A stretch of 42,116 nucleotides of DNA from the sequence record MN850623.1; one strand, written 5' to 3'. The translations under genes and the position numbers were made by a program. This document shows positions 1 to 42,116 of the stretch, one piece after another (positions within the stretch are counted from its first letter, which is position 1; each line of letters opens with the position of its first letter). Below the pieces are notes generated by a model, which did no database searches, had not been told where the DNA came from, and worked only from the letters and a program-made list of their open reading frames with translations. Origin of the DNA: Escherichia phage sortsyn.

Positions 1-22
1 CACGCCGATCTCCCTGGCGAAC

Positions 23-2125
23 ATGATCTCCCAAGCCGTGACCGATGCCGGGAAGGGCGTCGGGCTGGTGGATGAAAGCACCCAAGCGCCAACCATCACG
101 CCTGGGGGGATCCCTGGTCTGGCCCCTACTGACAAATACGCGCAGATCGGGACCCTGATCGGCGATATGCTCGCGCCGCTACCTGGCCCGCGTAAGGCTC
201 AGGCGGCGACCGAACTCCTCGGACTGGTTCGTGAAGCGCCGGACGCGACCAGCTTCGCGACCCGTCTCGCCGATATGACCCAGAACTGGATCGCGGCTCC
301 GGCGGCTCGTGCTGTGCCTGGCGCGATCGCCGCTGGTCGTGGGGACCCGGAGGAGACGCTGACGAATATCGCACTAGCGCCCGCTGGCGAGGCTGTGGGC
401 CGCGCTGTTATCGGTGGCGCTGGTAGGCTGTGGAATGCGCTCAGGGGCGGCGAGGGGGCCGCAGGTGGCGCAGCAGACGCAGCAGCGGACGCAACCCGAT
501 CCACCCAGGCGACCGAGGCGGGAATCTCCGACGCTGTGGCTCGTGATGCGAGCAAGTTCCGACTGACCCCCGATCAGAATGTGCAAGGCGCGAACGGTGA
601 AACCCTCCGCGCTTCTGACGAGATGATCGACCTCGCGAACATGGCGGACGTGGACAAAAAGCTGATGAAAACCGCCCGCGATCTGGGGATGGAGGATCAA
701 CTGACCCCGGCGGCTTATGCGCGTGATACGCAGTTTAGGACCACGCTCCAGCAGCTTGTAAGCCGGAAAAGTTCCAACCTGGAAACTCAGCAGATTAACG
801 GGATCTCTCGCTTAGGTGAGAAGGCCGACGAGCTGATCGACAGCATGAGCAGCATGAACGCGAACACGCTCGATCAGGCATTCAGCCAGCGCACGAAGGC
901 AGTGATCGACGACCTCGCGGCCCAGGCTGACGACGTTTACACGAAGATCGGGCAGAAGCTACCGAAGAACGCCCAGATCGACGCAAACAACACGCTTAAC
1001 CACCTGTGGGCGAAAGCGGACGTAGACGGGCTGGGAACGCTGGACCCTGTGGAGCGTAAGGCGCTGGACTGGCTCCAGCCTGTAAACGACCAGATGGGGC
1101 CACCGACTTATTCCCGTCTGGATAAACTCCGCCAGCAGGTCGGCGCGGCGATCAGCAAGAAAGAGGGGCCGTTTAAGGACTCCGACCGGGCGGCGCTTAA
1201 ACAGCTTTACGCACGACTGACCGAGGACCAGGAAGCGGTCGCGGCTCGCTACGGGGCGGCGGACGACTGGGCCGTGGGTAAACAGCTTGTTAAGCGTCGT
1301 AAGGACCTGGAGACGCTGGCGCGTGATGCGCTGGGGAAAGATCTCGACGGCTCGATCTCCGGCAAGGTCCAGAACGCGATCTTAAACCTGGGCAAAAAAG
1401 GCGGCAGCGCTCGCGACTGGGACAAGCTGATGGCGGCAACCCCGGAGAGCATCAAACAGGATGTAGTCGCTAATGCGCTGGAGCGTACCCTGGGCGCACG
1501 TAGCGCCCGCGATACCTTCGCGATCCCCGGCTTCGTGGACTGGTACAAGACCGCCCAGGCTAACGGGACGTTAGGAAACGTCATGCAGCACCTACCGCGC
1601 CAGCAGCGCCAGCGCCTCATGCAGATCTACCGCGTGGCGAACGGGATCGACCGGGCGAAACGCTTTACCACGACGACGGGATCGATCTCCGACTTCGTGA
1701 AGCGATTCGACGATCCGGGCGCTGGTGGCGTGTTGTCCAAGCTGTACGGGGCGGCGGGATGGTTAGGGAAACACGTCGCAGCATACGCGGCAGCAGGTCC
1801 GGCAGGTAACGCAGCAGTAGCCGCAGCGTCGGCAGCGGCCCGATCTCGTGTTCCGCGATCTGTTCTTGCGGACAACGTGCTTTCTGGTGAAAACTTCAAT
1901 AAACTGTTACAAGCCGCAGCCGCGCAGAGTTCCGGGAAGCTGACCCCAGCGGGCCGGACGTTCGTCCGAGAGGCCGAGGAAGCGGCGGCAAACTCGCCGG
2001 AGTGGAAAGCCTTGATCGAGGCCATGACCCCGGAGGAGAAAGCAGCCGTTAACCGCGCCGGGATCGTCGGATTCCTTTCCGGTACTGGCGGGCAAGCGGC
2101 AGCAAGCGACCAGCAGCAACAATAA
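23..2125 (+). CDS. Virion ejection/DNA-transfer protein, C-terminal portion (gp16-like position); 5'-partial, frame open back to base 2
   Basis: Long Ala/Gly/Gln-rich ORF directly upstream of the tailspike; reading frame is open from window base 2 with first ATG at 23; continues in frame from the ORF that runs off the 3' end of the window. Confidence 0.55.
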   Translation: MISQAVTDAGKGVGLVDESTQAPTITPGGIPGLAPTDKYAQIGTLIGDMLAPLPGPRKAQAATELLGLVREAPDATSFATRLADMTQNWIAAPAARAVPGAIAAGRGDPEETLTNIALAPAGEAVGRAVIGGAGRLWNALRGGEGAAGGAADAAADATRSTQATEAGISDAVARDASKFRLTPDQNVQGANGETLRASDEMIDLANMADVDKKLMKTARDLGMEDQLTPAAYARDTQFRTTLQQLVSRKSSNLETQQINGISRLGEKADELIDSMSSMNANTLDQAFSQRTKAVIDDLAAQADDVYTKIGQKLPKNAQIDANNTLNHLWAKADVDGLGTLDPVERKALDWLQPVNDQMGPPTYSRLDKLRQQVGAAISKKEGPFKDSDRAALKQLYARLTEDQEAVAARYGAADDWAVGKQLVKRRKDLETLARDALGKDLDGSISGKVQNAILNLGKKGGSARDWDKLMAATPESIKQDVVANALERTLGARSARDTFAIPGFVDWYKTAQANGTLGNVMQHLPRQQRQRLMQIYRVANGIDRAKRFTTTTGSISDFVKRFDDPGAGGVLSKLYGAAGWLGKHVAAYAAAGPAGNAAVAAASAAARSRVPRSVLADNVLSGENFNKLLQAAAAQSSGKLTPAGRTFVREAEEAAANSPEWKALIEAMTPEEKAAVNRAGIVGFLSGTGGQAAASDQQQQ

Positions 2126-2129
2126 CAAC

Positions 2130-2152
2130 GGGGGCGATAAGCCCCCTTTCTC
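2130..2152 (+). terminator. Terminator-like hairpin between ejection gene and tailspike
   Basis: Stem GGGGGC/GCCCCC then TTTCTC; abuts the tailspike ATG. Confidence 0.4.
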
Positions 2153-4405
2153 ATGGAGAACACAATGGCCCGCGACGTATACGCTGATATTGGTATGCCT
2201 TCGACGCCTTTCCTACGTCTGGACCGCTTCGCGGCGCTGGTCAACGGGAAGATCTATGTAGGCGTGAAAGATACCGACCCGCTGAACCCAGCGAACCAGA
2301 CCCAGGTCTTTGTCGAGGACGAGGACGGAACGCTGACGCCAATCCCGCAGCCAGTACGGACCAACGTCTCCGGCTATCCGGTCTGGAACGGTCAAGTAGT
2401 CAAACTGATCACCAAGATCGAATCATCCATGAAGGTGATGGACGCGAACGACGTCCAGCAATTCTATTTCGGGAACCTGTTCAAATATGATCCGGTCCAG
2501 ATGTGGAACCTTCTCACCTCGCCGACTGGCTGGGAGTACGTGGGGACGAATTACGGCGTTTTGAAAGAGTCGATTCAGGGCTGGATCACTCCTTTTCAGT
2601 TCGTCGGGAAAGCGCCATTCACCAGCGTGTCCGCAGCCATCCAAACCATGTTTGACACGGCTCAGGCCCAAAAGCTGGCAGTCTGGGCCATTGGCTGGGA
2701 GGGAACGCTGGACGGCAACGTGACCGCGACGGATATCCTCATCATGGGGGGAACGTGGAAAGGTACGCCGGACTTTTTCATGGACAATTCCACGCTGAAA
2801 GGCGCGACCATCAAAAACGCCCGTATTCGCGTATGGGGCGGCGACGTAAGGATCCGCGATTGCCTGTTTGACGGCAAGCCGACCACGAGCAAGGTCGCAA
2901 GCGTAATGATGCAAGCCCTACCGAAAAACGCGACTGTGGAAGTCACGGAGAGCGAGTTCCGCAATGGCCTTTACGGCATCTTGCAGCAGGGGACCGGGGA
3001 ACTCGTCACGCGTGGCCTGTATCGTAACTTGTCGTTTTACGACATGGGCGGCGACGGGATCGAGCTTAACGTGGTCCAGCGCCACTACGACGACGGATGC
3101 GTGATCGAAAATATCTACCTGGAGAACATCGACTCCACCGGACAGGCTCCGATCAACCCGTCCAACTGGGGGATCGGGATCGGCGTCGCTGGTCAATCTC
3201 CGTATGGTATCGACACGCCGGACGAGAACTTCGCGAAGAACATCACGATCCGCAACGTGACGGGCGTCGGCGTCCGCCAGCTTGTTCACTTCGAAATGGT
3301 CCGCGACTCCGTGATCGAGAACATCAACGGCGACCCGGATCAGAACGTGTCTAACGGCTCCGGCCTGACGCTGGCGACGGTCCTCTGTTATGGCTCGCGC
3401 CGCGTGTCGATCGATGGAGTTCGCGGGGAGCCGATCGTCCAGTCCGGGACCCTGGCCTCCGACGTCCGCGTGGTTATGCTGGAGTGGGGGACTAACGCCG
3501 GAGTGGGCGCTCGTGGTCCTTGCCAGGACATGACCGTGAGGAACGTCTATTCCAAGACCGGGCGCTTTTACGCTGGCGTGGGTACGGAAAAGGCCGGGGC
3601 AACCAACCGTTGCCGATTCAGTAACATCAACGTGGCTAAATTCTCCGTTTTCGGCGTGGCTACCGAACTGGATTTAAACGATATCTCCGGCGATATCTTC
3701 GACGCGATCGGGGATGATTCCAGCGGCGGGACGCCTTCGAATGGTTATATCGCTGGCGGTCGCACCGTGTTACGCATGAATAATGTGAACTTCGGCGCGT
3801 ACCCGGATCAGGGCTGGAGCCGTTGCGCATACAGCCAGATTGATTGCGTTAATTCGAACGTGTTCGCCCGTCCGTACCCTCGTTCGGGGACTAACGGCGG
3901 CGTAGGCGCTGAAATGCAGCCCTCTAACCACACTTACCTGATCCCTACTCCTGACCAGATGGACGGCGTAGGGATCTGGGATGGTAACGCGTTCCCGACC
4001 GGGCGCGAGTTCATGGAGGGCGATCTCCTGGTCCGCAACGATGGCAAGATCTTTGCCGTCGAGACGTCCGGCGCATACCTCCCGGCGGTCGCAGAATTGC
4101 AGATTAAAGCGACGGCAGCGGGCCAGACCTACCTCGCGCAAAATTACGCGATGGCTGGCAACAAGTCGGATCAGGTCTGGTTTTATAAGACCCCACTGAC
4201 GCAGGGGACCCGCATCACGATCCCCGGAGCCGGGGCTGGCGGCGCGGCGCTTAACACGGTGATCACTCGCGCACCGTACAGCACCAACCCAAGCAACCCG
4301 ACCGCAGAGATCAGGATCGACATTGCGGACGCTATCGTGACTGGAACCGTGGCGGGCGTTCAACTGGCGGCAACGAAGCCGATCTCCTTCCGAACTCCGG
4401 TATAA
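2153..4405 (+). CDS. Tailspike protein: P22-type head-binding N-terminal domain plus parallel beta-helix receptor-binding/depolymerase domain
   Basis: N-terminus (VNGKIYVGVKDTDPLNPANQTQVFVEDEDG...YPVWNGQVVKLIT) matches the P22 gp9 head-binding domain pattern as recalled; central region has beta-helix-like repeats (NITIRNVTGVGV, VIENINGDP, MTVRNVYSKTG). Confidence 0.9.
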   Translation: MENTMARDVYADIGMPSTPFLRLDRFAALVNGKIYVGVKDTDPLNPANQTQVFVEDEDGTLTPIPQPVRTNVSGYPVWNGQVVKLITKIESSMKVMDANDVQQFYFGNLFKYDPVQMWNLLTSPTGWEYVGTNYGVLKESIQGWITPFQFVGKAPFTSVSAAIQTMFDTAQAQKLAVWAIGWEGTLDGNVTATDILIMGGTWKGTPDFFMDNSTLKGATIKNARIRVWGGDVRIRDCLFDGKPTTSKVASVMMQALPKNATVEVTESEFRNGLYGILQQGTGELVTRGLYRNLSFYDMGGDGIELNVVQRHYDDGCVIENIYLENIDSTGQAPINPSNWGIGIGVAGQSPYGIDTPDENFAKNITIRNVTGVGVRQLVHFEMVRDSVIENINGDPDQNVSNGSGLTLATVLCYGSRRVSIDGVRGEPIVQSGTLASDVRVVMLEWGTNAGVGARGPCQDMTVRNVYSKTGRFYAGVGTEKAGATNRCRFSNINVAKFSVFGVATELDLNDISGDIFDAIGDDSSGGTPSNGYIAGGRTVLRMNNVNFGAYPDQGWSRCAYSQIDCVNSNVFARPYPRSGTNGGVGAEMQPSNHTYLIPTPDQMDGVGIWDGNAFPTGREFMEGDLLVRNDGKIFAVETSGAYLPAVAELQIKATAAGQTYLAQNYAMAGNKSDQVWFYKTPLTQGTRITIPGAGAGGAALNTVITRAPYSTNPSNPTAEIRIDIADAIVTGTVAGVQLAATKPISFRTPV

Positions 4406-4440
4406 AAAAAAGGGGCCTTAATTGGCCCCTTCTTCTTCTC
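4406..4440. terminator. Bidirectional rho-independent terminator between tailspike (+) and DUF2829 gene (-)
   Basis: A8 run, stem AGGGGCC/GGCCCCT, T-rich tail. Confidence 0.7.
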
Positions 4441-4458
4441 TCGATTCCGCGTTAACAA

Positions 4459-4743
4459 TCAGCGTAAGATCGTCCAGTCATTGGCGAACAGGTCGCCCTG
4501 TGATGGGACCCAACCCGGTTGCATTACGCCTTGCGCATTTTTAAGATCAAGATGCGGGGCGATCGTAAATTCGCCAGTGATCCCGGCCTTTGCATAATCA
4601 CTACCCGGTCGCGGCTCGTTTACGGTATACCCGCCAGCCTTGATCACGAATTGATTAGCGCCATTCCATCCAGCGCGGGCAATTTTATAACCTTCCTTCA
4701 CTGCGATCAGAGCTTCGCTAAAGCTAAGGCCGGACTTAATCAT
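4459..4743 (-). CDS. DUF2829-like small phage protein
   Basis: 94 aa with GWNG...WVPSQGDLFANDW signature recalled for DUF2829; overlaps the upstream HTH gene by 8 nt. Confidence 0.5.
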   Translation of the reverse strand: MIKSGLSFSEALIAVKEGYKIARAGWNGANQFVIKAGGYTVNEPRPGSDYAKAGITGEFTIAPHLDLKNAQGVMQPGWVPSQGDLFANDWTILR

Positions 4744-4954
4744 GATTCACTCCATACTCGATCAGGTCTGCGATCGACACGTCCAGGGCGGCAGCGAGTC
4801 GGCAGAGGTTAGTAATATGTGGCAACTCGTGCCCGTTCTCGTATCGGCTCAACTGGTGGGCGATCATGCCTACGCGTTCCGCCAGATCTTTTTGCTGGAT
4901 GCCTTTCGCCTCTCGGACCTGCTTCACGAGGCAAACGGGCTTTAATGTTGCCAT
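4736..4954 (-). CDS. XRE/Cro-type helix-turn-helix transcriptional regulator
   Basis: HTH pattern QKDLAERVGMIAHQLSRYENG; AAGGAG Shine-Dalgarno 7 nt before the second ATG (4954); ORF track start 4969 is the alternative. Confidence 0.75.
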   Translation of the reverse strand: MATLKPVCLVKQVREAKGIQQKDLAERVGMIAHQLSRYENGHELPHITNLCRLAAALDVSIADLIEYGVNHD

Positions 4955-4986
4955 GATCGGCTCCTTCATTGGTTAACGTCTCCGTG

Positions 4987-5015
4987 ATTATTCATTAAAC
5001 CGTTATCTAAATCAA
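4987..5015 (-). promoter_or_regulatory. Putative sigma70 promoter for the HTH-DUF2829 pair
   Basis: Minus-strand -35 TTGATT, 17-bp spacer, -10 AATAAT; overlaps the 3' end of the HNH gene. Confidence 0.4.
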
Positions 5016-5452
5016 TCTGGGTTAAGCGCTTCACCGTTAACCAGATGCCACTCTTTATGATGCCTCTCGCAGAGCCAGCGGACCTCTAACGGGCGATCGT
5101 AGTCGTCATGGTGTCCCACTACCTTCTCCGCTCCGCAGACCTCACACGGCCCCCTCGTTAGCTCTCCGCGCCTTAACGCGTTATAGACCAGATTGTGGGC
5201 CTTTCGCTTCTTTGGGTGTTTTGTGTGGTAGGAGGATTTTGTGGCGTTCGCCTTCTCCCTACCCGGTCCGGCCTGGTACTCCTTCACCTGTTCGATGATC
5301 CGCTCCTTCCTGACCGGATCGGCGTGATAGTACGCCCGGTAATTGTTGTTCTTGCACTGGCGACAGCGCGAGTCCCTTCCGTCCTTCTTGCTCTTGTTCC
5401 TGTGGAACTCCTCCAGCGGCTTCGATTCGTGACAGATGGCGCATTGTTTCAT
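5012..5452 (-). CDS. HNH endonuclease
   Basis: CxxC...CxxC zinc ligands and HNH core VVGHHDDYDRPLEVRWLCERHHKEWH; very basic; AGG/AGA-rich codon usage unlike neighbours. Confidence 0.7.
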   Translation of the reverse strand: MKQCAICHESKPLEEFHRNKSKKDGRDSRCRQCKNNNYRAYYHADPVRKERIIEQVKEYQAGPGREKANATKSSYHTKHPKKRKAHNLVYNALRRGELTRGPCEVCGAEKVVGHHDDYDRPLEVRWLCERHHKEWHLVNGEALNPD

Positions 5453-5495
5453 CTCGTCGGCTCCTGGGAGGATCGGCCCCGAAGGGCCTCACCCG

Positions 5496-6047
5496 TTAAA
5501 ACGGAATGTCATCATCGAAATCAAGCGGAGGCTCCCCGCCATTAGACGCTCCAGAAGCGCCTCCAGACGACGCAGGACCCGACCCGCTACCCTTGCCCGG
5601 ATTTTGCGAATTAGACGCGCCACGGCCCGGAGAATTGCGAGAATTGCCACCGCCGCCGGAGTGGGTAGGTCCATTCCCCCCAGACTGGCCTCCCTCTTTC
5701 TTCCCGCCGAGCATTTGCATAGTGCCGCCGACGTTCACGACGACCTCAGTCGTGTACTTCTCGACGCCCTGCTGGTCCGTCCACTTGCGCGTCCTAAGCT
5801 GGCCCTCAATGTAAACCTGTGAACCCTTGCGCAGATACTCCCCGGCGACCTCCGCCAGCTTCCCGAACAATACGACGCGATGCCATTCCGTTTGCTCTTT
5901 CATTTCGCCCGTTTGCTTATCGCGCCAGGATTCAGAGGTGGCGATCGTAATGTTCGCCACCGCTCCACCTGACGGCATGTAACGCACTTCGGGATCCTGG
6001 CCCAGATTGCCGACCAGAATCACCTTGTTAACGCCGCGTGATGCCAT
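5496..6047 (-). CDS. ssb: Single-stranded DNA-binding protein
   Basis: OB-fold N-terminus ([42 protein letters not shown]), Gly-rich linker, acidic C-terminal tail DDDIPF. Confidence 0.95.
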
Positions 6048-6049
6048 GT

Positions 6050-6769
6050 TTAGAAGTCCTCAATATTCGGTTTATCTTCCGCCGCTGGCGCTTCCTGCTG
6101 TGGCTCTACCGGGGCGGCGGGCTGTTCTTGTGCCGGGGCATTATCGGCGGCTTTTTTCTTCTGGACAACCGAGGCCGGATTAAATCCTTTCGACTCGCTG
6201 GCGCGGAGAGCCGCCTTGCGGGTAATGTGCCAGTCACGGACAACCTTCACGGAGGCTTGATCGTCTGCCAGGGCGTGGACAACTTTCCCCACGGCTTCGT
6301 CCAGCTTTTGCACGTCCTCGATCCCTTCCAGATCTGCGATCCACTGGCGGGCGGTTTTCTTCGTCGCGTTCCCGTCGTCGTCTGCCTGGGTGATGCCGAA
6401 CAGCGCCGCCAGGTGATAGCGTCGGGCATAGGTGATCGCCGAGCCGACAGAGTGAGCCGCCGCGCCCTTACCGAACGAGAGAGGCATTTCCATAATCGCC
6501 GTCATGTACTCGCCGGACTCGTGGAGGACCATCGTCTCCAGCGGTAACACGAGCATGTTATTTTTTTCGGTGCAGGGCATAGGCGTCTGAACGACGATCA
6601 GACCGTTCGACTCAAGCGCCGGGCGAATGGTGGCGATGAAGGATCCCAAGTCCGCATACCAGTTATGCAGGTGATTATTTTCCGTGTTCTTTTTGGCTTC
6701 CGACATCATAGCGATACGGGCCTTTACCATTGCCGGGACGATCGCGGCGCGTGATTCTGAAAATTCCAT
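6050..6769 (-). CDS. erf: ERF-family single-strand annealing recombinase
   Basis: Motif [18 protein letters not shown] matches the Erf core (P22 Erf: TSSYARKYCLNGLFGI as recalled). Confidence 0.8.
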
Positions 6770-6771
6770 AA

Positions 6772-7812
6772 TTACACCTCTTTAAAATATTCTTTGTAAC
6801 GTTGTTGTAAGTAAATCGGAGTGGACAGCGCGATCTCCTCTTGCCCGTTCGCATAGGCGGGCCACACATCACGCTCGCGGCAGTGTTTGAGGACCTGGAG
6901 CGCCGTCTTGTACTGACCGCGACCGACGAGCAACTGTTCCGGCGTTAAGCGATTCATGAGGGCCAGCCACGGCTCGTCTTTTTCCTGTACGAGTAACTTC
7001 GTACCGTTCGGATCCTGCTGGTAGGCCAGCTTGAAACAATCATGTTGTAAAGCCATTTTGCACCAGTAGCCGAGATCGTGGGCCAGTCGCCCGAACTTCT
7101 CCGGCTCCGCGCTTTGCGTCGTCTTAAAGTCGATAATCTCCCCGACGTCCGTCACGCGGTCGAGCCGGACCTTAACGGGAACGCCGTCGATAATACAGAA
7201 CAGCGACAACTCCGGGACCCCCGTCTCAATGATCCGGCGGTAATTGTGGTTAGCCAGCAGAACGTCGCGCATTGAGTGAACGCGGTCCCAGTCCTTCGCC
7301 GGGACGATCTCGCGACCGTTCGCCTCTTTGATGGCGTTCGCCTCGATCTCGTGCCAGATGTGGAGCACTTCGTCCGGGGCCTGGACAGCGCGACACATCG
7401 CGATCAGTTCTTCGGCGGTTTTGTTGGAGTAGCCCTTCTGACCGCGATCCTTTAACCAGCTTTGCATTTTCGCTACAGAGGTGATCAGGTCCGGGAAGTC
7501 GTCCGGGTTAGGCAGACGGAAGAACTCACGAGCGAAGCGATCCGGCTCAAGTAACATCGTGTGGGAAGTGGTCCCGAACGTGAGCGGCTTCTGGGCGGAA
7601 TTGAGTTTTTTTGTTGCGGCTTCCTGTGCCTTCTGGAAACGCCAGGCGGCGGGGCATTTGCTGTAAATGGTCCAGAGGCTCGACCCGGTAATGTAGATCT
7701 CGTCCTCGTGGTATTGCTCATTGGTTAACTGGTCGGCGCTCCGGGCATCGACAAACATCGAAGCGGCTACGTCGTAGGCCGGGAGCGCTGGGATCAATCC
7801 GTTCGTTTGCAT
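6772..7812 (-). CDS. PD-(D/E)XK family exonuclease (RecE/exonuclease VIII-like, DUF3799-type)
   Basis: Nuclease core VRLDRVTDVGEIIDFKT with downstream Y..K; 4-nt ATGA overlap with erf start suggests translational coupling. Confidence 0.6.
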   Translation of the reverse strand: MQTNGLIPALPAYDVAASMFVDARSADQLTNEQYHEDEIYITGSSLWTIYSKCPAAWRFQKAQEAATKKLNSAQKPLTFGTTSHTMLLEPDRFAREFFRLPNPDDFPDLITSVAKMQSWLKDRGQKGYSNKTAEELIAMCRAVQAPDEVLHIWHEIEANAIKEANGREIVPAKDWDRVHSMRDVLLANHNYRRIIETGVPELSLFCIIDGVPVKVRLDRVTDVGEIIDFKTTQSAEPEKFGRLAHDLGYWCKMALQHDCFKLAYQQDPNGTKLLVQEKDEPWLALMNRLTPEQLLVGRGQYKTALQVLKHCRERDVWPAYANGQEEIALSTPIYLQQRYKEYFKEV

Positions 7813-7851
7813 TGTTGGGACCTCTCACTGGTGAATGTGAGAGGCATTAAA

Positions 7852-8319
7852 TCATTCTTTCGTGATGTTTGCAACGGGTAATTTAAGATAATATTCGAGA
7901 GCAGCCAGGCCAGCCTCGCAGCCCCACGCGACGGCAGTCCAGCCACCACGCGCCCGCGCCCGTTCGAGGATCTCCTTTTGCTCCGGCTTGAGCCGTGATT
8001 TGCTCCGGCTGTTCCGCTTCAACTCGATCAGCGCGAAGCCATAGCCCCCGCGAGGCTCAAGGATCACCCAGTCCGAGATCCCAGCCAGTCGTCCGAGCGC
8101 GTTCAACTTCGCCCCGTAGCGGGGATCGCTGGAGCCGCCGCTCTCGTTTACTGGGTGGAACGCCAGCAGCGCGTCGGGATCAGTGAGGGGATCGCCGTAG
8201 ATCTCCCGGATATTGCTCGCCATGTTTTGCTGTTCGACGTCCTCGTGTGGCGAGTAGGTCGGGATGTGGTCCAGATAGAACTCGCGCCAGAACTCAGTCT
8301 TTTTATTCAGTACGGACAT
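7852..8319 (-). CDS. VRR-NUC domain nuclease
   Basis: GISDWVILEPRGGYGFALIELKRNSRSKSRLKPEQKEIL fits the VRR-NUC D..E.K core pattern. Confidence 0.65.
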   Translation of the reverse strand: MSVLNKKTEFWREFYLDHIPTYSPHEDVEQQNMASNIREIYGDPLTDPDALLAFHPVNESGGSSDPRYGAKLNALGRLAGISDWVILEPRGGYGFALIELKRNSRSKSRLKPEQKEILERARARGGWTAVAWGCEAGLAALEYYLKLPVANITKE

Positions 8320-10362
8320 TTAAAACTCCTCATTCATGAAAATTTTGTTAGTGATAACGTCTTTACCCTTGCCGATCTTCCGGTGGCTGACCTTAAGCGG
8401 GGCCATGAAGTACGGGGCGAACTCTAATACCTGCTGGGGCGTCCGGCATTTCTTGATCGTGGCCCTCATTTTGCCGTCCAGGACGTGCTTAAGGATGCCA
8501 TTATGGACCCATTCCTTTTTCGCCGCTGGCGAGTCGCTACCGGGCCAAAATACTTGCCATGCCACAAACTGGTCCCCGTCCTTCTCCAGTTCGTACCGGA
8601 AGGCGATCCCCCCAGTCCCTCGCGCTAATTCAATTCTGAACCCTCTTACGGTCGCGTAGTCGTCGCGGCTGTACGTGGTCCGGCTTAAGTTCTTGTTAGG
8701 ATCTACGAGCGAGTTCCCGCAGCAGCGGCAGATCCTGGCTACTATGTCGTTTTGCGCCCCGCATCCCTTTTGGACCACTTTCCGCCCGCTGGCGTCCTTC
8801 CAGTCGTCGCAGGTGATGAACTGGAAAAAGTGTTCGCAGCGATCGCCGTTCTCGTCCACGTAGCGGCAGCGTCGGGCGTGTTTGCCGTTGAGCGTAGGAT
8901 GGCCCGCCTTGCGACACTTCGGACAGTCTAACTCTAATTCGCCTTTGCTCTCGTCGGCGCTGTGCTGATATGCCTCCAGCAGCGGGGAGAAGTACAGGGA
9001 TCCGAGTTCGTCCAGCGTCCCGGCGTAGTCGAGAACCAGGTGATCCTCTTTCGTCACCCCGGCGGCGATGTGGAACGGCTTAAGGATTCGCATCCCACGG
9101 CCTAAAAGCTGGGTTAGGAGCGTGAGGGAGCCGATCTTCCGCAGGATCACGGACGTGTCCCAGAACGGGACGTTAACGCCAGTCGTTAGGGCGTTAACCT
9201 GGAAAATGAACTTGATCTCCCCGGTATTGGCGCGGCGCAAAATGTCCATGCGCTTCTTGCCCGTCGTGTCGTCCGTGATGATGGCGTAAGGCGTACCAGG
9301 GGGAAGGGCCTCCGCCGCCTGTTTGCAGTGTCTCACGCCCGCACACGTCACTAACACGCCGTTCCTGTGCTGGGCGATGGCGTAGACCTCCGCCATGATC
9401 TCATGAGTGAGCTTTTTCTCTTTCAGGATCGCCTTTTGCATGGCGTCCATATCGGAGTCCGTGAACTCCTTAATGCCGTCCTCACCCGTCGATCGCCACT
9501 GGTCGAGGTTGTAGTGGAGATTGGAGATCCCGAAGTGAGTCGGAACGACCGCGCCGACGCTCACGAGGTACTCCGTCGAGATCTCGCAGACCTTTTCACG
9601 CCAGAATCCGGGCTGTTCGAGGTCGGGCTGGATGATGGACTCCACGCCCCTGTAAGGCGTCCCAGTGTAGCCGATAATGCGGAGTTCCTTCCCGTACACT
9701 GACCGGGCGCGGGCCTGTAACGTTCGGATGATGATCGTATAACTGGAGCGACCCGCCTCGATCATCTCCTCGTATGTCTCGCCCTTATGCTCGCCGATAA
9801 TGGTCGGATCCCCGAAGCCGTCGAGGATAACGGTCCCGTTATCGTCCCGCAGGTACTCCGGGACCACGCGCTCCTCCGAGCGGATCAGGTCCTCTATGTT
9901 GACGTGATGGCATTCATCGATCAGCAGGAACAACGGCGCGTAATGGGCGAGGGGCTGGCCTGGGCGGATCCCTCCGATCACTGTACCCTCGGAGCCGACG
10001 ACGATCGGGAAGTGTGCAGACTTGCGGCCTAAGCTGGCGCAGTAGATCGAGGAGTTTACGCCGAAGTTCCGCAACTCCTCAAAGTCCTGATCGATGATCT
10101 CACCCTGGCGGGACAGGATCATGGCGGGGAATCCCATATCCCTGATCCGGCGGGCCAGCATGGAGATCATGATGGTTTTCCCGGCGCTCACGGCGGCGTC
10201 CACAATGACCGGGCCGGGATATTTACGGATAGCCTTCGCGCAAGCCTCATATGCGACGAACTGGTGATCGTATGGCGTTACGGGCATATCACCGAGGGCG
10301 CGGAGAATGGCGTCGCGATCGAGGGCCGCGATCTGCCTTTCTAATGTCTCGACCATTTCCAT
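8320..10362 (-). CDS. Superfamily 2 DNA helicase (DEAH-type) with C-terminal Cys-rich zinc-binding extension
   Basis: Walker A AAVSAGKT, motif II LLIDECHH, Cys clusters CPKCRK...CRCCGNS. Confidence 0.85.
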   Translation of the reverse strand: MEMVETLERQIAALDRDAILRALGDMPVTPYDHQFVAYEACAKAIRKYPGPVIVDAAVSAGKTIMISMLARRIRDMGFPAMILSRQGEIIDQDFEELRNFGVNSSIYCASLGRKSAHFPIVVGSEGTVIGGIRPGQPLAHYAPLFLLIDECHHVNIEDLIRSEERVVPEYLRDDNGTVILDGFGDPTIIGEHKGETYEEMIEAGRSSYTIIIRTLQARARSVYGKELRIIGYTGTPYRGVESIIQPDLEQPGFWREKVCEISTEYLVSVGAVVPTHFGISNLHYNLDQWRSTGEDGIKEFTDSDMDAMQKAILKEKKLTHEIMAEVYAIAQHRNGVLVTCAGVRHCKQAAEALPPGTPYAIITDDTTGKKRMDILRRANTGEIKFIFQVNALTTGVNVPFWDTSVILRKIGSLTLLTQLLGRGMRILKPFHIAAGVTKEDHLVLDYAGTLDELGSLYFSPLLEAYQHSADESKGELELDCPKCRKAGHPTLNGKHARRCRYVDENGDRCEHFFQFITCDDWKDASGRKVVQKGCGAQNDIVARICRCCGNSLVDPNKNLSRTTYSRDDYATVRGFRIELARGTGGIAFRYELEKDGDQFVAWQVFWPGSDSPAAKKEWVHNGILKHVLDGKMRATIKKCRTPQQVLEFAPYFMAPLKVSHRKIGKGKDVITNKIFMNEEF

Positions 10363-10369
10363 TTATTCC

Positions 10370-10399
10370 TTGTAATATCATTAAAGCGTGATTTATAGT
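10370..10399 (+). promoter_or_regulatory. Putative sigma70 promoter in the divergent helicase/primase control region
   Basis: -35 TTGTAA, 18-bp spacer, -10 TATAGT, 25 nt before the AGGAGG SD of the primase-like gene. Confidence 0.4.
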
Positions 10400-10424
10400 A
10401 ACCGGGAAAACTCAGGAGGGCAAG

Positions 10425-11243
10425 ATGGCAATTTATAAAAAAGAGGACGTTCTCGCCGCAATGCCCGGCAAGTGGGAACAGGCGCTCCTCGATCTGTGCG
10501 GCTGGGACCGCAAGGCGTTTAACGGCAATCACCAGCCTTGCCCGATATGCGGCGGGACGGACCGCTTTCGATGGGGCCACAAACAGGCCACGAAGAAGGC
10601 CGAGGGCTTCGGCTACTGTTCCGGCTCCTGTGGTGGCGCTCGTGATGGCATGTTTTGGTTTATGACCAGCAGATCGCAGCCATTCAACGAGGCGATCAAC
10701 GACCTGGGCGACTGGATAGGCGGACTTACCCCGGAGAAGCGGGAAACGATCGTCAAAGAGGCCCGCAAGTATGCCCGCCAGCAGGACAAGCCCGCGCAGG
10801 ACTGGGAGCTGACCCCGGAGGACGTGGAAAAGGTCATGAGCAAAGGCGAAATGCGCGACGGCTTCCTGTATGTTCCATGCGCTCGTCCACTGGGGGGATC
10901 GCTGGGGCCGTGGTGCAACGTGGCGAAGATCGGCTCCGACAGGTCTGTGGTGTTTGCCGCTGGTGGCCCGACGTGGGGCGCGGTAGGGCTGATCCACCCA
11001 GCGCCGGACGCTCCGGTGTATCTGGTGGCGGATCCGGTCCATGCCGTGAACGTGGCGGCGAGAGGGGAGGCGGAGGTCTGGCTGACGTTCCGGCCTATGA
11101 ACGCGATCCAGGCGTCGGCGATCTACGATGGCGATCGGGAGATCCGGTTCGTCTACACTGACCCGGACGAGGTTTTCCTGTACGGCTACGAGAGGACGGG
11201 GAGGCCATGCGTCGGCGGACATCTTGCGGGGGCGTTCGGGTAA
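10425..11243 (+). CDS. Putative DNA primase (primase-helicase type zinc ribbon, Toprim-like remainder uncertain)
   Basis: HQPCPICGGTDRFRW...YCSGSCGG resembles the zinc-binding domain of P4/T7-type primases; AGGAGG SD 6 nt upstream of ATG. Confidence 0.5.
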   Translation: MAIYKKEDVLAAMPGKWEQALLDLCGWDRKAFNGNHQPCPICGGTDRFRWGHKQATKKAEGFGYCSGSCGGARDGMFWFMTSRSQPFNEAINDLGDWIGGLTPEKRETIVKEARKYARQQDKPAQDWELTPEDVEKVMSKGEMRDGFLYVPCARPLGGSLGPWCNVAKIGSDRSVVFAAGGPTWGAVGLIHPAPDAPVYLVADPVHAVNVAARGEAEVWLTFRPMNAIQASAIYDGDREIRFVYTDPDEVFLYGYERTGRPCVGGHLAGAFG

Positions 11244-11248
11244 AAAAA

Positions 11249-11270
11249 AGCCCCGGCGAGGGGCTTAATG
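11249..11270. terminator. Hairpin with A8 run upstream; strongest as a minus-strand terminator
   Basis: Stem GCCCC/GGGGC preceded by AAAAAAAA, followed only by TTAATG on the plus strand. Confidence 0.35.
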
Positions 11271-11323
11271 CGTCGATACCAGCGGCGCTAATGTTGCTAC
11301 AGGGAAACGTGAGAAGCCATAAA

Positions 11324-11366
11324 TAGCACTTTTTGCTAAAACACAAAACAGTTAATCAATTATCGT
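11324..11366 (+). promoter_or_regulatory. Promoter cassette copy A: palindrome TAGCACTTTTTGCTA plus -10-like region (weakest copy, no TG)
   Basis: Palindrome 11324-11338; upstream of dam. Confidence 0.4.
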
Positions 11367-11396
11367 TAGTCACCACCAACCAAAAAAGGGCAGCAG

Positions 11397-12038
11397 ATGA
11401 AAGACGAGAAAGACACCACCACGATCGACCATGTGGACGGCATGACCGAAGCGGAACGCGCAGCGGCAGACGTGACCACTGTTAGCGGTCGCCGCTTCAA
11501 CAAGTCCAAGACGCCGGACGCTATCCGCCAGAAGTGGCAGACCCCGCGCTGGCTGTTCGACTGGGCTGTGAAGCGCTTCGGGCAGTTCGGGATCGACGTC
11601 GCAGCGGAGAAAGCGAACGCGCTTTGTGACGTCTATCTGGACGAGAAAACGGACGCCCTCAAGGACGGCGTAGACTGGGGCGCGGAGGGCGGGCTGGCCT
11701 GGTGCAATCCTCCTTACGCCGAGCCGCTTCCGTGGATCGTGAAGGCTATCCAGCAAGCGAAGGATCGCGACGTTACGACCGTTTTCCTCCTGAACTCCGA
11801 CGCGTCCACGGCGTGGTTTAAGAAGGCGCTGGACGCCGGGAGCCTGGTTATTCACATCACCAGCGACGGCGAGAACTCCGGGCGCGTGGCGTTCGTGAAG
11901 GCAGGGACCGAAGTCGCGGGCAAGAAGAACAGCAAGCCGTCCGTGATGTTCGTTATCAAGCCGAAGAAGCGCGGACCGATCAAGACTGAATATCTGACCC
12001 AGGCGGAAATGATGTTCGAAGGCAAAACGATGATTTAA
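11397..12038 (+). CDS. dam: Phage Dam-family DNA N6-adenine methyltransferase
   Basis: WQTPRWLFDWAVKRFGQFGIDVAA...AWCNPPYAEP...TAWFKK: NPPY catalytic motif and the phage Dam (N6_N4 MTase) signature. Confidence 0.9.
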   Translation: MKDEKDTTTIDHVDGMTEAERAAADVTTVSGRRFNKSKTPDAIRQKWQTPRWLFDWAVKRFGQFGIDVAAEKANALCDVYLDEKTDALKDGVDWGAEGGLAWCNPPYAEPLPWIVKAIQQAKDRDVTTVFLLNSDASTAWFKKALDAGSLVIHITSDGENSGRVAFVKAGTEVAGKKNSKPSVMFVIKPKKRGPIKTEYLTQAEMMFEGKTMI

Positions 12039-12054
12039 CCGAGAGGACCCAGAG

Positions 12055-12636
12055 ATGATTATTTATGCACCAGTAAGCGCCTTACGCGCTCACCAACTCA
12101 CCAAAGGCCAGCAGGACGTCCGCTACTACCTGAACGCGCTCCACTTCATCGGGAACCGGATCCGCACGTCTAACGGTCATGTTTGCATGGAAAGCACTCA
12201 TAAGCTGGTAAACGCGCCGGAGGAGGGGATTATTCTCTCAATCTCCACGCCACCGACTGGGCGGATCTTCTCCGCCGTGATCGATACCGAAGCGGGGATC
12301 GTGTACTGGCTGGACATTCCGGCAGACAAGCCGAAGGACCTCGAAGAAGTGGACCACAAAAAGGCCCGCGTCGCTGTGGGGACCGTGGACATTGTGGAGG
12401 CTAATTATCCGAACGTGGACGCGTTACTGAACAAGGCCCGCGAGAACTCGAAGGCCGTCCACGAGATCGGCGTGGCGACGCCTTACCTCGGAATGGTCGA
12501 GAGGCTGGCGAAGAAGTTCGGGATCAAGATGCCTTTTGCGAAACTGAACTTTAACGGCGCAGCGGAGCCGATCCGCGTGAACCTGACCACGCCGGACGGC
12601 GAGGCAACCCTGATCATTATGCCCGCGAGAGTGTAA
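12055..12636 (+). CDS. Hypothetical protein
   Basis: 193-aa ORF, coding-like composition, same strand block, 16 nt after dam. Confidence 0.5.
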   Translation: MIIYAPVSALRAHQLTKGQQDVRYYLNALHFIGNRIRTSNGHVCMESTHKLVNAPEEGIILSISTPPTGRIFSAVIDTEAGIVYWLDIPADKPKDLEEVDHKKARVAVGTVDIVEANYPNVDALLNKARENSKAVHEIGVATPYLGMVERLAKKFGIKMPFAKLNFNGAAEPIRVNLTTPDGEATLIIMPARV

Positions 12637-12639
12637 GCA

Positions 12640-12873
12640 ATGAAATATAACGACGGTCACACTAATAGCCGCTGGGCCATCTTCCAGGAGAAGGTCGCGG
12701 ACGAGTTAATGGCGCGTAAGCTGGTGGCCTCCCGTGAGGAGGCCGAGCACTTCGCCGAGGCGCTCGATCTCTCTTTCGAGCAGGACTATAACCCGGTACA
12801 TATGGACCAGTGGGACGCGCTGATCAAGCGTGACGCCGACGAGTACGAGAAGGATCAGAACCGTGAAGCATAA
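12640..12873 (+). CDS. Hypothetical small acidic protein
   Basis: 77-aa ORF, D/E-rich, tightly packed in operon. Confidence 0.45.
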   Translation: MKYNDGHTNSRWAIFQEKVADELMARKLVASREEAEHFAEALDLSFEQDYNPVHMDQWDALIKRDADEYEKDQNREA

Positions 12874-13603
12874 GGCGATTTTCCTGTTTAACCTGACCCG
12901 GATCATGGTGGACAAGTGGCTGGAGGCTGGCGTGGAATGCTGGATGTATGACGGGCAGCACGAGCCAGGGATCCACCCAGACGCCGACGAGCCGAACCTG
13001 ATCCGTGTGGGCCGGATGTTCGACGCAGACAACACGGAAGTAGAAGCGCTCAGAATCGCCGATGAAGTCGGGCCGGGCGTGATCTTCGTGGCCTCCTTTG
13101 CTGAATGCACCGATCTAACCTGTACCGGGGCCAGATGGTGGGAAGCGAAGCGCAAGAAGGATCCGCGCTTCCAGGAGAAGGCCGTCGCGCTGGCGAAGAT
13201 GGTCGAGCAGGTGGCTACGTTTGCCGGGTACGAAAACGGCGACTATGAGGACAAAACGCTGGTCCCCTGGATGCTGGAGAATCCGAAGATCTCCCGGCTC
13301 TCGACCATGTGGCGACCTTGCGATCACTGGTTCCACCCCTACAACTTCGGCGGCTACTTGCCGGAGGATCACCAGCATAGCCTCTACCCGGAGATCTACC
13401 CAGCGCGGGACGCGTACCCGAAGCAGACGGGGATCTGGTGCGGTGGCGGCTTCCGCTTCCCGGCATTCCAGAGCGTCCAGGCTGTTAAGGATAATCCGGG
13501 CTGGTCGAAGCTGGGCGGATCCAGCACACGAACGAAGAACATCCGAAGCGCCACGCCCGAAGGCTTCGCCGTCGCGGTCTACATCGAAAACGCTCCATTC
13601 TGA
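12863..13603 (+). CDS. Hypothetical protein with conserved Cys/His/Trp-rich segments
   Basis: GTG at 12863 preceded by AAGGA, overlapping the upstream stop (ORF track start 12830 is the alternative); no family motif recognised. Confidence 0.55.
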   Translation: MKHKAIFLFNLTRIMVDKWLEAGVECWMYDGQHEPGIHPDADEPNLIRVGRMFDADNTEVEALRIADEVGPGVIFVASFAECTDLTCTGARWWEAKRKKDPRFQEKAVALAKMVEQVATFAGYENGDYEDKTLVPWMLENPKISRLSTMWRPCDHWFHPYNFGGYLPEDHQHSLYPEIYPARDAYPKQTGIWCGGGFRFPAFQSVQAVKDNPGWSKLGGSSTRTKNIRSATPEGFAVAVYIENAPF

Positions 13604-13606
13604 CAC

Positions 13607-13630
13607 AAGGCCCTCCGGGGCCTTTTTTGC
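13607..13630 (+). terminator. Rho-independent terminator
   Basis: Stem AAGGCCC/GGGCCTT then TTTTGC. Confidence 0.7.
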
Positions 13631-13633
13631 GTA

Positions 13634-13677
13634 TAGCACTTTTTGCTAAAGCAATGCCGATTATCCTTTGTTATTAT
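13634..13677 (+). promoter_or_regulatory. Promoter cassette copy B: palindrome TAGCACTTTTTGCTA plus TGtTATTAT extended -10
   Basis: Palindrome 13634-13648; TG 13669-13670; hexamer 13672-13677. Confidence 0.5.
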
Positions 13678-13705
13678 TCTTTCACACCAACACGAGGACG
13701 ACGAA

Positions 13706-13933
13706 ATGAAACAGACATTACTCCACACCAAAACAAACAAGGCTCAGATCGTGAACCCGCTGTTACTGAAACAGGCGCACATCCTGATCGAGACAGCGAT
13801 GATCCTCCGTAACCGCCTCAAGATGTACGCGGCGGGGCCACTGGCAAAGGCAGCGCTGACCCGCGAAGCGGTCCAGGCGGAGAACGACGCCCGCGAACTT
13901 ATCCGGGGGGCGTATGGCTACCCGGCCCACTAA
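13706..13933 (+). CDS. Hypothetical protein
   Basis: ATG at 13706 downstream of promoter cassette copy B (ORF track lists 13643). Confidence 0.4.
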   Translation: MKQTLLHTKTNKAQIVNPLLLKQAHILIETAMILRNRLKMYAAGPLAKAALTREAVQAENDARELIRGAYGYPAH

Positions 13934-14192
13934 GGCCACGCGCCGGGAGATCTGGGAGGCGGCTCAGGCCGCTAACCTGGACGAGATGATCAGTAAAGTG
14001 TCCGCCGTGTTTGGCAAAGACGCGATCGCCGACATCTCGATCGAGACTCCAGACGGCGAGATGTACCTGAACAACCCGGACCCGCATCACTACCGCGTCA
14101 CGCCGGGAACCAAAAGCGAGAAGGGCGACCTTAAGCGGGCGCTGGACTCAACGAAAAACCGGAAGCACCTCAAAGGAGGATCTCGTGGGTAA
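13914..14192 (+). CDS. Hypothetical protein
   Basis: 92-aa ORF overlapping the upstream gene by 20 nt. Confidence 0.4.
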   Translation: MATRPTKATRREIWEAAQAANLDEMISKVSAVFGKDAIADISIETPDGEMYLNNPDPHHYRVTPGTKSEKGDLKRALDSTKNRKHLKGGSRG

Positions 14193-14577
14193 AGTAACAG
14201 CGCAGATTATCGGATGGACTGACGAGCAGGACGCGGAACTGACCCGCCTCGCCGGGACCATGCCGCCGCACGAACTGGCGAAGCGCATCGGTCGCAACTT
14301 CCGCCAGATGCAGGTCCGGGCCTCTAAGCTGGGCCTCTCCCTGGCGTATAACCGGACGTACACGCAATGGACGACGGAGGAGGACCGGAAGCTGGTCCGC
14401 TTCTGGGAGGGACTTCTGACCGATGAGGATCTGGACGAACTGGTGATCGCCACTGGTCGCCGGGTGATAGTACCGACTGAACTCACCCACGCGCATGTCG
14501 CGAACTGGCTCAACAAATCGCGTCCGTCAATTCGCGGACGCCTGGCAAAATTCAAGAAAGAGGGGAAAATCGCATGA
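14185..14577 (+). CDS. GcrA-like DNA-binding transcriptional regulator (two WT[DT]E[QE]D repeats)
   Basis: WTDEQDAELTRLAG...HELAKRIGRNFRQMQVRASKLGLS resembles the GcrA N-terminal domain as recalled; second repeat WTTEEDRKLVRFWEG; GTG start with AGGAGG SD. Confidence 0.5.
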   Translation: MGKVTAQIIGWTDEQDAELTRLAGTMPPHELAKRIGRNFRQMQVRASKLGLSLAYNRTYTQWTTEEDRKLVRFWEGLLTDEDLDELVIATGRRVIVPTELTHAHVANWLNKSRPSIRGRLAKFKKEGKIA

Positions 14578-14675
14578 ACAACTTACGCGGACACAAATAC
14601 GTTATATGGGGCGTAATCGCAGCAAGCGCCGCGCTGTGGGCTTTAATCGGTTTCGGCGTGTCGATGGTACTATAA
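14574..14675 (+). CDS. Small hydrophobic (single transmembrane helix) peptide, 33 aa
   Basis: ATGA start/stop overlap with upstream gene; MNNLRGHKYVIWGVIAASAALWALIGFGVSMVL; ends right before a terminator. Confidence 0.35.
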   Translation: MNNLRGHKYVIWGVIAASAALWALIGFGVSMVL

Positions 14676-14712
14676 AAAAAGGGCCGCTTAAAAAGCGGCT
14701 CCTTTCGTTTTA
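14676..14712. terminator. Rho-independent terminator, bidirectional
   Basis: A-run, stem GGGCCGCT/AGCGGCTCC, then TTTCGTTTT. Confidence 0.7.
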
Positions 14713-14773
14713 ACGCCAGAGATGATCTACAATGCCGGGGCAGTATACCGCACAATTTCACGAGGACAAAATT

Positions 14774-15538
14774 ATGGCTTTTTGGCATCGGCAATACCGC
14801 GCTGATCTTTTCGGATGGAAGGTATCGCGCATCCTTGATCCCTCCGCTCCTGGTGTACATCAAAAAGATGTTATCTGGCTGGCGTCTGAACCTGCAAACC
14901 TCGATCCTACTGGGATGTTTTATTTCCAGCCTGATCCGAAGTCAGACCAGCCTCTCCAGTTTTTGGTAAACCTTAGCGGCAACAACGGCAGCGACGTCAC
15001 GGGATCATACGTGCCTAACGGCTCCTTAAAATCATTCTCCGTACAAGTAGCCGGGGGCGTTCCTCCGTATACCTTCGCATGGTTCCGGCGTTCCGGCGGC
15101 GTGGACAACTCCGTGGGGACTAACTCCAGCACCTACTCGATCCCCGCCTACTCCTCCAGCAATAACGGGGATTATTTTTGTCGCGTGACCGATGCGCAGG
15201 GCGTCATGATCGAATCGCTACGCGAGCGCACCAAAGTATTGATCAGGCTGACGACTAACCTCCCGTTAACTGATGCGTGGGCCGTGGGCGTGTCTGACAG
15301 CCTTGCGATCGTTGTCTCTGATGGCCTTACCCCGTATACCTACCAATGGCAGAAGTCCACGGACGGCGGGGCAACCTGGAGCAACGTCGCTAACGGTGGG
15401 ACCGTCTCCGGGGCCACTACTGCAACGCTGACCAACTCCGCCCCCGCGCTGGGTGATGCCGGAATGTACCGCTGTATTATCACCGACTCAGCGGGCTATA
15501 AAGTCCAGTCCGTACAATGCGCCGTAACGGTGGCATAA
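14774..15538 (+). CDS. Moron-like protein with two immunoglobulin-like domains
   Basis: Two Ig-type repeats (PPYTFAWFRRSGG...GDYFCRVTDAQG and TPYTYQWQKSTDGG...GMYRCIITDSAG); GAGGA SD before ATG 14774 (ORF track start 14732); flanked by terminators; first 60 nt about 52 percent GC. Confidence 0.7.
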   Translation: MAFWHRQYRADLFGWKVSRILDPSAPGVHQKDVIWLASEPANLDPTGMFYFQPDPKSDQPLQFLVNLSGNNGSDVTGSYVPNGSLKSFSVQVAGGVPPYTFAWFRRSGGVDNSVGTNSSTYSIPAYSSSNNGDYFCRVTDAQGVMIESLRERTKVLIRLTTNLPLTDAWAVGVSDSLAIVVSDGLTPYTYQWQKSTDGGATWSNVANGGTVSGATTATLTNSAPALGDAGMYRCIITDSAGYKVQSVQCAVTVA

Positions 15539-15568
15539 AAAAAGGGGGCCAACTGGCCCCCGATTTAT
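15539..15568. terminator. Rho-independent terminator, bidirectional, between convergent blocks
   Basis: A-run, stem GGGGGCC/GGCCCCC, then GATTTATT. Confidence 0.7.
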
Positions 15569-16086
15569 TGCTGACGCTCCACGGCGTCGTAATTCCTTTC
15601 GCATACCTCCCCGGCGGTGATCGCCTTCTCCGCTATATCAGCATACCGTCCAGCGACTTCGCCAGTCCGTCGTAACAGGTCGGCGTACATTCTGGCGGTC
15701 TTTTCCCCTGACGCCCTTCCGAGGGCAGCGGTCTGATCAGCGGCTTCGCGTCGGGTGGCTTCCTTGCTGGCTCGTTCGAGCAACCGATCAAGGGCAGCGC
15801 CAGCAGTAGCAGCAGCGGCGCGAGCTTTTGCGGCTTGTTCATTCGCATATTTTACGGACTCCTCGCGGGCAATGGCCCGGCCTTGTTCAATGATACGGGC
15901 GGCGGCTTGTGCGTTCGCTTCCTGGGTGGATTCCTTCGCGATCCTGGCATTGTCGCGAGCGGTCCAGCCCCGGTCCGTCCAGGCCGAGCCAGCCCAGAAA
16001 GATCCCCCCAGCGCCAGCAGCACGACAACGACGAGCAGCAGCGATCGCCAGTGAGTCGAGAGGAACAACCGGAGGGCGGCGATCAT
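15565..16086 (-). CDS. Rz-type inner-membrane spanin
   Basis: N-terminal TM helix (SLLLVVVVLLALGG), Ala/Arg-rich coiled-coil periplasmic domain, ATGA overlap with endolysin stop. Confidence 0.8.
   Translation of the reverse strand: MIAALRLFLSTHWRSLLLVVVVLLALGGSFWAGSAWTDRGWTARDNARIAKESTQEANAQAAARIIEQGRAIAREESVKYANEQAAKARAAAATAGAALDRLLERASKEATRREAADQTAALGRASGEKTARMYADLLRRTGEVAGRYADIAEKAITAGEVCERNYDAVERQQ
15633..15848 (-). CDS. Rz1-type outer-membrane lipoprotein spanin, embedded out of frame in Rz
   Basis: Lipoprotein signal with lipobox LIGC, Pro-rich mature part, entirely inside the Rz gene in another frame. Confidence 0.75.
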   Translation of the reverse strand: MRMNKPQKLAPLLLLLALPLIGCSNEPARKPPDAKPLIRPLPSEGRQGKRPPECTPTCYDGLAKSLDGMLI

Positions 16087-16562
16087 TCTCCGGCTACCTT
16101 ACCGCCAGCAGCGCGGAAATATTTCAGGAAGTCGTCGATCGTCTCCGTCCGTTGTCCATACTTCGAACCCGGCAGGGAGGCCCAGATGTTATTGACCTTT
16201 GCCACGGCTTCGCGGATCCGGCCCGCGTCAATATCCGCCAGCGCTTTACGCTCGCTGATCTGCTGGAGGGCGATCTGGTCCTGTGACGCCGGGGAGAAGT
16301 CGGGGAGGTTTAGCTGGTCGATGTAATGCTCCGCATACTTCTTAAGCACCTGATAGCGGCCCGCCGCCGTGGAGTTAATGCCGAGCTTCGGCAGCTTCAC
16401 CAGTCGGCCCGGATGCTTCGAATAGTCGGAGAACAGGGAGCCGCCCACGATCACGTCGTAGCCGTGATTTTTGGTCTGCTGGCGACCGTTGTCCGTACCT
16501 TCGCCCACGGCGATCGCGTCCAGAAACGCCTTGCGCTGTGGCGTAACTTCAAATTTTGCCAT
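16083..16562 (-). CDS. Endolysin, lambda R-type lytic transglycosylase
   Basis: RKAFLDAIAVGEGTDNGRQQTKNHGYDVIVGG...AAGRYQ...NIWASLPG is near-colinear with lambda R as recalled. Confidence 0.95.
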   Translation of the reverse strand: MAKFEVTPQRKAFLDAIAVGEGTDNGRQQTKNHGYDVIVGGSLFSDYSKHPGRLVKLPKLGINSTAAGRYQVLKKYAEHYIDQLNLPDFSPASQDQIALQQISERKALADIDAGRIREAVAKVNNIWASLPGSKYGQRTETIDDFLKYFRAAGGKVAGE

Positions 16563-16902
16563 CGGTCTGATCCTCTTTGCTGGTATGCGCTGGAGTGGCG
16601 CGGATTTTTCTCAGGAATGGGATCTTTTCGCTGGCCCAGTCGAGCGCAGTCTCCACGCCGACGTAACCCAGGAACACGGAAGCGAGATAACCCCACGTAC
16701 CATGATCGACCCCGAAGAATGATAAAATATTATTCATCCCGAACGCGACGGCAGCGCAGATCGCCCCGCCGCTGACGATATCGCGGAACGGGTGGCGCAA
16801 TTGCCAGTGACGGAACACCGCCACCGATGCCGCGATGAATGAATAACCTAACTCAACGCGGTATAGCTGAAACAATTGCCATAGCGTCGTATGCTCAGAC
16901 AT
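16549..16902 (-). CDS. Holin, lambda S-like
   Basis: LASVFLGYVGVETALDWASEKIPFLRKI parallels lambda S ITSVFIGYIGTDSIGSLIKRF; start moved to Met at 16902 because the ORF-track N-terminal extension contains the upstream terminator hairpin. Confidence 0.8.
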   Translation of the reverse strand: MSEHTTLWQLFQLYRVELGYSFIAASVAVFRHWQLRHPFRDIVSGGAICAAVAFGMNNILSFFGVDHGTWGYLASVFLGYVGVETALDWASEKIPFLRKIRATPAHTSKEDQTDGKI

Positions 16903-16947
16903 TGGAGGGATCCCTTTTAACAAGTGAGTGAACGCTAAAAGGGTAAA

Positions 16948-16976
16948 TGAAAAAAGAAAGGGCCGCAAAGGCCCTT
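16948..16976 (-). terminator. Rho-independent terminator immediately upstream of the lysis cassette
   Basis: Minus-strand stem GGGCC-TTTGC-GGCCC followed by TTTCTTTTTTC. Confidence 0.6.
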
Positions 16977-17000
16977 TTATGATTGATTGTTAAGTTATTG

Positions 17001-17312
17001 TTATTTTCCAGAAAGAAGGCGTAAGGCGTCCATAGGCGATTCCGCGCCTTCTAACTGTTTGGCGAAGCCCTCCGCAGCCTTGCGCAGCGTGTCCACGTCC
17101 AGGAATGCACGATCGCGGGCCGCTTCCGCTTTCTCGTAGGAGAACTCTCGATCCTCCTCCTGATCGTCCGGGTGGAACACCAGGTTAAACGACAACTCCG
17201 CGCCCTGGATCTCCGTTATCAGGTTGATCGCCGGATTCTCGTCCGAGTCAACGCCACGGCGGACCAGAACCTGGCGATCGTGTGCTTCAAAAACATGTGC
17301 GAAACGTTCCAT
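17001..17312 (-). CDS. Hypothetical protein
   Basis: Start at internal Met with GAGGT SD (ORF track 17417). Confidence 0.45.
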   Translation of the reverse strand: MERFAHVFEAHDRQVLVRRGVDSDENPAINLITEIQGAELSFNLVFHPDDQEEDREFSYEKAEAARDRAFLDVDTLRKAAEGFAKQLEGAESPMDALRLLSGK

Positions 17313-17317
17313 AATAT

Positions 17318-17554
17318 TTACCTCTTGCCTTTGACCTGGAGCCGCTGACGACGGCCCCGCGTTTTGTTGTTGTACTCCTCGTGGGATAACAGATCCCACG
17401 TCTCCCCCTCGTCCCACGTCACGAGCCGCCAGCTATAGCCCACGTTGAACGCTGATACCTTGCCGAACCCCTTCAACCGCTTAGGCGCGATCTCCTTCGC
17501 GTAGTAGCGGGCCAGAATCTCGTCGGCCTTCCGCTGGACCTTCTCCGGGATCAT
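17318..17554 (-). CDS. Hypothetical small basic protein
   Basis: Start ATG overlaps the stop of the upstream gene (ATGA), so coupling rather than a frameshift. Confidence 0.45.
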   Translation of the reverse strand: MIPEKVQRKADEILARYYAKEIAPKRLKGFGKVSAFNVGYSWRLVTWDEGETWDLLSHEEYNNKTRGRRQRLQVKGKR

Positions 17555-17928
17555 CCCGCAGGACCGGACAGGACAGCCAGCGCGAGGCGGGCGTGTTTGA
17601 TCCGGCTCTCCAGAAATTCCCGCATCTCCTCGATCGCAGCTTCCGCCGTGACCGCTTCGAACTCGTCGCGATGGTTCCCGCGTGGACCTTCCGGCAGCGA
17701 ATAACAAGCCGTGTAACGTGTGATGCTACGGCAGACGATCGAGACTGGACCGCATTCCAGCACGTAGCCGAACCCGCCGCCCAGCTTCTCCTCGCGCTCG
17801 TATGTGTTAACGCGGATCGGCATGGACTGGACGCTGGACTGTGCGCGAATGAGTGAGGCCACGCGCTCCGCGTCCTGCTGTGCGTCGGCTACTGTGGGCC
17901 AACGTGTTACTACTGTGACTTTCGACAT
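17551..17928 (-). CDS. Hypothetical protein
   Basis: 125-aa ORF, coding-like. Confidence 0.5.
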   Translation of the reverse strand: MSKVTVVTRWPTVADAQQDAERVASLIRAQSSVQSMPIRVNTYEREEKLGGGFGYVLECGPVSIVCRSITRYTACYSLPEGPRGNHRDEFEAVTAEAAIEEMREFLESRIKHARLALAVLSGPAG

Positions 17929-17969
17929 CTTCGACTCCTGGGTGGATGGCCCCCGAAGGGGCCGGGCTG

Positions 17970-18218
17970 TTAATACTCGTCGGCGCGGATCTTGTTACGG
18001 TGGATCAGGCGATTCAGTTCGAACTCGCCGCGAGTCATGAACTCGTCCACGCGTTCCTCCTGTTCCGGCTCCTCGCCTGTTAATTCCGGCGCTTTCCATG
18101 AGAGATAGCGCTTAACTGTGCCAGTTTTCACGAACGCCGGGAGCAGGTTTTTAAAGTTACGTGACCACTGACGCCCGCGCTCTTGATCGCCTTTTACCAT
18201 GATTGTTAAGTTTGCCAT
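17970..18218 (-). CDS. Hypothetical protein, first gene downstream of promoter cassette copy C
   Basis: 82-aa ORF beginning 47 nt after the cassette -10. Confidence 0.45.
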   Translation of the reverse strand: MANLTIMVKGDQERGRQWSRNFKNLLPAFVKTGTVKRYLSWKAPELTGEEPEQEERVDEFMTRGEFELNRLIHRNKIRADEY

Positions 18219-18264
18219 CGTTATCTCTCCGGTAGTGGGCGACCCATTGCCGCCCGGTGAAAGA

Positions 18265-18307
18265 ACTATAACAACATTTGATAAATCGCTTTTAGCAATT
18301 CGTGCTA
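18265..18307 (-). promoter_or_regulatory. Promoter cassette copy C (minus strand): palindrome TAGCACGAATTGCTA plus TGtTATAGT extended -10
   Basis: Palindrome 18293-18307; hexamer 18265-18270 on the minus strand. Confidence 0.5.
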
Positions 18308-18900
18308 TCCGGGTAAAGATATTCGCTCAACCGGGCCACCAGGTCCGAGTCCGGCCCGATCGGGTACAGCCCGCCGTCGTTGTTTACCGCGTGATGGATC
18401 TCAGCCAGCAATTGCTCCGCCCGCTGGAGCTTGTTCGTCGCCGCGTTATCATGCCCGATCAGCTTCGTGATCTCAGTCTCCAGGCGTCCGCCGAGTTCGG
18501 TCGTCGTGCAGTGTTCGGCCCACTCGCGAGACTCCAGCAGTTTGACCACGGCCCACACGTCCGAGTCGAGGCCGACAGTAGGGCCAGGCTGGAGCCGTGG
18601 CTGGAGTTCGTCGAGCGTCTGCTGGGTGGCGTTTAACGTCCGGCGGATCTTGTCCTGTTCGGACTTGCTCAGATCCAGGATAAGCGGATCAGGCGGCAGA
18701 CCCAGCAGCAGAGGGCGAACCTTTTCGAACGGCTCCACGCTCAGACAATCCTCCATCGTTCCCTCCTCCGTGTCGGGGAGCGTGTAGTGGAGCCGGGCGC
18801 GTCCGGTCTTTTCGTCCAGGCTGAACGAATTGATCGCGGCGATACTCAGGAACCACTCGCAATTAAATTCCGGCTCACCTACTGCGATATATCTGATCAT
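18292..18900 (-). CDS. Hypothetical protein
   Basis: 202-aa ORF; last five codons plus stop are encoded by promoter cassette copy C. Confidence 0.5.
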   Translation of the reverse strand: MIRYIAVGEPEFNCEWFLSIAAINSFSLDEKTGRARLHYTLPDTEEGTMEDCLSVEPFEKVRPLLLGLPPDPLILDLSKSEQDKIRRTLNATQQTLDELQPRLQPGPTVGLDSDVWAVVKLLESREWAEHCTTTELGGRLETEITKLIGHDNAATNKLQRAEQLLAEIHHAVNNDGGLYPIGPDSDLVARLSEYLYPDSTNC

Positions 18901-19340
18901 CTCTCTTTCCTCATGGCTTGTTTACATTGTAAGGCAGCGAGGGCCAACTCCGGGCCAATCTCGACGCCTGGGGGGAACTCCATCGGATCCGACACTGGCG
19001 GGGCCAGCTTCGAACGGTCAACGCGCAGATCACGCAGCAGTCCGGCGCGTTCCATCTTTGCCGTGTGACGGCAGAGCGCGGAGAGCTTCCGCTGGTCAAC
19101 GCCGGGGCATTCGAAGAACGCGGCGAACAATTGCTCCGACGGCTTAAGCATGGAGAACGCTTTCCGAGTCTCGTCCGTAGGTACGAACGGATCGATCAGC
19201 CCCTTGTCGATAGCGTCCAGCACCGACAGATCAGTGGGCGCTATCTTGTCGAGTATCTCCTGGCGCTTCTCCGCCGCCGTCTTGCGCGGCGCTCCGGCGG
19301 TAGCCGGGGCCGTAGTTCGCTTCTGTTTGAATAAGTCCAC
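18897..19340 (-). CDS. Hypothetical protein, first gene of the minus-strand block
   Basis: GTG start with GGAGG SD; ATGA-type overlap with next gene. Confidence 0.5.
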   Translation of the reverse strand: MDLFKQKRTTAPATAGAPRKTAAEKRQEILDKIAPTDLSVLDAIDKGLIDPFVPTDETRKAFSMLKPSEQLFAAFFECPGVDQRKLSALCRHTAKMERAGLLRDLRVDRSKLAPPVSDPMEFPPGVEIGPELALAALQCKQAMRKER

Positions 19341-19367
19341 GTTCGCCTCCGTTGTTGTTCGTCTTTA

Positions 19368-19395
19368 AGCATACATGACGTAACAGTGATGTAAA
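19368..19395 (-). promoter_or_regulatory. Putative sigma70 promoter for the minus-strand block 19340 to 15565
   Basis: Minus-strand -35 TTTACA, 16-bp spacer, -10 TATGCT in the AT-rich divergent intergenic region. Confidence 0.4.
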
Positions 19396-19480
19396 GAGTT
19401 TTCTTTACTGGTGCGGATTGACGGCGTTATGAATCACTGTTAAGTTATGAACACTTTATTAACGCAGCAGGGAAAAGACA

Positions 19481-21169
19481 ATGACTGATTATGATGAAGT
19501 AATGCCGACACCAGAGCGCAGCGAGGAGGAGCTGATCGAGATGGTCCGGGGCGAGTTCTCCGGCCCGGTAACGCCTCCACCTGCTGACGACGTGCCAGAG
19601 GCTCCTATGGAGTTCTACGAGGAACAGGCCAGCCTGTACGCGGCGAGAGAAGCAGAATCCGCCCAGGATGCCGGGGCGTTCTTCGACTTCGACGAGCACG
19701 AGGCCGCAGAGTGGACGGCAACCGTCCGCAACGACAAGCCGACGATCGTCAAGACGTCCGACCTCACCGACGAGGAGAAGGACGAAGCACGTCGCCAGGA
19801 ACTCCTCGCGAAGCAGCGCGAGAAGCAGCGCAAGAAGATCGACGAGGCGCTGGCGGTCGAGGCAATGGACGACCCGCTGATCGCCAGCCTGAACAAGTCG
19901 AACGAGATCAAGCCCGTTAACTATGTGATCCAGTCGCTGATCCCGGAGCGCTCCGTGGGCTTCCTGGTCGGCGAGTCCGGCGCAAAGAAAACGTTCGCAG
20001 CGTTACAAATGGCGATTTGTGTCGCCACCGGGATCGACTTCGGCGGCTTGCCAGTCCGACAGGGATCCGTGATGTACTTCGCGCCGGAGGATGCGAGCGG
20101 CGTCCGTGAACGTTACGCGGGATGGAAGTACACGCAGAACAAGAACGAGCCGTTACCCAACTTTTGGGTATTGTCCCAGCAGGTCCCACTACACCGCGAG
20201 AGCGAACTCCAGACGTTCGCGGCAACCATCAAGGCGTCCCCGTTCTTCGGCCTGAACCCGCTTTCCCTGATCGTGATCGATACCTACAGCGCCAACAGCG
20301 CGGGCCAGAAAGTGGGCGAGCGCATGATCCCAGGCAAGGGCGACGAGCCGGACCGCTGGGAGGGCGGGACCGACTTCAACGAGAACGACAACAACGTGGC
20401 GGCGATCCTGATGCGTAACGCGGCGTTACTGGCTGAATGGCTTAACTGTGCCGTGATGATCATCCACCACACCGGGAAGGACACCGAGCGAGGCGCTCGT
20501 GGCGCGTCAACCCTCCGCGCTAACGCCGGATTCGAGATCATGGTGAAGAAGTGCAGGGACAAGGAGCTTTTTGTGATTGAGCACACGAAGGCCAAAGGCT
20601 GTGCGCTTCTCCCGGCGCGAGCCATGCGCACGAAGTCCGCGAAGTTACCGCCTGACCTGGTGAAGATGAAGCGCGAGGCGCTGGCGAGGATGCAGCCTGT
20701 ACGCCCGGAGGCGAAGGCCAACCCGGCGGCGTGGGAGATCGGCGACAACCTGGGGACGCTGGTCGTCATTAACGCGCTGGAGGCAGTGCCAGCCGAGAAG
20801 GACGAGGGCGAGAAGCCGGAGGACACGCGCAAGCGCAGCAAGAAGGAGGAACAGGCGATCCGACTGCTGGCCTACGTCGTGGAATACTCGCAGCAGCGCA
20901 AGGACAAGGGCTACCGCTTGCCGAAGCTGACCAAAGGCATGTTATCCGATCACTTCCGCAACTTCGCAGAGCCGCCGATTAAGCGGACGGACTTTTTCCA
21001 CGCCTTCGAACATGCGACCAAAAAAATGATGATCATCAAAATGGCAGGGGACGAAACGCTGACCGCCTCAACCGAAGCGGCTCCGCTCCTGGGTGGAATC
21101 CGGGATCAGAAGCCACTCCCGACCGACTGGAAACCGACCGAAGGATCCGACGATCTGAGTGACTTTTAA
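19481..21169 (+). CDS. RepA-like AAA_25/RecA-fold ATPase, putative replication initiator-helicase
   Basis: GFLVGESGAKKTFAALQMA (deviant Walker A), Walker B LIVIDTYS, IIHHTGKD motif typical of RepA/DnaB-like ATPases; acidic N-terminal region. Confidence 0.65.
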   Translation: MTDYDEVMPTPERSEEELIEMVRGEFSGPVTPPPADDVPEAPMEFYEEQASLYAAREAESAQDAGAFFDFDEHEAAEWTATVRNDKPTIVKTSDLTDEEKDEARRQELLAKQREKQRKKIDEALAVEAMDDPLIASLNKSNEIKPVNYVIQSLIPERSVGFLVGESGAKKTFAALQMAICVATGIDFGGLPVRQGSVMYFAPEDASGVRERYAGWKYTQNKNEPLPNFWVLSQQVPLHRESELQTFAATIKASPFFGLNPLSLIVIDTYSANSAGQKVGERMIPGKGDEPDRWEGGTDFNENDNNVAAILMRNAALLAEWLNCAVMIIHHTGKDTERGARGASTLRANAGFEIMVKKCRDKELFVIEHTKAKGCALLPARAMRTKSAKLPPDLVKMKREALARMQPVRPEAKANPAAWEIGDNLGTLVVINALEAVPAEKDEGEKPEDTRKRSKKEEQAIRLLAYVVEYSQQRKDKGYRLPKLTKGMLSDHFRNFAEPPIKRTDFFHAFEHATKKMMIIKMAGDETLTASTEAAPLLGGIRDQKPLPTDWKPTEGSDDLSDF

Positions 21170-21422
21170 CGGGGCGTTGTGTTCCGTTAACGTTATCCCC
21201 TCTCTTATAGAGAGAGGGATAAACGCGTAACGTTAACAACATATGCCGGAAAGTCTAAACAACGTTAACTATGAACTGAAAATTAACATAACAGATTCAT
21301 GAAGTTACAAGAGAAGTGTTAACAGGTTTATGGCAAATCGTTAATGCGGAAATCAGGGGGTAAAAATCGGGGGCCACCCCCGAAAAATCCCCGCTTAAAT
21401 AATCATTGATAAGTGATGCGAA
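21170..21422. other. Candidate replication origin: AT-rich non-coding region with GTTAAC-containing iterons and a ~28-bp imperfect palindrome
   Basis: 253-bp gap after the RepA-like gene; GTTAAC at 21186, 21232, 21254, 21318; AACGTTAAC repeated; palindrome TATCCCCTCTCTTATAGAGAGAGGGATA at 21195-21222; GC hairpin GGGGGCCACCCCC. Confidence 0.45.
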
Positions 21423-21611
21423 ATGAGCGACGATAACAACGTGATTTTATTCCCCCGACGGACAGCAGTCGGACAGGTTGAACCAGCACGATCGAACCAC
21501 TGGATCGAACGGTTCGGATTGTGGAATTACTTCCTGATGGTGGCGACAACCATCGGCGCGATCGTGGTCGGACTGGCGGCGATCGTGTTTAACATGCTGG
21601 GCCTGATGTGA
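21423..21611 (+). CDS. Small membrane protein
   Basis: 62 aa with C-terminal hydrophobic helix. Confidence 0.4.
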   Translation: MSDDNNVILFPRRTAVGQVEPARSNHWIERFGLWNYFLMVATTIGAIVVGLAAIVFNMLGLM

Positions 21612-21641
21612 GGCCCGTCACGACGACGAGGAAACGAGGAG

Positions 21642-21938
21642 ATGATGATGAAAGACAATGCAGGGCAGAAATCAGGCGTCGCGGATATCTCGCGCATGTA
21701 TGTAGGCCCACACCAGCGCCAGACGTTGCTCGATAACGCTTACGCCCAGTTTAAGCGCAAGGGCTACACCCACAACCAGGCGACGGCGCTCGCACACCAG
21801 GCCGTCGAGAGCTTCCTCCACGACCACCGCAAGAAGCAACTGGAGGCCATCCAGAACGCGAACGCAGAGGACGCCGACCAGATGGCCCAGGACTTTATCG
21901 ACCAGGAACTGGGACCGAAAGGGGGCGCTGATGCGTAA
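21642..21938 (+). CDS. Hypothetical protein
   Basis: 98-aa ORF; GAGGAG directly abuts the first of three ATGs, so the true start may be 21645 or 21648. Confidence 0.45.
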   Translation: MMMKDNAGQKSGVADISRMYVGPHQRQTLLDNAYAQFKRKGYTHNQATALAHQAVESFLHDHRKKQLEAIQNANAEDADQMAQDFIDQELGPKGGADA

Positions 21939-22164
21939 GCCAATGACCACCGAGGAGATCAAGCTGATGGCGGAGGGACACCCGCCAGGCAAGATCGACC
22001 GCGACGCCGAGGAGGTGATTATGGACTTGTCCGGGCGCTGGGCCGCGCTGGAAGTCCTGGAGCGTGGTCTGGTCGAACTCCGGGAGAGCAGCGTCTCACC
22101 CCGGCAGCGCGACGCCTACGACACCGCAGCGACGATCGTCCGCAAGGTGAGGCTGGGGAAATGA
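21931..22164 (+). CDS. Hypothetical protein
   Basis: 77-aa ORF, overlapping neighbours. Confidence 0.4.
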   Translation: MRKPMTTEEIKLMAEGHPPGKIDRDAEEVIMDLSGRWAALEVLERGLVELRESSVSPRQRDAYDTAATIVRKVRLGK

Positions 22165-22343
22165 TCTGGCTCGCCTTCGCTTACGAGGTCCTGGTGATCG
22201 CCTGGATCGGCATGACCAGAGGGACCGACGCTATCCTGACCAACTGGGAAAAGCTGGCGGTCCTCGCGCCGTTCCTGCTGGCGTCTGGCTGGGCCGTCGT
22301 CGATCTGGTCCGTTCCATCCGTCGAATGAGAAAGGATAAATAG
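22161..22343 (+). CDS. Small membrane protein
   Basis: 60 aa, two hydrophobic segments; stop codon TAG is the first triplet of promoter cassette copy D. Confidence 0.4.
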   Translation: MIWLAFAYEVLVIAWIGMTRGTDAILTNWEKLAVLAPFLLASGWAVVDLVRSIRRMRKDK

Positions 22344-22383
22344 CACGAATTGCTAAAACGTCCCCGGTGATAATTGATAATAT
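22341..22383 (+). promoter_or_regulatory. Promoter cassette copy D: palindrome TAGCACGAATTGCTA plus TGaTAATAT extended -10
   Basis: Palindrome 22341-22355; TG 22375-22376; hexamer 22378-22383. Confidence 0.5.
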
Positions 22384-22431
22384 GTTTTCACCGGGCGACG
22401 AGACGCCCACCACGAACCAGAGGGCAAGACC

Positions 22432-22710
22432 ATGACAGCAGTCAACGCAACCACCAAAAAATATGCAGTTAAGCGCGGCCTGGACGTTACGATGGAAGAT
22501 ATCAACGACGACGGAAAGATCCTGCTGTGCGTGTGGGAAGCTGACAATGATTGTGAGTGGATGTTCTCCTATCTGGTCAACCCTAACGGCTCTTATACAT
22601 GGAATGGCAATATCTACCTCGACAGCAGCGTGAAAGAGGAATTGCCAGCCACTATCCGCGACGAGAAGCACCTCCGCGAAGTCCTGGCCTTCATCGCCGC
22701 GAACATCTAA
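22432..22710 (+). CDS. Hypothetical protein
   Basis: 92-aa ORF downstream of cassette copy D. Confidence 0.45.
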   Translation: MTAVNATTKKYAVKRGLDVTMEDINDDGKILLCVWEADNDCEWMFSYLVNPNGSYTWNGNIYLDSSVKEELPATIRDEKHLREVLAFIAANI

Positions 22711-22755
22711 CCACCACCGCCCGGTCGAGAGCCGGGCATCCTGGGAGGATCTACC

Positions 22756-23115
22756 ATGCACCCGATGCACCCGCACCACCCGAACCACCAGCCGCCAGCC
22801 ATCCCGGAGATGATGCTGGCCCTACTGATCGGCGGTCCATTCGATGGCGATCGCCTGACCGTTTCCCGCGACGTCGATCACATACAGCGCATTGAGGCTA
22901 AGGAGGTGGACGTGATGCCAGCGCCTTATGACCAGGGCGTGACCAGTTTCAAGTCGTCGATCCATACATACTGGCGGCAACACTGGAACCTCTCCGACGG
23001 CGTGAGCCGTGGCGACTTTGCGCTGTACATCCACGAGACGATCAGGCCGGACGTGTTCGACGTCGTGCAAGCGCTGATCATGGGCTACCGTCAACCGAAG
23101 GAGGCCACGCGATGA
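22756..23115 (+). CDS. Hypothetical protein with His-rich N-terminus
   Basis: 119-aa ORF, GGGAGGA SD. Confidence 0.45.
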   Translation: MHPMHPHHPNHQPPAIPEMMLALLIGGPFDGDRLTVSRDVDHIQRIEAKEVDVMPAPYDQGVTSFKSSIHTYWRQHWNLSDGVSRGDFALYIHETIRPDVFDVVQALIMGYRQPKEATR

Positions 23116-23465
23116 TCTTCGGCTACTGCAAGCGATGCCACACCATGATCCCGAACCCGCAGCCGGGCCAACTGTGCGAACGTTGCGCCCAGCAGGAGGC
23201 GGAGGAGATGGTCGAACGCGCCCAGCGTAACCACCTCCACGACCTCACCCAGCTATACGGCGGCGCTCCGGTGTTCTGCCTTATCGTGGACCCGAAGGGG
23301 ACGCAGACCGGGCGACAGCTTCGTGGCTTCCGGGACCGCAATCGCCTTTATTGCCGGGGCGCTAACGGCATGATGTACCGCGTCCCCGGTGGCTGGGGAT
23401 CCTCGCAGATGGTCCGCTCCATGCGGAACCGTCGTTTATACTTACTAACTAATGGGATGTACTGA
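23112..23465 (+). CDS. Hypothetical zinc-ribbon protein
   Basis: CKRCH...CERC Cys pairs; ATGA overlap. Confidence 0.45.
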   Translation: MIFGYCKRCHTMIPNPQPGQLCERCAQQEAEEMVERAQRNHLHDLTQLYGGAPVFCLIVDPKGTQTGRQLRGFRDRNRLYCRGANGMMYRVPGGWGSSQMVRSMRNRRLYLLTNGMY

Positions 23466-23738
23466 ATGATCTACGAACTGATCGCCTCTTTCCTGATGCT
23501 GGGCGTCGCTTATATCTTCATGGAGTGCAGGGCGGGCGCAGCGGCCTACCTGGGCCGCAAGATGGCGGAGGAGGTGAGGGCCATCCCTCACTCCCTGATC
23601 CCTCTCGTCGCCTTCATCGTGGCATTGCTGGCGGTCCTCGTGCTGGCTGTTACGCTGGTGATCTGGCCCTACTTCGCGTGGAACGACTGGCGAAACGGGA
23701 CACTGTTCAAGGCCGGGCGTTATGACGGCATCGAATAG
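23466..23738 (+). CDS. Membrane protein
   Basis: Two predicted TM helices; stop TAG is the first triplet of cassette copy E. Confidence 0.45.
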   Translation: MIYELIASFLMLGVAYIFMECRAGAAAYLGRKMAEEVRAIPHSLIPLVAFIVALLAVLVLAVTLVIWPYFAWNDWRNGTLFKAGRYDGIE

Positions 23739-23778
23739 CACGAATTGCTAAAACGCACTTATCAAATGTTGTTATAGT
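23736..23778 (+). promoter_or_regulatory. Promoter cassette copy E: palindrome TAGCACGAATTGCTA plus TGtTATAGT extended -10
   Basis: Palindrome 23736-23750; hexamer 23773-23778. Confidence 0.55.
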
Positions 23779-23825
23779 TCTTCTCGACGGCGGGAAATGG
23801 TCCCGCCACTGACCGGGAGAACATC

Positions 23826-24026
23826 ATGAAATCATTAGCTGATACACTCGCAGACATTCAGGCCGAGATCGACCGCCAGAAGGCGAGCGGCGACGTCTCC
23901 CCGCTGGTGGCTGGTATCATCGCCCACGAGATGGCAGAGGCGGCAGACATTGAGCCGACCGAGTGGGACCTGATCGACGACGAAGCGGCTCTCCGCGCAC
24001 TGCCTGGCTACTACGACGGCTTTTAA
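23826..24026 (+). CDS. Small acidic protein
   Basis: 66 aa, strongly acidic; first gene after cassette copy E. Confidence 0.45.
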   Translation: MKSLADTLADIQAEIDRQKASGDVSPLVAGIIAHEMAEAADIEPTEWDLIDDEAALRALPGYYDGF

Positions 24027-24072
24027 CTCCACCAGCCCCGGCAACGGGGCAACCAACCAGAGGATCTACAGC

Positions 24073-25014
24073 ATGAACTCACACGACAAGGGCGTGGCCT
24101 ACGCGCTCAACTCCACCGAAGCCCGCCAGCGCATCCAGTACCGGGCCAACTGGATCGCCGACGTTACGGACGCCATTCATAACGGATTCAAGGCCGAGCC
24201 GGACCTGGCTCCGTGTCACCTTCCGCTCCTCTCCGACGACGCGCTGGAACGCGTGTTCAAGGAGTCCGAGAAGTGGCGCGACAAGTCCCACGAGCGGGCG
24301 CTGGAAGCAAGGATCCAGACGCTGATCGACGCGGACGAGAAGCTGAACGGGTATTACGTGAACCTTCGCGGCATCCTGGACGCGCTGGACGTCCCGAGCC
24401 ACTTCCGCCCGATCGATGGCAACCCGAAACACATCGCATGGACCGAGCAGAAGGCCCGCGAACTGGTCAAGAAGGCAGACGACAGCGATCGCAACCGTCG
24501 CGCCGCAGTGGACGCAGAGCAGCGGGTGGAACTGCTGGAGCGCTACGTGAAGGAGTGCGACGACAAGCGCCTCCCGTATAACTGGAACGTATTCAGGATG
24601 GGGACCGGAGCACTCCGCGATCTGGTCTGGTGGCATAGCCAGCAGGAGAAGATCACCAACTGCGAGACGGACCACGAGCGGATCGTGTGGTCGGAGAACC
24701 GCAGCAAGCAGGACACGGAGCAGAGCCTCCGCTGGCACGCTCGCAACGCCGAGAAAGTCCGCAGGGTGATCGAGTCGTTCACCGGGACGCGCTTCGGGAC
24801 TAACACGGCGGACGCACTGCTGGACGCCTTGCTGGACCGTCCGCAGACTGGCGACCAGACTCCGGCCTGGACGACGTGGGAATGGGGCTACGCGCCGAAG
24901 GATATCAACCGCGACACTAAGCTGGAGCTACGGCTCAAGAGCGGCGACGTCGTGATCCTGGACTCGTCCGTGGTCGAATGGTCCGAAGTGGAGGCATACC
25001 GCCCGGCAAAGTGA
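24073..25014 (+). CDS. Hypothetical protein
   Basis: 313-aa ORF, coding-like, followed by a terminator. Confidence 0.55.
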   Translation: MNSHDKGVAYALNSTEARQRIQYRANWIADVTDAIHNGFKAEPDLAPCHLPLLSDDALERVFKESEKWRDKSHERALEARIQTLIDADEKLNGYYVNLRGILDALDVPSHFRPIDGNPKHIAWTEQKARELVKKADDSDRNRRAAVDAEQRVELLERYVKECDDKRLPYNWNVFRMGTGALRDLVWWHSQQEKITNCETDHERIVWSENRSKQDTEQSLRWHARNAEKVRRVIESFTGTRFGTNTADALLDALLDRPQTGDQTPAWTTWEWGYAPKDINRDTKLELRLKSGDVVILDSSVVEWSEVEAYRPAK

Positions 25015-25023
25015 GGGCCAGCG

Positions 25024-25035
25024 ACTGGGGGGATC
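25024..25035 (+). repeat. 12-mer ACTGGGGGGATC, copy 1 of 3
   Basis: Exact 12-mer shared with 33090-33101 and 38095-38106. Confidence 0.5.
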
Positions 25036-25052
25036 GTAACGCCCCCTTTTTC
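25027..25052 (+). terminator. Rho-independent terminator
   Basis: Stem GGGGGG/GCCCCC then TTTTT; contains the ACTGGGGGGATC 12-mer. Confidence 0.65.
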
Positions 25053-25055
25053 GTC

Positions 25056-25238
25056 ATGCGTCCCCCGGTAACGCTGGCACAATTCGAAGCAACGAAGCGC
25101 GAGATCGCGGCGGGCTGGGTAGCAGTACCAGCCGATCCTGACACCTCGATCGACTGGGGCAACGTCGCGGCTCATGCCGTGGTGATCTTCCTGTGCGTCT
25201 GTGGTCTGCTGTGGCTGGCCTCGACCTTTATCAGATAA
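25056..25238 (+). CDS. Small membrane protein
   Basis: Start at ATG 25056 (the ORF-track extension runs through the terminator); C-terminal TM helix. Confidence 0.35.
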   Translation: MRPPVTLAQFEATKREIAAGWVAVPADPDTSIDWGNVAAHAVVIFLCVCGLLWLASTFIR

Positions 25239-25303
25239 CGCTTGCATGATGTACGCCCCGGCGATATGCTGGGGCCTTTCCACCCAACGAGAGAGATCGA
25301 ACA

Positions 25304-25774
25304 ATGTCAATCACCAGAACGAAAGAATGCCGCACCTGTGGCGCGACGGAGCCGAGAGGCTGGACCGAGGAGAAAGAGTTTATCTGTAGCGTGTGCCGTA
25401 ACAAGACCGTAGGCGAGGTCCTGGGTTATCGCACACTGACCGCACCGCGCAGCATGGCGAACAAGAGCCACGCCGCAGCAATGGCCCGCGCTATGGCGCA
25501 GGACAAACGCCCGGCGGCTCGCGGTACGCAGCAGGATCCGACGTCGGACCCGATGCACATCCTCAACCCGTTAAACCCGCTCTCCCCAGTGTCTCCGCTT
25601 AACCCGCTGAACGACTGGGACAGCAGCAGCCACCGCCAGTATGAAGCGAGCAGCGTCTCCAGCGTGTGCGACGACAGCAGCCGCCACACCAGCCACTCCT
25701 CCAGCCATGACTCCAGCAGCAGCTACGACAGCGGGAGCGACTCCTCCAGCTACTCGTCCGGGGGCTGTGACTGA
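25304..25774 (+). CDS. Zinc-ribbon protein with Ser-rich low-complexity C-terminus
   Basis: CRTCG...CSVCR at the N-terminus; NPLNPLSPVSPLNPLN repeats; Ser/Asp-rich tail. Confidence 0.5.
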   Translation: MSITRTKECRTCGATEPRGWTEEKEFICSVCRNKTVGEVLGYRTLTAPRSMANKSHAAAMARAMAQDKRPAARGTQQDPTSDPMHILNPLNPLSPVSPLNPLNDWDSSSHRQYEASSVSSVCDDSSRHTSHSSSHDSSSSYDSGSDSSSYSSGGCD

Positions 25775-26064
25775 TGGCGGTCGATAAGGGGCGCACCGTC
25801 GCCCGCAGCAAGGCGGAGGCAAGGCTGATAAAGGCTAAACTGTATCGCGGCCCGGAGTGCAAGATCCACGCGGGCAACTTCACCCGGTACACGTCAAACG
25901 GCGCTTGCATCATGTGCGCCAGCCTGACGGAGCCGAAGGGCAAGAGCCGGGGCTACATCGCCAAAAAGCGCGACGTCCAGGCGTTTAACCATCCCGTAAG
26001 CCCCTGGCCTATCACCGCCGAGAATATGCACCTTTGCCCGGATCTCTCGTTTAAGCGGACTTGA
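25774..26064 (+). CDS. Hypothetical Cys-containing basic protein
   Basis: TGATG overlap with upstream stop; RGPECKIHAGNF...GACIMCA. Confidence 0.45.
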   Translation: MAVDKGRTVARSKAEARLIKAKLYRGPECKIHAGNFTRYTSNGACIMCASLTEPKGKSRGYIAKKRDVQAFNHPVSPWPITAENMHLCPDLSFKRT

Positions 26065-26137
26065 TCACGCTTCCGTAACCGCCGATAATCCTCCGCGTAA
26101 CCCTGTGACACTCAGGCGATAACCGGAGGATTTTTTT

Positions 26138-26692
26138 GTGGCTAACGAGCAGAATTTAAAAAAGGGGAACAAGTTCTCCAAAGACAACCAGCCAGAGCGA
26201 CGCGGGAGGGCCAAGCAGAACCGGACCTTACTCCTCGAAGCCCTCCGAAAAGTACGCGTTAAGGAAGCGACCGGGCGCAGGATTGAGGATATCGATCCCG
26301 ACACTGGCGAGGTGAAGCTGAACAGCGAAACGGGCGAGCCGATCATGGTGGACGAATATGTGGAGGTCCCGCTCACGGAGGACATGTTCATCCAGCGGGC
26401 GATCCAGATGGCACTCGTAGACGGCGGCATGATGCGCGATATCATGAGCCGACTCATTCCCTACACGAAGCCCACCAGCCCGACCTATTGCTTTGAACTG
26501 ACCGGATCCACCCCGTCCGAGCGCATCACCGAGATCGAGGACCTGGTGGCGAATGGGGAGCTACCGTTCGACGCGGCGGAGGCAATGGTGAAGATGATCC
26601 GCCACGGCGCGGAAGTGTTCGAAATGTCCGAGATGGTCAAACGTCTGGACGCACTGGAGGCCCGACTGAATGGCGACAAAGAAGGCGAATAA
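26138..26692 (+). CDS. Terminase small subunit (putative)
   Basis: GTG start with GGAGG SD; N-terminus KKGNKFSKDNQPERRGRAKQNRT typical of small-terminase DNA-binding regions; sits just upstream of terL. Confidence 0.55.
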   Translation: MANEQNLKKGNKFSKDNQPERRGRAKQNRTLLLEALRKVRVKEATGRRIEDIDPDTGEVKLNSETGEPIMVDEYVEVPLTEDMFIQRAIQMALVDGGMMRDIMSRLIPYTKPTSPTYCFELTGSTPSERITEIEDLVANGELPFDAAEAMVKMIRHGAEVFEMSEMVKRLDALEARLNGDKEGE

Positions 26693-27104
26693 ACTCCCGC
26701 CGGACACTTACGGCAAGCTGGAGGCGCAGGGCCTGAAATGGTTCACGGCGTCCCCTTACCCTTATTTCATCGTGTGCTTTGACCCGCAGGACGAGGAGAT
26801 GGTGGCGAAGCTGGCGGAATGCTTCCCGGACTGGAACCGCGAGAAGGAGATCCAGCAGGGCGTCGCCATTGAGTACCACGCCGCCGACGTTAAGCTGGTG
26901 TTCGTGGGCGTCCGCCGGGGCCAATACTGGCGGACCACGATCGCACACGAGATCGTCCACGTTAAGAACTACATCGGCGACACGCTGGGGATCGAGTGGG
27001 ACCCGAACAACGACGAGCCGGAGGCGTACTTCGTGGGCTGGCTGTTTAACATGATGGAGCAGACCTTCGGGGATCTGGGCTATGGCAAAAAATCGAAAGG
27101 ATAA
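26670..27104 (+). CDS. HExxH motif protein (putative Zn-metallopeptidase-like) nested between terS and terL
   Basis: TIAHEIVHV HExxH motif; fills the 390-nt terS-terL interval with 23-nt overlaps on both sides; GGAGG SD. Confidence 0.5.
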   Translation: MATKKANKLPPDTYGKLEAQGLKWFTASPYPYFIVCFDPQDEEMVAKLAECFPDWNREKEIQQGVAIEYHAADVKLVFVGVRRGQYWRTTIAHEIVHVKNYIGDTLGIEWDPNNDEPEAYFVGWLFNMMEQTFGDLGYGKKSKG

Positions 27105-28704
27105 CCTCGATCGACTGGCTCGCCTGGAGGGGCGGGCCGCTTACGTCGCACGAGACGGCGGGCTGGTCTATGGCGTCTATGAGCCGGACGGGACCAGCGC
27201 CAAGCACTGCTACAACATGAAGAAGGTTAACGGAGAGTGGATCTACACCTCCGAGCCGCACGACATTACGATCGCGGAGTGTCTGACCCCGATCCTCCTC
27301 CGTCCGAAGCGCTTTATTATCCTGGTCGGGGGCCGTGGCTCCGGGAAGTCCCTCACCGTCGGCGGGATCATCGACGCGGACGCCCACGACGAGGCAGCGA
27401 GCGCGATGTGTCTCCGTGAGTACCAGGCATCGATCAAGGATTCAGTCCACCCGCTCCTCGTCAACCGGATCGAGGCTTACGGGCTGGACGGCTTCGAGGT
27501 ACTGGAGAAGGAGATCCGCCACTCCAACGGCGCGATCATCCGATTTAAGGGGATGGCCAGGGACCCGGCGGGCGTTAAGTCCGCGTTCGGCTTCCGTCGC
27601 TTCTGGGGCGAGGAGGCGCAGACCTTTTCCGCCGAGTCTCTCCGCCAGCTTACGCCGACCATGCGCGAAACGGGCGGCATGATGCTGTTCACCGCGAACC
27701 CCGGCTCCTCGGAGGATGCGTTCTCTCAGCGTTTTCTCATTCCATTCTGGGAGGATCTCCAGCGTGACGGCATCTACGAGGACGATCTCCACCTGATTAT
27801 CCGCGTGAACTGGGAAGATAATCCCTGGTTCCCCCCAGAGCTTCGATCGGAGATGGAGTTCGACCGCGTAACCCTCTCGAAAGCGCTGTTTGATCACGTA
27901 TGGGGCGGGATGTTTAACGACTCCGTACCGGATGCGATTATCCCGGCGGAATGGTTCGACGCGGCGATCGACGCCCACAAGAAACTCGGATTCAAGCCGT
28001 CCGGCATGAGGATCGGCGCACTCGACCCGGCGGACGTCGGGGCGGATAACAAGGCATACGGCGAGCGCTTCGGCTCCGTCGTCACCCATATGGAGGAATG
28101 GTTCGAAGGGGACGCGAACGACTCCGTAGACAAGGCGATCAACACGGCGAAGGACCACGGGATCGAGGCGTTCGTGTGGGACCGCGCCGGACTGGGCGCT
28201 GGCCTCCGTCGCCAGGTTACGGACTCATACGCCGGGACGAACGTCCTCGTAGACGGCTACAACGCCGGGGACGGCGTGAAGTTCCCGGACAACCCTGTGG
28301 AGCTGGATCACTGGCTCAACAACAAGGCGAAGGGCGACAACATTCAGAAGAATATCGACGCTTTCGCGAACCGTGGCTCCCAGGATATCTACCTGTTACG
28401 GAAGCGCTTCGAAAGGACTTACGAGGCCGTGGTGAAGGGCGTCTATCACAACCCGGACGACCTTATCAGCCTGGACAGCGAGGGGATCGGGGAGCATATG
28501 ACCAAACTCAGGGCCGAAGTGTGCCGCATCCCGCGCATTTACAACACGAACGGGAAGTTTGCCAGGATGCCAAAACCCCAAATGAGAACAAAACTCAAAA
28601 TGAAATCCCCAGGGATGGCGGACGTTCTTTGCATGTTAATGCAGCCACCGGAAGCGAAAAAAGAGGATGATTACAGCTATTATCAAGTGCCTAGCAACTC
28701 GTAA
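27082..28704 (+). CDS. Terminase large subunit
   Basis: Walker A VGGRGSGKS, ATPase plus nuclease domain layout, upstream of portal. Confidence 0.9.
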   Translation: MAKNRKDNLDRLARLEGRAAYVARDGGLVYGVYEPDGTSAKHCYNMKKVNGEWIYTSEPHDITIAECLTPILLRPKRFIILVGGRGSGKSLTVGGIIDADAHDEAASAMCLREYQASIKDSVHPLLVNRIEAYGLDGFEVLEKEIRHSNGAIIRFKGMARDPAGVKSAFGFRRFWGEEAQTFSAESLRQLTPTMRETGGMMLFTANPGSSEDAFSQRFLIPFWEDLQRDGIYEDDLHLIIRVNWEDNPWFPPELRSEMEFDRVTLSKALFDHVWGGMFNDSVPDAIIPAEWFDAAIDAHKKLGFKPSGMRIGALDPADVGADNKAYGERFGSVVTHMEEWFEGDANDSVDKAINTAKDHGIEAFVWDRAGLGAGLRRQVTDSYAGTNVLVDGYNAGDGVKFPDNPVELDHWLNNKAKGDNIQKNIDAFANRGSQDIYLLRKRFERTYEAVVKGVYHNPDDLISLDSEGIGEHMTKLRAEVCRIPRIYNTNGKFARMPKPQMRTKLKMKSPGMADVLCMLMQPPEAKKEDDYSYYQVPSNS

Positions 28705-28743
28705 TAGTTTGCGTGTATAATGCCGATGATATGACAAACGGAG

Positions 28744-29295
28744 ATGATTATGATCGGCATTGTGGACTATGACGGCGAGATGGTGGCTTGTAAGCATTGC
28801 GGAGAAGTTAAGGCAAGGACGCCGGATAACTTCGCTACTACGTCCGGCTATAAGGGGCGTAAATATGTTATGAAGGTATGCCGCAAATGCAAGAACAGCA
28901 GACACGCAGACAGGCAGCGGAAGAAGCGCGAGGCGGAGCCGGAGGTGGATCAGGCTATGCGTGAGGCAGTGAGGCGACACCGGGCAACCGGGCGAGGCTA
29001 TGCGGTATGCAAGATCAACACGTACCGAAGCCGTGACCGAAAGAAGGGCATGGAGTGCGATCTGGATCCAGACTGGTATCTGGAGAACATCACCGCCAAG
29101 CCCTGCTACTCATGCGGAGAGACGTCCGACACTATGGGCGCGGACCGCATAGACAACGACCTGGGACACATCAAGGGCAACGTTTTACCCTGCTGTGCTG
29201 ATTGCAATAGAATAAGGGCGCACCGTTTTACGATGGAAGATATGCGCGACCTAATCGGGCCAGCTATCGCAAAAGTGAAGGCAAGGCGGCTATAA
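28744..29295 (+). CDS. HNH endonuclease (free-standing, between terL and portal)
   Basis: GADRIDNDLGHIKGNVLPCCADCNRIRA HNH core plus Cys4 zinc ligands; AGA/AGG/ATA codon usage unlike neighbours. Confidence 0.8.
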   Translation: MIMIGIVDYDGEMVACKHCGEVKARTPDNFATTSGYKGRKYVMKVCRKCKNSRHADRQRKKREAEPEVDQAMREAVRRHRATGRGYAVCKINTYRSRDRKKGMECDLDPDWYLENITAKPCYSCGETSDTMGADRIDNDLGHIKGNVLPCCADCNRIRAHRFTMEDMRDLIGPAIAKVKARRL

Positions 29296-29325
29296 TCACG
29301 CCACTAACGACGAATACCGGAGATT

Positions 29326-31563
29326 ATGATGGCACGAGCAACGAAGAAGGCGCAGAACTGGCAGGAATGCGCACGTAATAAGTTAAGCGCCGCGATCGGG
29401 AGCGAGGAGTCCAGTCGTAAGAAGATGATCGAAACGGCCCGTTTCGTCCGCATTCCGGGCGCACAATGGGAAGGATCGACGAACTCCGGCTTTGCGATGG
29501 ATGATGAACGATTCCAGAAATACCCTCGATTCGAGCTTAACAAGGTCGGGCGCGAGGTGGATCGCATTATCACCGACTACCGCCTGAACCGCATCAATGT
29601 TACTTTCCGCCCGAAGGACACCCAGGCCTCCGAAGAACTGGCGGACAAGTTAAACGGCAAGTTCCGCGCAGACTTCCAGGAGTCGAACGGGCCGGAGTCC
29701 GTGGACAATACCTACGACGACGGCGTGACGGGCGGAATGGGCGCTTTTCGCATGGACACCGAACTGGAGGACGAGTTCGACCCGGACAACGAGGCCCGGC
29801 ATATTGTTTTCTATCCGATCTATGATCCGGCCTCGTGCCTGTTTATCGATCAGGACTCCAAAATGTACGATCGTTCGGATGCCATGTGGATGGCGGAGCT
29901 ATTCAGCATGACCCCAGACAAGTACGAGGAGAAATATCCCGACGCGCTCGCCCCGGAGGACCTGCTGGCGATGGACACCGGGAAGCAATTCGACTGGGCC
30001 ACGAAGGACGCGATCTATCTGGCGCGTTACTACGAGGTGAAGATCGAGGACACCACCGTGATCTCCTATAAGAACCCACTCACCGGGGACGTGGAGGTAT
30101 ACGACGAGGACGAGATCGAGCAGATCGAGGACGAGCTTAAGGCCGGAGGCTGGGAGCGCCAGAAGGACCGCAAGGTGAAACGCCGTAAGGTCTATTGCGG
30201 CCTAATGTCCGGCGGTGAATGGATCGAGGAGCCGAAGCTGATCCCGTTCGAATGGATCCCGATCTTCGTGTTCAACGCCCGCCGCTCGTTTATCGACAAC
30301 ATGGAGCGCGTAAGCGGTCACGCGACCCAGGCCCTCGACGCGCAACGTCTGGAAAACCTGATCGTGTCCATGATGGCGGACCAGGCCGCGCAGTCTGGCG
30401 GCGATAACATCCCGATCATGGATATCGACATGATTCCCGGCAAGCTGGCGGACGCCTGGGGGGAACGTAACACGAAGCGCCCGGCATACTTGCCCGCGAA
30501 ATCGCTCCGTAATGCCGCTGGTGAGGTCGTGCAGCAAGCCGGGCCACTGGGTTACACGCCATCGACTCCGCTCTCTCCAGCGCTGGCGGCGGTCCTCCAG
30601 TACACCGGGAGCACTATCCAGCAGATCGTCGGATCCTCCCAGGTCGAGGCCCTTCCGTCGAACCTTGCGACCGAAACCGTGGAGGCTATTTTCGCCCGCA
30701 TGGACGGCCAGGGCGCTCTCTACATGGACAACCTGGGGAAAACCCTCCGCCATTGCGGGCGTGTTTACCTCAGCGCGGCCCGCAAGGTCTACGGCTCGGA
30801 AAACTACGTCCGAATCAAGAACGAGGACGGGACCGACGATCTCGTGTTAATGACCGGGAAAGTGATCGACCGCGACACGGACGAGGCGATCGCGATTAAC
30901 GACCTCAAGCGCGGAAAATATGAGGTCGAGGCCGACGTGGGCGAGTCCAGCAGCACCAAACGGACTGCAACCGTCCGCAGCCTGACGACGCTCCTCCAGT
31001 CGATGGCACCAGGCGACCCGAACGCCGCCGTAGTCATGGGCCTGATCATCATGAACATGGACGGCGAAGGCTTGCAGGACTTCAAAGAGTACAGCCGCCG
31101 CCAGCTTCTCCTTAACGGCATTATCAAGCCGCAGACGGACGAAGAAAAAGCCCTTGTTCAACAGGCCCAGCAAGCGGCCCAGCAGCAGGAAAACCCGGAG
31201 ATGGTAGCCGCTCAGGGCGTAGCGCAGCAGGGACAGGCCGCAGTGATGGAGCAGGAGAACAAGCGCTTAGAATTGCAACTCAAGGCGCAGAGCACCGCGT
31301 CCGACGGCAATCTGAAACAGGCGCAGACGGTCAAGACGATGGCAGAGGCGGCAGCAATCCCGCAGGATCAGCTATTGAGCGCGATCGCCGTCCTCCAGAA
31401 GTACGTGAGCCAGCAGAACAGCGACGCCCACAAACAGGCGGATCTGTTCCTCAAGGCGCAGGGGCAAGGCCACAACCAGCAGGAGGATCGGAACGCTCGC
31501 GAGATGGCAGAACGCCAGGCGCAGCAGTCCGCCGATCGCCAGTTAGGACTCGCTGGCCTGTAA
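29326..31563 (+). CDS. Portal protein (P22 gp1-like)
   Basis: Colinear similarity to P22 portal as recalled (FYEV...EDT, KRRKVY, IPIFVF segments) and a Gln/Ala-rich C-terminal barrel region (LVQQAQQAAQQQENPEMVAAQGVAQQGQAAV). Confidence 0.92.
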   Translation: MMARATKKAQNWQECARNKLSAAIGSEESSRKKMIETARFVRIPGAQWEGSTNSGFAMDDERFQKYPRFELNKVGREVDRIITDYRLNRINVTFRPKDTQASEELADKLNGKFRADFQESNGPESVDNTYDDGVTGGMGAFRMDTELEDEFDPDNEARHIVFYPIYDPASCLFIDQDSKMYDRSDAMWMAELFSMTPDKYEEKYPDALAPEDLLAMDTGKQFDWATKDAIYLARYYEVKIEDTTVISYKNPLTGDVEVYDEDEIEQIEDELKAGGWERQKDRKVKRRKVYCGLMSGGEWIEEPKLIPFEWIPIFVFNARRSFIDNMERVSGHATQALDAQRLENLIVSMMADQAAQSGGDNIPIMDIDMIPGKLADAWGERNTKRPAYLPAKSLRNAAGEVVQQAGPLGYTPSTPLSPALAAVLQYTGSTIQQIVGSSQVEALPSNLATETVEAIFARMDGQGALYMDNLGKTLRHCGRVYLSAARKVYGSENYVRIKNEDGTDDLVLMTGKVIDRDTDEAIAINDLKRGKYEVEADVGESSSTKRTATVRSLTTLLQSMAPGDPNAAVVMGLIIMNMDGEGLQDFKEYSRRQLLLNGIIKPQTDEEKALVQQAQQAAQQQENPEMVAAQGVAQQGQAAVMEQENKRLELQLKAQSTASDGNLKQAQTVKTMAEAAAIPQDQLLSAIAVLQKYVSQQNSDAHKQADLFLKAQGQGHNQQEDRNAREMAERQAQQSADRQLGLAGL

Positions 31564-31594
31564 CTGGTCGGACCGCACGAAAAGCTAAAGACAA

Positions 31595-31620
31595 GCCCGG
31601 CAAGTCCGGGCTATTCTTTG
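31595..31620 (+). terminator. Terminator-like hairpin after portal
   Basis: Stem GCCCGG/CCGGGC then TATTCTTTG. Confidence 0.5.
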
Positions 31621-31658
31621 CCTCGACACATCACTAAACCATTACAAAGGAGTTTTGA

Positions 31659-31880
31659 ATGGCCCGATCACTGATAGCAGTCAAAGACGCCGCCGGGGAA
31701 AAGTATCTCCTCCCGGTCCGTAACATCGTGAGCGTGACGGAGTTCCCGGACAACGAGCGCCGCGTGGAGGTCAAAGTCCGCGAGCCGATCAACGGCCCAG
31801 ACGGGCGGATCTGTGGGTACGAGTTAAATCTGTATTACTCGCCAATGTCGATCGCACAATTCGAAGGGGCTTACGCATGA
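31659..31880 (+). CDS. Hypothetical protein
   Basis: 73-aa ORF. Confidence 0.45.
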   Translation: MARSLIAVKDAAGEKYLLPVRNIVSVTEFPDNERRVEVKVREPINGPDGRICGYELNLYYSPMSIAQFEGAYA

Positions 31881-32290
31881 ACCAGGAAAAAGTAATCCGC
31901 GCCGTTCTTCTGGCTCAGGCCGACGAGATGGGGATCCTCGACAAAGTGAAGGCGCACGAGGCCCGCCTGGCGGCTCGCTTCATCCAGCAGCCGACCGAGG
32001 AGGATCTGGCGGCGTATGGCCTGGCGCTGGCGCTGGTCGGCGCTCGCGCTTCGGAACTCATGACCAACGCGGAGCCGCAGGTGAAGGCGGGCGAGGTGGA
32101 ACCCGCTCCGATCGAGGTGGACCTGATGCCGACGGCGGAGCAGGTGGAGGCGGGCATTAAATCCCTGTGGGACGTCATACCGGGCGCGATGGATCAAGTC
32201 GTGCAGGACGACCCGGACGGCTCGGACGCGGTATTTTCTGACGCGGTGACGTTCGTCTGGCAAGGCATGATCGGCGCTCGCGCCAAATAG
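31877..32290 (+). CDS. Hypothetical protein
   Basis: 137-aa ORF; stop TAG is the first triplet of cassette copy F. Confidence 0.45.
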   Translation: MNQEKVIRAVLLAQADEMGILDKVKAHEARLAARFIQQPTEEDLAAYGLALALVGARASELMTNAEPQVKAGEVEPAPIEVDLMPTAEQVEAGIKSLWDVIPGAMDQVVQDDPDGSDAVFSDAVTFVWQGMIGARAK

Positions 32291-32330
32291 CACGAATTGC
32301 TAAAACAGCCTGATTATCAAATGTTATATT
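32288..32330 (+). promoter_or_regulatory. Promoter cassette copy F: palindrome TAGCACGAATTGCTA plus TGtTATATT extended -10
   Basis: Palindrome 32288-32302; hexamer 32325-32330. Confidence 0.55.
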
Positions 32331-32380
32331 GATTGTGTCGGCGGGGAATGGTCCCCGCCACTGACCAGAGAGACTACAAA

Positions 32381-32818
32381 ATGACTACTAAAACTTACAT
32401 CAAAAAACAATTCATTTGCCTGTGCGTCGCGGACGGTACACGCTCCAGCTTCTACAAACGCGGGGAGACTTACGTCTCCGACCACGACCTGGGCGACCTG
32501 TACAGCGTGGAGAAGCACACGAAGGACAACTCCGACCCGGCGCTGGTCCTGCTGGAGACTCGCGAGATCGAGATCGTCTACGAGGAGCCGACCGCCGAGC
32601 GCATCGCGGAACTTGCTCTCCCACTGCTGGAGAATGGCCTCCAGACCCTCCGCGCTTCGTTCTACATGGCGGAACAGAAGTTCCTCGCCGACATTGCCAG
32701 CATTCGCCAGCTTACCTACAAAGGCCCAATCGAAGGCGACTACGTGGCAGCAGCCGACAGCGCTCGCGACGTAACCCCTCGCAAGGACGACGACGTGGAG
32801 GACGCCGAGATCGTATGA
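32381..32818 (+). CDS. Hypothetical protein, first gene after promoter cassette copy F
   Basis: Start at ATG 32381 downstream of the cassette 5'UTR hairpin (ORF track 32333). Confidence 0.5.
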   Translation: MTTKTYIKKQFICLCVADGTRSSFYKRGETYVSDHDLGDLYSVEKHTKDNSDPALVLLETREIEIVYEEPTAERIAELALPLLENGLQTLRASFYMAEQKFLADIASIRQLTYKGPIEGDYVAAADSARDVTPRKDDDVEDAEIV

Positions 32819-33081
32819 AACATCACTATTTAGCCTTTCCGAGCGGGGGAGTCGCATCCCTCGCGAAGCTGGCCCAGGTGGAGACGGAACTCCACGACCT
32901 GGACGGCTTCCTGACCGGGCCAGAGGGGAACCGCTGGCGCATCGTAGCCAGTGAGAGGATCCACGGCTTCGAGAAGGACGGGGGAGACGTCGCGCCGTAC
33001 TACGTGATCCCCGCTTCGGTTCCACCGCATCACGAGGCGCTCTACCTATCCCAGCAGGTCGTAAGAGCCGCCACGAAATAA
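32815..33081 (+). CDS. Hypothetical protein
   Basis: ATGA overlap with upstream stop; 88 aa. Confidence 0.45.
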   Translation: MKHHYLAFPSGGVASLAKLAQVETELHDLDGFLTGPEGNRWRIVASERIHGFEKDGGDVAPYYVIPASVPPHHEALYLSQQVVRAATK

Positions 33082-33089
33082 CCCGCCAC

Positions 33090-33101
33090 ACTGGGGGGAT
33101 C
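33090..33101 (+). repeat. 12-mer ACTGGGGGGATC, copy 2 of 3
   Basis: Exact repeat, immediately after a stop codon. Confidence 0.5.
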
Positions 33102-33131
33102 GTTAATCGCGATCTCCCCTGTTTGCATTTT
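33093..33131 (+). terminator. Terminator-like hairpin
   Basis: Stem GGGGGGATCG/CGATCTCCCC (one G-U wobble) then U-rich tail; contains the ACTGGGGGGATC 12-mer. Confidence 0.5.
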
Positions 33132-33207
33132 CCCGCCGTCCTCGCTTAAACTTACACCCGCCACCGATGGGCGAAAACATCGCGTATGCAACAAACGAGG
33201 ATCTACA

Positions 33208-34203
33208 ATGAAATTCCGAAATATGTTTTTGAAATATTACGCAGAGCACGACGACGGATCTCAGGGAGGCGGCGACGGCGGCGCAGCGGCGTATGAGGCT
33301 CAACAAGGGCAGCAGGGCGAAAACGCCGACGACAATCCAGACACCGACCCGGACGAGAAGGATCCCGGCAACGCGGACACCGACCCGGACGAGCAGGACC
33401 TGGACGAAAACGGCGAGCCTAAGACGAAGGAAGGCGAGAACGGCGAGGACGACGATCAGGAGGAGGAGTTCCTGTTCGATGGTAAAGCCGTGACCGTTGA
33501 ACCGACCGACGAGGACGACCAGGAAGGCGACACCGAACTGGTGAAACGTCTCCGCGCTCAACTTCGCGAGCAGAAAAAACAGATTAAGGGATCCACCCAG
33601 AAGAAGGATCCGCAGGAAATCCCCGCCGATATGCCGCGTAAGCCGGAAATGGGCGACGAGGGGATCGACTGGGACCCGGAGAAGTACGCCGAAGCGCTGG
33701 ACAAGTGGACCGAGGATAAGGCAGCTTTCCAGCAGCACCAGGCGGCGCAGGAAGCGAAGCGCGAAGCGTTCGGGAAGAAATTCCAGGAAGGCCAGACGCG
33801 CTACCAGACGGAACGCGCAAAGGCGATCAAGAAGTACGCAGGATTTGAGAAGGCCGAAGCGGCGATCGCAGAACTGCCGGAGCCACTCCAGGCGGGCCTG
33901 ATGATCACCAGCCAGAACCCGACGGCGCTCGTGATGGCACTGGGACGCAATGCTGATTTGCGTAAACAGGTCGAGGACGCTTACAATAACGATCACATTG
34001 CGCTGGGCTATCTTATCCGCGATATTGAAAGCCGAGCGGGATCCGCACCGAAGGCGAAGCAGCAGCTTAACAAAACGCCGGACGTTAAGGGCCAGAATGG
34101 AGTCGCTAACGTGGGCCAACTCGAAGCCCTTCGCAAGAAGGCCGAAGAAACCGGGGATTATACGGCATACTTCGCGGCGAAAGAGAAGCGGGAAAAGAAG
34201 TAA
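33208..34203 (+). CDS. Scaffolding protein
   Basis: Acidic, helical, Lys/Glu-rich 331-aa protein between portal and coat. Confidence 0.7.
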   Translation: MKFRNMFLKYYAEHDDGSQGGGDGGAAAYEAQQGQQGENADDNPDTDPDEKDPGNADTDPDEQDLDENGEPKTKEGENGEDDDQEEEFLFDGKAVTVEPTDEDDQEGDTELVKRLRAQLREQKKQIKGSTQKKDPQEIPADMPRKPEMGDEGIDWDPEKYAEALDKWTEDKAAFQQHQAAQEAKREAFGKKFQEGQTRYQTERAKAIKKYAGFEKAEAAIAELPEPLQAGLMITSQNPTALVMALGRNADLRKQVEDAYNNDHIALGYLIRDIESRAGSAPKAKQQLNKTPDVKGQNGVANVGQLEALRKKAEETGDYTAYFAAKEKREKK

Positions 34204-34237
34204 ACTAAATTAATCACTCATCGGTGGAGATAGGATA

Positions 34238-35497
34238 ATGGCTAACCAGTTAGCGAAGGATCTCGAAATTGCTTTCGAGGAATATGTGGAGAGCTTCGAG
34301 GCGTCTTGCGTCGTGTCGAAGAACGCGGCGAAGTTCCGCCCCGGTGATCAGACGATGCAACGCGCCGGGGACGTGATCCACCGTCCGCAGCGTTACCACG
34401 CTGATATCATCGAAGGTCTGGATCTGACCGGACAAGCCGGGACCGATATCGTCCAGCGCCTCGTCCCTTCCGTGTTCAAAGAACCTCAGAACGTTCTCTT
34501 TAAGCTGGACGCTCGCGAAATGCGCGACCCAGAGCAGCGTAAAGAGATGGGCCGAGCAGCGGGCCAGCGCGTAGCCGCGAAGATCGACTCCGATCTGATC
34601 GCTACCGCAGCGCGTTACGCGACCCACGTCGCCACCACTGGCGACAACAGCACCGGAACGCTAGGCGGCGACCTGTGGGACGCAGCAGCGCAGATCGGCG
34701 CACAAATGACCGCGATCGGCATCCCGCAGGGTACGAATAAAAAAGCCTTCTGGAACTCGTTCTCAAACAAGTTCCTGGCGAAAGAACTCGGATCCCGCGC
34801 ATATGCTCAGGGCGCAACCCTGACCGCATACGAAAAGGCGCAGATCCCGGACGTGGCTCGCTTCATGTCCTTTGAGACGGATATTTCCGCACGTCTGGGC
34901 GCTGGCTCCGCAGCAGCGATCACCCTGGCAGCGGCTCCGGCTCACAAAGTCGAAGCGAAAGACGCGAACGATCTCCCGGTCGATAACCGCCAGGGCGTGA
35001 TCACCGTGTCCGCAGCCCACGGCCTGGTCGCTGGTGATGCCTTCACCATCGCGGGCGTGAACATGGTCCATATGATCAGCAAGGACACCACGGACACCCC
35101 TCAAGTGTTCCGCGTCCTGGGCGTGTCTGGTAACAACATCACGATCACCCCTCAGATCCTGCCGCCGGACAACGCCGATCTGCCGTCTCGCCCTTACGCG
35201 AACGTGGACGCGAACGCCGCCAACGGCGCGGAACTGACCGTTATCAACAACACGGCATCTAATGCTAACATCCTGTGGGCCGACGGCTCCGTGGAACTGA
35301 TGTTCGGTAATCTGGCGTTCCCTACTGGTCAAGGTCCGCAAGTAATGCGAGCCACCACCAAACAGGGCGCGACTCTGATCATGTCCTACGCGTTCGATCA
35401 CATCGCGGGCGTGACCACCTGCCGTTACACCACGCTTTACGGTTGTTCCGTCCTCGTGCCGGAATACGTGGGCCTGGTACTGCCTAACCAGCAGTAA
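34238..35497 (+). CDS. Major capsid (coat) protein, P22 gp5-like
   Basis: Position after scaffold, size 419 aa, local similarity to P22 coat as recalled (FTIAGVNMV, ILWADGSVELMFGNLAFPTGQ). Confidence 0.9.
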   Translation: MANQLAKDLEIAFEEYVESFEASCVVSKNAAKFRPGDQTMQRAGDVIHRPQRYHADIIEGLDLTGQAGTDIVQRLVPSVFKEPQNVLFKLDAREMRDPEQRKEMGRAAGQRVAAKIDSDLIATAARYATHVATTGDNSTGTLGGDLWDAAAQIGAQMTAIGIPQGTNKKAFWNSFSNKFLAKELGSRAYAQGATLTAYEKAQIPDVARFMSFETDISARLGAGSAAAITLAAAPAHKVEAKDANDLPVDNRQGVITVSAAHGLVAGDAFTIAGVNMVHMISKDTTDTPQVFRVLGVSGNNITITPQILPPDNADLPSRPYANVDANAANGAELTVINNTASNANILWADGSVELMFGNLAFPTGQGPQVMRATTKQGATLIMSYAFDHIAGVTTCRYTTLYGCSVLVPEYVGLVLPNQQ

Positions 35498-35513
35498 GAC
35501 GCGCAGCAATACA

Positions 35514-35543
35514 AAAGGGGAGCCATTGGCTCCTCTTTTTTTA
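35514..35543 (+). terminator. Rho-independent terminator after the coat gene
   Basis: Stem GGGGAGCC/GGCTCCTC then TTTTTTT. Confidence 0.8.
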
Positions 35544-35554
35544 TGGCATATACT
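35526..35554 (+). promoter_or_regulatory. Putative promoter overlapping the coat terminator
   Basis: -35 TTGGCT, 17-bp spacer, -10 TATACT. Confidence 0.3.
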
Positions 35555-35586
35555 AGCCGGGAAACATCACACAAAGAGGATTTACA

Positions 35587-36117
35587 ATGAACCAGCGTTC
35601 CTATTCAAAAACCGCCATCGCCGCAGTTTTAACCGTAATGCTTTACTCCCGCCCCGCTATTCTGGGACGCGAACGCATCACCGGGCTGGAAACCATGCGC
35701 CGCCCGCACACTGACGGCCCCTACGTCCGCGCCATCTTCCCGGAGCAAGAAGCCGCCGAGCGTCTGGAGTCTGGCTTCTGGGTGGATCATCCGAACAAAC
35801 TCCCGGCGCTGGATGCCGCGATCGCCGAGGCAGCGGAGAAGGAGGCCAAAAAGGACAAGCAGGAGGCCGACGACGAAGAAGCCGCCCGCCTGAAAGAGAA
35901 GCAGGACGCAGAGGCCCAAAATAAGGCCCCAGAATCGACCGCTACGGCCTCCGAGCAAAAAGACGCACCGAAGGCCGACGAAGTGAAGAACGAGCCAGAG
36001 AGCGGCGCAGAGGCTCAGGAATCCACCCAGGAAGCGAAGGCCGACGAATCCAAGCCGAAAGACGGCGAGAAGGTAGACGGCGCGAAAGTTCCGACCGACA
36101 AGAAGGCTAAGAAATAA
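35587..36117 (+). CDS. Hypothetical protein with Lys/Glu/Ala-rich C-terminal tail
   Basis: 176-aa ORF between coat and gp4-like gene, GAGGA SD. Confidence 0.5.
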   Translation: MNQRSYSKTAIAAVLTVMLYSRPAILGRERITGLETMRRPHTDGPYVRAIFPEQEAAERLESGFWVDHPNKLPALDAAIAEAAEKEAKKDKQEADDEEAARLKEKQDAEAQNKAPESTATASEQKDAPKADEVKNEPESGAEAQESTQEAKADESKPKDGEKVDGAKVPTDKKAKK

Positions 36118-36119
36118 TT

Positions 36120-36575
36120 ATGGCGACTTTGCAGAAGATCCAGATCGTTAACCTGGCGTTACGCCGTGGCGGGCTGGCGTCGTCTGCTGTTCTCATGATG
36201 CCAGATCCCCAGCAGTTAGCCGACGCGCTGGAGGATCTGGAGGGCTTAATGGCTACGGTGATTCAGGACGGCGTGGCCTTACCCTACATCTTCACGACCA
36301 ACGCCGACGGCGTACCGGACGGGAACGAGGACTCCGGGCTGGACCTGTGGACCAAAGAGGGGATCGCCCTCAAGCTGGCCCAGCGGATCCTCCTGGATAT
36401 GCAGCGCGATTTAACGCCTGAAATGAACGCAGTTTTAAAGGAGCAATGGGACATTATTAAGATCCAGTTCTACACGGTCCCAAGCCTGAAACAGCGTAAC
36501 GATATGCCTACGGGGGCGGGTAATCGTCCGTTCTTCCCGGAGGACCGTTTCTACTATGACGGGAGCGACAAATGA
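36120..36575 (+). CDS. Head-to-tail adaptor / tail accessory factor (P22 gp4-like)
   Basis: LEDLEGLMATVIQDG and RNDMPTGAGNRPF parallel P22 gp4 DDLEAMMAEWYQDG and SRMPTGSGNSF as recalled. Confidence 0.85.
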   Translation: MATLQKIQIVNLALRRGGLASSAVLMMPDPQQLADALEDLEGLMATVIQDGVALPYIFTTNADGVPDGNEDSGLDLWTKEGIALKLAQRILLDMQRDLTPEMNAVLKEQWDIIKIQFYTVPSLKQRNDMPTGAGNRPFFPEDRFYYDGSDK

Positions 36576-36652
36576 AACCGACCAAAGGCAAAAAGAAGCC
36601 GCAGGGCAGCAAGAAGCCGAAGAAACCAGCTAAGGCTAAAGGGGGCTACTGA
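36572..36652 (+). CDS. Possible 26-aa lysine-rich micro-ORF (MKPTKGKKKPQGSKKPKKPAKAKGGY)
   Basis: Start overlaps the gp4-like stop (ATGA) and its stop overlaps the gp10-like start (TGATG). Confidence 0.3.
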   Translation: MKPTKGKKKPQGSKKPKKPAKAKGGY

Positions 36653-38091
36653 TGCGCAACCCAGAACGCGGGCAGGAGATCACGATCCCGCTGTTATATG
36701 GCGATGGTCGCCGATCGACGACGCTCGACTGGTCAACCCGGCTACCGGAGAACATGCTGGCGGTCGCCCGCACCATTAAGGGCGGTAACGGCTATATGCG
36801 CATGATGCCGGGGATCGTGAAGGACAAGGACGTGGCGGGCGTCTCTCGCGGCGCAGACTGGAACACGGTCAAAAATGCGACTTACCGCGTGATGGGTGAT
36901 CAGCTGTACCTCTCCGGGGAGTCCGTGGCGACCATCTCCGGCGTGGACCGTACTCCTATGGCACATAGCCGGAACCGCGTCGCCATCGTGTCCCAGAACT
37001 CCATGATCATGATCGGCTACGACGGGAGCCGGAACAGCTTCTCCAACTGGACCGGGGAAGATGATCCGACGTATGACTGGGGCGACATTAACGACGTGTG
37101 CCACCTCCGCCAGCGCTTTATCTTCTCCACGAAGAACTCGGACACCTTCTGGATCTCCGACCTGCTGGACGAGACGAAGCCAGACAAGACCGCCCCGGCG
37201 TACCGCGCCGAAACCATGCCGGACGGCATCGTGGCGATCAGGGCGTGGCGTGATTATGTCGTTTGTTTTGGGACCGCCTCGATCGAGTTCTTCGGCCTGA
37301 CCGGGGACGATCAGAACGTCTACGCCAGCCAGCCGTCCTACACCGTCGAAGCCGGGACGATCGGGCGTGAAAGTGTCTGCGAGTATATGGAGACTTTCGC
37401 CTTTCTTACGTCGCCATTCTCCGGCGATTTGACGATCGCCATGATGAACCCCGGCGGCGGTACGTGGAGCGAGATCGCCAGCGCGGAGATCAAGAAGATT
37501 CTGGCGGACTATGACGTGGCAGACCTCGCCGACGTCCGTCTGGAGTCGCTCAGTTTTGAGACTCACAAACTTCTGATCGTCCACTTGCCGGACAAAACGC
37601 TGGTTTACGATCACCCAGTAAGCCAGGCGCAGGGCGTCCCGGTCTGGTCGTACATTAAGACGGGCATCAACGGGATCGGACCTTACCGCGCCGTGGACTT
37701 CGTGAACGAGGGCCGCGTGATCACCTGTGGCGACAAGCTGGATCCGTATCTGGGGAAAATGGATAACACCACGTCGGCCCAGTATGGCGAGGACCAGGAG
37801 ATCGTCCTGTATACGCCGCTATTGTGGGCCGAGAATGCGATCCTTGCAGACTTCCGCATGGATGCCAGCACCGGGGGCGACTCCGTAGCGAGCCGGATCT
37901 GGCTCTCCGCGACCGAGGACGGGATCGTGTACGGGCAGGAGAAAAGCATCGCCTACAATACCCCGTATCAGTGGCTACAGAACGTTATCTTACGCGTAGT
38001 AGGCCGAGTCCGTTCCGCTATCGGCTTTAAAATCCGCACCGTAGGCGCAACCCCGGCGACTCTCTCGCGGGCGCGTGTCCGTGTGACCTAA
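36652..38091 (+). CDS. Tail hub protein (P22 gp10-like)
   Basis: GVSRG...NA.YRV, AWRDYVVCFGTASIEFFGLTG, ITCGDK, WLSATEDGIVYG, IGFKIR segments colinear with P22 gp10 as recalled. Confidence 0.9.
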   Translation: MRNPERGQEITIPLLYGDGRRSTTLDWSTRLPENMLAVARTIKGGNGYMRMMPGIVKDKDVAGVSRGADWNTVKNATYRVMGDQLYLSGESVATISGVDRTPMAHSRNRVAIVSQNSMIMIGYDGSRNSFSNWTGEDDPTYDWGDINDVCHLRQRFIFSTKNSDTFWISDLLDETKPDKTAPAYRAETMPDGIVAIRAWRDYVVCFGTASIEFFGLTGDDQNVYASQPSYTVEAGTIGRESVCEYMETFAFLTSPFSGDLTIAMMNPGGGTWSEIASAEIKKILADYDVADLADVRLESLSFETHKLLIVHLPDKTLVYDHPVSQAQGVPVWSYIKTGINGIGPYRAVDFVNEGRVITCGDKLDPYLGKMDNTTSAQYGEDQEIVLYTPLLWAENAILADFRMDASTGGDSVASRIWLSATEDGIVYGQEKSIAYNTPYQWLQNVILRVVGRVRSAIGFKIRTVGATPATLSRARVRVT

Positions 38092-38094
38092 TCC

Positions 38095-38106
38095 ACTGGG
38101 GGGATC
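38095..38106 (+). repeat. 12-mer ACTGGGGGGATC, copy 3 of 3, directly abutting the tail-needle ATG
   Basis: Exact repeat, here in the ribosome-binding position. Confidence 0.5.
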
Positions 38107-38877
38107 ATGCCAGTTAAACAGAAGATTCAGCAGCTAAACACCAGCAGCCTACCGCCGGGAACGTCGATCGCTTTCCGGGACTGGCTGGTGAGGCTGAACG
38201 GAGTCACGAAGGAGACGGGGGACGTCGCAGACGGAGCGGAGTCCACCGCAGACGAGGCGAAGGAGATCGCCGAGGCCCAGCGCATCCGAAACGACCAGCA
38301 GGACGTGACGCTGGCCCTCCACGATCAGCGACTCGACAGCGCAGAGAACCGCCTCACGCTGTTAGAGGACGATGTGGACTACCTGCTGGACAAGGTGATC
38401 GATCTGGAGACGCGGATCGAGGATCTGGAGGACTGGCGCGTGTACATGACCCGCCAGAAATCCGAGGTCGTCTACAGCGGGATCTCGCTTAACATCCCCA
38501 CGACGCCCTCCAACCTCCTGACGCTCCTCGCCGCCCTCACCCCGACGTCCGGCAGTCTGGCCCCGTTCTTCAACACGGCGACCGGGCGACTCGTGGCGCT
38601 GAACAAGAACAAGGATCTTAAACTCAAGATCAGCGTGGTGGGGGCGTTCGCGGGCGGGACCACTAACAGGTCGATGGAGATCACTTTCGGGACCGTCGTC
38701 CCCGACACTCTCGTGGTGAGCCGCAACCCGGCAACCCCTACGGATAACTTATTGTTCAACACCTTTTTCTCCGTGGAGGAGGGGGACGACATTACCAGCC
38801 CAGGGATCAACATGACGATCCAGTCCAACGGCTCCGCGTTCACGGCAACCCAGATCAAACTAATCGCGACGCAGTAA
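38107..38877 (+). CDS. Tail needle protein (P22 gp26-like) with C-terminal knob domain
   Basis: N-terminal coiled coil EAQRIRNDQQDVTLALHDQRLDSAENR similar to gp26; longer C-terminal region. Confidence 0.8.
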   Translation: MPVKQKIQQLNTSSLPPGTSIAFRDWLVRLNGVTKETGDVADGAESTADEAKEIAEAQRIRNDQQDVTLALHDQRLDSAENRLTLLEDDVDYLLDKVIDLETRIEDLEDWRVYMTRQKSEVVYSGISLNIPTTPSNLLTLLAALTPTSGSLAPFFNTATGRLVALNKNKDLKLKISVVGAFAGGTTNRSMEITFGTVVPDTLVVSRNPATPTDNLLFNTFFSVEEGDDITSPGINMTIQSNGSAFTATQIKLIATQ

Positions 38878-38886
38878 GGGGACCGC

Positions 38887-39288
38887 ATGGAACAAAAAGA
38901 GATGATCGAACTCGTGCCAGACTCCGGCGTGGACCTCCTCCACGCCTGGGGCTTGCCGGAGTGGCCTCGCAATGCCGAGGCTAAATATTTTCTGTGGGAT
39001 CGTTGTTGCGTGTTTGCCATCATGGCGAACGATGAAGGCGGGATCGATGGTCATATGGCGATGGATCCCCCCAGACGCAGACGGTCACGCGAGGCTTGTC
39101 TGGCTTTTCTGTACCACTGGGGCCACTATGCGATCCGCGTTCCGGTCCTTATGAGTCACAAACACGCCCGGAACGTGGTCCGAAAAGTCGGATTTGTTGA
39201 AAGCCCTCCCCAGCTTGTACAATTGGTGGACGGCAGAGAGGCGGAAATTATTTTCTTGAGGAGAGGACCAAATGGGCGGAGCAATTAG
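38887..39288 (+). CDS. gp14-like virion assembly/ejection-associated protein (assignment by position)
   Basis: 133-aa ORF between tail needle and gp7-like gene, where gene 14 sits in P22-like phages. Confidence 0.45.
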   Translation: MEQKEMIELVPDSGVDLLHAWGLPEWPRNAEAKYFLWDRCCVFAIMANDEGGIDGHMAMDPPRRRRSREACLAFLYHWGHYAIRVPVLMSHKHARNVVRKVGFVESPPQLVQLVDGREAEIIFLRRGPNGRSN

Positions 39289-39934
39289 CGGGATCGGTGG
39301 GGCCGTCTCGTCCGTTTTAGGCGGTATCGGTACGAGGAAGGCGCTCAAGCAGCAGCAGAAAGCGACCGATAAACAGATGGACTACCAGCGCGAACTCCAG
39401 GCGCAACAGGCGGAATGGTTAAGCCCGTTCCGTGAGGCGGGGACGAACGCTATCCCTCAACTGACTGCGATCGCGGGCCAGCCTATCGATCGAGAGCAGC
39501 TACTTTCCGACTACTACGGCGGGCAGGAGTTCGCCATGAACGAGGAAGCGGCTCGACGTTCCCAGCTTGCCAGCGCAGAAGCGACGGGCGGACTCGGATC
39601 CACGGCTACGTCGAACAGCCTCGCGGCGATCGCGCCTACGCTGGGCCAGAACTACCTGAACGCGATGCAAGCGCAGCAGCAAGACATGTTTAACCAGCTT
39701 TTGGGCCTGACTAACGTCGGCTTATCTGGCGCTGGCGCTCAGTCCGCAGCGGCTACCGGGACCACCAACGCACTGACCGCACTCGCGGGCCAGAAGGGCC
39801 AGATCCTGGGACAAAAAGCGGCCTTGCCGTGGAATACCGCAGCAACGGCTAACAATCAAATGGCACAAGGCGCAGCGCAGGACGCTAACACGTTTACGTC
39901 CATGTTCGGCGGCATGTTCGGGAGCATGATCTAA
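39272..39934 (+). CDS. Ejection protein (P22 gp7-like)
   Basis: Gly/Ala/Gln-rich 220-aa protein in the conserved gp14-gp7-gp20-gp16 position. Confidence 0.65.
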   Translation: MGGAISGIGGAVSSVLGGIGTRKALKQQQKATDKQMDYQRELQAQQAEWLSPFREAGTNAIPQLTAIAGQPIDREQLLSDYYGGQEFAMNEEAARRSQLASAEATGGLGSTATSNSLAAIAPTLGQNYLNAMQAQQQDMFNQLLGLTNVGLSGAGAQSAAATGTTNALTALAGQKGQILGQKAALPWNTAATANNQMAQGAAQDANTFTSMFGGMFGSMI

Positions 39935-41259
39935 TGGCGCAATTACTAGGCGGTGGCGGTGGCGCAGATCCGGGCGATCTGTGGAACAACCTCCAGAACA
40001 TCCAGGCGGCGGGGACTAACACCCTCGCCAATATCGGGCAGATCCAGGCCAACACGGCGCAGCAGATCCAGAACCGACAGCAGGGCATGGCGACCCAGGC
40101 GGCGCAAGCTAATCAGGCGCAAATGGCCCAGTTCAATAAGGACTGGCAAGCAGCAGCGGGCGACCCGTCGAAGATCTCCGAACTGGCCTATAAATACCCG
40201 ACCCAGATCGAAGCACTCCAGAAGCGCCTCGGACTGGTGGATGATATTCGACGCCAGCAGGGATCCCAGCTTGCAAGCCAGGCCGACGTCGCGATCTCGC
40301 AGGGGCCGCAGATGGCCCAGCAATTCGTCCAGCAGAACGCCCCGGCGCTCCAGGCGCTGGGAATCGATCCGCAGGTGGCCTACCAGTCGGCAGCGCAGGA
40401 CCCGGAAGCGTTCAAGCGCTCAGTCCAGGCGCTCCACCTGGCGAGCAATACCAGCAAGGACCAACTGGACTACGCGAAAGAGTACATGAAGAACCAGACC
40501 GTAATCAGGGGGCAGGACGTCACCGCAGCGAGCAACGCGGCAGACCGAAATCTGAAATATATCGGACTCCAGACCGAGCGACTCAACACGAGGATCGCGC
40601 AGGAAAAGAACGATATTGAGCGACAGAAGTACGTGCAGCAGCAGCAAAAAATGCAAGCCGACAGCCTCAACACGAAGCGCGATTTTCTCCAGACCTACGA
40701 GACGCAACTCGCCCCGATCACCACGGCGATCGATCAGGCCCAGCGACTCCTCCAGCGTAAGGATCTGGCCTACGTGACGGGCAACCTGGGCGCGATTAAC
40801 AGGGGCGCGTCGTGGGTTACTGGTGGCGGCGATGCCACGGCGGAGATCATGAACCAGTTTAACCAGCTTAAAGACCAGGCCCGCGTCGCGGGTATTCAGT
40901 CTTTGCGTGGTACTGGTCCAGTGACCGAGCAGGAGGGCCGCGCAGCCGCTCAGGCGCTGATCAACGCAGACCCTCGCACCATGAGCGAGCAGCAGCTTAA
41001 GGACGTCATGACGCGCTACGTGACCGCACTCAGCAAGGGCAAGGACGCGATCGAGAAGTCGCAGGGCGGGCGCGTGGAGTCCTACCGTCGCGAGATCAAG
41101 CAGGACGACGCGAAACAGGAAGCCGTCGGACGCCTCAGCGCTGGGGGGATCCCGCAGCAGAACGCGCAAGCCGCGATTAATTACCTGATGCAGAACCCTA
41201 CCCCTAGCGTTAAGGCTCAATTTCAGGAAAAATACGGTTTTCTACCGGAGGGGCTATAA
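39934..41259 (+). CDS. Ejection protein (P22 gp20-like)
   Basis: Gln/Ala-rich 441-aa protein in the conserved position; TAATG overlap. Confidence 0.7.
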   Translation: MAQLLGGGGGADPGDLWNNLQNIQAAGTNTLANIGQIQANTAQQIQNRQQGMATQAAQANQAQMAQFNKDWQAAAGDPSKISELAYKYPTQIEALQKRLGLVDDIRRQQGSQLASQADVAISQGPQMAQQFVQQNAPALQALGIDPQVAYQSAAQDPEAFKRSVQALHLASNTSKDQLDYAKEYMKNQTVIRGQDVTAASNAADRNLKYIGLQTERLNTRIAQEKNDIERQKYVQQQQKMQADSLNTKRDFLQTYETQLAPITTAIDQAQRLLQRKDLAYVTGNLGAINRGASWVTGGGDATAEIMNQFNQLKDQARVAGIQSLRGTGPVTEQEGRAAAQALINADPRTMSEQQLKDVMTRYVTALSKGKDAIEKSQGGRVESYRREIKQDDAKQEAVGRLSAGGIPQQNAQAAINYLMQNPTPSVKAQFQEKYGFLPEGL

Positions 41260-42116
41260 ATGGCGAACATCTTCGACCAGTTTGATCAGAATATGCCGGA
41301 AAGTGCGGAAGCGCTCCCAAATCAGATCCCGCAGCAAGCGGGATCCACTGGCGGAGGTTATGCTGATCTGGTGGAGAGCGCCGGGGCCAAGTGGGGGATC
41401 CCTGCTGGCCTCATGACTCAGTTAATGGGTAAAGAATCCAGCGGCGATCCCACTGCGACCTCCAGCAAGGGCGCAATGGGGCTTACTCAGGTGATGCCGG
41501 GAACGGCCCGCGATATGGGCTACGACCCGGCGCAACTGGCGCAGGATCCGGCAATGCAAGCGGACGCGGGGGCGCAGTATCTTTCCCGCATGTATCAGCG
41601 CTACGGAGATTGGGGGACGGCTCTCCAGGCTTACCACGACGGCCCCGGCAACGTAGACAAACAACTGGCGGGCCAGGCAACCCCAGGCCCGGAGGGGCGT
41701 CAATATGTGGATGATCGGTTTAATCAATGGACTGGGCGAGGCGCTGGCAGCGATGGCAGCGGCGAACCTACTCAATACGCAACCAGCGCACGATCTCCGA
41801 GCGCTGGCGGTAATGTTTTCGACCAGTTCGGAGACTACCAGGCACCAGCAGCCGCAGACGGAGCCGGAGCACCCGGAGCCGATCAACAAGTCCCAGCCGT
41901 CGCCGCTGGCAATGCACTTAATCAAACGGGATCTGATGGCGCACAAGGGGCGGCAGCGCCGAACGGTAACGGAGAGCAGGGCGGAGCTAATCAGCCCGGA
42001 CAAACCGATCCAAACGAAGAAGCCGCCCGAAACTGGGAAAAGTTAGGCCAGACCGTCCTCCACTCGCTGGATCAGGGCGCTCGCGGCGTGGCTCAGACGG
42101 GGATCGACCTGCTGAA
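41260..42116 (+). CDS. Ejection protein with N-terminal soluble lytic transglycosylase (SLT) domain; 3'-partial, no stop before window end
   Basis: GKESSGDPTATSSKGAMGLTQVMPGTA and ALQAYHDGPGNV match SLT catalytic Glu and AYNxG-like motifs; frame open to the last base and in phase with the ORF at the window start. Confidence 0.7.
   Translation, partial: MANIFDQFDQNMPESAEALPNQIPQQAGSTGGGYADLVESAGAKWGIPAGLMTQLMGKESSGDPTATSSKGAMGLTQVMPGTARDMGYDPAQLAQDPAMQADAGAQYLSRMYQRYGDWGTALQAYHDGPGNVDKQLAGQATPGPEGRQYVDDRFNQWTGRGAGSDGSGEPTQYATSARSPSAGGNVFDQFGDYQAPAAADGAGAPGADQQVPAVAAGNALNQTGSDGAQGAAAPNGNGEQGGANQPGQTDPNEEAARNWEKLGQTVLHSLDQGARGVAQTGIDLL

Follow-up and report, generated by a model that had tools for sequence, protein, structure and literature searches.

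A conserved one-gene locus of the Escherichia phage sortsyn encodes a two-Ig-domain protein that is probably displayed on the virion

Introduction

The best described proteins related to the one considered here are two capsid decorators, pb10 of phage T5 and gp20 of phage Sf14, in which a small N-terminal non-Ig domain is followed by immunoglobulin (Ig)-like domains (one in pb10 and three in gp20). Both attach through this N-terminal domain to the centre of the coat-protein hexamers; gp20 was detected in virions by mass spectrometry and its hexamer-binding part comprises the N-terminal 118 aa (PMC11821841). The capsid binder is N-terminal in all these proteins except T4 Hoc (PMC11821841), which has tandem Ig-like domains, a C-terminal capsid-binding domain and no signal peptide; hoc is also among the most divergent genes of T4-like relatives, being only 29% identical in a phage whose identity to RB69 is 94% (PMC11162368). 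A further group is formed by the 'outer capsid protein' of Cronosvirus (GAP227_44, Dev-CD-23823 gp45 and Arno160 ORF45), which is encoded within the late operon of an Autographiviridae genome and whose function is putative (PMC7246868).

Phage sortsyn (MN850623) is a member of Murrayvirus with a genome of 42,116 bp and 59% GC, and its closest relative is IME_EC2 (Olsen et al., PMC7552041). Here, we analysed the whole of this sequence (hereafter, the window), with emphasis on a gene coding for a 254-aa protein that an initial annotation had described as a self-contained moron. Like pb10 and gp20, this protein has a small N-terminal non-Ig domain followed by Ig domains, two in number and recognisably homologous to theirs, and in both groups the count of Ig domains differs from one relative to another (the sortsyn homologue P0039 has three); unlike them, it is placed on the virion by prediction, it belongs to a P22-like podovirus and its beta-rich N-terminal domain of ~70 aa is unrelated to theirs. 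With T4 Hoc it shares the tandem Ig-like domains, the lack of a signal peptide, a probable dispensability and exposure, and a gene that is the most variable between close relatives; the capsid-binding domain of Hoc is C-terminal, however, whereas the sortsyn protein ends with its second Ig domain and carries an unrelated non-Ig domain at its N-terminus. The Cronosvirus proteins are homologous in their Ig pair (47-53% identical), are of similar size and are also encoded next to lysis genes, but have an N-terminal domain of their own (type 2, ~110 aa), which also occurs alone as phi80-18 g54.

Results

The record closest to the window is that of IME_EC2, with ~95-99% nucleotide identity over nearly the whole length. 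The RefSeq entry of IME_EC2 contains a P22-like structural module (portal, scaffold, coat, adaptor, needle and ejection proteins, and tailspike), and no integrase, RNA polymerase or reverse transcriptase is annotated in it; as judged from this gene content, sortsyn is a lytic phage with a P22-like virion. The Ig gene lies outside the structural module, where it stands at the end of an operon of DNA-metabolism and regulator genes on the + strand and faces the convergent holin, endolysin and spanin genes, in agreement with its initial placement between a regulation block and a convergent lysis block. The annotation of ST231 cites 'sortsyn_18' and 'sortsyn_19' for the genes just upstream of the Ig gene. 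The initial annotation had also pointed to an AT-richer 5' end, and indeed the GC content is 0.50-0.52 over positions 14400-14999 (0.50 at 14600-14999), as against 0.59 for the genome, and the GC3 is 0.52 in the N-terminal part and 0.64 in the whole gene, as against 0.72-0.79 in most genes checked; the GC3 of the holin and spanin genes is also 0.64. The features of the locus are listed in Table 1.

Table 1. Position of the features of the Ig locus in the 42,116-bp window.
Feature	Position	Strand	Evidence or remark
Upstream intrinsic-terminator hairpin, GGGCCGC-loop-GCGGCTC, followed by CTTTCGTTTT to ~14711	14681..14701	+	Terminator scan
Invariant block, CA(G/A)AGATGATCTACAATGCC, with TACAAT (14728-14733)	14717..14735	+	Candidate promoter or regulatory element
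Ribosome-binding site, GAGGA	14762..14766	+	Direct sequence reading; 7 nt before ATG 14774; kept in relatives
Coding sequence of the 254-aa protein	14774..15538	+	Stop codon included
N-terminal domain, type 1 (~70 aa, small, beta-rich)	14774..14989	+	Proposed virion anchor
Ig-like domain 1	14999..15253	+	NGDYFCRVTD (DxGxYxC motif); Pfam Ig_3, Ig_2, I-set; AlphaFold2 pLDDT >90
Ig-like domain 2	15254..15535	+	Contains GDAGMYRCIITD; second Ig_3 stretch; AlphaFold2 pLDDT >90
Bidirectional terminator hairpin, GGGGGCC-AACT-GGCCCCC	15544..15561	.	Called on both strands; right border of the cassette

The open frame extends from 14732 to 15538 on the + strand (268 aa) and contains two possible start codons, of which ATG 14774, giving the 254-aa form (27.2 kDa, pI 5.6), is the better one. 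It was taken as the true start because the homologous sequence M-x-[FY]-W-H-R opens the protein in every relative, because the upstream ATG of IME279 is out of frame as a result of a 1-nt indel, and because C130_2 and Skarpretter have no upstream ATG. A start at ATG 14732 was rejected; this codon overlaps the conserved -10-like block, and residues 1-12 of the longer form are predicted by AlphaFold2 with a pLDDT <50. No signal peptide, lipobox or membrane helix was found in the 254-aa protein (maximum Kyte-Doolittle value over 19 residues, 1.36), which therefore would be unable to reach the envelope alone and would stay in the cytoplasm until assembly or lysis. In the comparison with IME_EC2, dN/dS is ~0.2 (0.2-0.27) in all three domains of the gene, and thus the gene is functional and under purifying selection.

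The two Ig-like repeats of the initial annotation are borne out by Pfam, in which membership was assigned when the curated gathering cut-off was exceeded: Ig_3 scored 41 bits (cut-off 30) in two stretches, Ig_2 33.1 bits (cut-off 27) and I-set 25.4 bits (cut-off 23.7). Structure prediction, named earlier as a check, led to the same result, since AlphaFold2, run with an input alignment of 26 sequences, gave two Ig beta-sandwich domains at residues ~76-160 and ~161-254. Aligned with each other, the two domains show 28% identity (E = 6e-8), and no second Ig gene was found within the window. A protein search returned 38 homologues, and residues 2-253 aligned with positions 41-282 of the 310 positions of PHROG 2973 (E = 3e-49), the name of which, 'Hoc-like head decoration', is an annotation and not a tested function. 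The best sequence match in the PDB is 9ncf, an 'Immunoglobulin-like domain protein'; the best solved relatives by sequence include Sf14 gp20 (9c2d_S, E = 4.9e-31) and T5 pb10 (5lxk and 8zvi, E ~1e-16), and the match to RB49 Hoc (3shs) ranks lower (E = 9e-8) and covers the Ig domains only. Ig-like domain 2 matches the Ig domains of all three. The similarity to decoration proteins is confined to the Ig domains, and full-length Foldseek searches of the PDB and BFVD likewise returned Ig-domain matches only.

For the type-1 N-terminal domain, no known fold or family was matched, and neither sequence nor fold similarity was found to the N-terminal domain of pb10 or to the helical bundle of gp20. A profile of this domain searched against 1.84 billion proteins detected three cluster representatives only, in all of which the domain is N-terminal and is followed by two or three Ig domains. 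The homologues carry various names in GenBank ('major tail subunit', 'neck whiskers protein', 'tail protein'), and the protein family is labelled 'Hoc-like' in RefSeq and PHROGs. Names such as 'major tail subunit', 'neck whiskers protein' and 'Hoc-like head decoration' derive from similarity in the Ig domains only, and none of them locates the protein. The protein belongs to an already known kind, the Ig-like accessory (Hoc/pb10-like) proteins of phages, and its relatives are already so annotated; what is of interest beyond routine annotation is a sharply bounded exchange of the cassette, together with an unclassified, lineage-specific N-terminal domain.

At least three unrelated N-terminal domains precede the same Ig pair, each tied to one phage backbone: type 1 (~70 aa, MxFWHR...) in the Murrayvirus/Sortsnevirus/Hungariovirus/Skarprettervirus clade, type 2 (~110 aa, MFVxxAPFLG...) in Cronosvirus-like Autographiviridae such as GAP227, and a third type in a 75-kb phage. 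The sortsyn Ig pair shares 53% identity with the pairs found behind the type-2 domain in a Cronosvirus-like phage and behind the third domain in the 75-kb phage, but only 39-40% with those of Lumpael, a member of the same genus, and of Sortsne; with the Skarpretter pair, it shares 34%. The N-terminal domain thus tracks the phage backbone, and the Ig pair moves between backbones. In GAP227, the gene of the homologue is a late-region gene flanked by those for the large terminase subunit and endolysin. The stand-alone type-2 domain, phi80-18 g54 (40% identity, E = 5e-17), was counted among the particle-associated proteins by LC-MS/MS (supplement of PMC7316996); this is weak evidence, since the replication enzymes DNA polymerase, helicase and ligase were also present in the same preparation.

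The order of genes at the locus is a D5-like regulator gene, a small membrane ORF, the upstream hairpin, the Ig gene and the convergent spanin, endolysin and holin genes, and the same slot is filled in six annotated relatives (IME_EC2, ST231, Lumpael, Sortsne, C130_2 and Skarpretter), which represent four genera (Murrayvirus, Sortsnevirus, Hungariovirus and Skarprettervirus). When IMG/VR was scanned for the exact pattern of the hairpin, 10 contigs gave one match each, and in all 10 the ATG of the Ig gene lies 56-70 nt past the match. Among the clade relatives examined, no genome was found in which the Ig gene is missing and the flanking genes are adjacent. These data describe a fixed slot rather than a sporadic extra gene. 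On a wider scale, beyond the clade, the gene is accessory; Sf101, a temperate P22-like phage with a 72% identical coat protein, does not have it.

The gene is bracketed by two hairpin terminators, as the initial annotation had it. The upstream hairpin (9 pairs, dG -16.5 kcal/mol, z = -3.2) closes the + strand operon located before the Ig gene and forms part of the cassette's conserved left border; its sequence, GGGCCGC-loop-GCGGCTCCTTTCGTTT, is kept across the four genera. The downstream hairpin has a stem of 7 G-C pairs with an A-run and a T-run and can therefore act both ways (dG -17.2 kcal/mol on both strands; z = -2.8 and -3.2); it also ends the convergent lysis cassette. No terminator-like site in the scanned 4-kb region is stronger than these two hairpins, whose dG values are well below those of shuffled controls.

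The -10-like TACAAT claimed before is present upstream of the gene, and it forms part of a 17-nt block, AGATGATCTACAATGCC, that is invariant in nine Murrayvirus/Sortsnevirus-type genomes while both of its flanks vary. Alone, TACAAT occurs no more often than expected by chance, and a sigma-70 scan found no + strand promoter before the Ig gene and no acceptable -35; in C130_2 and Skarpretter, TATCAT is found at the equivalent distance from the hairpin. The block may be seen as a phylogenetic footprint, consistent with the -10 region of a promoter, and the Ig gene probably has a conserved promoter-like element of its own. A transcript starting ~7 nt past TACAAT would have a leader of ~33 nt and would leave out ATG 14732; the gene could be expressed from an activator-dependent late promoter, or by regulated read-through of the upstream hairpin. 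An operator-like box, AATAGCAC-N3-TTGCTAAAAC, occurs in six copies in the genome, as against 0.02 expected, and precedes several other operons, including, with a copy at 13632, the one that ends at 14675. None of the six copies lies before the Ig gene or the lysis cassette, and thus the Ig gene is not driven by this class of box; the lysis cassette is arranged likewise, with a terminator (16977-16957, - strand), no box, and then the genes. An Rfam scan of positions 14400-15800 (E up to 1) gave two sub-threshold chance matches only, and the folding of the leader RNA is not exceptional (z = -1.3).

The sliding identity to IME_EC2 is 98-100% on both flanks, drops to ~60% from ~14787 (codon 6) to 15532 (stop codon), and is back to ~100% at the downstream hairpin. 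The Ig protein, with 61% identity, is the most divergent of the proteome in this comparison; the coat protein is 100% identical, the portal 99.7%, the tailspike 99.5%, and the tail, adaptor and needle proteins 97-100%. The N-terminal domain also differs, by 36%, despite identical capsid proteins. Moreover, dS is 1-1.8 in the Ig gene, and thus saturated, as against 0.02-0.08 in the flanking genes. Only one close relative of the sortsyn allele is known, on a metagenomic scaffold that is 99% identical and stems from the same type of phage, and the exact allele was not found in another backbone. The divergence of the gene therefore reflects an old allele brought in by recombination in the conserved, near-identical borders.

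Discussion

The locus can be read as a conserved transcription unit with a single gene, in a lytic phage with a P22-like virion. By analogy with pb10 and gp20, we consider it probable that its product is an accessory virion-surface protein, held on the particle by its N-terminal domain, most likely on the capsid, and displaying the Ig pair for weak adhesion to glycans. The initial annotation had described Ig-like proteins of phages as often being accessory surface or host-interaction factors, and a role of this type is also the function that we rate as the most plausible. In such a mechanism, the N-terminal domain would attach the protein to the assembled particle, most likely to the outer face of the capsid as in the layout of T5 pb10 and Sf14 gp20, and the two Ig domains, pointing outward, would bind weakly and reversibly to glycans such as host capsule, LPS or polymers of the mucus type. 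A role of this kind, weak glycan adhesion, has reportedly been proposed for the Ig-like domains of phages by Fraser and co-authors in 2006 and by Barr and co-authors in 2013. The contacts would raise the encounter rate or the retention of the phage, the protein would be dispensable for assembly, and exchange of the entire cassette, or of the Ig pair, would retune its specificity. Our literature search found no virion proteomics or structures for Murrayvirus, Sortsnevirus, Hungariovirus or Skarprettervirus.

The protein could instead sit on the tail, neck or collar of the virion, as a whisker-like or tail-decorating Ig protein that aids the first, reversible contact with the cell, but we regard this as rather unlikely. 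The tail- and neck-type names of the homologues in GenBank would fit such a location, as would the ~35% identity of the Ig pair to the C-terminal part of RB43-type wac/fibritin genes, the Ig match to the tail-tube protein of Sf11 (9occ), and the collar and short tail seen in particles of the relative Kc237 (PMC8402661); however, the tail-type names are derived from Ig-domain similarity only, and the arrangement of an N-terminal anchor with C-terminal Ig domains is documented for the capsid decorators pb10 and Sf14 gp20. Nor does the variation of the N-terminal domain between phages with identical capsid proteins discriminate between capsid and tail, because the tail, adaptor and needle proteins of sortsyn and IME_EC2 are also nearly identical. 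It is more improbable still that the protein is a moron-type factor of the infected cell, acting in superinfection exclusion, host takeover or lysis, and never present on particles. With no signal peptide, lipobox or membrane helix, it has no route of its own to the envelope; the gene, far from being sporadic, occurs in each of the relatives examined, the phage is lytic, with no integrase annotated in IME_EC2, the closest characterised relatives by sequence are virion proteins, and the stand-alone type-2 N-terminal domain was found in particles. Set against these points are the self-contained nature of the unit, with its own terminators and a GC3 below that of most genes checked, its position outside the structural module, and the fact that it adjoins lysis genes in three unrelated backbones (Murrayvirus, GAP227 and the 75-kb phage).

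As to the origin of the divergence, diversity-generating retroelements act on Ig-like and C-type-lectin folds in other phages, and the Ig protein is the single most divergent of the proteome, both of which might suggest rapid diversification in place, through positive selection or targeted hypermutation, rather than exchange of the cassette. This we hold to be very improbable: the borders of the exchange are sharp, dS is 1-1.8 inside them as against 0.02-0.075 in the flanks with dN/dS at 0.2-0.27, no repeat of the gene region that could serve as template was found elsewhere in the window, no reverse transcriptase is annotated in IME_EC2, and the Ig pairs of other virus families are closer than pairs from the same genus. 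A model of diversity-generating or in-place hypermutation is contradicted by the pattern of dS; because dS is saturated in the gene while the flanks are nearly unchanged, and because the gene is under purifying selection, the divergence is attributed to replacement of the allele and not to change in place.

A few other observations weigh against the main reading. Ig domains of this kind are also found on tail tubes and fibres, for example in the Sf11 tail-tube protein gp24 (9occ), and Ig-bearing proteins are named tail fibre or tail protein in BFVD; the N-terminal domain differs by 36% between two phages with identical capsid proteins; the gene stands at the end of a DNA-metabolism/regulator operon; and temperate P22-like phages with ~70% identical capsid proteins, such as Sf101, lack it.

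The term moron, used in the initial annotation, holds in part. As in the lambdoid morons (in the sense of Juhala and Hendrix), there is a single gene with upstream and downstream terminators and a likely promoter, a deviating composition and clear horizontal movement, so that a self-contained and horizontally mobile unit is an apt description. In contrast to those elements, the slot is filled in every relative examined, across four genera, and there is no expression from a prophage, the phage being lytic; 'extra gene', in the usual sense of a gene carried by some genomes and missing from close relatives, in which its neighbours then adjoin, is thus not the right term, and a lytic phage, with no integrase in the annotation of IME_EC2, offers no setting for lysogenic conversion.

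A further reading, which we offer tentatively and think possible though doubtful, is that the ~70-aa N-terminal domain is an undescribed, clade-specific virion-anchor fold and that the locus is a dedicated plug-in slot whose borders serve as recombination linkers. These borders, which are conserved across genera, would comprise the upstream hairpin, the -10 block and codons 1-6 on the left side, and the C-terminal codons with the bidirectional terminator on the right; through such linkers, whole Ig cassettes, or Ig pairs of other families, could be swapped in.

The Ig pair travels between unrelated phage families through fusion to lineage-specific N-terminal domains. Ig-like accessory proteins are thought to decide where particles linger (mucus, capsules, non-host cells), and are thus relevant to phage therapy and ecology. 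Sortsyn and IME_EC2, with an identical capsid, tailspikes that are 99.5% identical and Ig alleles that are 61% identical, form a clean natural experiment on the contribution of such proteins. If the plug-in reading is true, the slot would give these phages a second, 'soft' determinant of sticking to capsule, LPS or mucus glycans, independent of the tailspike.

Organization of the lysis cassette and of the small ORF upstream of the Ig gene

The lysis cassette, with its convergent holin, endolysin and spanin genes, has its own terminator hairpin in front and the shared bidirectional terminator at its end, and thereby mirrors the layout of the Ig gene, itself preceded by a terminator hairpin and followed by the same shared terminator. 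Within the cassette, the holin gene most likely starts at ATG 16902 (16552-16902, minus strand), which gives 117 aa as in IME_EC2, the closest named relative; the TTG of a 139-aa ORF is disfavoured as the start. The 71-aa ORF at 15633-15848 has the features expected of an Rz1-type o-spanin, namely a lipoprotein signal (…LPLIGC) followed by a body rich in proline; its counterpart in L022, a metagenomic relative, matches Pfam RzoQ.

Upstream of the Ig gene, the start codon of the 33-aa ORF overlaps the stop of the preceding gene (ATGA), and its ATG is preceded by GAGGGG. The relatives keep this ORF, which is annotated in ST231 and Lumpael but left unannotated in the RefSeq record of IME_EC2.

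Features located in the window in and around the lysis cassette, the small ORFs and the operator-like boxes
Feature	Position	Strand	Remarks
33-aa ORF MNNLRGHKYVIWGVIAASAALWALIGFGVSMVL	14574-14675	+	one hydrophobic helix, maximum hydropathy 2.08
71-aa ORF	15633-15848, within 15565-16086 (-)	-	other frame of the DUF2514 spanin gene
Inverted repeat, 25 nt	15911-15935 and 36017-36041		96% complementary; spanin gene and 176-aa ORF
Terminator hairpin ahead of lysis cassette	16957-16977	-	dG -13.1 kcal/mol
176-aa ORF	35587-36117	+	between coat-protein and adaptor genes
Operator-like box AATAGCAC-N3-TTGCTAAAAC	11322, 13632, 18289(-), 22339, 23734, 32286		palindrome TAGCA...TGCTA inside
~80-nt repeat, longer form of the box	23734-23814, 32286-32366, 18241-18311(-)		stem-loop CGGCGGGAAATGGTCCCGCC at its end

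Insertions, replacements and a possible accessory gene in the window and its relatives

An additional 70-aa gene lies between the Ig and spanin genes in Lumpael (L005, 3348-3560), and ST231 (L002) has a few dozen additional bases between the same two genes, just past 4964; thus, the convergent junction takes true insertions too. The sole other stretch near the size of the Ig-gene replacement that is without a nucleotide match to IME_EC2 is found at 22752-23110. The window lacks an equivalent of IME_EC2 gp52, and gp51 next to it reaches only 69% identity. The stretch at 22752-23110 is a second, smaller replacement spot amid the small early genes.

The spanin gene and the 176-aa ORF, linked by the inverted repeat, seem to have one short stretch of peptide in common, and the corresponding shared stretch in L022 is 57 nt long. 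No Pfam family was found for the 176-aa ORF, and the temperate P22-like phage Sf101 has just a 62-aa gene at its position. The product of the 176-aa ORF is a candidate for a second accessory protein associated with the head. In phi80-18 (L004), g54 (6484-6891) is named 'recombinase' in RefSeq, a label that looks wrong: the protein is a homologue of the GAP227 Ig protein's N-terminal domain (40% identity, E = 5e-17), and it was detected in particles.

An operator-like box recurs in the window

The operator-like box is present in six copies, vs 0.02 expected by chance in the window. Neither the Ig gene nor the lysis cassette has one of the six in front of it. With the exception of the copy at 32286, all are followed by a gene start less than ~170 nt downstream, and the box probably represents the main class of regulated promoters in sortsyn.

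Follow-up and report, generated by a model that had tools for sequence, protein, structure and literature searches.

In the pR'-tR' arrangement of phage lambda, a terminator lies in the short leader downstream of a strong constitutive promoter, and the lysis and virion genes make up one late operon. The prevention of early lysis in small virulent phages that lack Q-, sigma- or Ogr-type regulators is, to our knowledge, poorly documented outside T4, T7 and lambda.

Control can also be exerted on translation of the lysis gene. The lysozyme gene e of T4 is carried on long early transcripts that fold into a hairpin sequestering the Shine-Dalgarno (SD) sequence and/or the start codon, and a late promoter located in the DNA for the 5' strand of this hairpin gives rise to transcripts that do not contain that strand and are translated (PMC3014915). 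The T4 genes soc, 49 and I-TevI are subject to the same type of translational control (PMC3014915). At the 5' end of the lambda holin gene S, the sdi stem-loop involves the ribosome-binding region, tunes initiation and sets the ratio of the two in-frame starts that yield S107 and S105 (PMC3359269). Two further systems combine a leader terminator with antitermination. In the AlpA-alpBCDE system of P. aeruginosa, a terminator in the leader of a dedicated promoter was shown to be bypassed by antitermination (PMC7969949), and for the Plys leader terminator of Ms6, with its dedicated promoter upstream, such a bypass was proposed by Garcia et al. (2002), as far as that work is cited in PMC3111421.

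Here we compare with these systems the leader of a lysis cassette in a DNA stretch of 42,116 nucleotides (the window), which represents a complete or near-complete Murrayvirus genome of 42 kb. In the region of interest the window is 98% identical to Enterobacteria phage IME_EC2, and its identity to ST231, Lumpael, sortregn, KMB41 and Sortsne amounts to 83-90%. Mapping of the IME_EC2 genes onto the window, the minus strand of which corresponds to the IME_EC2 plus strand, delineated four transcription units. The lysis cassette belongs to the leftward one, in which a hairpin with a T-tract, designated H1, precedes the holin gene:

~19340-19480 to 15561-15544, minus strand: leftward unit, from the divergent promoter region through six small ORFs and the lysis cassette to a terminator at 15544-15561
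19368-19395, minus strand: predicted sigma-70 promoter of the leftward unit, TTTACA-16-TATGCT, running into H1
17001-17312, minus strand: last ORF before H1, a homolog of IME_EC2 gp04 (103 aa, function not assigned), stop codon TAA at 17003-17001
16549-16902, minus strand: holin of the lambda S family, 117 aa (PF05106, 5.3e-9, above cutoff; phrog_126, 4e-17), start codon ATG at 16902-16900
16083-16562, minus strand: endolysin (phrog_90, 2e-54)
15565-16086, minus strand: Rz-type i-spanin (DUF2514), with an embedded Rz1 o-spanin ORF at 15633-15848
15544-15561, both strands: bidirectional terminator found by pattern scan, closing the lysis cassette and the convergent rightward unit
19481 to ~4405 (wrapping): long rightward unit, from the primase gene through small ORFs, terminase, portal, scaffold, capsid and tail genes to the tailspike
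near 10400: start of two more divergent units

Judging from these family matches, the cassette downstream of H1 consists of genuine lysis genes, namely holin, endolysin, and Rz with its embedded Rz1. The divergent early promoters score 11.8-14.8 bits in a position-weight sigma-70 scan, and the -35 block of the leftward-unit promoter, CTTTACATCA, is invariant among relatives. Distant relatives were retrieved through the holin protein (60-68% identity) and comprise Skarpretter, Kosakonia phage Kc166B, the metagenomic L036 and the UViG L018; scans of viral, metagenome and genome collections for further relatives contributed one extra leader type only, that of L036. The resulting conservation set holds ten distinct leader types from at least four lineages. 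In all relatives the gap preceding the holin measures approximately 98-100 nt, and it is 98 nt long in the window.

The hairpin in this gap is composed as follows:

16957-16977, minus strand: hairpin H1, AAAGGGCC-TTTGC-GGCCCTTT, -13.1 kcal/mol folded alone
16977-16970, minus strand: 5' arm of H1, AAAGGGCC
16969-16965, minus strand: loop of H1, TTTGC
16964-16957, minus strand: 3' arm of H1, GGCCCTTT
16949-16956, minus strand: T-tract CTTTTTTC after H1, which together with three T's of the stem forms TTTCTTTTTTC (16959-16949)

The initial annotation had pointed to a GC hairpin and T-tract on the minus strand about 45 nt before the holin, and this element can be read directly in the sequence and is conserved with compensatory changes. 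In a consensus terminator scan, H1 has a stem of 8 bp, five of them G-C, and a 5-nt loop; it starts 23 nt past the TAA of the upstream ORF (17003-17001), shows 7 U among the 10 nt that follow it in the window (CUUUUUUC), and 46 nt separate the end of the T-run from the holin start codon at 16902. For the 116-nt leader the folding z-score is -4.28, none of 200 shuffles being as stable. Terminator-like patterns were counted in the window against shuffle expectation (18 vs 10.1, 14 vs 11.9 and 21 vs 18.7), and since the excess is only modest, such a pattern by itself constitutes weak evidence. H1 is more than a chance occurrence because it is conserved across relatives. In alignment A3, 97% of the H1 cells are paired, compared with 32-63% when the 3' partners are slid, and both-sided changes occur at three of the eight stem pairs in the alignment of Murrayvirus and Sortsnevirus. 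Stem variants among ten sequences of these two genera include GGGCC:GGCCC replaced by GGGGC:GCCCC and GGAGCC:GGCUCC, while the TTTGC loop is invariant in both. Skarpretter, Kc166B, L036 and L018 carry unrelated stems at the same position (ACCGCC:GGCGGU and AGCGCC:GGCGCU), each followed by a U-run. The ten distinct leader types thus all retain the hairpin, with stem changes that compensate each other.

The U-tract itself is found in seven of these ten types. It has been lost in Lumpael, sortregn and Sortsne, where TTGATTC(C/T)AC with 2-4 U in 10 nt takes the place of the U-run and the H1 stem is retained. Taken together, H1 and the U-tract look like a canonical intrinsic terminator, from which we infer termination. 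Like ordinary intrinsic terminators of phage operons, the element has a G+C stem, a short loop and a U-run and stands 23 nt past a stop codon, and comparable terminators follow the capsid gene, precede the tailspike gene and close the convergent units of this genome. It differs from them in the invariance of its loop, in a stem that outlives the loss of the U-tract in three relatives and in its coupling to an SD-masking hairpin. Terminators within operons are common here, being found after the major capsid gene and before the genes for the scaffold, the gp44 homolog and the tailspike. Because such operon-internal terminators are common and often fused to promoters, the arrangement around H1 belongs to the normal grammar of the phage and is no special case. 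The gp04 homolog is missing in Kc166B and the UViG L018, where a ParE-like gp03 homolog directly precedes the terminator; since both have the hairpin module in the absence of gp04, the module goes with the holin and not with the upstream gene.

As H1 stands between the cassette and the six ORFs that precede it in the leftward unit, expression of the lysis genes requires read-through, antitermination or a nearby promoter, as the initial annotation had proposed. Its comparison of this locus with lambda pR'-tR' is not supported. The two share an intrinsic terminator placed before a cassette with an S-family holin, an R-type endolysin and Rz/Rz1. Unlike the lambda leader, H1 directly follows a coding sequence, 23 nt downstream of its end and with no dedicated promoter upstream, and the structural genes are not located downstream in the same operon. 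They occupy the other strand in a separate transcription unit, and a single late operon of the Q type is therefore absent. Upstream of H1, the DNA forms the 3'-terminal part of a coding sequence; no sigma-70-like promoter above background was detected there (best score 6.2 bits, rank approximately 510 in the window), nor was a promoter or a Q-binding or pause element of the lambda kind found upstream of H1.

Antiterminators were searched with Pfam and PHROGs in the six upstream and four lysis-cassette ORFs, and with Pfam in 20 other small ORFs. No member of the Q, N or AlpA families was detected in any of these sets by Pfam/PHROGs, and five of the six upstream ORFs had no match among PDB sequences; the earlier statement that no Q-like antiterminator is recognizable thus agrees with the Pfam, PHROGs and PDB sequence searches. 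Hits worth noting in the ORF search were the following:

17318-17554: ParE-like domain
4736-4969: XRE/Cro-type HTH protein
4459-4743: Tad2-like protein

The lambda analogy fails because neither a Q-, N- or AlpA-like protein nor a promoter upstream of H1 was found in these searches. Of the earlier reading, therefore, the terminator before the lysis genes stands and the lambda model does not. The second hairpin in the gap, the dispensability of the U-tract in three relatives and the frequency of operon-internal terminators had escaped that annotation.

A small protein that modifies RNA polymerase late in infection to ignore H1, in the manner of lambda Q or AlpA, would nevertheless allow the terminator to be passed. 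For several leftward-unit ORFs no homology to proteins of assigned function is detectable, and lysis genes behind intrinsic terminators can indeed be controlled by antiterminators other than Q, as exemplified by AlpA (PMC7969949); a leader with a terminator has also been reported for mycobacteriophage Ms6, again as far as Garcia et al. (2002) are cited in PMC3111421. The present locus has in common with AlpA and Ms6 the intrinsic terminator before the lysis genes, but no dedicated promoter or antitermination factor is detectable here. The 36 ORFs scanned include no Q, N or AlpA family match, the DNA upstream of H1 offers no promoter with a loading site and is coding and lineage-variable (gp04 homolog or ParE-like gene), and three relatives have no U-tract to antiterminate. 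We consider factor-dependent antitermination improbable.

One candidate for a regulatory site at this position was set aside. A putative operator, ATAACTTAACA(A/G)T(C/G)A, has a copy shortly before H1 and others in the divergent promoter region. It is probably not shared between the two locations, since the divergent-region sites differ in ST231 and the H1-proximal copy is unchanged, that is, there is no co-variation.

Between H1 and the holin lies a second hairpin, H2 (16943-16912, -12.8 kcal/mol), which occupies the gap and pairs CCCUUUU with the Shine-Dalgarno sequence AAAAGGG:

16933-16943, minus strand: 5' arm of H2 (anti-SD), CCCTTTTAGCG, RNA CCCUUUUAGCG
16923-16932, minus strand: loop of H2, TTCACTCACT, 10 nt, varying between genera
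16912-16922, minus strand: 3' arm of H2, TGTTAAAAGGG, RNA UGUUAAAAGGG, including the holin Shine-Dalgarno AAGGGA at 16916-16911

H2 is present in both the minimum-energy and the centroid fold of the leader, and was recovered in all ten distinct leader types with energies of -10 to -17 kcal/mol. Comparison of the window with Sortsnevirus-type phages gave 98% identity for the H2 arms, against 62% for the loop, 47% for the spacer between SD and ATG and 47-49% upstream of H1. In the close group the arms are invariant and hence uninformative on pairing. In distant lineages CCCUU:AAGGG becomes CCCUC:GAGGG (Skarpretter), CCCCG:CGGGG (L018) or CCCC:GGGG (Kc166B and L036), and a purine-rich SD is always engaged. 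A covariance model built from close relatives placed the Skarpretter element correctly but weakly (20.9 bits, E = 0.015) and missed those of L018 and Kc166B; the distant hairpins were compared by separate folding because the covariance-model alignment was contaminated by other terminators. H2 is never lost and is unaltered even in Lumpael, sortregn and Sortsne, the three phages devoid of the U-tract. A search of Rfam 15 at permissive E-values returned no family match (best scores 18-22 bits against thresholds of 49-56, E 0.4-5).

SD pairing is predicted widely in this GC-rich genome (median 0.49 paired), and for this reason SD masking alone is not unusual. In a fixed window from -15 to -5 the holin was not singled out by SD pairing; the opening energy of the SD calculated per gene did single it out. 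Opening the holin SD costs 8.2 kcal/mol, which ranks fifth among 58 start sites, or second when counting its weak SD-anti-SD duplex, and across leaders with H2 the cost amounts to 7.2-12.6 kcal/mol. H2 is thus predicted to mask the holin ribosome-binding site in read-through RNA. A related stem-loop is that of lambda S, which resembles H2 in that a holin of the lambda S family (PF05106) is preceded by a 5' RNA stem-loop. The holin considered here differs from S in having a single start (MSEHTT...), and H2 is a full mask of the SD of about -13 kcal/mol. The N-terminus reads MSEHTTLW and the next Met is found at about residue 57, likewise in all relatives, and no Met-Lys-Met dual-start motif was found in the holin of the window or of its relatives.

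Two other roles for sequences of the gap were considered and rejected. An attenuator-type switch, in which the AAAAGGG of the H1 5' arm of the window could pair with the CCCUUUU of the H2 5' arm, is not conserved, the Sortsnevirus H1 arm being AUGGAGCC. A repeated late-promoter motif was likewise discarded, as CCCTTTTAGCG, TGTTAAAAGGGATC and GCCTTTGCGGC from the gap either occur once in the window or are no more frequent than expected by chance.

The conserved arms of H2 could alternatively represent a DNA operator, or H2 a hairpin stabilizing the 5' end, with no translational mask at all and with H1 just the ordinary end of the operon that precedes it. Invariant arms around a variable spacer are also expected under selection by a dimeric DNA-binding protein; moreover, the phage encodes the XRE/Cro-type HTH protein at 4736-4969, and lineage-specific operator-like repeats exist in the divergent promoter region. 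However, the arm motifs of H2 are unique in the window, with no further copy near any promoter, and two of the 11 pairs are G.U, valid solely on the mRNA-sense strand and mismatches in a DNA palindrome. Furthermore, the arms of distant relatives change in sequence yet stay complementary, always with a purine-rich SD, and ST231 has an H2 identical to that of the window whereas its divergent-region operators are different. This reading appears very improbable to us. We judge it probable that H1 and H2 together form a transcriptional and translational insulator. Under this reading the mask would remain even if an antiterminator carried RNA polymerase past H1, which further disfavours antitermination.

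The gap also contains a putative promoter, the elements of which would be nested in the two hairpins:

16963-16968, minus strand: -35-like hexamer TTGCGG, weak candidate within the loop and 3' arm of H1
16940-16945, minus strand: -10-like hexamer TACCCT, candidate retaining T1, A2 and T6 and overlapping the start of the anti-SD arm

TTGCGG-17-TACCCT is the best sigma-70-like candidate of the leader at 7.4 bits, a score that is reached or exceeded by 268 sites in the 84 kb of both strands, so that the candidate alone is not above chance. Its predicted start is G16933, the last base of the anti-SD arm. A candidate at the same position is best or second-best within the 110 nt upstream of the holin in 10 of 12 relatives scanned, and third in Kc166B. 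Among relatives the -10-like TAnnnT begins 41-44 nt and ends 35-38 nt before the ATG, an extended-10 TG is carried by eight of them, and six of seven lineages have a G as the seventh base past the hexamer, where the anti-SD arm ends. In Skarpretter the candidate at this position, TTGTGG-18-TGtTATATT, is strong (13.3 bits). In Kc166B, L018 and L036 the -10-like equivalent is TATCGT, and a -35-like TTG stands 20 nt from the -10-like hexamer or is absent. The positional conservation of TAnnnT in three or four independent lineages, with a rough p of about 0.01 that was judged and not computed, is suggestive only, and the H2 5' arm may equally well be invariant because it pairs with the invariant SD, with no promoter needed. 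For an RNA starting at the predicted +1, the computed cost of opening the SD falls from 7.2-12.6 to 0.4-4.5 kcal/mol.

A similar layout is found elsewhere in the genome. The gp44 homolog (GTG at 26138), first gene of the packaging block, has the most occluded SD of the 58 start sites. Its leader (26061-26138) contains a strong predicted promoter, TTGATC-17-GATAAT (13.4 bits), the -10 of which overlaps the anti-SD ATCCTCCG (26088-26095), and a U-run comes after the SD arm CGGAGGAT (26124-26131). Murrayvirus and Sortsnevirus show no variation in the -35, the -10 or either arm, whereas the loop varies; if transcription started 7 nt past the -10, the cost of opening the SD would decrease from 15.6 to 1.9 kcal/mol. 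Past the major capsid gene, the terminator GGAGCC-ATT-GGCTCC + T7 (35519-35541) harbours a -35, TTGGCT, in its loop and 3' arm, and an invariant TATACT lies past its T-run. Terminator-fused promoters and start points just past an anti-SD arm therefore seem, as far as sequence comparison can tell, to be a conserved habit of these phages. In our view the holin leader would combine both layouts with a deliberately poor -10.

These elements can be assembled into a single explanation, namely a two-layer insulator spanning the 98 nt from the gp04 homolog to the holin together with a weak nested promoter, which we find plausible, if somewhat short of probable. Its starting point is a set of computational results, namely two hairpins that are conserved and covary, a masked SD and no known antiterminator among the ORFs searched; the termination, nested promoter, start and timing that follow are proposals derived from them. 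H1 and its U-tract would halt most of the polymerases that start at the strong divergent early promoter (~19370-19395), once they are past the six small ORFs. On the RNA that reads through, H2 would form, with CCCUUUUAGCG pairing with UGUUAAAAGGG, and such RNA would be poorly translated because H2 masks the holin ribosome-binding site. The productive holin mRNA would come from a weak sigma-70-type promoter starting at about G16933, the 3' end of the anti-SD arm. It would lack the anti-SD and leave the SD free, giving a low and steady holin supply that would set the lysis clock independently of upstream promoter strength. An insulator with nested promoter and mask would explain why loss of the U-run is tolerated in three phages and loss of H2 in none. 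A plain constitutive sigma-70 nested promoter would not, on its own, explain late timing.

It is also conceivable that no promoter exists in or around the gap and that the early promoter at ~19370-19395 alone supplies the cassette, lysis being timed by two leaks: H1 would pass a fixed fraction of polymerases and H2 would rarely admit ribosomes, resulting in slow holin build-up. H1 and H2 are both real and conserved, partial terminators within operons are frequent in the genome, the candidate promoter is no better than the window background and a late regulator is not recognizable in the ORF searches, all of which this explanation readily accommodates. Nevertheless, a terminator combined with an SD mask of about -13 kcal/mol would presumably leave very little holin. 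Going by the relation between hairpin stability and translation described by de Smit and van Duin, such a mask would be expected to bring about a large reduction. Loss of the U-tract in three relatives with H2 unchanged is hard to fit to a finely tuned product of two leaks, and the conservation of TAnnnT and of the G at +7, as well as the two clear nested-promoter modules elsewhere, are left unexplained. Timing by read-through alone is in our opinion rather unlikely.

With an insulator and a nested promoter, control by the leader looks more like that of T4 lysozyme than that exerted by lambda Q. As in gene e, a lysis gene lies downstream of early transcription and a hairpin, here H2, masks its SD, in this case that of the holin; the candidate -10 overlaps or abuts the 5' arm of H2, where the promoter would be situated. 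Several features set the two apart. It is the holin that is masked here and not the endolysin, and the candidate promoter is weak and sigma-70-like, the T4 late promoter TATAAATA and gp55/gp33 being absent; indeed, TATAAATA was not found in the leader and no sigma-like protein was recognized in the genome. In addition, the mask is directly preceded by an intrinsic terminator, the loop of which contains the candidate -35. The leader would thus be expected to work like that of T4 gene e without being a member of that class.

What deserves attention here is the hairpin of the gap, conserved and predicted to mask the SD, together with the candidate promoter, nested as in T4 gene e. If the explanation is true, a lambda-S-type holin of an unrelated phage group with P22-like virions is likewise protected by T4-style masking of the ribosome-binding site on read-through RNA, and terminator, promoter and mask can be compressed into less than 100 nt. 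Such a compact and portable insulator design may be of practical use in the engineering of synthetic phages and operons. For annotators, a terminator that precedes a lysis cassette does not imply antitermination. Should the nested promoter not be real, a clear case of a doubly throttled holin gene would still be left, albeit an ordinary one.

Murrayvirus, Sortsnevirus and Skarprettervirus may possibly share a family-wide grammar of self-insulating promoters, that is, host-type promoters nested in terminator and anti-SD hairpins, although we regard this generalization as doubtful. If it held, the packaging, post-capsid and lysis modules would be insulated from upstream transcription at both the transcriptional and the translational level and would be expressed from their own start only, and the holin -10, degraded to TACCCT and doubling as anti-SD, would provide a slow lysis clock that dispenses with a dedicated late regulator. 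The post-capsid hairpin of Sortsne, GGGGCCTTTGTGGCC, nearly matches H1.

Two elements of the plus strand combine a hairpin with a promoter.

26061-26140, plus strand: leader of the gp44-homolog gene that heads the packaging block, with a promoter, an anti-Shine-Dalgarno (anti-SD) hairpin and a GTG start
35519-35554, plus strand: terminator GGAGCC-ATT-GGCTCC plus T7, with a promoter, 3' of the major capsid gene

In the gp44-homolog leader, the -10 of a conserved promoter (TTGATC-17-GATAAT) overlaps the anti-SD arm ATCCTCCG. The partner of this arm is the SD arm CGGAGGAT, after which come a T7 run and the GTG start codon. The computed free-energy cost of exposing this SD, 14.3-15.6 kcal/mol, is the highest among 58 start sites, and is calculated to fall to 1.9 kcal/mol for an RNA begun 7 nt past the -10. 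Across Murrayvirus and Sortsnevirus the loop alone varies, the rest of the leader being invariant. At the post-capsid terminator, the -35 (TTGGCT) falls within the hairpin (loop and 3' arm); past the T-run comes the -10, an invariant TATACT. The Sortsne post-capsid hairpin, GGGGCCTTTGTGGCC, is near-identical to H1, the hairpin of the terminator upstream of the holin, which suggests that the post-capsid and holin-upstream regulatory cassettes are duplicated.

The surroundings of the holin-upstream terminator include promoter-like sites, a recurring motif and a conserved small ORF.

16979-17007 and 18183-18212, plus strand: extended-10 promoter-like sites TGtTAAGTT and TGtTATTTT (sigma-70-like scores of 12.0-12.3 bits)
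16984-16998 (minus), 19434-19448 (minus), 19375-19389 (plus), 18200-18214 (minus) and 21403-21417 (minus): sites of the 15-nt motif ATAACTTAACA(A/G)T(C/G)A
17318-17554, minus strand: small ORF, the second one upstream of the holin, with a ParE-like toxin domain (PF24732, 5e-18)

Both extended-10 sites run antisense to the leftward (minus-strand) transcription unit, and one of them directly adjoins the terminator; their conservation in relatives is only partial. The terminator itself is symmetric, with an A-run upstream and a T-run downstream, and as such could also stop plus-strand RNA. The ParE-like ORF is the conserved neighbour of the holin module, since its homolog directly precedes the terminator in Kosakonia phage Kc166B and in the uncultivated genome L018. 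Skarpretter (L020, ~3965-3985) has an in-frame ATG within the hairpin that masks the SD, on its SD-bearing arm, five codons before the annotated holin start (MRDLR-MSDT...), which could provide a dual-start antiholin; this upstream ATG is not conserved in other lineages.

The 15-nt motif has 7 matches in the window against 2.3 expected. One copy adjoins the terminator on its upstream side, and two inverted copies cover the divergent early promoters, one overlapping the -10 of TTGACG-17-TAAGTT. An operator common to the terminator and the early promoters is nevertheless doubtful, because in phage ST231 the promoter copies are changed while the terminator-proximal copy is the same. Within the divergent region (19340-19480), the -35 block CTTTACATCA is invariant in the window and loci L002-L008 of relatives; the GTTAC/GTAAC-type repeats are lineage-specific and unlike even between the window and ST231, though these are ~90% identical overall. 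The divergent region looks like a mosaic immunity-type region.

Further features accompany the adjoining primase gene.

19481-21169, plus strand: primase/helicase ORF, 562 aa
21169-21423: 254-nt intergenic region 3' of the primase gene, with four GTTAAC sites, repeats and a palindrome
21383-21367, minus strand only: terminator within this region

Over the DNA of the primase/helicase ORF, IME_EC2 is annotated with two genes, gp59 (515 aa) and gp58 (47 aa); either the frame is fused in the window or it is split in IME_EC2. GTTAAC occurs 17 times in the genome (4.8 expected), four of these inside the intergenic region, which also holds (A/T)GTTAACG-type repeats and the palindrome GGGGATAACGTTAAC.../...CCCTCTCTCTATAAGAGAGGGG and is possibly an origin or operator array.

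Four features lie elsewhere.

11248-11266, minus strand: strong hairpin and T-run between the primase and methyltransferase genes, opposite in strand to the local genes
28744-29295, plus strand: 183-aa cysteine-rich ORF separating the large terminase gene from the portal gene
4459-4743, minus strand: Tad2-like anti-Thoeris domain protein (PF11195, 2e-22)
4736-4969, minus strand: XRE/Cro-type HTH regulator, adjoining the Tad2-like gene

On the coding strand the hairpin lacks a T-run, and it would thus stop antisense transcription only. The cysteine-rich ORF, which reads like a putative HNH-type homing endonuclease, sits in an AT-richer 630-nt insert missing from IME_EC2 and is surrounded by several promoter-like sites. 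The XRE/Cro-type protein is the sole clear HTH regulator of the phage, and a good promoter-like site (TTGATT-17-AATAAT) is located at 5015-4987.

Follow-up and report, generated by a model that had tools for sequence, protein, structure and literature searches.

A candidate replication origin directly downstream of a RepA/DnaB-type helicase gene in Escherichia phage sortsyn and its relatives

What is the function of a short, AT-rich, non-coding interval that directly follows the gene of a hexameric helicase in a phage genome? This question is raised by positions 21170-21422 of Escherichia phage sortsyn (MN850623.1), whose sequence of 42,116 bp is given as one strand and is referred to below, at its full length, as the window. 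Escherichia phage sortsyn is listed with a length of 42,116 bp and a GC content of 59%, both equal to the values of the window (PMC7552041). The region 19300-22000 shares 99.4% identity with Enterobacteria phage IME_EC2 of the genus Murrayvirus and 69-86% identity with other phages of Murrayvirus and Sortsnevirus, the hosts of which include Escherichia, Salmonella, Klebsiella, and Kosakonia. A search of the literature found no studies on the replication of either genus.

The structural genes of the genome are of the podovirus type found in P22 and Sf6. The large terminase of the phage gave a match (E 4e-85) to 4idh/4iee, chains that carry the deposited name 'Gene 2 protein' and represent the terminase large subunit of the headful-packaging phage Sf6. 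The genome also encodes SSB, Erf, an exonuclease VIII-like nuclease, an SF2 helicase, a zinc-ribbon primase (10425-11243), and Dam, and no DNA polymerase gene was present among the ORFs scanned (20 against Pfam and 15 against PHROGs). The GC skew tracks the direction of transcription and is uninformative on the origin.

The gap is bounded by the stop codon of the AAA_25 gene and a 62-aa ORF (21423-21611), and its 253 bp contain 41% GC, compared with 59% for the whole window, which bears out its description in an earlier, sequence-only reading as a non-coding AT-rich interval directly after an ATPase gene. The same reading had proposed the gap as a candidate origin of replication, with iterons beside a RepA-type initiator. 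The analysis presented here indicates that the left two thirds of the gap, approximately 21165-21345, are probably the replication origin of the phage, a candidate that belongs to a known general type and is combined with an unusual helicase class. The evidence in favour of this part of the proposal is comparative or predicted and consists of an architecture conserved in 17 genomes, compensatory changes in a palindrome, the least stable duplex of the genome, co-variation between site class and a protein helix, and sites in the helicase promoter; the GC hairpin and the right ~80 bp of the gap, which had been included in the proposal, do not belong to the origin as delimited here.

The protein encoded upstream of the gap and its relevant parts are as follows.

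19481-21169, + strand: SF4 (RSF1010 RepA/DnaB-like) hexameric helicase gene, 562 aa (AAA_25, Pfam E 9e-23)
20840-21070, + strand: predicted C-terminal winged-helix domain of the helicase, aa 454-530
20984-21025, + strand: helix 3 of the winged-helix domain, RTDFFHAFEHATKK, aa 502-515

AAA_25 is the only Pfam family found in this gene, and no Rep_3 family initiator was recognized in it. The designation of the ATPase as a RepA-type initiator acting on iterons needs to be corrected: the protein is a hexameric helicase of the RSF1010-RepA/DnaB type, not an iteron-binding RepA such as those of pSC101, P1, or F, and the repeats beside its gene are dispersed 6-bp sites. The unusual Walker A motif GESGAKKT, in which a Lys replaces the usual penultimate Gly, is real; it is invariant in 24 of 24 close homologues, the canonical GxSGxGKS occurring only in distant ones, so that among the sequences compared the variant is a fixed trait of this helicase family. 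In the database record of IME_EC2 the gene is annotated as 'DNA primase' and split in two, and in that of KMB41 it is annotated as 'cobalt-zinc-cadmium resistance protein'; the identification as a helicase corrects both annotations.

SF4 helicases normally depend on a loader or a separate initiator, namely RepC in the case of RSF1010 RepA, and DnaA together with DnaC in the case of DnaB. No RepC-like protein was found in the Pfam scans of 20 ORFs and the PHROGs scans of 15 ORFs. An initiator role of the sortsyn helicase is nevertheless plausible because its C-terminus is predicted to carry an additional winged-helix domain, which had gone unnoticed in the earlier reading. The C-terminal 123 aa yielded no Pfam match even at E <= 10, searches of the C-terminal domain against Pfam and PDB by sequence identified no family, and a BFVD fold search returned weak matches only, some of which are the C-termini of other phage primases or helicases. 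The assignment is derived from an AF2 model, based on a shallow alignment of 12-17 sequences and with a mean pLDDT of 74, in which a winged-helix fold can be seen; the domain is followed by an acidic tail (...TDW...DDLSDF) at the end of the protein.

The short sites in and around the left part of the gap are listed below.

21166-21171, unstranded: site 0, TTAACG over the stop codon TAA, in an inverted pair with CCGTTAA at 21184-21190
21186-21191, unstranded: site 1, GTTAAC (CCGTTAACGT), 17 nt past the stop
21226-21237, unstranded: site 2, CGTAAC followed by GTTAAC (AACGTTAAC at 21229-21237), 63 nt past the stop
21261-21269, unstranded: site 3, AACGTTAAC, 95 nt past the stop, left boundary of the AT-rich core
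21318-21323, unstranded: site 4, GTTAAC, 149 nt past the stop, right boundary of the AT-rich core
21339-21345, unstranded: site 5, CGTTAAT, a degenerate copy

At least four GTTAAC cores had been claimed for the gap, and four are present (21186, 21232, 21264, and 21318), accompanied by GTTAAT at 21340. The recurring sequence reported earlier was likewise recovered, with AACGTTAAC at 21229 and 21261 and an inverted copy, GTTAACGTT, at 21186. The hexamer GTTAAC occurs 17 times in the genome compared with 4.8 expected, and its four copies in the gap were reached by 0 of 20,000 local dinucleotide shuffles; CGTTAA/TTAACG occurs six times in 21165-21345, where 0.16 copies are expected from the remaining genome (P = 2e-8). 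Since 6-18% of shuffles of such AT-rich DNA contain some 6-mer that recurs four to five times, repetition as such is a weak test, and it is through the relatives compared that the observation gains its strength. The core has direct repeats of at most 9 bp, and the repeats are 6-bp sites scattered in both orientations rather than classical tandem iterons of 17-22 bp.

The array of sites extends from the stop codon (21166) to 21345, directly downstream of the helicase ORF, a position that it also occupies in 17 relatives. In addition to its degenerate copies, sortsyn has six exact CGTTAA/TTAACG sites, and the relatives have four to nine sites of their own class. The sites of sortsyn are palindromic, leaving their orientation undefined, and only one or two of them lie to the right of the AT-rich core. 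No DnaA box with up to one mismatch is present in the sortsyn gap and none is conserved among the relatives, an absence that fits a self-sufficient initiator independent of the host initiator. GATC clusters are likewise absent from the sortsyn gap and not conserved, and no sigma-70 promoter-like site was scored inside the gap.

The comparison covers 17 homologous gaps of Murrayvirus and Sortsnevirus, taken from GenBank records and from contigs found through the helicase protein, each of which measures ~255-275 bp up to the first downstream ORF. A common order of elements is present in all of them, consisting of a site, a palindrome, two sites, an AT-rich stretch with an element resembling a binding site for IHF, and further sites, and equivalent sites are located at +15/17, +57/63, +95/103, and +149/150 from the stop codon. 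The position of site 1 corresponds to a GGTAAC at +15 in Lumpael, P0008, sortkaff, and Kc237, and site 4 has its counterpart in a GGTAAC at +150 in Lumpael and P0008, where it is inverted relative to their left-boundary site. In lineages whose sites are not palindromic, such as class III below, one inverted pair surrounds the palindrome and another surrounds the AT-rich core with its IHF-like element. A search of viral contigs for related loci retrieved close relatives only, and a search for natural plasmids carrying both the helicase gene and the gap found none, with distant matches to the ATPase domain only.

The positions of the sites are conserved, and their sequences differ between lineages, which can be assigned to five classes, with one genome outside them.

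Class I, CGTTAA(C): sortsyn, P0002, P0011, P0013
Class II, ATAACA(T): ST231, P0004
Class III, GGTAAC(A): Lumpael, P0008, sortkaff, Kc237
Class IV, (T)GTAACC: KMB41, a metagenomic contig, P0010
Class V, GGTAAC/GGTATC-type: Sortsne, P0020, P0022
Outside the five classes, (A)GTAACA: P0017

The matrix of counts by site class is nearly block-diagonal, the other classes being almost entirely missing from the gap and the helicase promoter of a given genome. In every genome, the site class of the gap recurs one to five times in the promoter or 5'UTR of the helicase gene itself, which in sortsyn contains the following elements.

19379-19464, unstranded: sites of the same class in the helicase promoter/5'UTR, with an exact TTAACG at 19459-19464
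TTGACG (19418)-17-TAAGTT (19441): candidate promoter of the helicase gene, among these sites

The degenerate copies upstream of the helicase gene are CGTAAC (19379-19384), GCGTTAT (19424-19430), and TGTTAAG (19438-19444), and the sites of 19379-19464 look like a set of autoregulatory operators. The presence of one site class in both the gap and the helicase promoter is the sequence pattern of an initiator that binds its own origin and its own promoter. Two further pairs of GTTAAC, at 4972/5036 and 9172/9193, were considered as secondary origin-like clusters; they were rejected, since they lie in or adjoin coding DNA, and Lumpael too has paired GTTAAC at the equivalent places although its origin sites are GGTAAC.

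The sites are arranged around three further elements.

21193-21222, unstranded: palindrome TTATCCCCTCTCT-TATA-GAGAGAGGGATAA, core of a 52-bp composite palindrome
21270-21317, unstranded: AT-rich core of 48 bp with 27% GC, a candidate DNA-unwinding element by its duplex instability
21295-21307, + strand: IHF-like element ATTCATGAAGTTA, with 2 mismatches to WATCAANNNNTTR

An imperfect palindrome of ~28 bp had been placed at 21195-21222, and it was found here with a slightly larger extent. Its perfect arms are CCCTCTCT (21198-21205) and AGAGAGGG (21211-21218), and together with the flanking inverted pair GTTAACGTTA / TAACGTTAAC it forms the composite palindrome of 52 bp at 21186-21237, for which a folding energy of -15.1 kcal/mol was calculated as single-stranded DNA (z = -6.6). 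The palindrome is present in 17 of 17 relatives at 14-39 nt past the stop codon, in 11 distinct sequences that always consist of a pyrimidine arm, an A/T centre (TATA or TAAA), and a purine arm, examples being CCCTCTCT, CCCCCCC, CTCTCTCT, CTCCCTGT, and ATACCCCCCC. Every version has arms of at least 8 perfectly complementary bp, and both sides exchange C:G for T:A pairs, with few mismatches, at positions 2-8 counted from the centre, as compensatory changes in the aligned sequences. By analogy, the palindrome may be a site of extrusion or of entry.

The calculated stability of the duplex is lowest in the same region, since the least stable 100-bp duplex of the genome is located at 21232-21331 (-120 kcal/mol compared with a mean of -152 and an sd of 7) and the least stable 200-bp duplex at 21153-21352. 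Degenerate sites, ATTAAC (21282) and GTTAC (21304), are also found inside the AT-rich core. The IHF consensus is WATCAANNNNTTR, and an element resembling it is located on the + strand at +124 to +139 from the stop codon in 15 of 17 relatives, with no mismatch in Lumpael, Sortsne, P0020, and P0022, one mismatch in eight others, and two in sortsyn, where it should be kept in mind that matches with two mismatches are common in AT-rich DNA.

The comparison of genomes also provides an indication of the protein that recognizes the sites, as the site class tracks helix 3 of the winged-helix domain that is predicted for the helicase C-terminus. The helix sequence RTDFFHAFEHATK accompanies class I in two divergent backgrounds, sortsyn/P0002 and P0011/P0013, the helicases of the latter having only 59-61% overall identity to that of sortsyn. 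Other candidates for the binder were rejected, namely a divergently transcribed 147-aa protein, which is 84-90% identical to its counterparts in class II phages and only 54-59% identical to those of P0011/P0013 of class I, and the downstream genes, which form a block common to sortsyn and Lumpael, yet the site classes of these two phages differ. Recent recombination as a trivial cause of the correlation between protein and site was not supported, with no block of more than 90% identity; the block of helicase C-terminus and gap shared by sortsyn and P0011 is not recent because its identity is only 58-85%. Nevertheless, an old linkage between the coding DNA of the C-terminus and the adjoining gap could produce such a correlation without binding. 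We infer from the co-variation and the structural model that the winged-helix domain of the helicase recognizes the short sites, which in sortsyn would be (C)GTTAAC.

On this basis, a mechanism of initiation can be proposed. The C-terminal winged-helix domain would recognize the short sites, one pair of which is set around the conserved palindrome and another around the 48-bp AT-rich core with the IHF-like element. The bound helicase subunits, probably aided by a bend introduced by host IHF, would melt the AT-rich core, extrude the palindrome, or do both, and the helicase would then assemble on the single strands so exposed, with no need for a separate loader. For a complete replisome, the zinc-ribbon primase (10425-11243) would be joined by DNA polymerase III of the host, and through the copies of the site in the promoter of its gene, the protein would repress its own expression.

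The right third of the gap (21346-21422) differs from the left part in its relationships and is, from its sequence, probably a regulatory unit separate from the origin core and part of a downstream mosaic block, with the following components.

21346-21396, unstranded: G-run/A-tract module GGAAATC-AGGGGGTAAAAATC-GGGGGCCACCCCCGAAAAATC-CCCGC, with a hairpin at 21367-21383
21402-21417, unstranded: operator-like palindromic motif ATCA-N8-TGAT (ATCATTGATAAGTGAT)
21423-21611, + strand: first downstream gene, 62 aa, with a hydrophobic C-terminal segment, conserved in both genera

From ~21330 onward, sortsyn is 78-100% identical to Lumpael of class III, and the DNA identity to this phage reaches 87-100% in the 62-aa gene, compared with only 40-60% in the left part of the gap. 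The GC hairpin reported earlier as a component of the origin does exist, as TCGGGGG-CCA-CCCCCGA at 21367-21383, but it lies in the downstream mosaic block and its fold is unexceptional for its composition (z of -1.2 to -1.7; 12-23 of 200 shuffles folded equally well or better). In sortsyn it scores as resembling an intrinsic terminator of the minus strand, with seven pairs followed by TTTTT. Relatives carry repeats of G-runs and A- or T-tracts with an inverted repeat in the same place, for example TGCGGCATTTT in 2.5 copies in P0011, and the inverted repeats at this place in KMB41, ST231, and P0011 are different. The strand of the tracts flips among close relatives, T-tracts being on the + strand in P0002 and P0017, which implies that the role of the module is independent of orientation; this flipping and the insignificant fold speak against the hairpin as a conserved terminator. 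The module would act as an insulator, a terminator, or a bend.

In relatives, the module is followed by the motif ATCATTGA and then by the gene of the small membrane protein. ATCATTG is present in 16 of 17 gaps, the exception being Kc237, in which the downstream block is replaced and only the reversed TTCAATGAC is found. Further perfect copies of ATCA-N8-TGAT are located at 7851 and 10377, giving a total of 3 compared with 0.42 expected, and degenerate copies at 19374 (-) and 19433 (+) fall within the divergent promoter region 19341-19480. Sigma-70-like promoters have the motif in their spacer at 10377 and 19374, and by its sequence context the copy at 21402-21417 is probably an operator/promoter of the downstream operon. 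The right ~80 bp of the gap are thus probably a combination of a transcription insulator and an operator/promoter unit.

Several rival explanations of the gap have to be weighed against an origin. A binder of the promoter sites acts like a transcription factor, a role that could by itself account for the gap sites as well. The gap would then serve the control of transcription only, with the sites as operators for the winged-helix domain of the helicase or for another regulator, the palindrome and the GC hairpin ending transcription of the helicase gene, a regulated promoter of the next operon at the right end, and replication starting elsewhere or by recombination. The presence of the same site class in the helicase promoter, after the -35 element and before the start codon as is usual for operators, the recurrence of ATCA-N8-TGAT (21402) in sigma-70-like promoter spacers, and the terminator-like hairpin at 21367-21383 are in agreement with this explanation, as is the possibility of recombination-dependent replication provided by Erf, the exonuclease VIII-like nuclease, and SSB. 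However, the sites are spread over ~180 bp at a distance of 80-250 bp upstream of the next start codon, and they surround the least stable duplex of the genome and an IHF-like element, as is typical of origins and not of operators. In addition, a U-tract on the coding strand is not conserved at either hairpin, the orientation of the A/T-tracts flips, no promoter-like site was scored in the left part of the gap, and regulation alone can hardly explain a DNA-binding domain fused to a replicative helicase. Control of transcription as the only function is considered unlikely.

A much smaller chance is given to the gap being a genome end, a packaging start, or a site-specific recombination site with the palindrome as core, the repeats as arm-type sites, and IHF as an accessory factor. 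The palindrome, short repeats, and IHF-like site do resemble attP- or parS-type sites, and in 5 of ~21 database records or contigs a break falls in the first 650 bp after the helicase stop (Sortsne at +134, Kc237 at +234, the P0017 contig at +295, IME279 at +532, and ST231 at +609), a clustering with a naive binomial P of 1e-5, or 3e-3 if only three are counted as independent. Breaks in assembly at AT-rich, hairpin-rich DNA of low coverage are a simpler explanation for these breakpoints; the record ends, when joined, are colinear with relatives that are not opened at this place, and IME279 has only a 24-bp assembly overlap. The match of the terminase to 4idh/4iee, from the headful packager Sf6, would imply circularly permuted genomes lacking fixed ends, the gap lies 5.6 kb from the terminase genes, and the ORFs scanned (Pfam 20, PHROGs 15) included no integrase, protelomerase, or ParA/ParB. 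A further argument against this explanation is that the site class follows the C-terminus of the helicase. Slightly more improbable still is an action of the conserved hairpins in RNA, as a stabilizer or processing site in the 3'UTR of the helicase mRNA or as a small RNA. The fold of the + strand (-77.6 kcal/mol, z = -5.6, compared with z = -3.0 for the - strand), some G-U pairs, and the palindrome closely behind the stop codon point in this direction; but a perfect DNA palindrome folds alike on both strands, an Rfam scan of 20900-21800 at E <= 1 gave only a chance miRNA match (E 0.96, with 18 bits compared with a gathering threshold of 94), and the class-specific promoter sites and the co-variation with the protein helix would be left unexplained.

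An origin in the left part of the gap can be compared with several characterized systems. By analogy, the closest functional parallel is the self-loading Rep helicase of the SaPIs with its iteron origin downstream of the gene. The C-terminal winged-helix domain of SaPI Rep binds 6-12 penta- or hexanucleotide iterons, which begin right behind rep and are placed around an AT-rich region, and the helicase does not need a loader (PMC9371898). The sortsyn system has in common with it a winged-helix C-terminus, here predicted, hexanucleotide sites directly downstream of the helicase ORF, a specificity that varies between elements, and the lack of any known separate loader. In the SaPI type, at least two iterons on each side of the central AT-rich region point in opposite directions; in the phages compared here, sites flank an AT-rich core, and an inverted pair around it can be recognized in the class III relatives. 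The two differ in that the motor is of the SF4 RecA-fold here, as in RSF1010 RepA and DnaB, and of the SF3 or MCM-type AAA+ kind in SaPI Reps, and in that the palindrome of pyrimidine run, TATA, and purine run and the IHF-like element are absent from the SaPI ori as described in PMC9371898. Sequence homology between the sortsyn system and SaPI was not detectable, and because of its SF4 rather than SF3/MCM motor, the former works like the SaPI type without being a member of it.

With respect to the motor itself, the IncQ plasmid RSF1010 is the system with the same RepA-type SF4 hexameric helicase. RSF1010 RepA (AAA_25) is a hexameric 5'-3' helicase loaded at oriV by RepC, which binds 20-bp direct iterons and melts oriV, and RepA does not recognize the origin (PMC8965321). 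Unlike oriV with its RepA, RepB' primase, and RepC, the sortsyn gap has dispersed 6-bp sites in both orientations, and the winged-helix domain is predicted on the helicase itself. In the alpha protein of satellite phage P4, a primase and SF3 helicase, initiator and helicase are united in one polypeptide, the C-terminal winged-helix domain of which binds short origin repeats (TGTTCACC), and P4 needs two repeat clusters, ori and crr. In sortsyn, the second cluster is located in the promoter of the helicase gene, and the primase is a separate gene. In the core origin of SV40 and other polyomaviruses, a central palindrome contains pentanucleotide sites in inverted pairs and has an AT tract and a melting imperfect palindrome on its flanks; a double hexamer of the initiator-helicase large T antigen assembles on the sites. 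The parallel is functional only: the virus infects eukaryotes, its helicase is of the SF3 type, and its origin-binding domain is unrelated. Rep_3 iteron origins, such as those of pSC101, P1, F, and R6K, share with the sortsyn gap an AT-rich region, repeated sites, an IHF site, which in sortsyn is an IHF-like element, and autoregulation at the rep promoter, which in sortsyn is proposed from the promoter sites, and are distinguished from it by the Rep_3 protein, tandem direct repeats of 17-22 bp, and DnaA boxes. Finally, the essential cis element at the origin of pRN1 ORF904 is a stem-loop in non-coding DNA, which directly follows the helicase-primase gene and in which an intact stem is important (PMC4234260). 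This archaeal plasmid differs from sortsyn in the length of the stem-loop (100 nt), the lack of a short-site array, and a prim-pol combined with an SF3 helicase.

A more far-reaching claim, which we put forward tentatively and with less assurance than the assignment of the origin, is that an SF4 helicase operates independently of a loader and opens its own origin by means of a fused winged-helix domain, with at least five site specificities arising from changes in a single helix. The five specificities proposed are CGTTAAC, ATAACAT, GGTAAC, GTAACC, and the GGTATC type. The ability to find and open its own origin through a fused winged-helix domain is, to our knowledge, otherwise known only for viral or island helicases of the SF3/MCM type, and textbooks describe the DnaB/RepA class as loader-dependent. 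Sites and recognition helices, paired as they are by lineage, can be tested directly by a swap of helix 3 (RTDFFHAFEHATKK to KHQFARAFKYATEK), and they could supply orthogonal pairs of origin and initiator for phage engineering. If the proposal is true, the families of helicases and sites would represent a natural set of orthogonal replicons, the principle of the self-loading initiator-helicase would extend from SF3/MCM motors to the DnaB/RepA class, and Murrayvirus and Sortsnevirus, little-studied lytic podoviruses of enterobacteria, would receive their first origin assignment.

The non-coding gap downstream of the SF4 helicase gene (21170-21422), a candidate replication origin, is followed by a small gene (21423-21611) that is conserved in both genera, Murrayvirus and Sortsnevirus, and is unannotated in several GenBank records, including those of sortkaff and IME279. 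Its product of approximately 55-62 amino acids carries a hydrophobic C-terminal segment, and homologous ORFs are found in the loci L007, L009, and L010. In Sortsnevirus, the gene begins with a GTG codon overlapping the stop codon of an upstream mini-ORF of eight codons (ACGTGA).

The palindromic motif ATCA-N8-TGAT occurs three times in the window, against 0.42 copies expected, with two additional degenerate copies:

7851-7866, ATCA-N8-TGAT
10377-10392, ATCA-N8-TGAT, occupying the spacer of TTGTAA-18-TATAGT
19374-19390 (-), degenerate copy, occupying the spacer of TTTACA-16-TATGCT
19433-19449 (+), degenerate copy
21402-21417, ATCA-N8-TGAT

Every copy is located at a gene boundary or in a promoter region. 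The motif is probably the operator of a regulator that the phage encodes; the XRE-family HTH protein from 4736-4969 (-) would be one candidate.

The GC hairpin in the right third of the gap (21367-21383) shares a GGGGGCCA core with a hairpin lying between two convergent genes, which looks like a bidirectional terminator:

14732-15538 (+), first convergent gene
15539-15566, hairpin AAAAAGGGGGCCA-TG-TGGCCCCCGATTT
15565-16086 (-), second convergent gene

A pair of GTTAAC sites, spaced 21 bp apart, is present at 9172-9198 (GACGTTAACGCCAGTCGTTAGGGCGTTAACC), inside the gene for the SF2 helicase (8320-10362, -). A second initiator-binding cluster at this position is disfavoured, since Lumpael has a GTTAAC pair in the corresponding helicase gene, yet its candidate origin sites read GGTAAC; judged from this comparison of sequences, the pair is probably conserved coding sequence.

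Record or contig boundaries are clustered just 3' of the SF4 helicase gene in 5 of approximately 21 assemblies (naive P = 1e-5), at the following distances after the helicase stop codon:

+134 nt, position 1 of Sortsne (MK651787)
+234 nt, Kc237 (MW258710)
+295 nt, end of contig L023 (P0017)
+532 nt, IME279 (MF614100)
+609 nt, ST231 (OP921041)

Once joined, the ends of these records are colinear with the other genomes, and IME279 carries a terminal duplication of 24 bp. The clustering may come from assemblies breaking where the DNA is AT-rich or forms hairpins, from copied start points, or from a real end.

Two orthologues of the SF4 helicase carry what look like database annotation errors. In IME_EC2 (L001, KF591601; 1115-2802), the counterpart of the single intact 562-aa ORF of the window is split into a "DNA primase" (515 aa) and a 47-aa ORF, while the KMB41 orthologue (L004, OR539216; 1185-2840) is named "cobalt-zinc-cadmium resistance protein CzcA".

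The acidic N-terminal region of this helicase, approximately 140 residues (aa 1-140; 19481-19900), is predicted with low structural confidence (mostly pLDDT < 60) and is highly variable, with 23-60% DNA identity between lineages against 75-95% for the ATPase core, and a mosaic boundary lies near 19900. At the C-terminus (aa 547-562; 21119-21166), an invariant T-D-W is followed by an acidic tail and a terminal Phe (...TDWKPTEGSDDLSDF). This tail resembles SSB C-terminal tips, and the SSB of the phage itself (5496-6047, -) ends in DFDDDIPF. The helicase tail is also similar to that of T7 gp4, which is acidic, ends in Phe and contacts the polymerase, and it may recruit host replisome proteins.

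Follow-up and report, generated by a model that had tools for sequence, protein, structure and literature searches.

The window, the whole 42,116-nt stretch of Escherichia phage sortsyn DNA analysed here, belongs to a Murrayvirus and has 96.7% identity to coliphage IME_EC2. At the end of the gene at 23466–23738 it carries a compact cassette (copy E, plus strand), which opens with a 20-bp unit that by sequence is a consensus marbox, the site of MarA, SoxS and Rob (ATAGCACGAATTGCTAAAAC, 23735–23754). The palindromic core of this unit spans 23736–23750, and the TAG at 23736–23738 inside it is the stop codon of the upstream gene. A predicted extended −10 element (TGTTATAGT, 23770–23778; hexamer TATAGT, 23773–23778) follows 18 bp past the marbox, and by analogy with micF transcription is predicted to start 7–9 nt past the −10, at 23785–23787. 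The leader contains a hairpin with a 7-bp stem and a pentaloop (GGCGGGA-AATGG-TCCCGCC, 23789–23807; MFE −14.2 kcal mol−1), which begins 10 nt past the −10 and finishes 18 nt ahead of the ATG; the remainder (23808–23828) consists of the A/C-rich linker ACTGACC, the Shine-Dalgarno sequence GGGAG (23815–23819) and the ATG at 23826. The downstream ORF (23826–24026, plus strand) encodes 66 aa and belongs to phrog_34680, a PHROG of no assigned function.

Six cassettes and a degenerate seventh copy

The window holds six such cassettes (A–F) and a degenerate seventh. In copy C, on the minus strand, the marbox (ATAGCACGAATTGCTAAAAG, 18289–18308, located by consensus matching and a position weight matrix, PWM) contains the TAA stop codon (18294–18292) of the upstream gene at 18292–18900. 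The predicted extended −10, again TGTTATAGT, lies 18 bp past the marbox (18265–18273), and the leader hairpin GGGCGGC-AATGG-GTCGCCC (18237–18255) begins 9 nt past the −10 and ends 18 nt ahead of the ATG at 18218, where an 82-aa ORF (17970–18218, minus strand) leads into the lysis genes. Copy F, on the plus strand, has the same marbox as E (ATAGCACGAATTGCTAAAAC, 32287–32306), with the TAG at 32288–32290 closing the gene at 31877–32290, a predicted extended −10 after 18 bp (TGTTATATT, 32322–32330) and, 9 nt past it, the hairpin GGCGGGG(A)-ATGG-(T)CCCCGCC (32340–32359; MFE −18.3, z −2.8). This is followed by ACTGACC, the Shine-Dalgarno sequence AGAGAG and the ATG at 32381 of a 145-aa ORF (32381–32818, plus strand) upstream of the scaffold and coat genes.

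Copies A (11324), B (13634) and D (22341) have the upstream half in common with C, E and F, and D also has a hairpin. In D (plus strand) the marbox at 22340–22359 precedes a predicted extended −10 (TGATAATAT, 22375–22383) with an inverted repeat, CCCGGTG/CACCGGG, on either side of it; the leader hairpin GGGCG-ACGAGA-CGCCC (22393–22408, plus strand) and the ATG at 22432 of a 92-aa ORF follow. Copy A (plus strand; marbox ATAGCACTTTTTGCTAAAAC, 11323–11342; predicted −10 TATCGT, 11361–11366, spacing 18 bp) has a CA-rich leader without a hairpin, and its ATG at 11397 starts a Dam-type methylase operon. Copy B (plus strand; marbox ATAGCACTTTTTGCTAAAGC, 13633–13652; predicted extended −10 TGTTATTAT, 13669–13677, spacing 19 bp) lies just downstream of an intrinsic terminator (13607–13624) and reaches its ATG at 13706 without a hairpin. 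The degenerate seventh copy, upstream of the ORF at 31659–31880, has a non-palindromic marbox (ACCGCACGAAAAGCTAAAGA, 31572–31591, plus strand), a GC hairpin in the spacer and a predicted −10 (TATTCT, 31612–31617) at a spacing of 20 bp.

An earlier note on this DNA, whose interpretation is partly supported by the present analysis, had described C (18218–18307, minus strand), E (23736–23825) and F (32288–32380) as near-identical cassettes sharing more than a palindrome. These positions hold, and the copies do share a block, a hairpin and a ribosome-binding site beyond the palindrome. The three copies are clearly alike over ~95 nt, but with pairwise identities, from the marbox to the ATG, of 85% (C/E), 82% (E/F) and 79% (C/F) ‘near-identical’ is too strong; across the whole family, similarity is 57–85%. 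The shared block TTATCAAATGTTGTTATAGTTCTT is indeed identical in C and E, and F has a related shorter form, TTATCAAATGTTATATTGATT. Because the extended −10 lies inside the TTATCAAATGTTGTTATAGT block, the shared block is mostly promoter and not leader. The hairpin is GGCGGGAAATGGTCCCGCC in E (23789–23807) and GGCGGGGAATGGTCCCCGCC in F (32340–32359); C had been grouped with E, but its hairpin (GGGCGGCAATGGGTCGCCC, 18255–18237, minus strand) has a different stem and the same loop. Likewise, the sequence reported to follow the hairpin, CACTGACC, is present in E and F but replaced by CACTACC in C, with a Shine-Dalgarno sequence and ATG next in all three. The proteins downstream of C, E and F (82, 66 and 145 aa) are mutually unrelated, as had been claimed, with no similarity detectable by blastp.

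The dyad TAGCA-N5-TGCTA occurs at six perfect sites in the window, each oriented towards its downstream gene; at ≤3 mismatches, nine sites are observed compared with a mean of 0.64 in shuffled sequence, so that the repeat greatly exceeds what chance would give. Another recurring motif, ATCAC(G/T), shows no enrichment, with 6 occurrences and 6 expected.

Marbox match and promoter geometry

We compared the 20-bp unit, ATAGCAC(GAA/TTT)TTGCTAAAAC, with published marbox consensus sequences, both the degenerate 20-bp form and the form derived from MarA ChIP. The ChIP consensus GCAnnWWnTGnnAAA has six exact matches in the window, at 10/10 specified positions, where 0.13 are expected, and AYNGCACNNWNNRYYAAAY at ≤1 mismatch has seven where 0.32 are expected; the E site is among the exact matches and agrees with AYNGCACNNWNNRYYAAAYN at 13/14 specified positions. 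The sequence that Sharma 2017 terms the ‘consensus marbox’, gcactaattgctaaa, agrees with the unit at 14/15 positions. In a PWM derived from the 33 MarA sites that the same paper maps in E. coli (maximum 20.0 bits), the six phage sites score between 18.0 (A) and 18.8 bits (E), level with the best 4–6 host sites, and together with the degenerate copy (16.9 bits, seventh-best position) they are the seven top positions on both strands of the window, the next being 13.5 bits. Host sites one mismatch away (yneO, yeeF and ypeC) bind MarA at 0.3 µM (Sharma 2017). In the literature that was searched, no paper connects marboxes with phage promoters and none has the motif string; a phage proteomics paper mentioning Rob proved irrelevant.

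The spacing of class II marboxes is 18–19 bp. The gap between marbox and predicted −10 is exactly 18 bp in five of the six cassettes and 19 bp in B, and among 426 unique related sites the −10 lies at 18 bp in 331. The micF promoter of E. coli K-12 has the layout ACAGCACTGAATGTCAAAAC-18 bp-TAGAAT-7 nt-+1. Relative to its predicted −10, the cassette marbox is in forward orientation with its centre near −42, in place of a −35, and in published descriptions class II marboxes are in forward orientation near −41, where they overlap and replace the −35. The cassettes thus resemble class II promoters such as micF in an asymmetric 20-bp site that matches both AYNGCACNNWNNRYYAAAYN and gcactaattgctaaa, in its orientation and centre (~−41/−42), in the overlap with or replacement of the −35 and in the 18 bp to a σ70-type −10. 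They differ in that host marboxes are degenerate and serve stress genes, whereas the phage sites are nearly invariant, of consensus strength, and precede replication-associated methylase, lysis and virion blocks. The −10 elements and transcription starts of all cassettes are sequence-based predictions, the starts being expected near 18258 (minus strand) in C, 32337 in F and 22390 in D, and ~7 nt past the −10 in A and B.

A canonical −35/−10 scan did not call the E site, and no −35 hexamer is found at 16–18 bp in the Murrayvirus copies. TTGCTA taken as a −35 would lie 22 bp from the −10, with no other −10 at 16–18 bp; TTATCA would lie only 8 bp away and moves by 3 nt between copies, at a constant distance from marbox to −10. 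A σ54 (−24/−12) promoter was rejected because TAGCAC-N3-TTGC, compared with TGGCAC-N5-TTGC, is 2 bp short in spacing and has AG for GG, and a T4 MotA box because the TGCT match is superficial and wrongly placed and spaced. The stop codons, which occur in two reading frames inside the marbox and close the upstream gene, brought stoperator-like repressor sites into consideration; the sites do overlap stop codons, but a promoter is the better fit to the fixed downstream −10 and the gene-proximal orientation.

Across the 426 sites the spacer and leader diverge freely while the 20-mer and the 18-bp distance stay fixed, which argues for selection on a positioned binding site. Positions A3, T11 and T12 are nearly invariant, so that the phage motif is tighter than the host consensus; this counts against the marbox reading, as the specificity of another protein could be involved. 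At the orthologous positions, Sortsnevirus carries ordinary TTGCAT/TTGCGG-17-TATATT promoters. A promoter that uses host factors only can therefore take the place of the marbox version, which, like the spread of the motif among phages of Enterobacterales hosts, speaks for a host factor. One alternative is that the cassettes are activator-independent extended −10 promoters needing no specific factor, in which the 20-mer serves mainly as a linker for recombination and a stop-codon module, made uniform by gene conversion, or else as a generic A-rich UP-like element. TGn precedes the −10 in B–F, extended −10 promoters can work without a −35, and the mutually similar cassettes are located at mosaic breakpoints. 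Host fields of the records further indicate that the phages plaque on unstressed K-12, where levels of MarA and SoxS are low and most Rob is reportedly sequestered (Sharma 2017); this growth counts against the marbox reading, and the extended −10 alone might suffice without an activator. We nevertheless regard activator independence as unlikely, given the fixed 20-mer and distance between divergent flanking sequences, and because a linker needs neither a 14/15 marbox match nor a constant orientation.

A second alternative to a marbox is that the dyad is the operator of a dimeric phage HTH protein, which would bind at about −42 and activate or shut off extended −10 promoters that otherwise need no activator, as Mor and C act at Mu promoters that have no −35, the likeness to marboxes being coincidental. 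The candidate is a 77-aa XRE-family HTH protein (4736–4969, minus strand); no other clear DNA-binding regulator was found in the window. Comparison of Murrayvirus, where the motif is present, with Sortsnevirus, where it is absent, shows several substitutions in the predicted recognition helix of this protein, the rest being 74% identical. Each of the six principal copies in the window is a perfect dyad, which suits a dimeric regulator and counts against the marbox reading. However, XRE homologues are present in only 113 phage records, close ones only in Murrayvirus and Sortsnevirus, compared with 1090 records that contain the motif, and the window proteins shared with T1-like loci are only replication and methylase enzymes and a few cassette-downstream ORFs such as that of D. 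Of the 426 related sites, 109 break the dyad (TTGTTA), as do the seventh copy and the C copies of Lumpael and ST231, and the marbox pattern is kept in all of them: at position 14, 304 sites have C and 109 have T, and T fits the marbox ‘Y’ yet breaks the dyad. The flanks are nearly invariant and asymmetric, with A1 on one side and AAA(A/C), including A16–A18, on the other, and the AAA element is absent from the reverse strand of the sites. By a rough estimate, consensus, orientation and 18-bp spacing would agree by chance with a probability of ~1e−5. Judged from these sequences, dyad symmetry is not the conserved feature, an operator for the XRE protein is improbable, and the ‘palindrome’ of the earlier note appears better read as an asymmetric 20-bp marbox at a class II promoter position.

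Promoters without a −35, at which phage-encoded activators bind conserved sites, include those of Mu Mor/C and P2 Ogr. The cassettes are similar in having a −10 without a −35 and a conserved site (around −42 to −55) before several operons; in contrast to the phage-encoded activators there, no candidate is common to the motif-carrying phages here, and the site is a host consensus. No AraC/MarA-like protein is found among ~40 window proteins by Pfam and/or PHROGs, and no phage regulator tracking with the motif was found.

The leader hairpin

In C, E and F the hairpin begins 9–10 nt past the −10 in both the marbox and the σ70 versions of the promoter, which places its predicted onset at about +3/+4 of the transcript. 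C and E carry an AAYGG loop, F carries ATGG (AAUGG with the A–U closing pair open) and D carries ACGAGA. The hairpin persists in Sortsnevirus, and an identical copy of the E hairpin lies behind a σ70 promoter in Sortsne. An RNA-level element in the leader, offered earlier as a possibility, is supported by signs of structural selection: in a set of seven sequences the loop is conserved, the stem covaries with 4/7 pairs changed on both sides, and 49/49 cells pair, a value that is partly built in because the set was partly chosen by a hairpin filter. The pairing and the covariation score were equalled in none of 500 shuffles, and the number of double-changed pairs in one. Folding z-scores are modest (−0.9 to −2.8), and the hairpin is not needed for promoter function, since A and B have none. 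No Rfam 15 family matches anywhere in the window at the gathering score. The hairpins run directly into the linker, with no U-tract, and none is in the list from the window terminator scan. An upstream ORF starting at the loop AUG was taken as chance, as its frame and stop differ among C, E and F and the F copy of KMB41 has AACGG.

GC hairpins ~20 nt before start codons are not special to C, E and F, being common between genes in this phage group. These intercistronic hairpins have UNCG or GNRA loops, and orthologues vary only within the loop class, which argues for RNA-level selection; the promoter-proximal hairpins are set apart by the AAYGG loop and the fixed distance from the −10. The ompA 5′ UTR and the T7 gene 10 leader have 5′-terminal stabilising stem-loops. 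The cassette leaders are like them in a stable hairpin near the predicted 5′ end, an unstructured leader and a strong Shine-Dalgarno sequence, and differ in that the loop is conserved, which is unneeded for a pure end-cap. A stabiliser of the mRNA end is, in our judgement, a more likely role for the hairpin than a switch. A purely 5′-end role cannot be general, however, because 78% of the T1-like cassettes have an inverted repeat that lies mostly in the spacer or over the −10, not in the leader.

The hairpin may alternatively recruit a protein, in the manner of λ boxB/nut, and load an antiterminator or phage factor onto polymerase for passage through the downstream intercistronic hairpins. The boxB hairpins of lambdoid nut sites keep their loop although their stems differ. 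The AAYGG loop is similarly conserved over stems that are wholly different between paralogues and genera, at a fixed distance from promoters of either type; many GC hairpins lie inside the operons, and small basic proteins are present (e.g. 17318–17554, C-terminus KTRGRRQRLQVKGKR). Against this stand the different loop of D, the absence of a hairpin from A and B and of any Rfam match, the lack of a visible boxA-like element in the C, E and F leaders and of an N-like protein among ~40 window proteins (Pfam/PHROGs), and downstream hairpins that have no U-tracts and are not called terminators, so that there is perhaps nothing to antiterminate. We consider such a role improbable as well. Action on read-through RNA, as an attenuator or as a 3′-end barrier for the mRNA of the upstream gene as proposed for the PeSL stem-loops of T4-type phages, is slightly less probable still: PeSL stem-loops terminate transcription in reporter tests, most T1-like inverted repeats would be contained only in read-through RNA and similarly built intercistronic hairpins without a promoter are frequent here, but the fixed 9–10 nt from the −10 in both genera ties the C, E and F hairpins to the start site, and a terminator there, besides wanting a U-tract, would stop the cassette's own transcript too.

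Mosaicism, proposed function and implications

The edges of the cassettes are breakpoints of insertion, deletion and replacement among related phages, which bears out the proposal of a portable regulatory module before unrelated genes. The F cassette and its ORF (32294–32820) are absent in Lumpael and ST231; other breakpoints include replacement of the gene after E, an extra gene after B in KMB41 and a junction 5 nt before the D marbox. D-type units with their ORF recur in T1-like phages behind marbox promoters of the same kind. The records with the motif have nearly all Enterobacterales hosts and are mostly T1-like, spanning Drexlerviridae genomes of ~50 kb, Murrayvirus genomes of ~41 kb and T4-like genomes of ~177 kb. 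A 42-kb genome has 6–7 marbox copies, and as many as 8 occur within 8 kb of a T1-like genome. Twenty-one motif-carrying records are labelled ‘Campylobacter phage’ and may be mis-attributed.

The closest parallel in organization that we compared for mosaicism is PeSL (promoter-early stem-loop) of T4-type phages, a ~100-bp intergenic unit of promoter, GC stem-loop, Shine-Dalgarno sequence and ATG (Arbiol et al. 2010; Comeau et al. 2014). Both are repeated units of ~100 bp before unrelated small ORFs, both border indels and replacements between close relatives, and in both the position of the stem-loop relative to the −10 varies, including positions just before the Shine-Dalgarno sequence. PeSL units have consensus −35/−10 σ70 promoters with AT-rich upstream sequence, whereas in Murrayvirus the marbox replaces the −35 (the Sortsnevirus units do have one); PeSL stem-loops terminate, whereas the hairpins here have no U-tract and lie in the leader; and the phage lineages are different.

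We lean towards the reading that each copy is a self-contained, portable cassette in which a marbox and an extended −10 form an activator-dependent promoter for host σ70 polymerase, followed by a 5′ hairpin and serving as a mosaic joint. Host σ70 RNA polymerase would read each cassette from the extended −10 (TGnTATAGT-like), and an activator of the MarA/SoxS/Rob family would bind the marbox as a monomer and contact σ region 4 and the α-CTD. Rob is the constitutively made member of this family, and RamA would act in Klebsiella and Salmonella. This contact would replace recognition of a −35, in the way of micF and other class II marbox promoters, and transcription would start ~7 nt past the −10. 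The first structure in the transcripts of C, D, E and F would be a GC hairpin of 5–8 bp from about +3, which may shield the RNA end from 5′-end-dependent decay and insulate the A/C-rich linker and Shine-Dalgarno sequence downstream. The 95-nt units, alike and placed exactly at gene boundaries, mark the points at which genes are inserted, deleted or replaced and probably mediate these changes, like PeSL cassettes. We infer both the binding of Rob, MarA or SoxS and the function of the hairpin from sequence.

More tentatively, and as a possibility that we rate somewhat below even, many promoters of T1-like phages (Drexlerviridae, including Klebsiella weberviruses) and of Murrayvirus may be consensus-strength class II marboxes, so that gene expression in these phages would depend on, and respond to, Rob, MarA, SoxS and RamA; the numerous high-affinity sites on phage DNA during replication could titrate these regulators off host efflux and porin genes, and the AAYGG hairpin could be a protein-binding RNA element. 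If this is true, a very large group of enterobacterial phages in therapeutic use has its transcription tied to the regulators behind clinical multidrug resistance. Phage yield would be lower in rob marA soxS mutants and higher where marR, ramR or soxR is mutated or an inducer, for instance bile salts, is present. Phage genes would be expressed more strongly in resistant mutants with excess MarA, RamA or SoxS and in cells exposed to bile salts, salicylate or redox drugs, and for this class of antibiotic-resistance mutation there would be a trade-off in phage sensitivity. The operation of many transcription units in phages with no evident transcription factor of their own would also be accounted for, and the cassettes would supply promoter, leader and ribosome-binding-site parts that are compact, strong and tunable through an activator. 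The PeSL idea that regulatory cassettes are the joints of mosaicism would be extended to two more lineages, which exchange promoter-plus-ORF units.

Probable promoter cassettes built around a marbox-like site

We confirmed the sequences of the three units that the earlier note had described as near-identical ~90-bp cassettes, C (18218–18307, minus strand), E (23736–23825) and F (32288–32380). The block said to be identical in C and E is an exact 24-mer, TTATCAAATGTTGTTATAGTTCTT, of which F carries a shortened relative; in each unit it is followed by a GC hairpin, CAC(T)(G)ACC, a Shine–Dalgarno sequence and ATG, and comparison of the downstream proteins confirmed that these are unrelated. Counted from their first conserved base up to the ATG, C, E and F are 79–85% identical to each other and 57–74% identical to copies A (11324), B (13634) and D (22341), which belong to the same family. 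The shared dyad, TAGCA-N5-TGCTA, occurs six times, is the commonest dyad of its kind in the genome and faces the next gene in every copy.

The distance from the last dyad base to a -10-like hexamer is exactly 22 nt in five of the six copies (TATAGT, TATATT, TAATAT or TATCGT) and 23 nt in B (TATTAT), and copies B–F carry TGn directly 5′ of the hexamer, i.e., an extended -10 element. None of the six copies has a -35 hexamer at 16–18 bp, and a canonical promoter scan made no calls at these sites. The position of a TTATCA element differs by 3 nt among copies, yet dyad and -10 keep a constant distance, which leaves these two as the positioned elements. The upstream gene ends at the TAG of the motif in three copies and at a TAA inside GCTAAA in C, so that the unit shuts two of the three reading frames. 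We consider the units very probably to be promoter cassettes. Ordinary sigma70 promoters (for example TTGACG-17-TAAGTT and TTTACA-16-TATGCT) were found by the promoter scan in two divergent regions, 10362–10425 and 19340–19481, which precede replication/early genes.

With its flanks, the dyad reads ATAGCAC(GAA/TTT)TTGCTAAAAC. This motif agrees with (i) the soxbox/marbox consensus AYNGCACNNWNNRYYAAAYN (PMC2064960) at 13 of 14 specified positions, (ii) the marbox consensus GCAnnWWnTGnnAAA (PMC12052159) at all 10 specified positions and (iii) gcactaattgctaaa, which Sharma et al. 2017 (PMC5684230) call the ‘consensus marbox’, at 14 of 15 positions. Scans of the window returned seven matches within one mismatch to the first (0.32 expected) and six to the second (0.13 expected). 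In a weight matrix derived from the 33 ChIP-mapped MarA sites of Sharma et al. 2017 (PMC5684230; maximum 20.0 bits), the phage sites score 18.0–18.8 bits, compared with a median of 11.7 and a best value of 19.5 for the host sites scored by leave-one-out. The top seven positions on both strands of the window are the seven phage sites, and the next best scores 13.5. The phage sites lie one base away from the yneO, yeeF and ypeC sites, at which MarA binds at 0.3 µM (PMC5684230), and the TTT variant has 16 of 20 bases in common with the marRAB marbox as read from the K-12 genome.

The seventh site, ACCGCACGAAAAGCTAAAGA (31572–31591), is non-palindromic and still a marbox, as are the C copies of the Murrayvirus phages Lumpael and ST231. 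Among 426 unique related sites gathered from retrieved phage DNA, G4, C5, A6, C7, T11, T12, G13, T15 and A16–18 are near-invariant and positions 8–10 read GAA or TTT. At position 14, 304 sites have C and 109 have T, which fits the ‘Y’ of the marbox and destroys the dyad. A predicted -10 follows at exactly 18 bp in 331 of the 426.

In the window, the 20-mer ends 18 bp ahead of the predicted -10 in five copies and 19 bp ahead of it in B, placing its center near -42 in forward orientation. Class II marbox promoters in the literature are likewise forward, near -41, overlapping the -35 region and without a recognizable -35. For one of them, micF, structures of the complexes with RamA, Rob and SoxS have been solved; in E. 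coli K-12 it reads ACAGCACTGAATGTCAAAAC, 18 bp, TAGAAT, 7 nt, +1, with the same 18-bp spacing as the phage cassettes. By sequence and position the 20-mer is almost certainly a marbox, and sequence and geometry together mark the upstream half of the cassette as a putative class II marbox promoter, at most a candidate member of the Mar/Sox/Rob regulon. In the library searched, we found no paper linking marboxes to phage promoters or containing the motif.

Candidate regulators and the distribution of the motif

The exact 17-mer was found in at least 120 stretches in IMG/VR, mostly from ~50-kb contigs, and a 30-nt probe matched 1090 phage records at 4542 places. By organism name, these records include phages of Klebsiella (504), Escherichia (356), Salmonella (37), Shigella (35), Citrobacter (29), Enterobacter (28), Cronobacter (19) and Pantoea (7). 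Carriers comprise Drexlerviridae (T1-like, webervirus-like), Murrayvirus and, as single copies, T4-like genomes of ~177 kb. This enterobacterial motif is also carried by 21 records named ‘Campylobacter phage’, MG065675 and MG065679 among them. Their genome size is T1-like (47 and 50 kb in the two listed), and they may be T1-like coliphages to which the wrong host has been assigned.

Over 90% of a 15-kb query, the window matches Enterobacteria phage IME_EC2 (Murrayvirus, ~41.5 kb) at 96.7% identity, in reverse-complement orientation, and it was compared over whole genomes with Lumpael, KMB41 and ST231 (Murrayvirus) and with Sortsne, IME279 and sortkaff (Sortsnevirus). The motif is absent altogether from the Sortsnevirus genomes searched. 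Orthologous positions there hold canonical promoters (for example TTGCAT-17-TATATT and TTGCGG-17-TATATT), so that the marbox version is interchangeable with a host-only promoter. At cassettes B, C and E, a canonical -35/-10 pair replaces the marbox in Sortsne and in two further Sortsnevirus loci (L007, L130), upstream of the same hairpins. The two sister genera thus constitute a natural promoter-swap experiment.

Among ~40 window proteins scanned against Pfam and/or PHROGs, none is AraC/MarA-like, and the only clear helix-turn-helix protein is an XRE regulator (4736–4969, minus strand). Its homologues occur in 113 records, with close ones only in Murrayvirus and Sortsnevirus. The window has no proteins in common with the T1-like loci other than replication/methylase enzymes and a small number of ORFs that follow cassettes, that of D for example. 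Together with the spread of the motif and the promoter interchange, these results favor a host protein from the MarA/SoxS/Rob(/RamA) family as the one that would bind the motif; we rate the action of a MarA/SoxS/Rob-family protein at the 20-mer as an even call or slightly better. Rob binds with high affinity but is sequestered most of the time, and MarA and SoxS act through RNA polymerase complexes (Sharma et al., PMC5684230), so no one member is singled out for unstressed cells. The extended -10 may provide activator-independent basal activity.

The XRE regulators of the two genera share 74% identity (compared with L006:16745–16957 of Sortsne and L007:17146–17373), and several of the differences are concentrated in the predicted recognition helix (MIAHQLSRYE vs. 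ILQQRLSCYE), which suggests that operator specificity has changed. Adjoining it, the last gene of the leftward replication/recombination operon (4459–4743, minus strand) encodes a 94-aa protein with a Tad2-like Thoeris anti-defense domain match (PF11195, E 2.3e-22). A 130-aa protein downstream of cassette B (14185–14577, plus strand), conserved in both genera, partially matches ‘transcriptional regulator, D5-like’ (phrog_323, E 6.5e-17) with a faint Crp-type helix-turn-helix match, and is a possible second regulator.

The leader hairpin

In C, D, E and F the hairpin is the minimum-energy fold of the predicted leader (-11.7 to -18.3 kcal/mol), with modest z-scores of -0.9 to -2.8; the same folding left the predicted leaders of A and B unstructured. 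The comparative evidence is stronger. In C, E and F of Murrayvirus the hairpin starts 9–10 nt past the -10 hexamer. It does so too in the C and E orthologues of Sortsnevirus, whose promoters are sigma70-type, and Sortsne keeps an identical hairpin at E. The D hairpin has a different loop and starts 9 nt past the -10. Between C orthologues the stems are wholly different yet complementary (GGGCGGC/GTCGCCC vs. GCCGGGG/CCCCGGC), with the same AATGG loop. Across seven distinct sequences, a small set partly chosen by a stem filter, with orthologous positions fixed by synteny, 49 of 49 cells pair and four of seven pairs are changed on both sides. None of 500 shuffles reached the observed pairing or covariation score and one reached the double-changed pair count; in slid controls, pairing falls to 41–57%. 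The hairpin is thus likely to be a selected RNA structure. Rfam gave no match.

If transcription starts ~7 nt past the -10, as in micF, the hairpin would begin at +3/+4. Stabilizing 5′-terminal stem-loops are known from ompA and the T7 gene 10 leader, with the same arrangement as this predicted one. We tentatively regard 5′-end stabilization (protection of the mRNA end) or insulation as the most likely role. The hairpin may instead be a site for a loop-specific protein, a reading to be set beside the constant AATGG loop of the C orthologues and the different loop of D. It may also act in read-through attenuation or 3′-end protection. Of the T1-like cassettes, 78% contain an inverted repeat, which in most of them occupies the spacer or overlaps the -10.

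Similarly built hairpins also stand, with no promoter, 17–23 nt ahead of many other start codons. Examples are the GC hairpins upstream of 17928, 5452, 24073 and 22756, with orthologues in other phage loci (L003–L007, L129, L130). Their loop classes, UNCG or GNRA, are maintained while stems change, and orthologous loops vary within class only (UUCG/UCCG/UACG at one locus, GCAA/GAAA/GCGA at another), which points to selection at the RNA level. In these phages, the intercistronic hairpins look like a general system of RNA punctuation. No hairpin, whether in a leader or intercistronic, has a U-tract, and the terminator scan called none of them.

Portability and relation to PeSL cassettes

The proposal that the unit is portable is borne out by homology between the window and its relatives, which breaks at cassette edges. 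Lumpael and ST231 lack the F cassette together with its 145-aa ORF (32294–32820), and also the gene before D, with a junction 5 nt ahead of the marbox. In Lumpael, KMB41 and ST231 a different gene takes the place of the one following E, with junctions inside the cassette and at the next hairpin–RBS unit, and in KMB41 an additional gene has been inserted at the ATG that follows B. The 92-aa ORF after D (22432–22710, plus strand; phrog_6147) has 39–62% identical homologues in six T1-like loci (L029, L083, L088, L093, L101, L127). Homologues at 53–62% identity each follow a marbox promoter of their own, as do those in all five loci with readable upstream sequence (L029, L083, L088, L101, L127). 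This distribution implies that promoter-plus-ORF units have been exchanged between phage families. T1-like phages carry up to eight marbox promoters in 8 kb of small ORFs (IMG/VR contigs L008–L127 of ~50 kb, e.g., L053:970–7659), and their inverted repeats lie in the spacer, over or flanking the -10, as in GGGGTAA..tatag..TTACCCC.

The large terminase and portal genes are separated by a 183-aa ORF (28744–29295, plus strand) that none of the seven relatives compared contains; it has a match to phage endonuclease VII/HNH families (phrog_1035, E 1.6e-19), has its own TATAAT just upstream and is probably a homing endonuclease insertion. The 253-bp non-coding region after the primase/helicase gene (21169–21423) holds four of the 17 CGTTAAC heptamers in the window (3.3 expected), clustered especially at 21185–21269, as well as an inverted repeat and a GC hairpin. 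The heptamer also recurs in Sortsnevirus intergenic regions, and the region is a candidate replication origin or regulator array.

The portability of the cassettes matches the concept of the promoter-early stem-loop (PeSL) cassettes of T4-type phages (Arbiol et al.; Comeau et al.), which already allows stem-loops at any of five places with respect to the promoter, one of them immediately ahead of the Shine–Dalgarno sequence. The present cassettes are not strict PeSL, because they have neither a -35 nor a terminator-type stem-loop; in organization and evolutionary behavior, the whole unit is PeSL-like. The prediction that a MarA/SoxS/Rob-family protein acts at these promoters is simple to test, and it bears on phage therapy of multidrug-resistant enterics.

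Follow-up and report, generated by a model that had tools for sequence, protein, structure and literature searches.

An evenly spaced, convergently paired 9-mer in Escherichia phage sortsyn that looks like a signal for phage DNA processing

Why should a phage genome repeat one 12-nt word just downstream of its stop codons? The question arises in Escherichia phage sortsyn (Murrayvirus), whose whole genome (42,116 nucleotides, 59% GC) is the window analysed here. A preliminary description reported three copies of the 12-mer ACTGGGGGGATC, at 25024, 33090 and 38095, and proposed a shared terminator or ribosome-binding block, or else a protein or RNA recognition site. These copies are present, all on the + strand, and lie just 3' of stop codons (TGA at 25012-25014, TAA at 33079-33081 and TAA at 38089-38091, with gaps of 9, 8 and 3 nt, respectively), and the third adjoins a start codon (ATG at 38107). 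The count of three was too low, since the window holds five exact copies; the two additional ones, at 10889 (+) and 8605 (-), are intragenic. The leading A is variable and lies outside the motif. The true unit is CTGGGNGGA, followed by T more often than A and then by C, T or G in decreasing order, usually by TC. A literature search found no earlier description of this motif.

The core CTGGGNGGA occurs 32 times in the window and the full form CTGGGNGGATC 21 times, where chance predicts about two and less than one, respectively. Dinucleotide shuffles yield 1.7 core copies, Markov models of order 3-5 yield 4-6, and a synonymous-codon shuffle, which preserves all proteins and leaves intergenic copies in place, yields 10.8. 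The observed number exceeds every null model; the excess is real, as first suspected, and far above the initial estimate. The word is asymmetric and sharply defined, with almost no variation at positions 1-9; positions 8-11 read GATC more often than GAAC, GATT or GATG, and one-mismatch variants are found at background frequency. Approximately 26 of the 32 copies are intragenic and use all three frames, sense and antisense, 12 are on the opposite strand, and the peptides encoded by in-gene copies are unrelated (e.g., PGGI, RSTQ, LGGS, GIRPG, DWGDR, DPPR). Because all frames, both strands, genes and spacers are used, selection on CTGGGNGGA operates at the DNA level. A functionless by-product of codon usage, oligonucleotide composition or biased repair is barely credible. 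CTG-rich and G-rich words are indeed common at 59% GC, and the codon shuffle still yields about 11 copies, partly through the retained intergenic ones, yet no shuffle exceeded 18. Moreover, motif columns are more conserved (0.86) than their flanks (0.75), the recently exchanged tailspike region is motif-free, and composition cannot produce the pairing, even spacing and flank polarity described below.

The same distribution bears on the idea of a reusable terminator or ribosome-binding block acting on RNA. An RNA-level terminator or ribosome-binding role for the motif class is ruled out because most copies are intragenic, in every frame and in both orientations; relative to the local gene about 40% are antisense, and their conservation equals that of the sense copies. 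Individual copies nevertheless fit the earlier view. The copy at 33091 contributes the 5' arm to a hairpin with an 11-bp stem (-22.1 kcal/mol, z = -3.95). The 3' arm (33111-33122) is a degenerate inverted copy of the motif, and a T-rich tail comes after the hairpin. Of the two terminator hairpins originally proposed, this one is convincing, whereas the other, at 25025, is weak (z = -0.54; a G6/C5 stem plus U5). A folding check found no hairpin at 38096, but this site and the one at 22741 overlap Shine-Dalgarno positions (ATG at 38107 and 22756, respectively), and non-coding DNA, which makes up only ~6.5% of the genome, holds five of the 21 full (11-nt) copies. A terminator or ribosome-binding role thus holds for at most four of the 32 copies (33091, 22741, 38096 and, weakly, 25025). 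As a general account it is very improbable: the distribution of sites already largely refutes it, the corresponding motif of T1-like phages resembles neither a G-run nor a Shine-Dalgarno sequence, and pairing and even spacing are left unexplained. The suggestion of a protein or RNA recognition site pointed in the right direction, as selection on the word is strong and sequence-specific.

The CTGGGNGGA sites are arranged in inward-facing (convergent) pairs. In the window, all 12 neighbours in the order "+ then -" are less than 1 kb apart, compared with one of the 12 in the order "- then +", which are typically ~2 kb apart (p<2e-4). Convergent pairing is significant in all nine genomes with at least 28 sites (permutation p<=6e-4). 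The distance within pairs varies from 46 to 1000 bp, about eight sites per genome are unpaired, and the units follow each other regularly at ~2 kb (coefficient of variation of gaps 0.31-0.51, p<=0.0024 in ten genomes).

Along the window, a first pair spans 102..508 within the DNA-transfer protein gene (CTGGGGGGATC at 102-112, +; CTGGGTGGATC at 498-508, -), and a second comprises an intergenic site retained by most relatives (5464-5474, +) and CTGGGGGGAAT (5673-5683, -). Following the unpaired CTGGGCGGAAT (7591..7601, +), a pair straddles the VRR-NUC/helicase gene junction (8151-8161, +; 8605-8615, -), its second arm being one of the overlooked 12-mers. The unpaired CTGGGCGGATC (9960..9970, +) precedes a pair 101 bp apart within the primase gene (10890-10900, +; 10991-11001, -); the + arm is the other overlooked 12-mer, and both arms are retained in Sortsne, IME279 and Kc237. 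A further pair (12257-12267, +; 12970-12980, -) is followed by CTGGGTAGATC (13393..13403, -), a one-mismatch site, and by another unpaired CTGGGCGGATC (13511..13521, +), where the N position varies between C, A and G across relatives. The pair in the spanin gene (15922..16011, 79 bp apart) has both arms present out to Skarpretter and C130_2. Next come the unpaired intergenic CTGGGTGGATG (17938..17948, +), a pair across the divergent gene junction near 19340-19481 (18968-18978, +; 19656-19666, -) and the unpaired CTGGGTGGAAT (21089..21099, +). CTGGGAGGATC (22741-22751, +) and the first reported copy (25025-25035, +) face one-mismatch partners at 23398-23408 (-) and 26505-26515 (-); the window contains only three one-mismatch sites, all on the - strand, and these two fill missing partner slots. 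Pairs are also located within the large terminase gene (27747..27838, 81 bp apart) and the portal gene (30456..30642). The second reported copy (33091-33101, +) has a full partner at 33590-33600 (-), a further pair lies at 35778-35788 (+) and 36020-36030 (-), and the third reported copy (38096-38106, +) pairs with 39064-39074 (-), leaving CTGGGGGGATC (41141..41151, +) unpaired.

The only additional sequence signal lies outside the pair and on a single strand. On the motif strand the 5' flank is A-poor: its A content is 10.9%, against 17.4% beside control CTGGG sites (p=2.6e-7). The T content of this flank is unchanged, and the 3' flank is featureless. Pair interiors contain no conserved sequence, and their composition equals that outside. 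Convergent pairing, even spacing and flank polarity are thus established features of the motif, and the pairing, the spacing and the A-poor flank are all new observations.

Paired sites could serve a protein that binds or translocates on double-stranded DNA and works between or across the arms, by looping or bridging, by motor collision as in Type III and Type ISP systems, or by site-specific nicks on the two strands as in the nicked genomes of T5-like phages. Type III enzymes require head-to-head sites, and Type III and Type ISP targets are likewise asymmetric and function only when two of them are inversely oriented, at variable distance. The strict geometry, a word defined as very sharply as is usual for specific DNA-binding proteins, and the independent gain of partners beside existing sites are consistent with such a protein. 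We consider it unlikely, however, since we detected neither Mod/Res-like nor Type ISP nor nickase genes in sortsyn, the interior is unconserved, the extra constraint is outside the pair, and about eight sites per genome stand alone. Furthermore, phages normally avoid such restriction targets or carry them with a strand bias, while CTGGGNGGA is enriched.

The motif is retained by every relative examined, the opposite of what would have spoken against the preliminary description. Among ten related genomes, eight contain 28-37 copies and two more distant ones 16-18, and the retention of orthologous sites ranges from 32 of 32 down to 16 of 22 and lower, with pair partners gained independently. The maintenance of copy number while positions turn over indicates that selection acts on site number and spacing rather than on individual positions. 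T1, Tls, JakobBernoulli and Penguinator have 15-30 copies of another 9-mer, CTGANTGGT. It shares the CTG...GG skeleton and the A-poor 5' flank (p=1.6e-16), and by analogy may be the T1-type counterpart of CTGGGNGGA. Pairing of CTGANTGGT is clear in Tls, weak in JakobBernoulli and absent in Penguinator; the latter two count against a Chi-like reading of the motif.

Both phage groups have in common only exonuclease VIII, Erf, primase, a RadD-like helicase, VRR-NUC and Dam, plus SSB in Tls. In sortsyn, the recombination module with the candidate readers occupies 5496..10362 on the - strand: SSB (5496-6047), Erf (6050-6769), exonuclease VIII/DUF3799 (6772-7812), VRR-NUC (7852-8319) and the RadD-like SF2 helicase (8320-10362). 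It is followed on the + strand by a Zn-ribbon primase (10425-11243) and a phage Dam methyltransferase (11397-12038). Protein comparisons show that the similarity of the recombination genes agrees with the motif type: in Kc166B, exonuclease, helicase, VRR-NUC and Dam group by motif type, and the primase does not. The phages phiJLA23, Akira and Ymer encode homologous recombination genes and primases, yet lack such a motif; the module therefore works without it, which also counts against the Chi-like reading.

Dam, which is congruent with motif type, is the only shared protein missing from the motif-less phiJLA23 and Akira. This raises a methylation-coupled signal, in which Dam or a Dam-like enzyme would recognise the single invariant GA(T/Y) of each motif as a special target, and the methylation state of that target would mark phage DNA. 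All motif-bearing genomes are GATC-rich, Dam-less genomes avoid GATC, and the preference for GATC at positions 8-11 would fit. We nevertheless regard this reading as quite improbable. The sample comprises few independent lineages, Ymer and Sf101 possess Dam-like enzymes without the motif, and a methylation target accounts for neither pairing, even spacing nor the A-poor flank. The earlier thought that GGATC is a methylation target is weak as well, for GATC is missing from 11 of the 32 core sites and from CTGANTGGT.

The main rival to a Chi-like reading is a priming signal, which we consider doubtful. The motif strand would serve as template, a DnaG/T7-type primase would start opposite the T of CTG, the 3' part GGNGGATC would be the uncopied recognition flank, and the A-poor 5' flank would be copied into a U-poor, stable primer of ~11 nt. 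Okazaki fragments would owe their length to the ~2 kb spacing, and each inward-facing pair would work as a bidirectional start unit from which two strands grow outward. The sites are polar, occur on both strands at Okazaki-scale spacing and begin with CTG in both motif families, and the phage encodes a Zn-ribbon primase. As rU:dA pairs are weak, avoidance of A but not T matches a copied primer segment; a tract of ~9 nt plus AG equals the DnaG primer length, and the position of the flank outside the pair is as outward synthesis predicts. In γ-proteobacteria, DnaG initiates on the trinucleotide CTG, beginning at its middle T and yielding pppAG primers (PMC2978363). Site choice by the T7 primase (5'-(G/T)2GTC-3') depends on ~10 nt of 3' flank, a precedent for an extended site, and T7 has ~26 strong primase sites in 14 clusters at 1-6 kb spacing on its 40-kb genome (PMC12839067). 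The motif type, however, is independent of primase relatedness: the Kc166B primase is as distant from that of the window (31%) as the T1 primase is, yet Kc166B has the same motif in 28 paired copies. The replicative AAA_25 helicase has been exchanged and is non-orthologous within the clade, and the primase family has no PDB match, nor does its alignment show an evident TOPRIM signature. Known primases require 3-5 nt, not nine strict positions with one-mismatch variants at background, and their sites are neither conspicuously over-represented nor paired. Finally, phiJLA23, Akira and Ymer have homologous primases without the motif.

Several known polar words resemble CTGGGNGGA. KOPS (GGGNAGGG) and DUS/USS are short and over-represented; KOPS are G-rich with an internal N, and DUS often form inverted pairs doubling as terminators, as does the copy at 33091. 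The sequences differ, however, KOPS polarity is genome-wide and converges on dif, and DUS, a feature of naturally competent bacteria, are paired at hairpin distance. The only repeats reported to date in T1-like genomes are the 21-nt intergenic repeats aaATAGCACnnnTTGnTAAAA of TLS/T1, which are confined to intergenic DNA, AT-rich, promoter-associated and always directed with transcription; that report does not mention the 9-mer (PMC11447400). Six copies of the 21-nt repeat are also present in the window.

The closest likeness is to Chi (E. coli GCTGGTGG and variants read by RecBCD/AddAB): both are strictly defined, asymmetric words of 8-9 nt rich in G, both are strand-specific and strongly over-represented in every frame, and both are associated with recombination genes. 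The skeletons are alike (CTG-G-TGG in Chi; CTG-GG-NGG and CTG-AN-TGG here). Chi sequences vary between bacterial taxa, as the two phage motifs do between lineages. Pseudomonas provides a case of taxon-specific Chi (PMC5959072). On these grounds we tentatively favour a Chi-like role, in which CTGGGNGGA(TC) would be a polar signal addressed to recombination and resection enzymes of the phage itself. The occurrence of two motifs in phages of one host, E. coli K-12, and genuine Chi at only compositional expectation (8 in the window versus 7.0) both point to a reader encoded by the phage, not to host RecBCD in unmodified form. We know of no phage-encoded Chi-recognising nuclease and of no sequence regulation of RecE-type exonucleases or RadD-type helicases; lambda exonuclease does show a sequence-specific pause. 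Unlike bacterial Chi, which has a replication-oriented, genome-wide strand bias without local pairs at 1 per ~4.5 kb in E. coli, CTGGGNGGA forms evenly spaced convergent pairs at ~1 per 1.3 kb. This order would be uneconomical for a RecBCD-like 3'->5' reader and is better suited to 5'->3' trackers or to outward "start" events.

We infer reading by a travelling enzyme, the identity of this enzyme and the downstream effect as follows. CTGGGNGGA(TC) would be a one-directional, cis-acting DNA signal whose reader, a protein from the phage's T1-type recombination/replication module, recognises it on a single strand. The word would make a nuclease or helicase tracking along DNA stop or switch activity, the candidate readers being the exonuclease VIII homologue or the neighbouring RadD-like helicase and VRR-NUC nuclease. 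Processing of phage DNA ends would thereby be limited, and Erf and SSB would be loaded on the A-poor stretch beside the site. With inward-facing pairs every ~2 kb, any break or packaged end would have a correctly oriented site close by on either side, and upon resection from two sides a duplex island would remain between the arms. CTGGGNGGA has the look of a hitherto undescribed signal to the DNA-processing machinery of the phage itself, rather than of a terminator or ribosome-binding module.

The exact 12-mer that the preliminary description had noted three times just behind stop codons is a fragment of a far more abundant word. When two mismatches to the 12-mer are tolerated, the window contains 31 matches instead of an expected 4.1, and CTGGG-N-GGATC is common to all of them. 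Substitutions totalled across seven genomes show that CTGGGNGGA, positions 1-9, hardly ever varies (122 cognate sites vs 0-4 per single substitution), with any base allowed at position 6; T (122) or A (18) follows at position 10, and C (122), T (24) or G (13) at position 11. The window harbours 32 copies of the 9-mer core and 21 full (11-nt) copies. Dinucleotide shuffles predict 1.7 core copies, Markov models of order 3-5 predict 4-6, and a synonymous-codon shuffle, which preserves all proteins and leaves intergenic copies in place, predicts 10.8 with a maximum of 18. These four null models rule out an artefact of composition or codon usage, which is essentially excluded and the least probable of the readings considered here.

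The three copies that initially drew attention are indeed located at 25024, 33090 and 38095, 3-9 nt past stop codons, yet their number was too low, as two more exact copies lie within genes at 10889(+) and 8605(-). The three are intergenic members of the array, with motif starts at 25025, 33091 and 38096. Two of them had been viewed as arms of terminator hairpins. This holds for 33091, which forms a strong terminator-like hairpin (11 bp, z = -3.95) with an inverted, degenerate copy at a distance of 20 nt and also has a full partner at 33590; the hairpin at 25025 is weak (z = -0.54) and followed by U5, and a one-mismatch partner is found at 26505. The third copy, 38096, has a stop codon before it and a start codon behind it, and its G-run can act as a Shine-Dalgarno sequence there; its partner lies at 39064.

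As an account of the motif class, a shared terminator or ribosome-binding building block is essentially excluded as well. The hallmarks of an intrinsic terminator (GC-rich hairpin plus U-run, 3' of a gene, sense strand) are present at one of the 32 sites, 33091, and weak at 25025, the remaining copies being located in genes or antisense. Those of a Shine-Dalgarno sequence (purine-rich match to the 16S 3' end, 5-10 nt before a start codon, sense) are present at two, 22741 (GGAGGA) and 38096; the 30 other copies are not beside start codons, and ~40% are antisense. The sense motif pairs with the anti-Shine-Dalgarno sequence at all but one position. Since conservation is just as high in antisense copies and no such match exists in the T1-type motif described below, we regard the 16S pairing at 22741 and 38096 as incidental co-option. 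Non-coding DNA makes up ~6.5% of the genome yet accommodates five of the 21 full copies, probably because spacers cost no coding constraint and permit double use. The original finding of three copies forming a terminator or ribosome-binding module is an under-description, and the underlying feature is real, with strong statistical and comparative support.

Selection on the motif acts at the DNA level. The sites occupy all three frames in sense and antisense and encode unrelated peptides, which rules out a protein-coding motif; five or six sites of the window are intergenic. A motif search in related genomes, proposed along with the preliminary description, found the word in every relative examined (16-37 core copies): IME_EC2, KMB41, ST231, Lumpael, Sortsne, IME279 and Kc237 contain 31-37 each, Kc166B contains 28, and the two more distant Skarpretter and C130_2 contain 18 and 16, respectively. 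Many sites are orthologous despite diverged flanks, the N position drifts, and identity to distant genomes is 0.86 in motif columns as compared to 0.75 in the flanks. With growing distance the window's sites are retained less and less (32/32, 29/31, 22/29, 18/26, 16/22, then a handful), while the total per genome stays near 30 and 136 sites across ten genomes are non-orthologous. Taken together, these figures indicate that positions turn over while number and placement are under selection.

The longest motif-free stretch (498-5464) comprises the tailspike gene, the similarity of which is mosaic (67% to C130_2 vs 46% to Sortsne), and a gene for a Tad2-like protein. The latter, a 94-aa ORF at 4459-4743 (-), was assigned to the Tad2-like domain of Thoeris anti-defence (PF11195, E=2.3e-22). 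It yielded no tblastn match among the 11 related genomes compared and on that account looks recently acquired. The mosaic tailspike and the Tad2-like gene suggest that the stretch as a whole is recently acquired DNA, and the gap, especially 2153-4405, is consistent with recent horizontal exchange and too little time to gain sites.

The motif is a strict strand-polar word arranged in evenly spaced convergent pairs. The 32 ordered sites of the window (20 + and 12 -) form the strand string +-+-++-++-+-++-++-++++-+-+-+-+-+, in which every '-' site is immediately preceded by a '+' site. The twelve '+ then -' distances range from 79 to 970 bp (median ~320 bp), and the twelve '- then +' distances have a median of ~2,000 bp, with one of them below 1 kb. 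Neither random positions nor shuffled strands match this pairing (p<2e-4), which is also found in IME_EC2, KMB41, ST231, Lumpael, Sortsne, IME279, Kc237 and Kc166B (p<=6e-4), in Skarpretter (p=0.006 and 0.0006) and weakly in C130_2. If one core mismatch is allowed, merely three sites are added in the window, all on the '-' strand; two of these partner otherwise unpaired '+' sites, and all sites then still unpaired are on the '+' strand. With a pair counted as one unit, the units are evenly spaced (gap CV 0.31-0.51 vs ~1 for random spacing; p<=0.0024 in 10/10 genomes tested), and successive '+' sites in the late region are 2284, 2722, 2709, 2635, 2687, 2318 and 3045 bp apart. To our knowledge, no described system shows such a regularity of convergent pairs every ~2 kb. 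Moreover, the nine bases 5' of the motif are poor in A on the motif strand (10.9% vs 17.4% at non-motif CTGGG sites, p=2.6e-7); the T content of this flank is unchanged, and the 3' flank is featureless. The A-poor flank falls outside each pair.

Inside the pairs, a search for a second half-site or conserved element found none: the interiors share only the motif, and their base composition and GATC density equal those outside. That the arms represent paired binding, collision or nicking sites appears unlikely to us. Hairpins between pair arms are ruled out, as the arms lack complementarity at their N bases and would enclose loops of 46-1000 nt; a real hairpin forms only at 33091. The ends of mobile elements (terminal inverted repeats) can likewise be dismissed, because the interiors consist of conserved coding DNA (primase, terminase, portal and others); they have nothing in common that would indicate a miniature mobile element, and the arms of one pair were gained independently and at different times. 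Scanning viral contigs for a short-spaced pair retrieved known relatives only, and 31 matches in bacterial genomes were near chance apart from a repeat in Actinomyces dentalis. Strain DSM 19115 of this species carries ~20 copies of a ~108-bp repeat, the ends of which happen to match CTGGGNGGATC...GATCCNCCCAG; the repeat is probably of the miniature inverted-repeat type, with no link to the phage motif.

A sister motif is found in T1-like siphoviruses, whose helicases are 45-50% identical to the RadD-like helicase of the window. When 9-mers containing no more than one N were searched without bias, CTGGGNGGA was the top 9-mer of the sortsyn clade, and CTGANTGGT that of T1 (30 copies) and Tls (28 copies), with 1.4 expected; JakobBernoulli (Hanrivervirus) and Penguinator (Webervirus) contain 21 and 15 copies of the latter. 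The same search detected no comparable 9-mer in phiJLA23, Akira, Ymer or the lambdoid, P22-like Sf101, and a second search, scored on convergent pairing, had the same outcome. Like CTGGGNGGA, the T1-type word has a CTG...GG skeleton and an internal free position, which is mostly a pyrimidine, and its 5' flank is even poorer in A (9.6% vs 27.8%, p=1.6e-16). Its pairing is clear in Tls (<1 kb in 7/8 convergent vs 0/8 divergent neighbours), moderate in T1, and weak or absent in JakobBernoulli and Penguinator. The parallel between the sortsyn and T1 motifs is strong for motif type and flank, and no more than suggestive for architecture.

Two Tls copies of the T1-type word directly adjoin 21-nt repeats, at 1512 and 49756. 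The only repeat reported in a 2024 re-annotation of TLS is a different, 21-nt intergenic one (PMC11447400), and this is matched by a further element of the window, ATAGCAC(nnn)TTGCTAAAA. Its six copies, at 11323(+), 13633(+), 18302(-), 22340(+), 23735(+) and 32287(+), follow the local direction of transcription, and each lies beside a TTATCAAATGTTGTTATA-like stretch that is conserved; C130_2, Skarpretter and Penguinator contain repeats of related words (AGCACTTTTTG). The element probably serves early or middle genes of the T1 type as a common promoter or regulator site.

We infer that the motif is read by an enzyme which moves along, or starts on, one strand. This reader is arguably phage-encoded, since two words occur in phages of one E. 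coli K-12 host and genuine Chi, GCTGGTGG, is present in the window at Markov expectation (8 vs 7.0). The same observations, along with the different sequence of the motif, dispose of host Chi read by RecBCD. The window is essentially the complete genome of a virulent podovirus (42,116 bp, 59% GC) that is placed in the genus Murrayvirus (Escherichia phage sortsyn, MN850623, as tabulated in PMC7552041) and shares 97.9% identity with Enterobacteria phage IME_EC2 across a queried 15 kb. It combines a P22-like head and tail gene set with T1-type genes for replication and recombination: a Zn-ribbon primase, a RadD-like SF2 helicase, a VRR-NUC nuclease, an exonuclease VIII-like nuclease, Erf, SSB, RusA, a phage Dam and a second methyltransferase. 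Rightward gene blocks (+) extend from 10425 to 15538 and from 19481 through the window end on to 4405, and leftward blocks (-) from 4459 to 10362 and from 15565 to 19340. The long gene for a DNA-transfer (ejection) protein appears to span the window ends, with 41260-42116 continued in 1-2125; the deposited genome seems to have been opened inside this gene, which is what circular permutation and headful packaging would lead one to expect. Just 3' of the portal gene, a perfect 7-bp palindromic hairpin (AGCCCGG...CCGGGCT, 31594-31612), followed on either strand by a T-rich tail, may be a bidirectional terminator.

The only proteins common to the sortsyn clade and T1 are exonuclease VIII, Erf, primase, RadD-like helicase, VRR-NUC and Dam, to which Tls adds SSB. 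A presence/absence screen for the reader revealed no gene with a perfect pattern. The nearest patterns are those of Dam and of a 92-aa ORF assigned to PHROG 2817, both of which also occur in the motif-less Ymer. This ORF (13914-14192, +) has homologues in T1, Tls and Ymer and may encode a small DNA-binding factor; in T1 and Tls, a similarly small ORF directly 3' of dam is a possible PHROG 2817 homologue. The second “DNA methyltransferase” (12830-13603, +; PHROG 757, E=3e-64) is found across the sortsyn clade and in Tls and is absent from T1. It matched nothing in Pfam, NCBIfam, PADLOC or PDB sequences, and the PDB sequence search likewise retrieved nothing matching the primase.

Dam, encoded by a phage-type gene at 11397-12038 (+; PF05869/TIGR01712), is the sole shared protein absent from the motif-less phiJLA23 and Akira, and Dam-like enzymes occur in the motif-less Ymer and Sf101. 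A Dam-coupled mark is improbable, and a requirement for GATC is rejected, as 11 of the 32 core sites lack this sequence and the T1-type motif has none. GATC itself is massively over-represented in the window (524 sites vs ~154 from base composition; 407-524 in relatives) and avoided by related Dam-less phages (48 in phiJLA23 and 37 in Akira vs ~160 expected); it is also low in Sf101 (68 vs ~160 expected) despite a Dam-like methylase.

The zinc ribbon is conserved in the window-type primase. Kc166B carries 28 paired copies of the sortsyn-type motif, and its primase is 31% identical to the sortsyn type and 34% to the T1 type; its helicase, exonuclease, VRR-NUC and Dam clearly group with the sortsyn type. 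This incongruence with motif type weakens the case for the primase as the reader. The replicative AAA_25 helicase has been exchanged within the sortsyn clade. The distribution of the motif follows the recombination genes and Dam, not the replisome genes.

Among the mechanisms considered, we tentatively rank first a Chi-like control signal for the phage's own end-processing and recombination machinery. This ranking is based on the Chi-resembling form of the word, the lineage dialects, which Chi likewise shows among bacteria, and the agreement of motif type with exonuclease VIII, the RadD-like helicase and VRR-NUC, as well as on a convergent order that suits a 5'->3' tracker and an A-poor stretch that suits loading. 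A 5'->3' tracker arriving from outside would meet the near arm of a convergent pair in sense orientation, and two-sided resection would then leave a duplex island. Single-strand-binding and annealing proteins bind poly(dA) poorly, and the A-poor stretch may represent a good loading zone for them.

The main rival, a priming signal, seems a rather low probability to us. Both dialects begin with CTG, the DnaG initiation trinucleotide of γ-proteobacteria (PMC2978363), which is a coincidence of sequence only, and T7 primase requires ~10 nt of 3' flank, with ~14 site clusters 1-6 kb apart (PMC12839067). Furthermore, avoidance of A but not T over ~9 nt fits a stable, U-poor primer, and the sites are spaced on the scale of Okazaki fragments. 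However, motif specificity does not co-vary with the primase (Kc166B), the replicative helicase is incongruent with motif type, and the strictness of the word would be unprecedented for priming. Mechanisms that we have not thought of deserve roughly the same weight.

Compared with known systems, the motif resembles Chi in being over-represented, strict, short, asymmetric and present in all reading frames, but differs in sequence and, instead of a genome-wide strand bias co-oriented with replication, shows local convergent pairs. The asymmetric head-to-head sites recall Type III and Type ISP restriction in geometry only; here the sites are enriched rather than avoided, neither a cognate Mod/Res nor a single-chain enzyme was found, and restriction-like Mod/Res proteins were not detected among the window's proteins. 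Only a few genomes are known to be “written” for their own DNA-handling machines, with Chi, KOPS and uptake sequences as examples, and the well-understood over-represented polar words known to us are all bacterial. The class of over-represented polar oligomers read by such machines is already known from bacteria; we found no description of one that is carried by a phage, has dialects of its own, is strictly paired in convergent orientation, is evenly spaced at ~2 kb and possesses a polar flank. Papers on Murrayvirus, Sortsnevirus, Kosakonia phages and TLS/T1 mention neither 9-mer, and full-text literature searches for the motif sequences returned incidental primers only.

A lytic phage of 42 kb devotes ~30 strictly defined sites to one word, and a sister version, unreported in the genome papers searchable here, seems to be present in T1 and its relatives. 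The motif can be used as a marker for this phage group and is a constraint when these therapeutic-candidate phages are recoded or engineered. Its orientation, spacing and flank are all alterable synonymously, which renders the hypothesis directly testable. A reader protein, if found, would bring to light either priming of unusual specificity or a system of recombination or resection that is encoded by the phage and regulated by sequence. Extending the Chi-like reading, we speculate, at a somewhat lower probability, on a “viral Chi”: virulent enterobacterial phages may mark their own DNA by evenly spaced, convergent pairs of a private polar 9-mer, read by a helicase or nuclease of the phage recombination module, and phage DNA would be spared and recombined, whereas unmarked host or competitor DNA would be processed differently. 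If true, Murrayvirus, Sortsnevirus and their relatives, and in another dialect the T1-like phages, would possess a self/non-self DNA code carried by a virus.

What the first reader, a model, noticed from the sequence alone, without database searches (positions are those of the whole stretch)
28744..29295. Two free-standing HNH endonucleases with atypical codon usage, one between terL and portal
Both HNH genes (28744-29295 and 5012-5452) use AGA/AGG/ATA codons far more than surrounding genes and look compositionally foreign. The copy between large terminase and portal is in the position where HNH proteins are known in some phages to assist terminase cutting; alternatively both are selfish homing-type insertions.
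Basis: partly seen in the sequence, partly recalled or inferred. Interest (0 to 1): 0.5.

Follow-up and report, generated by a model that had tools for sequence, protein, structure and literature searches.

The report
Mobile nuclease gene between terminase and portal
The small nuclease gene between the terminase and portal genes of this coliphage is a selfish, horizontally moving "homing endonuclease" cassette that most close relatives lack, whereas the second nuclease gene named in the finding is an old, conserved resident of the phage's recombination module. Both are ordinary kinds of phage gene.

Summary
The window is a whole Murrayvirus-type podophage genome, closest to IME_EC2. Both ORFs exist and both are His-Me finger (HNH superfamily) nucleases.

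**Codon claim: partly right.**
- AGA/AGG is enriched in both genes (7/22 and 7/15 Arg codons, against 88/800 genome-wide).
- ATA occurs only in the first gene.
- Overall codon atypicality ranks 4th and 8th of 60 genes.
- The second gene has normal GC3.

**ORF 28744-29295**
- It is absent from 16 related genomes or contigs, where the terL stop and the portal ATG are 15-18 nt apart.
- It is present at the same site in five contigs from three different genomic backgrounds.
- It always travels with a recoded, almost purely synonymous version of the last ~133 nt of terL. Informative sites are 107:10 upstream against 0:43 in the tract.
- Its two alleles show dN/dS of 0.19.
- This is the signature of a free-standing homing endonuclease with co-conversion. 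A terminase-helper role is not supported.

**ORF 5012-5452**
- It is conserved and syntenic (exoVIII-Erf-SSB-HNH-XRE) across at least four phage lineages, so it is not a recent insertion.

**Verdict:** a new member of a known kind, of modest interest.

The parts
27082..28704 (+). Large terminase subunit gene (terL). The body up to about 28548 is native, IME_EC2/L104-like sequence.
   Evidence: It hits Pfam Terminase_3 at 1.6e-31 and is 98.7% aa identical to IME_EC2 gp42. Nucleotide identity to IME_EC2 is 98-100% per 60-nt window until about 28460.
28572..28704 (+). Recoded terL 3' tract (last ~44 codons) that travels with the nuclease gene. In this genome the conversion tract extends a little further left, to between 28549 and 28564.
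   Evidence: The tract is 99% identical to the same tract in L004 (ST231-like background), but only 68-74% identical to the window's own background (IME_EC2, L104). Almost all changes are synonymous. Informative sites are 107:10 upstream against 0:43 here, Fisher 1e-29. GC is 0.43, against 0.50 in the IME_EC2 counterpart.
28705..28749 (+). Cassette leader: a TATAAT box at 28716-28721 and a GGAG ribosome-binding site at 28740-28743.
   Evidence: Read directly from the sequence. 'TGTATAATGCCGAT' and the GGAG spacing are conserved in the 75%-identical L003 allele. The consensus promoter scan did not call this site because no -35 box is present.
28744..29295 (+). Free-standing PacI-like His-Me finger nuclease gene (the putative homing endonuclease). 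The probable start is 28750.
29287..29296 (+). CGGCTATAAT at the end of the nuclease ORF, identical to terL positions -29..-20 of genomes that lack the gene.
   Evidence: In L003 the identity continues through the entire terL end (CGGCTATAATGTGCCGAGCAACCGCTAA) and the intergenic spacer, giving a perfect 27-nt terL remnant downstream of the nuclease gene. In the window the next 17 nt (29297-29313) are not significantly similar to the terL end.
29314..31563 (+). Native intergenic spacer/RBS and the P22-type portal gene. The background sequence resumes immediately.
   Evidence: The first 100 nt of portal are 100% identical to IME_EC2. The gene hits Pfam P22_portal at 3.5e-156. L004 and L006 differ in where they switch back to the ST231-like sequence within about 15 nt of the portal ATG.
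5012..5452 (-). Second nuclease gene: canonical-motif HNH (C103, C106, H114, H115, D117, C128, H132, H136) with an N-terminal zinc ribbon. It is a conserved member of the recombination module.

Best explanation
**What it is.** ORF 28744-29295 is a free-standing homing endonuclease gene. It sits in a ~750-bp mobile cassette made of four parts:
- a recoded copy of the last ~44 codons of terL;
- a short leader with a TATAAT box and a ribosome-binding site;
- the nuclease ORF;
- a few bases of 3' tail.

**The protein.** It has an N-terminal CxxC...CxxC zinc ribbon, a helical linker and a C-terminal PacI-like beta-beta-alpha-metal domain. The usual first histidine of HNH is an arginine (D134-R135). 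A His/Tyr in the omega loop (H142) takes the general-base position. D134 and N155 are the likely metal ligands.

**Proposed mechanism** (only the outcome of steps 2-3 is shown by comparative genomics; the steps themselves are inferred)
1. During co-infection with a relative that lacks the gene, the enzyme cuts that relative's DNA in or near the 3' end of terL.
2. The break is repaired from the nuclease-carrying genome, plausibly by the phage's own exoVIII/Erf/SSB/RusA functions.
3. The nuclease gene and the adjoining recoded terL tract are copied in together.
4. The recoded tract keeps TerL protein almost unchanged while altering the DNA. That would make carrier genomes immune to cutting.

**The other gene.** ORF 5012-5452 is a different kind of thing: a canonical-motif HNH nuclease fixed in the recombination/early module of this whole phage lineage and inherited vertically. 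Its raised AGA/AGG use is an old trait of the gene.
For: **Presence and absence at one exact site**
- Eight GenBank isolates and eight further contigs have terL stop to portal ATG = 15-18 nt.
- The window and L003-L007 carry a 624-629-nt insert there.

**The same cassette in different backgrounds**
- The window and L004 cassettes match at 613 of 621 nt.
- Yet the terL body of the window is 99% IME_EC2-like, that of L004 is 99% ST231-like, and that of L003 is 94-96% Sortsne-like.

**Co-conversion**
- Informative sites switch from 107:10 (own background : other carrier) to 0:43 in the last 133 nt of terL. Fisher p is 1e-29 for the window and 3e-24 for L004.
- L003 differs from Sortsne at 0.042 per site upstream and 0.278 per site in the tract, with the first difference at -132.
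- The portal returns to the background sequence at once.
- L004 and L006 differ in their right-hand crossover.

**An active-looking nuclease**
- C121, C124, G132, D134, R135, N146, C151, C154, N155 and R158 are invariant or nearly so in 95 homologues.
- dN/dS is 0.19 between alleles.

**Not an intron:** Rfam finds nothing, and terL ends with its own stop codon.

**Precedent**
- Free-standing phage homing endonucleases with co-conversion and marker exclusion are well described (PMC2988022).
- PacI-like HNH genes that are variably present, and presumed to be homing endonucleases, were reported in Skunavirus (PMC12724721).

**HNH2:**
Against: - No cleavage activity or target site has been shown. 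Mobility could in principle come from ordinary homologous recombination plus hitch-hiking.
- The one PacI-like enzyme tested in Skunavirus showed no exclusion activity against the phage tried (PMC12724721).
- The common left edge of the foreign block (-132) may reflect a single ancestral junction rather than a cleavage site.
- Only five carrier loci in three backgrounds are available, four of them near-identical.
- No source of the cassette was found at the DNA level.
- The codon and GC deviation of the gene is real but not extreme.
Confidence: 0.75

Rival explanations
1. Terminase helper. The nuclease between terL and portal works with the terminase in genome cutting or packaging, like HK97 gp74, GVE2 HNH or the conserved Skunavirus HrdP.
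For: The position between terL and portal matches the Skunavirus HrdP gene, which is present in all 89 genomes studied and is implicated in packaging (PMC12724721). HNH genes next to terminase genes are common in cos phages (PMC3592412).
Against: - Sixteen close relatives, including eight cultured isolates up to 98% identical, lack the gene and have terL abutting portal.
- The terminase is Terminase_3 with a P22-type portal, a headful-type set that is not known to need an HNH (established knowledge).
- Homologues in other phages are not next to terminase.
Confidence: 0.04
2. Passenger accessory nuclease. The gene is a useful nuclease carried on a recombination-prone cassette and spread by ordinary homologous recombination and selection, not by cutting its own empty site. 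It might be a restriction-like enzyme against competing phages, host DNA or defence elements.
For: - PacI itself is a restriction enzyme, and viral PacI homologues have been suggested to be viral restriction enzymes (PMC5714182).
- Purifying selection (dN/dS 0.19) fits any functional nuclease.
- The family is very large and found in many contexts.
Against: - Recombination breakpoints hug the cassette within about 25 nt on both sides in three backgrounds.
- A recoded, synonymous replacement of the adjacent essential-gene end always accompanies the gene. That is what target-site immunity predicts and is not needed for a simple passenger.
- The insertion sits between two essential conserved genes, the classic niche of homing endonuclease genes (PMC10448857).
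Confidence: 0.16
3. Decaying or inactive remnant. The ORF is a dead homing endonuclease gene that no longer does anything.
For: Many phage HNH homing genes are truncated remnants (56 of 268 in Skunavirus, PMC12724721). The canonical first histidine is missing.
Against: - The ORF is full length.
- All family-invariant residues are intact.
- The missing histidine is the normal state of the PacI group (PMC5714182).
- dN/dS is 0.19 over about 1 synonymous change per site between alleles, and 0.04 between near-identical copies.
Confidence: 0.05

Closest known systems
Free-standing homing endonucleases of T-even phages (SegA-G, MobA-E; 'intronless homing')
   Same: - It is a stand-alone nuclease gene inserted between conserved essential genes.
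- It is present in some relatives and absent in others at the same site.
- Flanking markers are co-converted with the gene (PMC2988022; here).
   Different: - The catalytic domain differs: PacI-like His-Me finger, against GIY-YIG (Seg) or canonical HNH (Mob).
- The host differs: a P22-like-module podophage.
- The co-converted tract is short and one-sided, about 133-155 nt into terL and under 25 nt on the portal side.
- Activity is untested here.
PacI restriction endonuclease (PDB 3LDY/3M7K; His-Me finger group 20)
   Same: - It shares the D-R...G-[Y/H]...N...C-x2-C-N-x2-[R/K] motif, with the canonical histidine absent (PMC5714182, PMC4081073).
   Different: - The general-base position is His here (Tyr in PacI; the family splits 55 Tyr : 40 His).
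- The protein has an extra N-terminal CxxC...CxxC zinc ribbon.
- It is phage-borne and behaves as a mobile element rather than a cellular restriction enzyme.
- Dimer state and target are unknown.
PacI-like HNH endonucleases of lactococcal Skunavirus phages (PMC12724721)
   Same: They are PacI-like by homology, variably present among close relatives, located in the morphogenesis module and presumed to be homing endonucleases.
   Different: - They occur in a different phage group and at a different insertion site.
- No flank co-conversion analysis was reported for them in the passages read.
- The one tested showed no exclusion activity.
Packaging-associated HNH proteins (HK97 gp74, GVE2 HNH, Skunavirus HrdP)
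   Same: The gene is a small His-Me finger nuclease gene next to terL. HrdP even lies between terL and portal.
   Different: - Those are conserved in every member of their phage group and have a canonical HNH fold.
- This one is missing from most relatives and is PacI-like.
F-CphI of cyanophage S-PM2 (Endo VII-motif 'DHHRN' homing endonuclease, PMC6083498)
   Same: It is a free-standing phage homing endonuclease from a non-classical branch of the His-Me finger superfamily. The PHROG label for the window protein is 'endonuclease VII'.
   Different: - The window protein has no detectable Endonuclease_7 Pfam match.
- It has D-R rather than D-H at the start of the motif.

Membership tests
His-Me finger (HNH / beta-beta-alpha-metal) superfamily, tested on ORF 28744-29295 | beta-beta-alpha-metal core fold with Asp/Asn metal ligands | tested here: met
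   [not shown]
PacI-like group (His-Me finger group 20) | Canonical general-base histidine of strand 1 absent | tested here: met
   D134-R135 is invariant in 95 of 95 sequences where HNH proteins have D/H-H. It aligns to PacI 'GVDRSD'.
PacI-like group (His-Me finger group 20) | Tyrosine in the omega loop acting as general base or nucleophile | tested here: inconclusive
   The aligned position is H142 in the window protein. Across the family it is Tyr in 55 and His in 40 of 95 sequences. His could do the same job, but this is not shown.
PacI-like group (His-Me finger group 20) | Cys4 zinc sites flanking the catalytic motif | tested here: met
   C121, C124, C151 and C154 are invariant or nearly so. 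A second CxxC...CxxC set (C16, C19, C46, C49) lies in the N-terminal ribbon. Metal binding itself was not tested.
PacI-like group (His-Me finger group 20) | Homodimer cutting a palindromic 8-bp site | not testable with these tools
   No oligomer or target information can be obtained here.
Free-standing homing endonuclease gene | Present or absent at one identical site among close relatives | tested here: met
   Sixteen loci lack it (15-18 nt spacer). Five analysed loci carry it (624-629 nt).
Free-standing homing endonuclease gene | Co-conversion of flanking markers with the gene | tested here: met
   The last 133 nt of terL are 99% identical between carriers in different backgrounds and 68-79% identical to each carrier's own background. 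The site-pattern switch has Fisher p of 1e-24 to 1e-29.
Free-standing homing endonuclease gene | Not inside an intron or intein; own translation signals | tested here: met
   terL ends with TAA at 28702-28704. GGAG lies 6 nt before ATG 28750. No Rfam family matches at E<=1.
Free-standing homing endonuclease gene | Site-specific cleavage of the empty allele and immunity of the carrier allele | not testable with these tools
   Only compatible sequence differences are seen. The empty-allele sequence around -29 is absent from the window at up to 3 mismatches, and the -137..-117 block is recoded.
Packaging-associated HNH (HK97 gp74 / GVE2 HNH / HrdP) | Conserved in all members of the phage group | tested here: not met
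   It is absent from 16 of 21 related loci, including eight cultured isolates.
Packaging-associated HNH (HK97 gp74 / GVE2 HNH / HrdP) | Canonical HNH domain of the GVE2/gp74 type | tested here: not met
   [not shown]
Packaging-associated HNH (HK97 gp74 / GVE2 HNH / HrdP) | Stimulates terminase cutting | not testable with these tools
   This needs biochemistry.
T4 endonuclease VII / F-CphI 'DHHRN' family | Endonuclease_7 domain with D-H-x-H ... N catalytic residues | tested here: not met
   No Endonuclease_7 hit in Pfam at E<=10. The motif is D-R. The 'endonuclease VII' name comes only from a PHROG label.
Recently acquired foreign or homing insertion, tested on ORF 5012-5452 | Absent from some close relatives at an intact site | tested here: not met
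   It is present in all 13 related records (76-98% aa) and in Skarpretter and C130_2 (54-56%). Synteny is the same in Sortsne, Kc237 and Skarpretter.

The most novel reading that the evidence does not exclude
PacI-like nucleases form a very large family: about 29,000 clusters at E<=1e-10 in the 50%-identity library. The family has no Pfam or NCBIfam model. It may be a major unrecognised family of phage homing endonucleases.

In this example:
- the enzyme would use a histidine where PacI uses tyrosine;
- it would target the 3' end of the large terminase gene of rival phages;
- the cassette carries its own synonymous 'immune' replacement of the last ~44 terL codons.

Each homing event would then rewrite part of an essential packaging gene. 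This natural set of carrier and empty alleles would allow the target site to be mapped directly.
Probability: 0.45. Interest if true: 0.5.

Novelty: new member of a known kind. Interest (0 to 1): 0.35.

Why it matters
- It shows that position next to the terminase is not enough to call an HNH protein a packaging factor. Here conservation across relatives and fold type separate a selfish homing gene from a packaging helper.
- It supplies a clean natural data set for testing whether PacI-like nucleases are true homing endonucleases and for mapping their target. The set has three backgrounds, sharp recombination edges and a recoded essential-gene end.
- It also warns that rare-codon enrichment alone is a poor marker of foreign origin. 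The conserved second nuclease has the stronger AGA/AGG excess.

Tried and rejected
- **Group I intron carrying the ORF.** No Rfam match at E<=1 in 28300-29600, and terL has its own stop codon and complete C-terminus.
- **The nuclease start region as a duplicate of the portal ribosome-binding region.** The portal ranks only 3rd of 58 start regions in the window, and first by a narrow margin in L003. This is not significant.
- **A decayed 27-nt terL remnant after the ORF in the window.** Only CGGCTATAAT is shared. The next 17 nt score no better than shuffles (18,376 of 20,000 reach the score). The remnant is real only in L003.
- **A DNA-level source of the cassette.** No blastn match in the phage collection.
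- **More relatives in other collections.** IMG/VR and the JGI metagenome scan added no new close relatives: only three known isolates and one contig that the look-up of encoding contigs also returned, all lacking the gene. Useful extra loci came from exact-protein look-ups instead.
- **A defence-system identity.** The only hit is a weak PADLOC match to PtuB over 25 residues (E 0.0045), which reflects the shared HNH motif.
- **An own sigma-70 promoter.** The consensus scan did not call the TATAAT at 28716 because there is no -35 box. It is kept only as a conserved -10-like box.
- **A palindromic target around terL -29.** Considered by eye and dropped, because the left arm is not conserved in Sortsnevirus genomes that lack the gene.

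Full report
**What the window is.** The 42,116-bp window is colinear with Enterobacteria phage IME_EC2 (genus Murrayvirus) at 94-99% nucleotide identity over almost its whole length. Fifty-nine of the 60 annotated IME_EC2 proteins map onto it. Its length, 59% G+C and closest relative match the table entry for Escherichia phage sortsyn (MN850623, 42,116 bp, Murrayvirus) in PMC7552041. It is therefore probably that complete genome. This is an inference from matching figures, not a direct match.

**Checking the observation.** Both ORFs are real.
- ORF 28744-29295 lies between terL (27082-28704; Pfam Terminase_3, 1.6e-31) and a P22-type portal gene (29326-31563; 3.5e-156).
- GGAG at 28740-28743 sits 6 nt before the ATG at 28750. 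Independent gene calls in other contigs give 181 aa, so 28750 is the likelier start.
- The ORF matches PHROG 1035 ('endonuclease VII', 1.6e-19) and an HNH PHROG.
- ORF 5012-5452 (minus strand) matches PHROG 2340 ('endonuclease', 2.9e-43).
- Neither hits any Pfam or NCBIfam model.

**Codon statistics.** I used a 60-gene set transferred from the IME_EC2 annotation.

| Measure | HNH1 (28744-29295) | HNH2 (5012-5452) | Genome |
|---|---|---|---|
| AGA+AGG among Arg codons | 7/22 (Fisher p=0.0066) | 7/15 (p=0.00048) | 88/800 |
| ATA among Ile codons | 2/10 (p=0.02) | 0/3 | 15/660 |
| GC3 | 0.659 | 0.724 | mean 0.745, sd 0.064 |
| Codon-likelihood z (leave-one-out, simulated null) | -4.2 (4th of 60) | -2.35 (8th of 60) | - |

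- Three other genes (gp30, the spanin gene gp07, the Hoc-like gp08) are more atypical than HNH1.
- The AGA/AGG enrichment is real. The ATA claim holds for one gene only.
- 'Compositionally foreign' is defensible only for HNH1, and even there it is not extreme.
- HNH2 orthologues in IME_EC2, Sortsne and Kc237 also have 4/15, 4/16 and 5/18 AGR codons. In that gene the bias is long-standing.

**Presence and absence of HNH1.**
- Every related phage record in the collection aligns to window 26000-32000 in two pieces that skip the ORF.
- In IME_EC2, ST231, sortregn, KMB41, Lumpael, Sortsne, sortkaff and IME279 the terL stop and the portal ATG are 15-18 nt apart.
- An exact-protein look-up with the small gene downstream of portal returned eight further contigs, all with the same empty junction.
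- The protein search found a 99%-identical protein (P0001) and a 75%-identical one (P0002).
- Every contig that encodes either protein places the gene between terL and portal of related phages (L003-L007).
- No nucleotide match to the insert exists in the phage collection. The best protein matches there are only 38-40% identical.

**Mosaic structure around the insert.**
- Away from the junction, each carrier matches a different empty genome. The window's terL body is 99% like IME_EC2, L004's is 99% like ST231, and L003's is 94-96% like Sortsne. The portal genes follow the same pattern.
- The insert itself matches at 613 of 621 nt between the window and L004, and at 453 of 621 between the window and L003.
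- In the last 133 nt of terL the pattern flips. The window and L004 are 99% identical there. Each is only 68-79% identical to its own background.
- Counting informative sites:

| Comparison | terL positions 1-1490 | Last 133 nt | Fisher p |
|---|---|---|---|
| Window agrees with IME_EC2 : with L004 | 107 : 10 | 0 : 43 | 1e-29 |
| L004 agrees with ST231 : with window | 106 : 9 | 1 : 34 | 3e-24 |

- L003 differs from Sortsne at 0.042 per site upstream and 0.278 per site in the tract. There are no differences between -260 and -133, and the first is at -132.
- The amino-acid sequence across most of the tract is unchanged, so the changes are almost all synonymous.
- The tract is A+T-shifted: GC 0.43, against 0.50 in the IME_EC2 counterpart.
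- In the window the switch lies between -156 and -140, slightly left of the foreign block. There the window carries the ST231/L004-type AGG codon.
- On the right side the background sequence resumes within about 25 nt. L004/L007 and L006 differ in whether the portal ribosome-binding region is IME_EC2-like or ST231-like.
- Together this shows one cassette moved by recombination into at least three backgrounds, in more than one event, always dragging a recoded terL end with it.

**The L003 junction.** In L003 the nuclease ORF ends in CGGCTATAA. The sequence then continues as a perfect copy of the last 27 nt of Sortsne terL plus the native spacer, although L003 terL already has its own recoded copy of those nine codons upstream.
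- Any target of the L003 enzyme therefore cannot lie wholly within those 27 nt and the sequence downstream of them.
- In the window only CGGCTATAAT (29287-29296) is shared. The following 17 nt are not significantly similar to the terL end.

**The HNH1 protein.**
- phmmer against PDB sequences finds the PacI restriction enzyme (E=0.005), aligning residues 129-178 to PacI 87-135.
- An AlphaFold2 model built on 95 homologues has mean pLDDT 93.6.
- Family-invariant or near-invariant residues are C121, C124, G132, D134, R135, N146, C151, C154, N155 and R158. Position 142 is Tyr in 55 and His in 40 of 95 sequences.
- In PacI the canonical histidine is missing and an omega-loop tyrosine takes its role, with Asp and Asn binding the metal (PMC5714182; PMC4081073). 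The window protein has His at the aligned position.
- The N-terminal 50 residues form a CxxC...CxxC zinc ribbon. Profile comparison shows it is homologous to the N-terminus of HNH2 (probability 95%), while the catalytic domains do not align.
- The family is very large: 29,202 cluster representatives at E<=1e-10. It occurs in phages and giant viruses.
- None of the 98 homologues from the word-indexed search has a Pfam hit on record for this domain. Two carry unrelated families (PF18930, PF00574).
- Between the window and L003 alleles dN/dS is 0.19, at about one synonymous change per site. The protein is therefore under purifying selection.

**Interpretation of HNH1.**
- Five features are the standard signature of a free-standing homing endonuclease gene as worked out in T-even phages (PMC2988022), and of nuclease genes at exchange boundaries next to essential genes (PMC10448857):
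  - a site-specific presence/absence polymorphism;
  - the same gene in different backgrounds;
  - breakpoints that hug the gene;
  - an always-linked synonymous rewrite of the neighbouring essential gene;
  - an intact, constrained nuclease.
- The phage also encodes its own exoVIII, Erf, SSB and RusA-like functions (annotation of NC_047742), which could repair a break. That step is inferred.
- Where the enzyme cuts is not known. Two candidates follow from the comparison. One is the block ATGCCTAAGCCGCAGATGCG at -137..-117, nearly invariant in 13 empty haplotypes and carrying 4-5 synonymous changes in carriers. The other is the region around -29.
- No copy of the empty-allele sequence around -29 exists in the window at up to three mismatches.
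- Cleavage itself, its site and nuclease-dependent over-transmission are unproven. Ordinary recombination of a useful passenger gene remains a live rival.

**The terminase-helper idea.**
- There is a real precedent for the position. All 89 Skunavirus genomes carry a GVE2-like HNH between terL and portal that is linked to packaging. In the same study the PacI-like HNH genes were rare, variable and presumed to be homing genes (PMC12724721).
- Here the gene fails the two testable criteria of the packaging class. It is missing from 16 of 21 related loci, including eight cultured isolates, and it is not GVE2-like.
- Its homologues elsewhere sit next to DNA polymerase I in a Dhillonvirus and among small early genes in a Webervirus.
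- The Terminase_3/P22-portal pair is of the headful type, which is not known to need an HNH partner (established knowledge).

**ORF 5012-5452.**
- It has the canonical pattern C103-x2-C106 ... H114-H115-D-D117-Y ... C128 ... H132 ... H136.
- It is present in all 13 related records at 76-98% identity, and at 54-56% in Skarpretter and C130_2.
- It lies in the same order exoVIII-Erf-SSB-HNH-XRE regulator in IME_EC2, Sortsne, Kosakonia phage Kc237 and Skarpretter.
- Its dN/dS is 0.16-0.24, close to that of the neighbouring SSB gene (0.10-0.17).
Whether it is an anciently fixed homing gene or a working recombination/replication nuclease cannot be told here.

**Novelty and verdict.** Free-standing homing endonuclease genes between essential phage genes are well known. 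PacI-like, variably present HNH genes in phages have been noted (PMC12724721). This is a new member of a known kind. Its added value is an unusually clean natural record of co-conversion and a testable target prediction for a large nuclease family that has no Pfam or NCBIfam model. Interest is modest.

Noticed in passing
window 23734-23814 (+), 32286-32366 (+), 18241-18311 (inverted): An ~81-nt intergenic element occurs in three copies (70-80% alike). It has TTGCTA ... TATAGT-like promoter boxes followed by a G+C hairpin (GGCGGGAAATGGTCCCGCC). The same element cross-matches several IME_EC2 intergenic regions. It is probably a repeated promoter/leader unit.
   Followed up: no
L004/L005 6868-7356; L103 9782-10117: Relatives carry other sporadic free-standing HNH_3 ORFs at different sites. 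One lies between the gp45 and gp44 homologues upstream of terL. Another lies just after the major capsid gene. Both are absent from the window. The structural module of this phage group is repeatedly colonised by nuclease genes.
   Followed up: partly
whole window: Length (42,116 bp), 59% G+C and closest relative match the published entry for Escherichia phage sortsyn (MN850623) in PMC7552041. That record itself was not among the phage-collection hits.
   Followed up: partly
window 39934-41259 and 19481-21169: Each is a single long ORF (441 aa and 562 aa) where IME_EC2 is annotated with two genes (gp28+gp27; gp59+gp58). This points to a frameshift or annotation difference in one of the two genomes.
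   Followed up: no
window 28744-28890 and 5350-5452 (N-termini of the two nucleases): The two otherwise different nucleases share a homologous N-terminal CxxC...F...G...CxxC zinc ribbon (hhalign probability 95%). The same module aligns to Hpy99I residues 76-113. It may be a portable DNA-binding module.
   Followed up: partly
window 14732-15538 (gp08, Hoc-like) and 38887-39288 (gp30): These genes are as atypical in codon use as the inserted nuclease, or more so (z -4.4 and -5.5). gp08 is only 61% identical to its IME_EC2 counterpart. They may be other exchanged segments.
   Followed up: no
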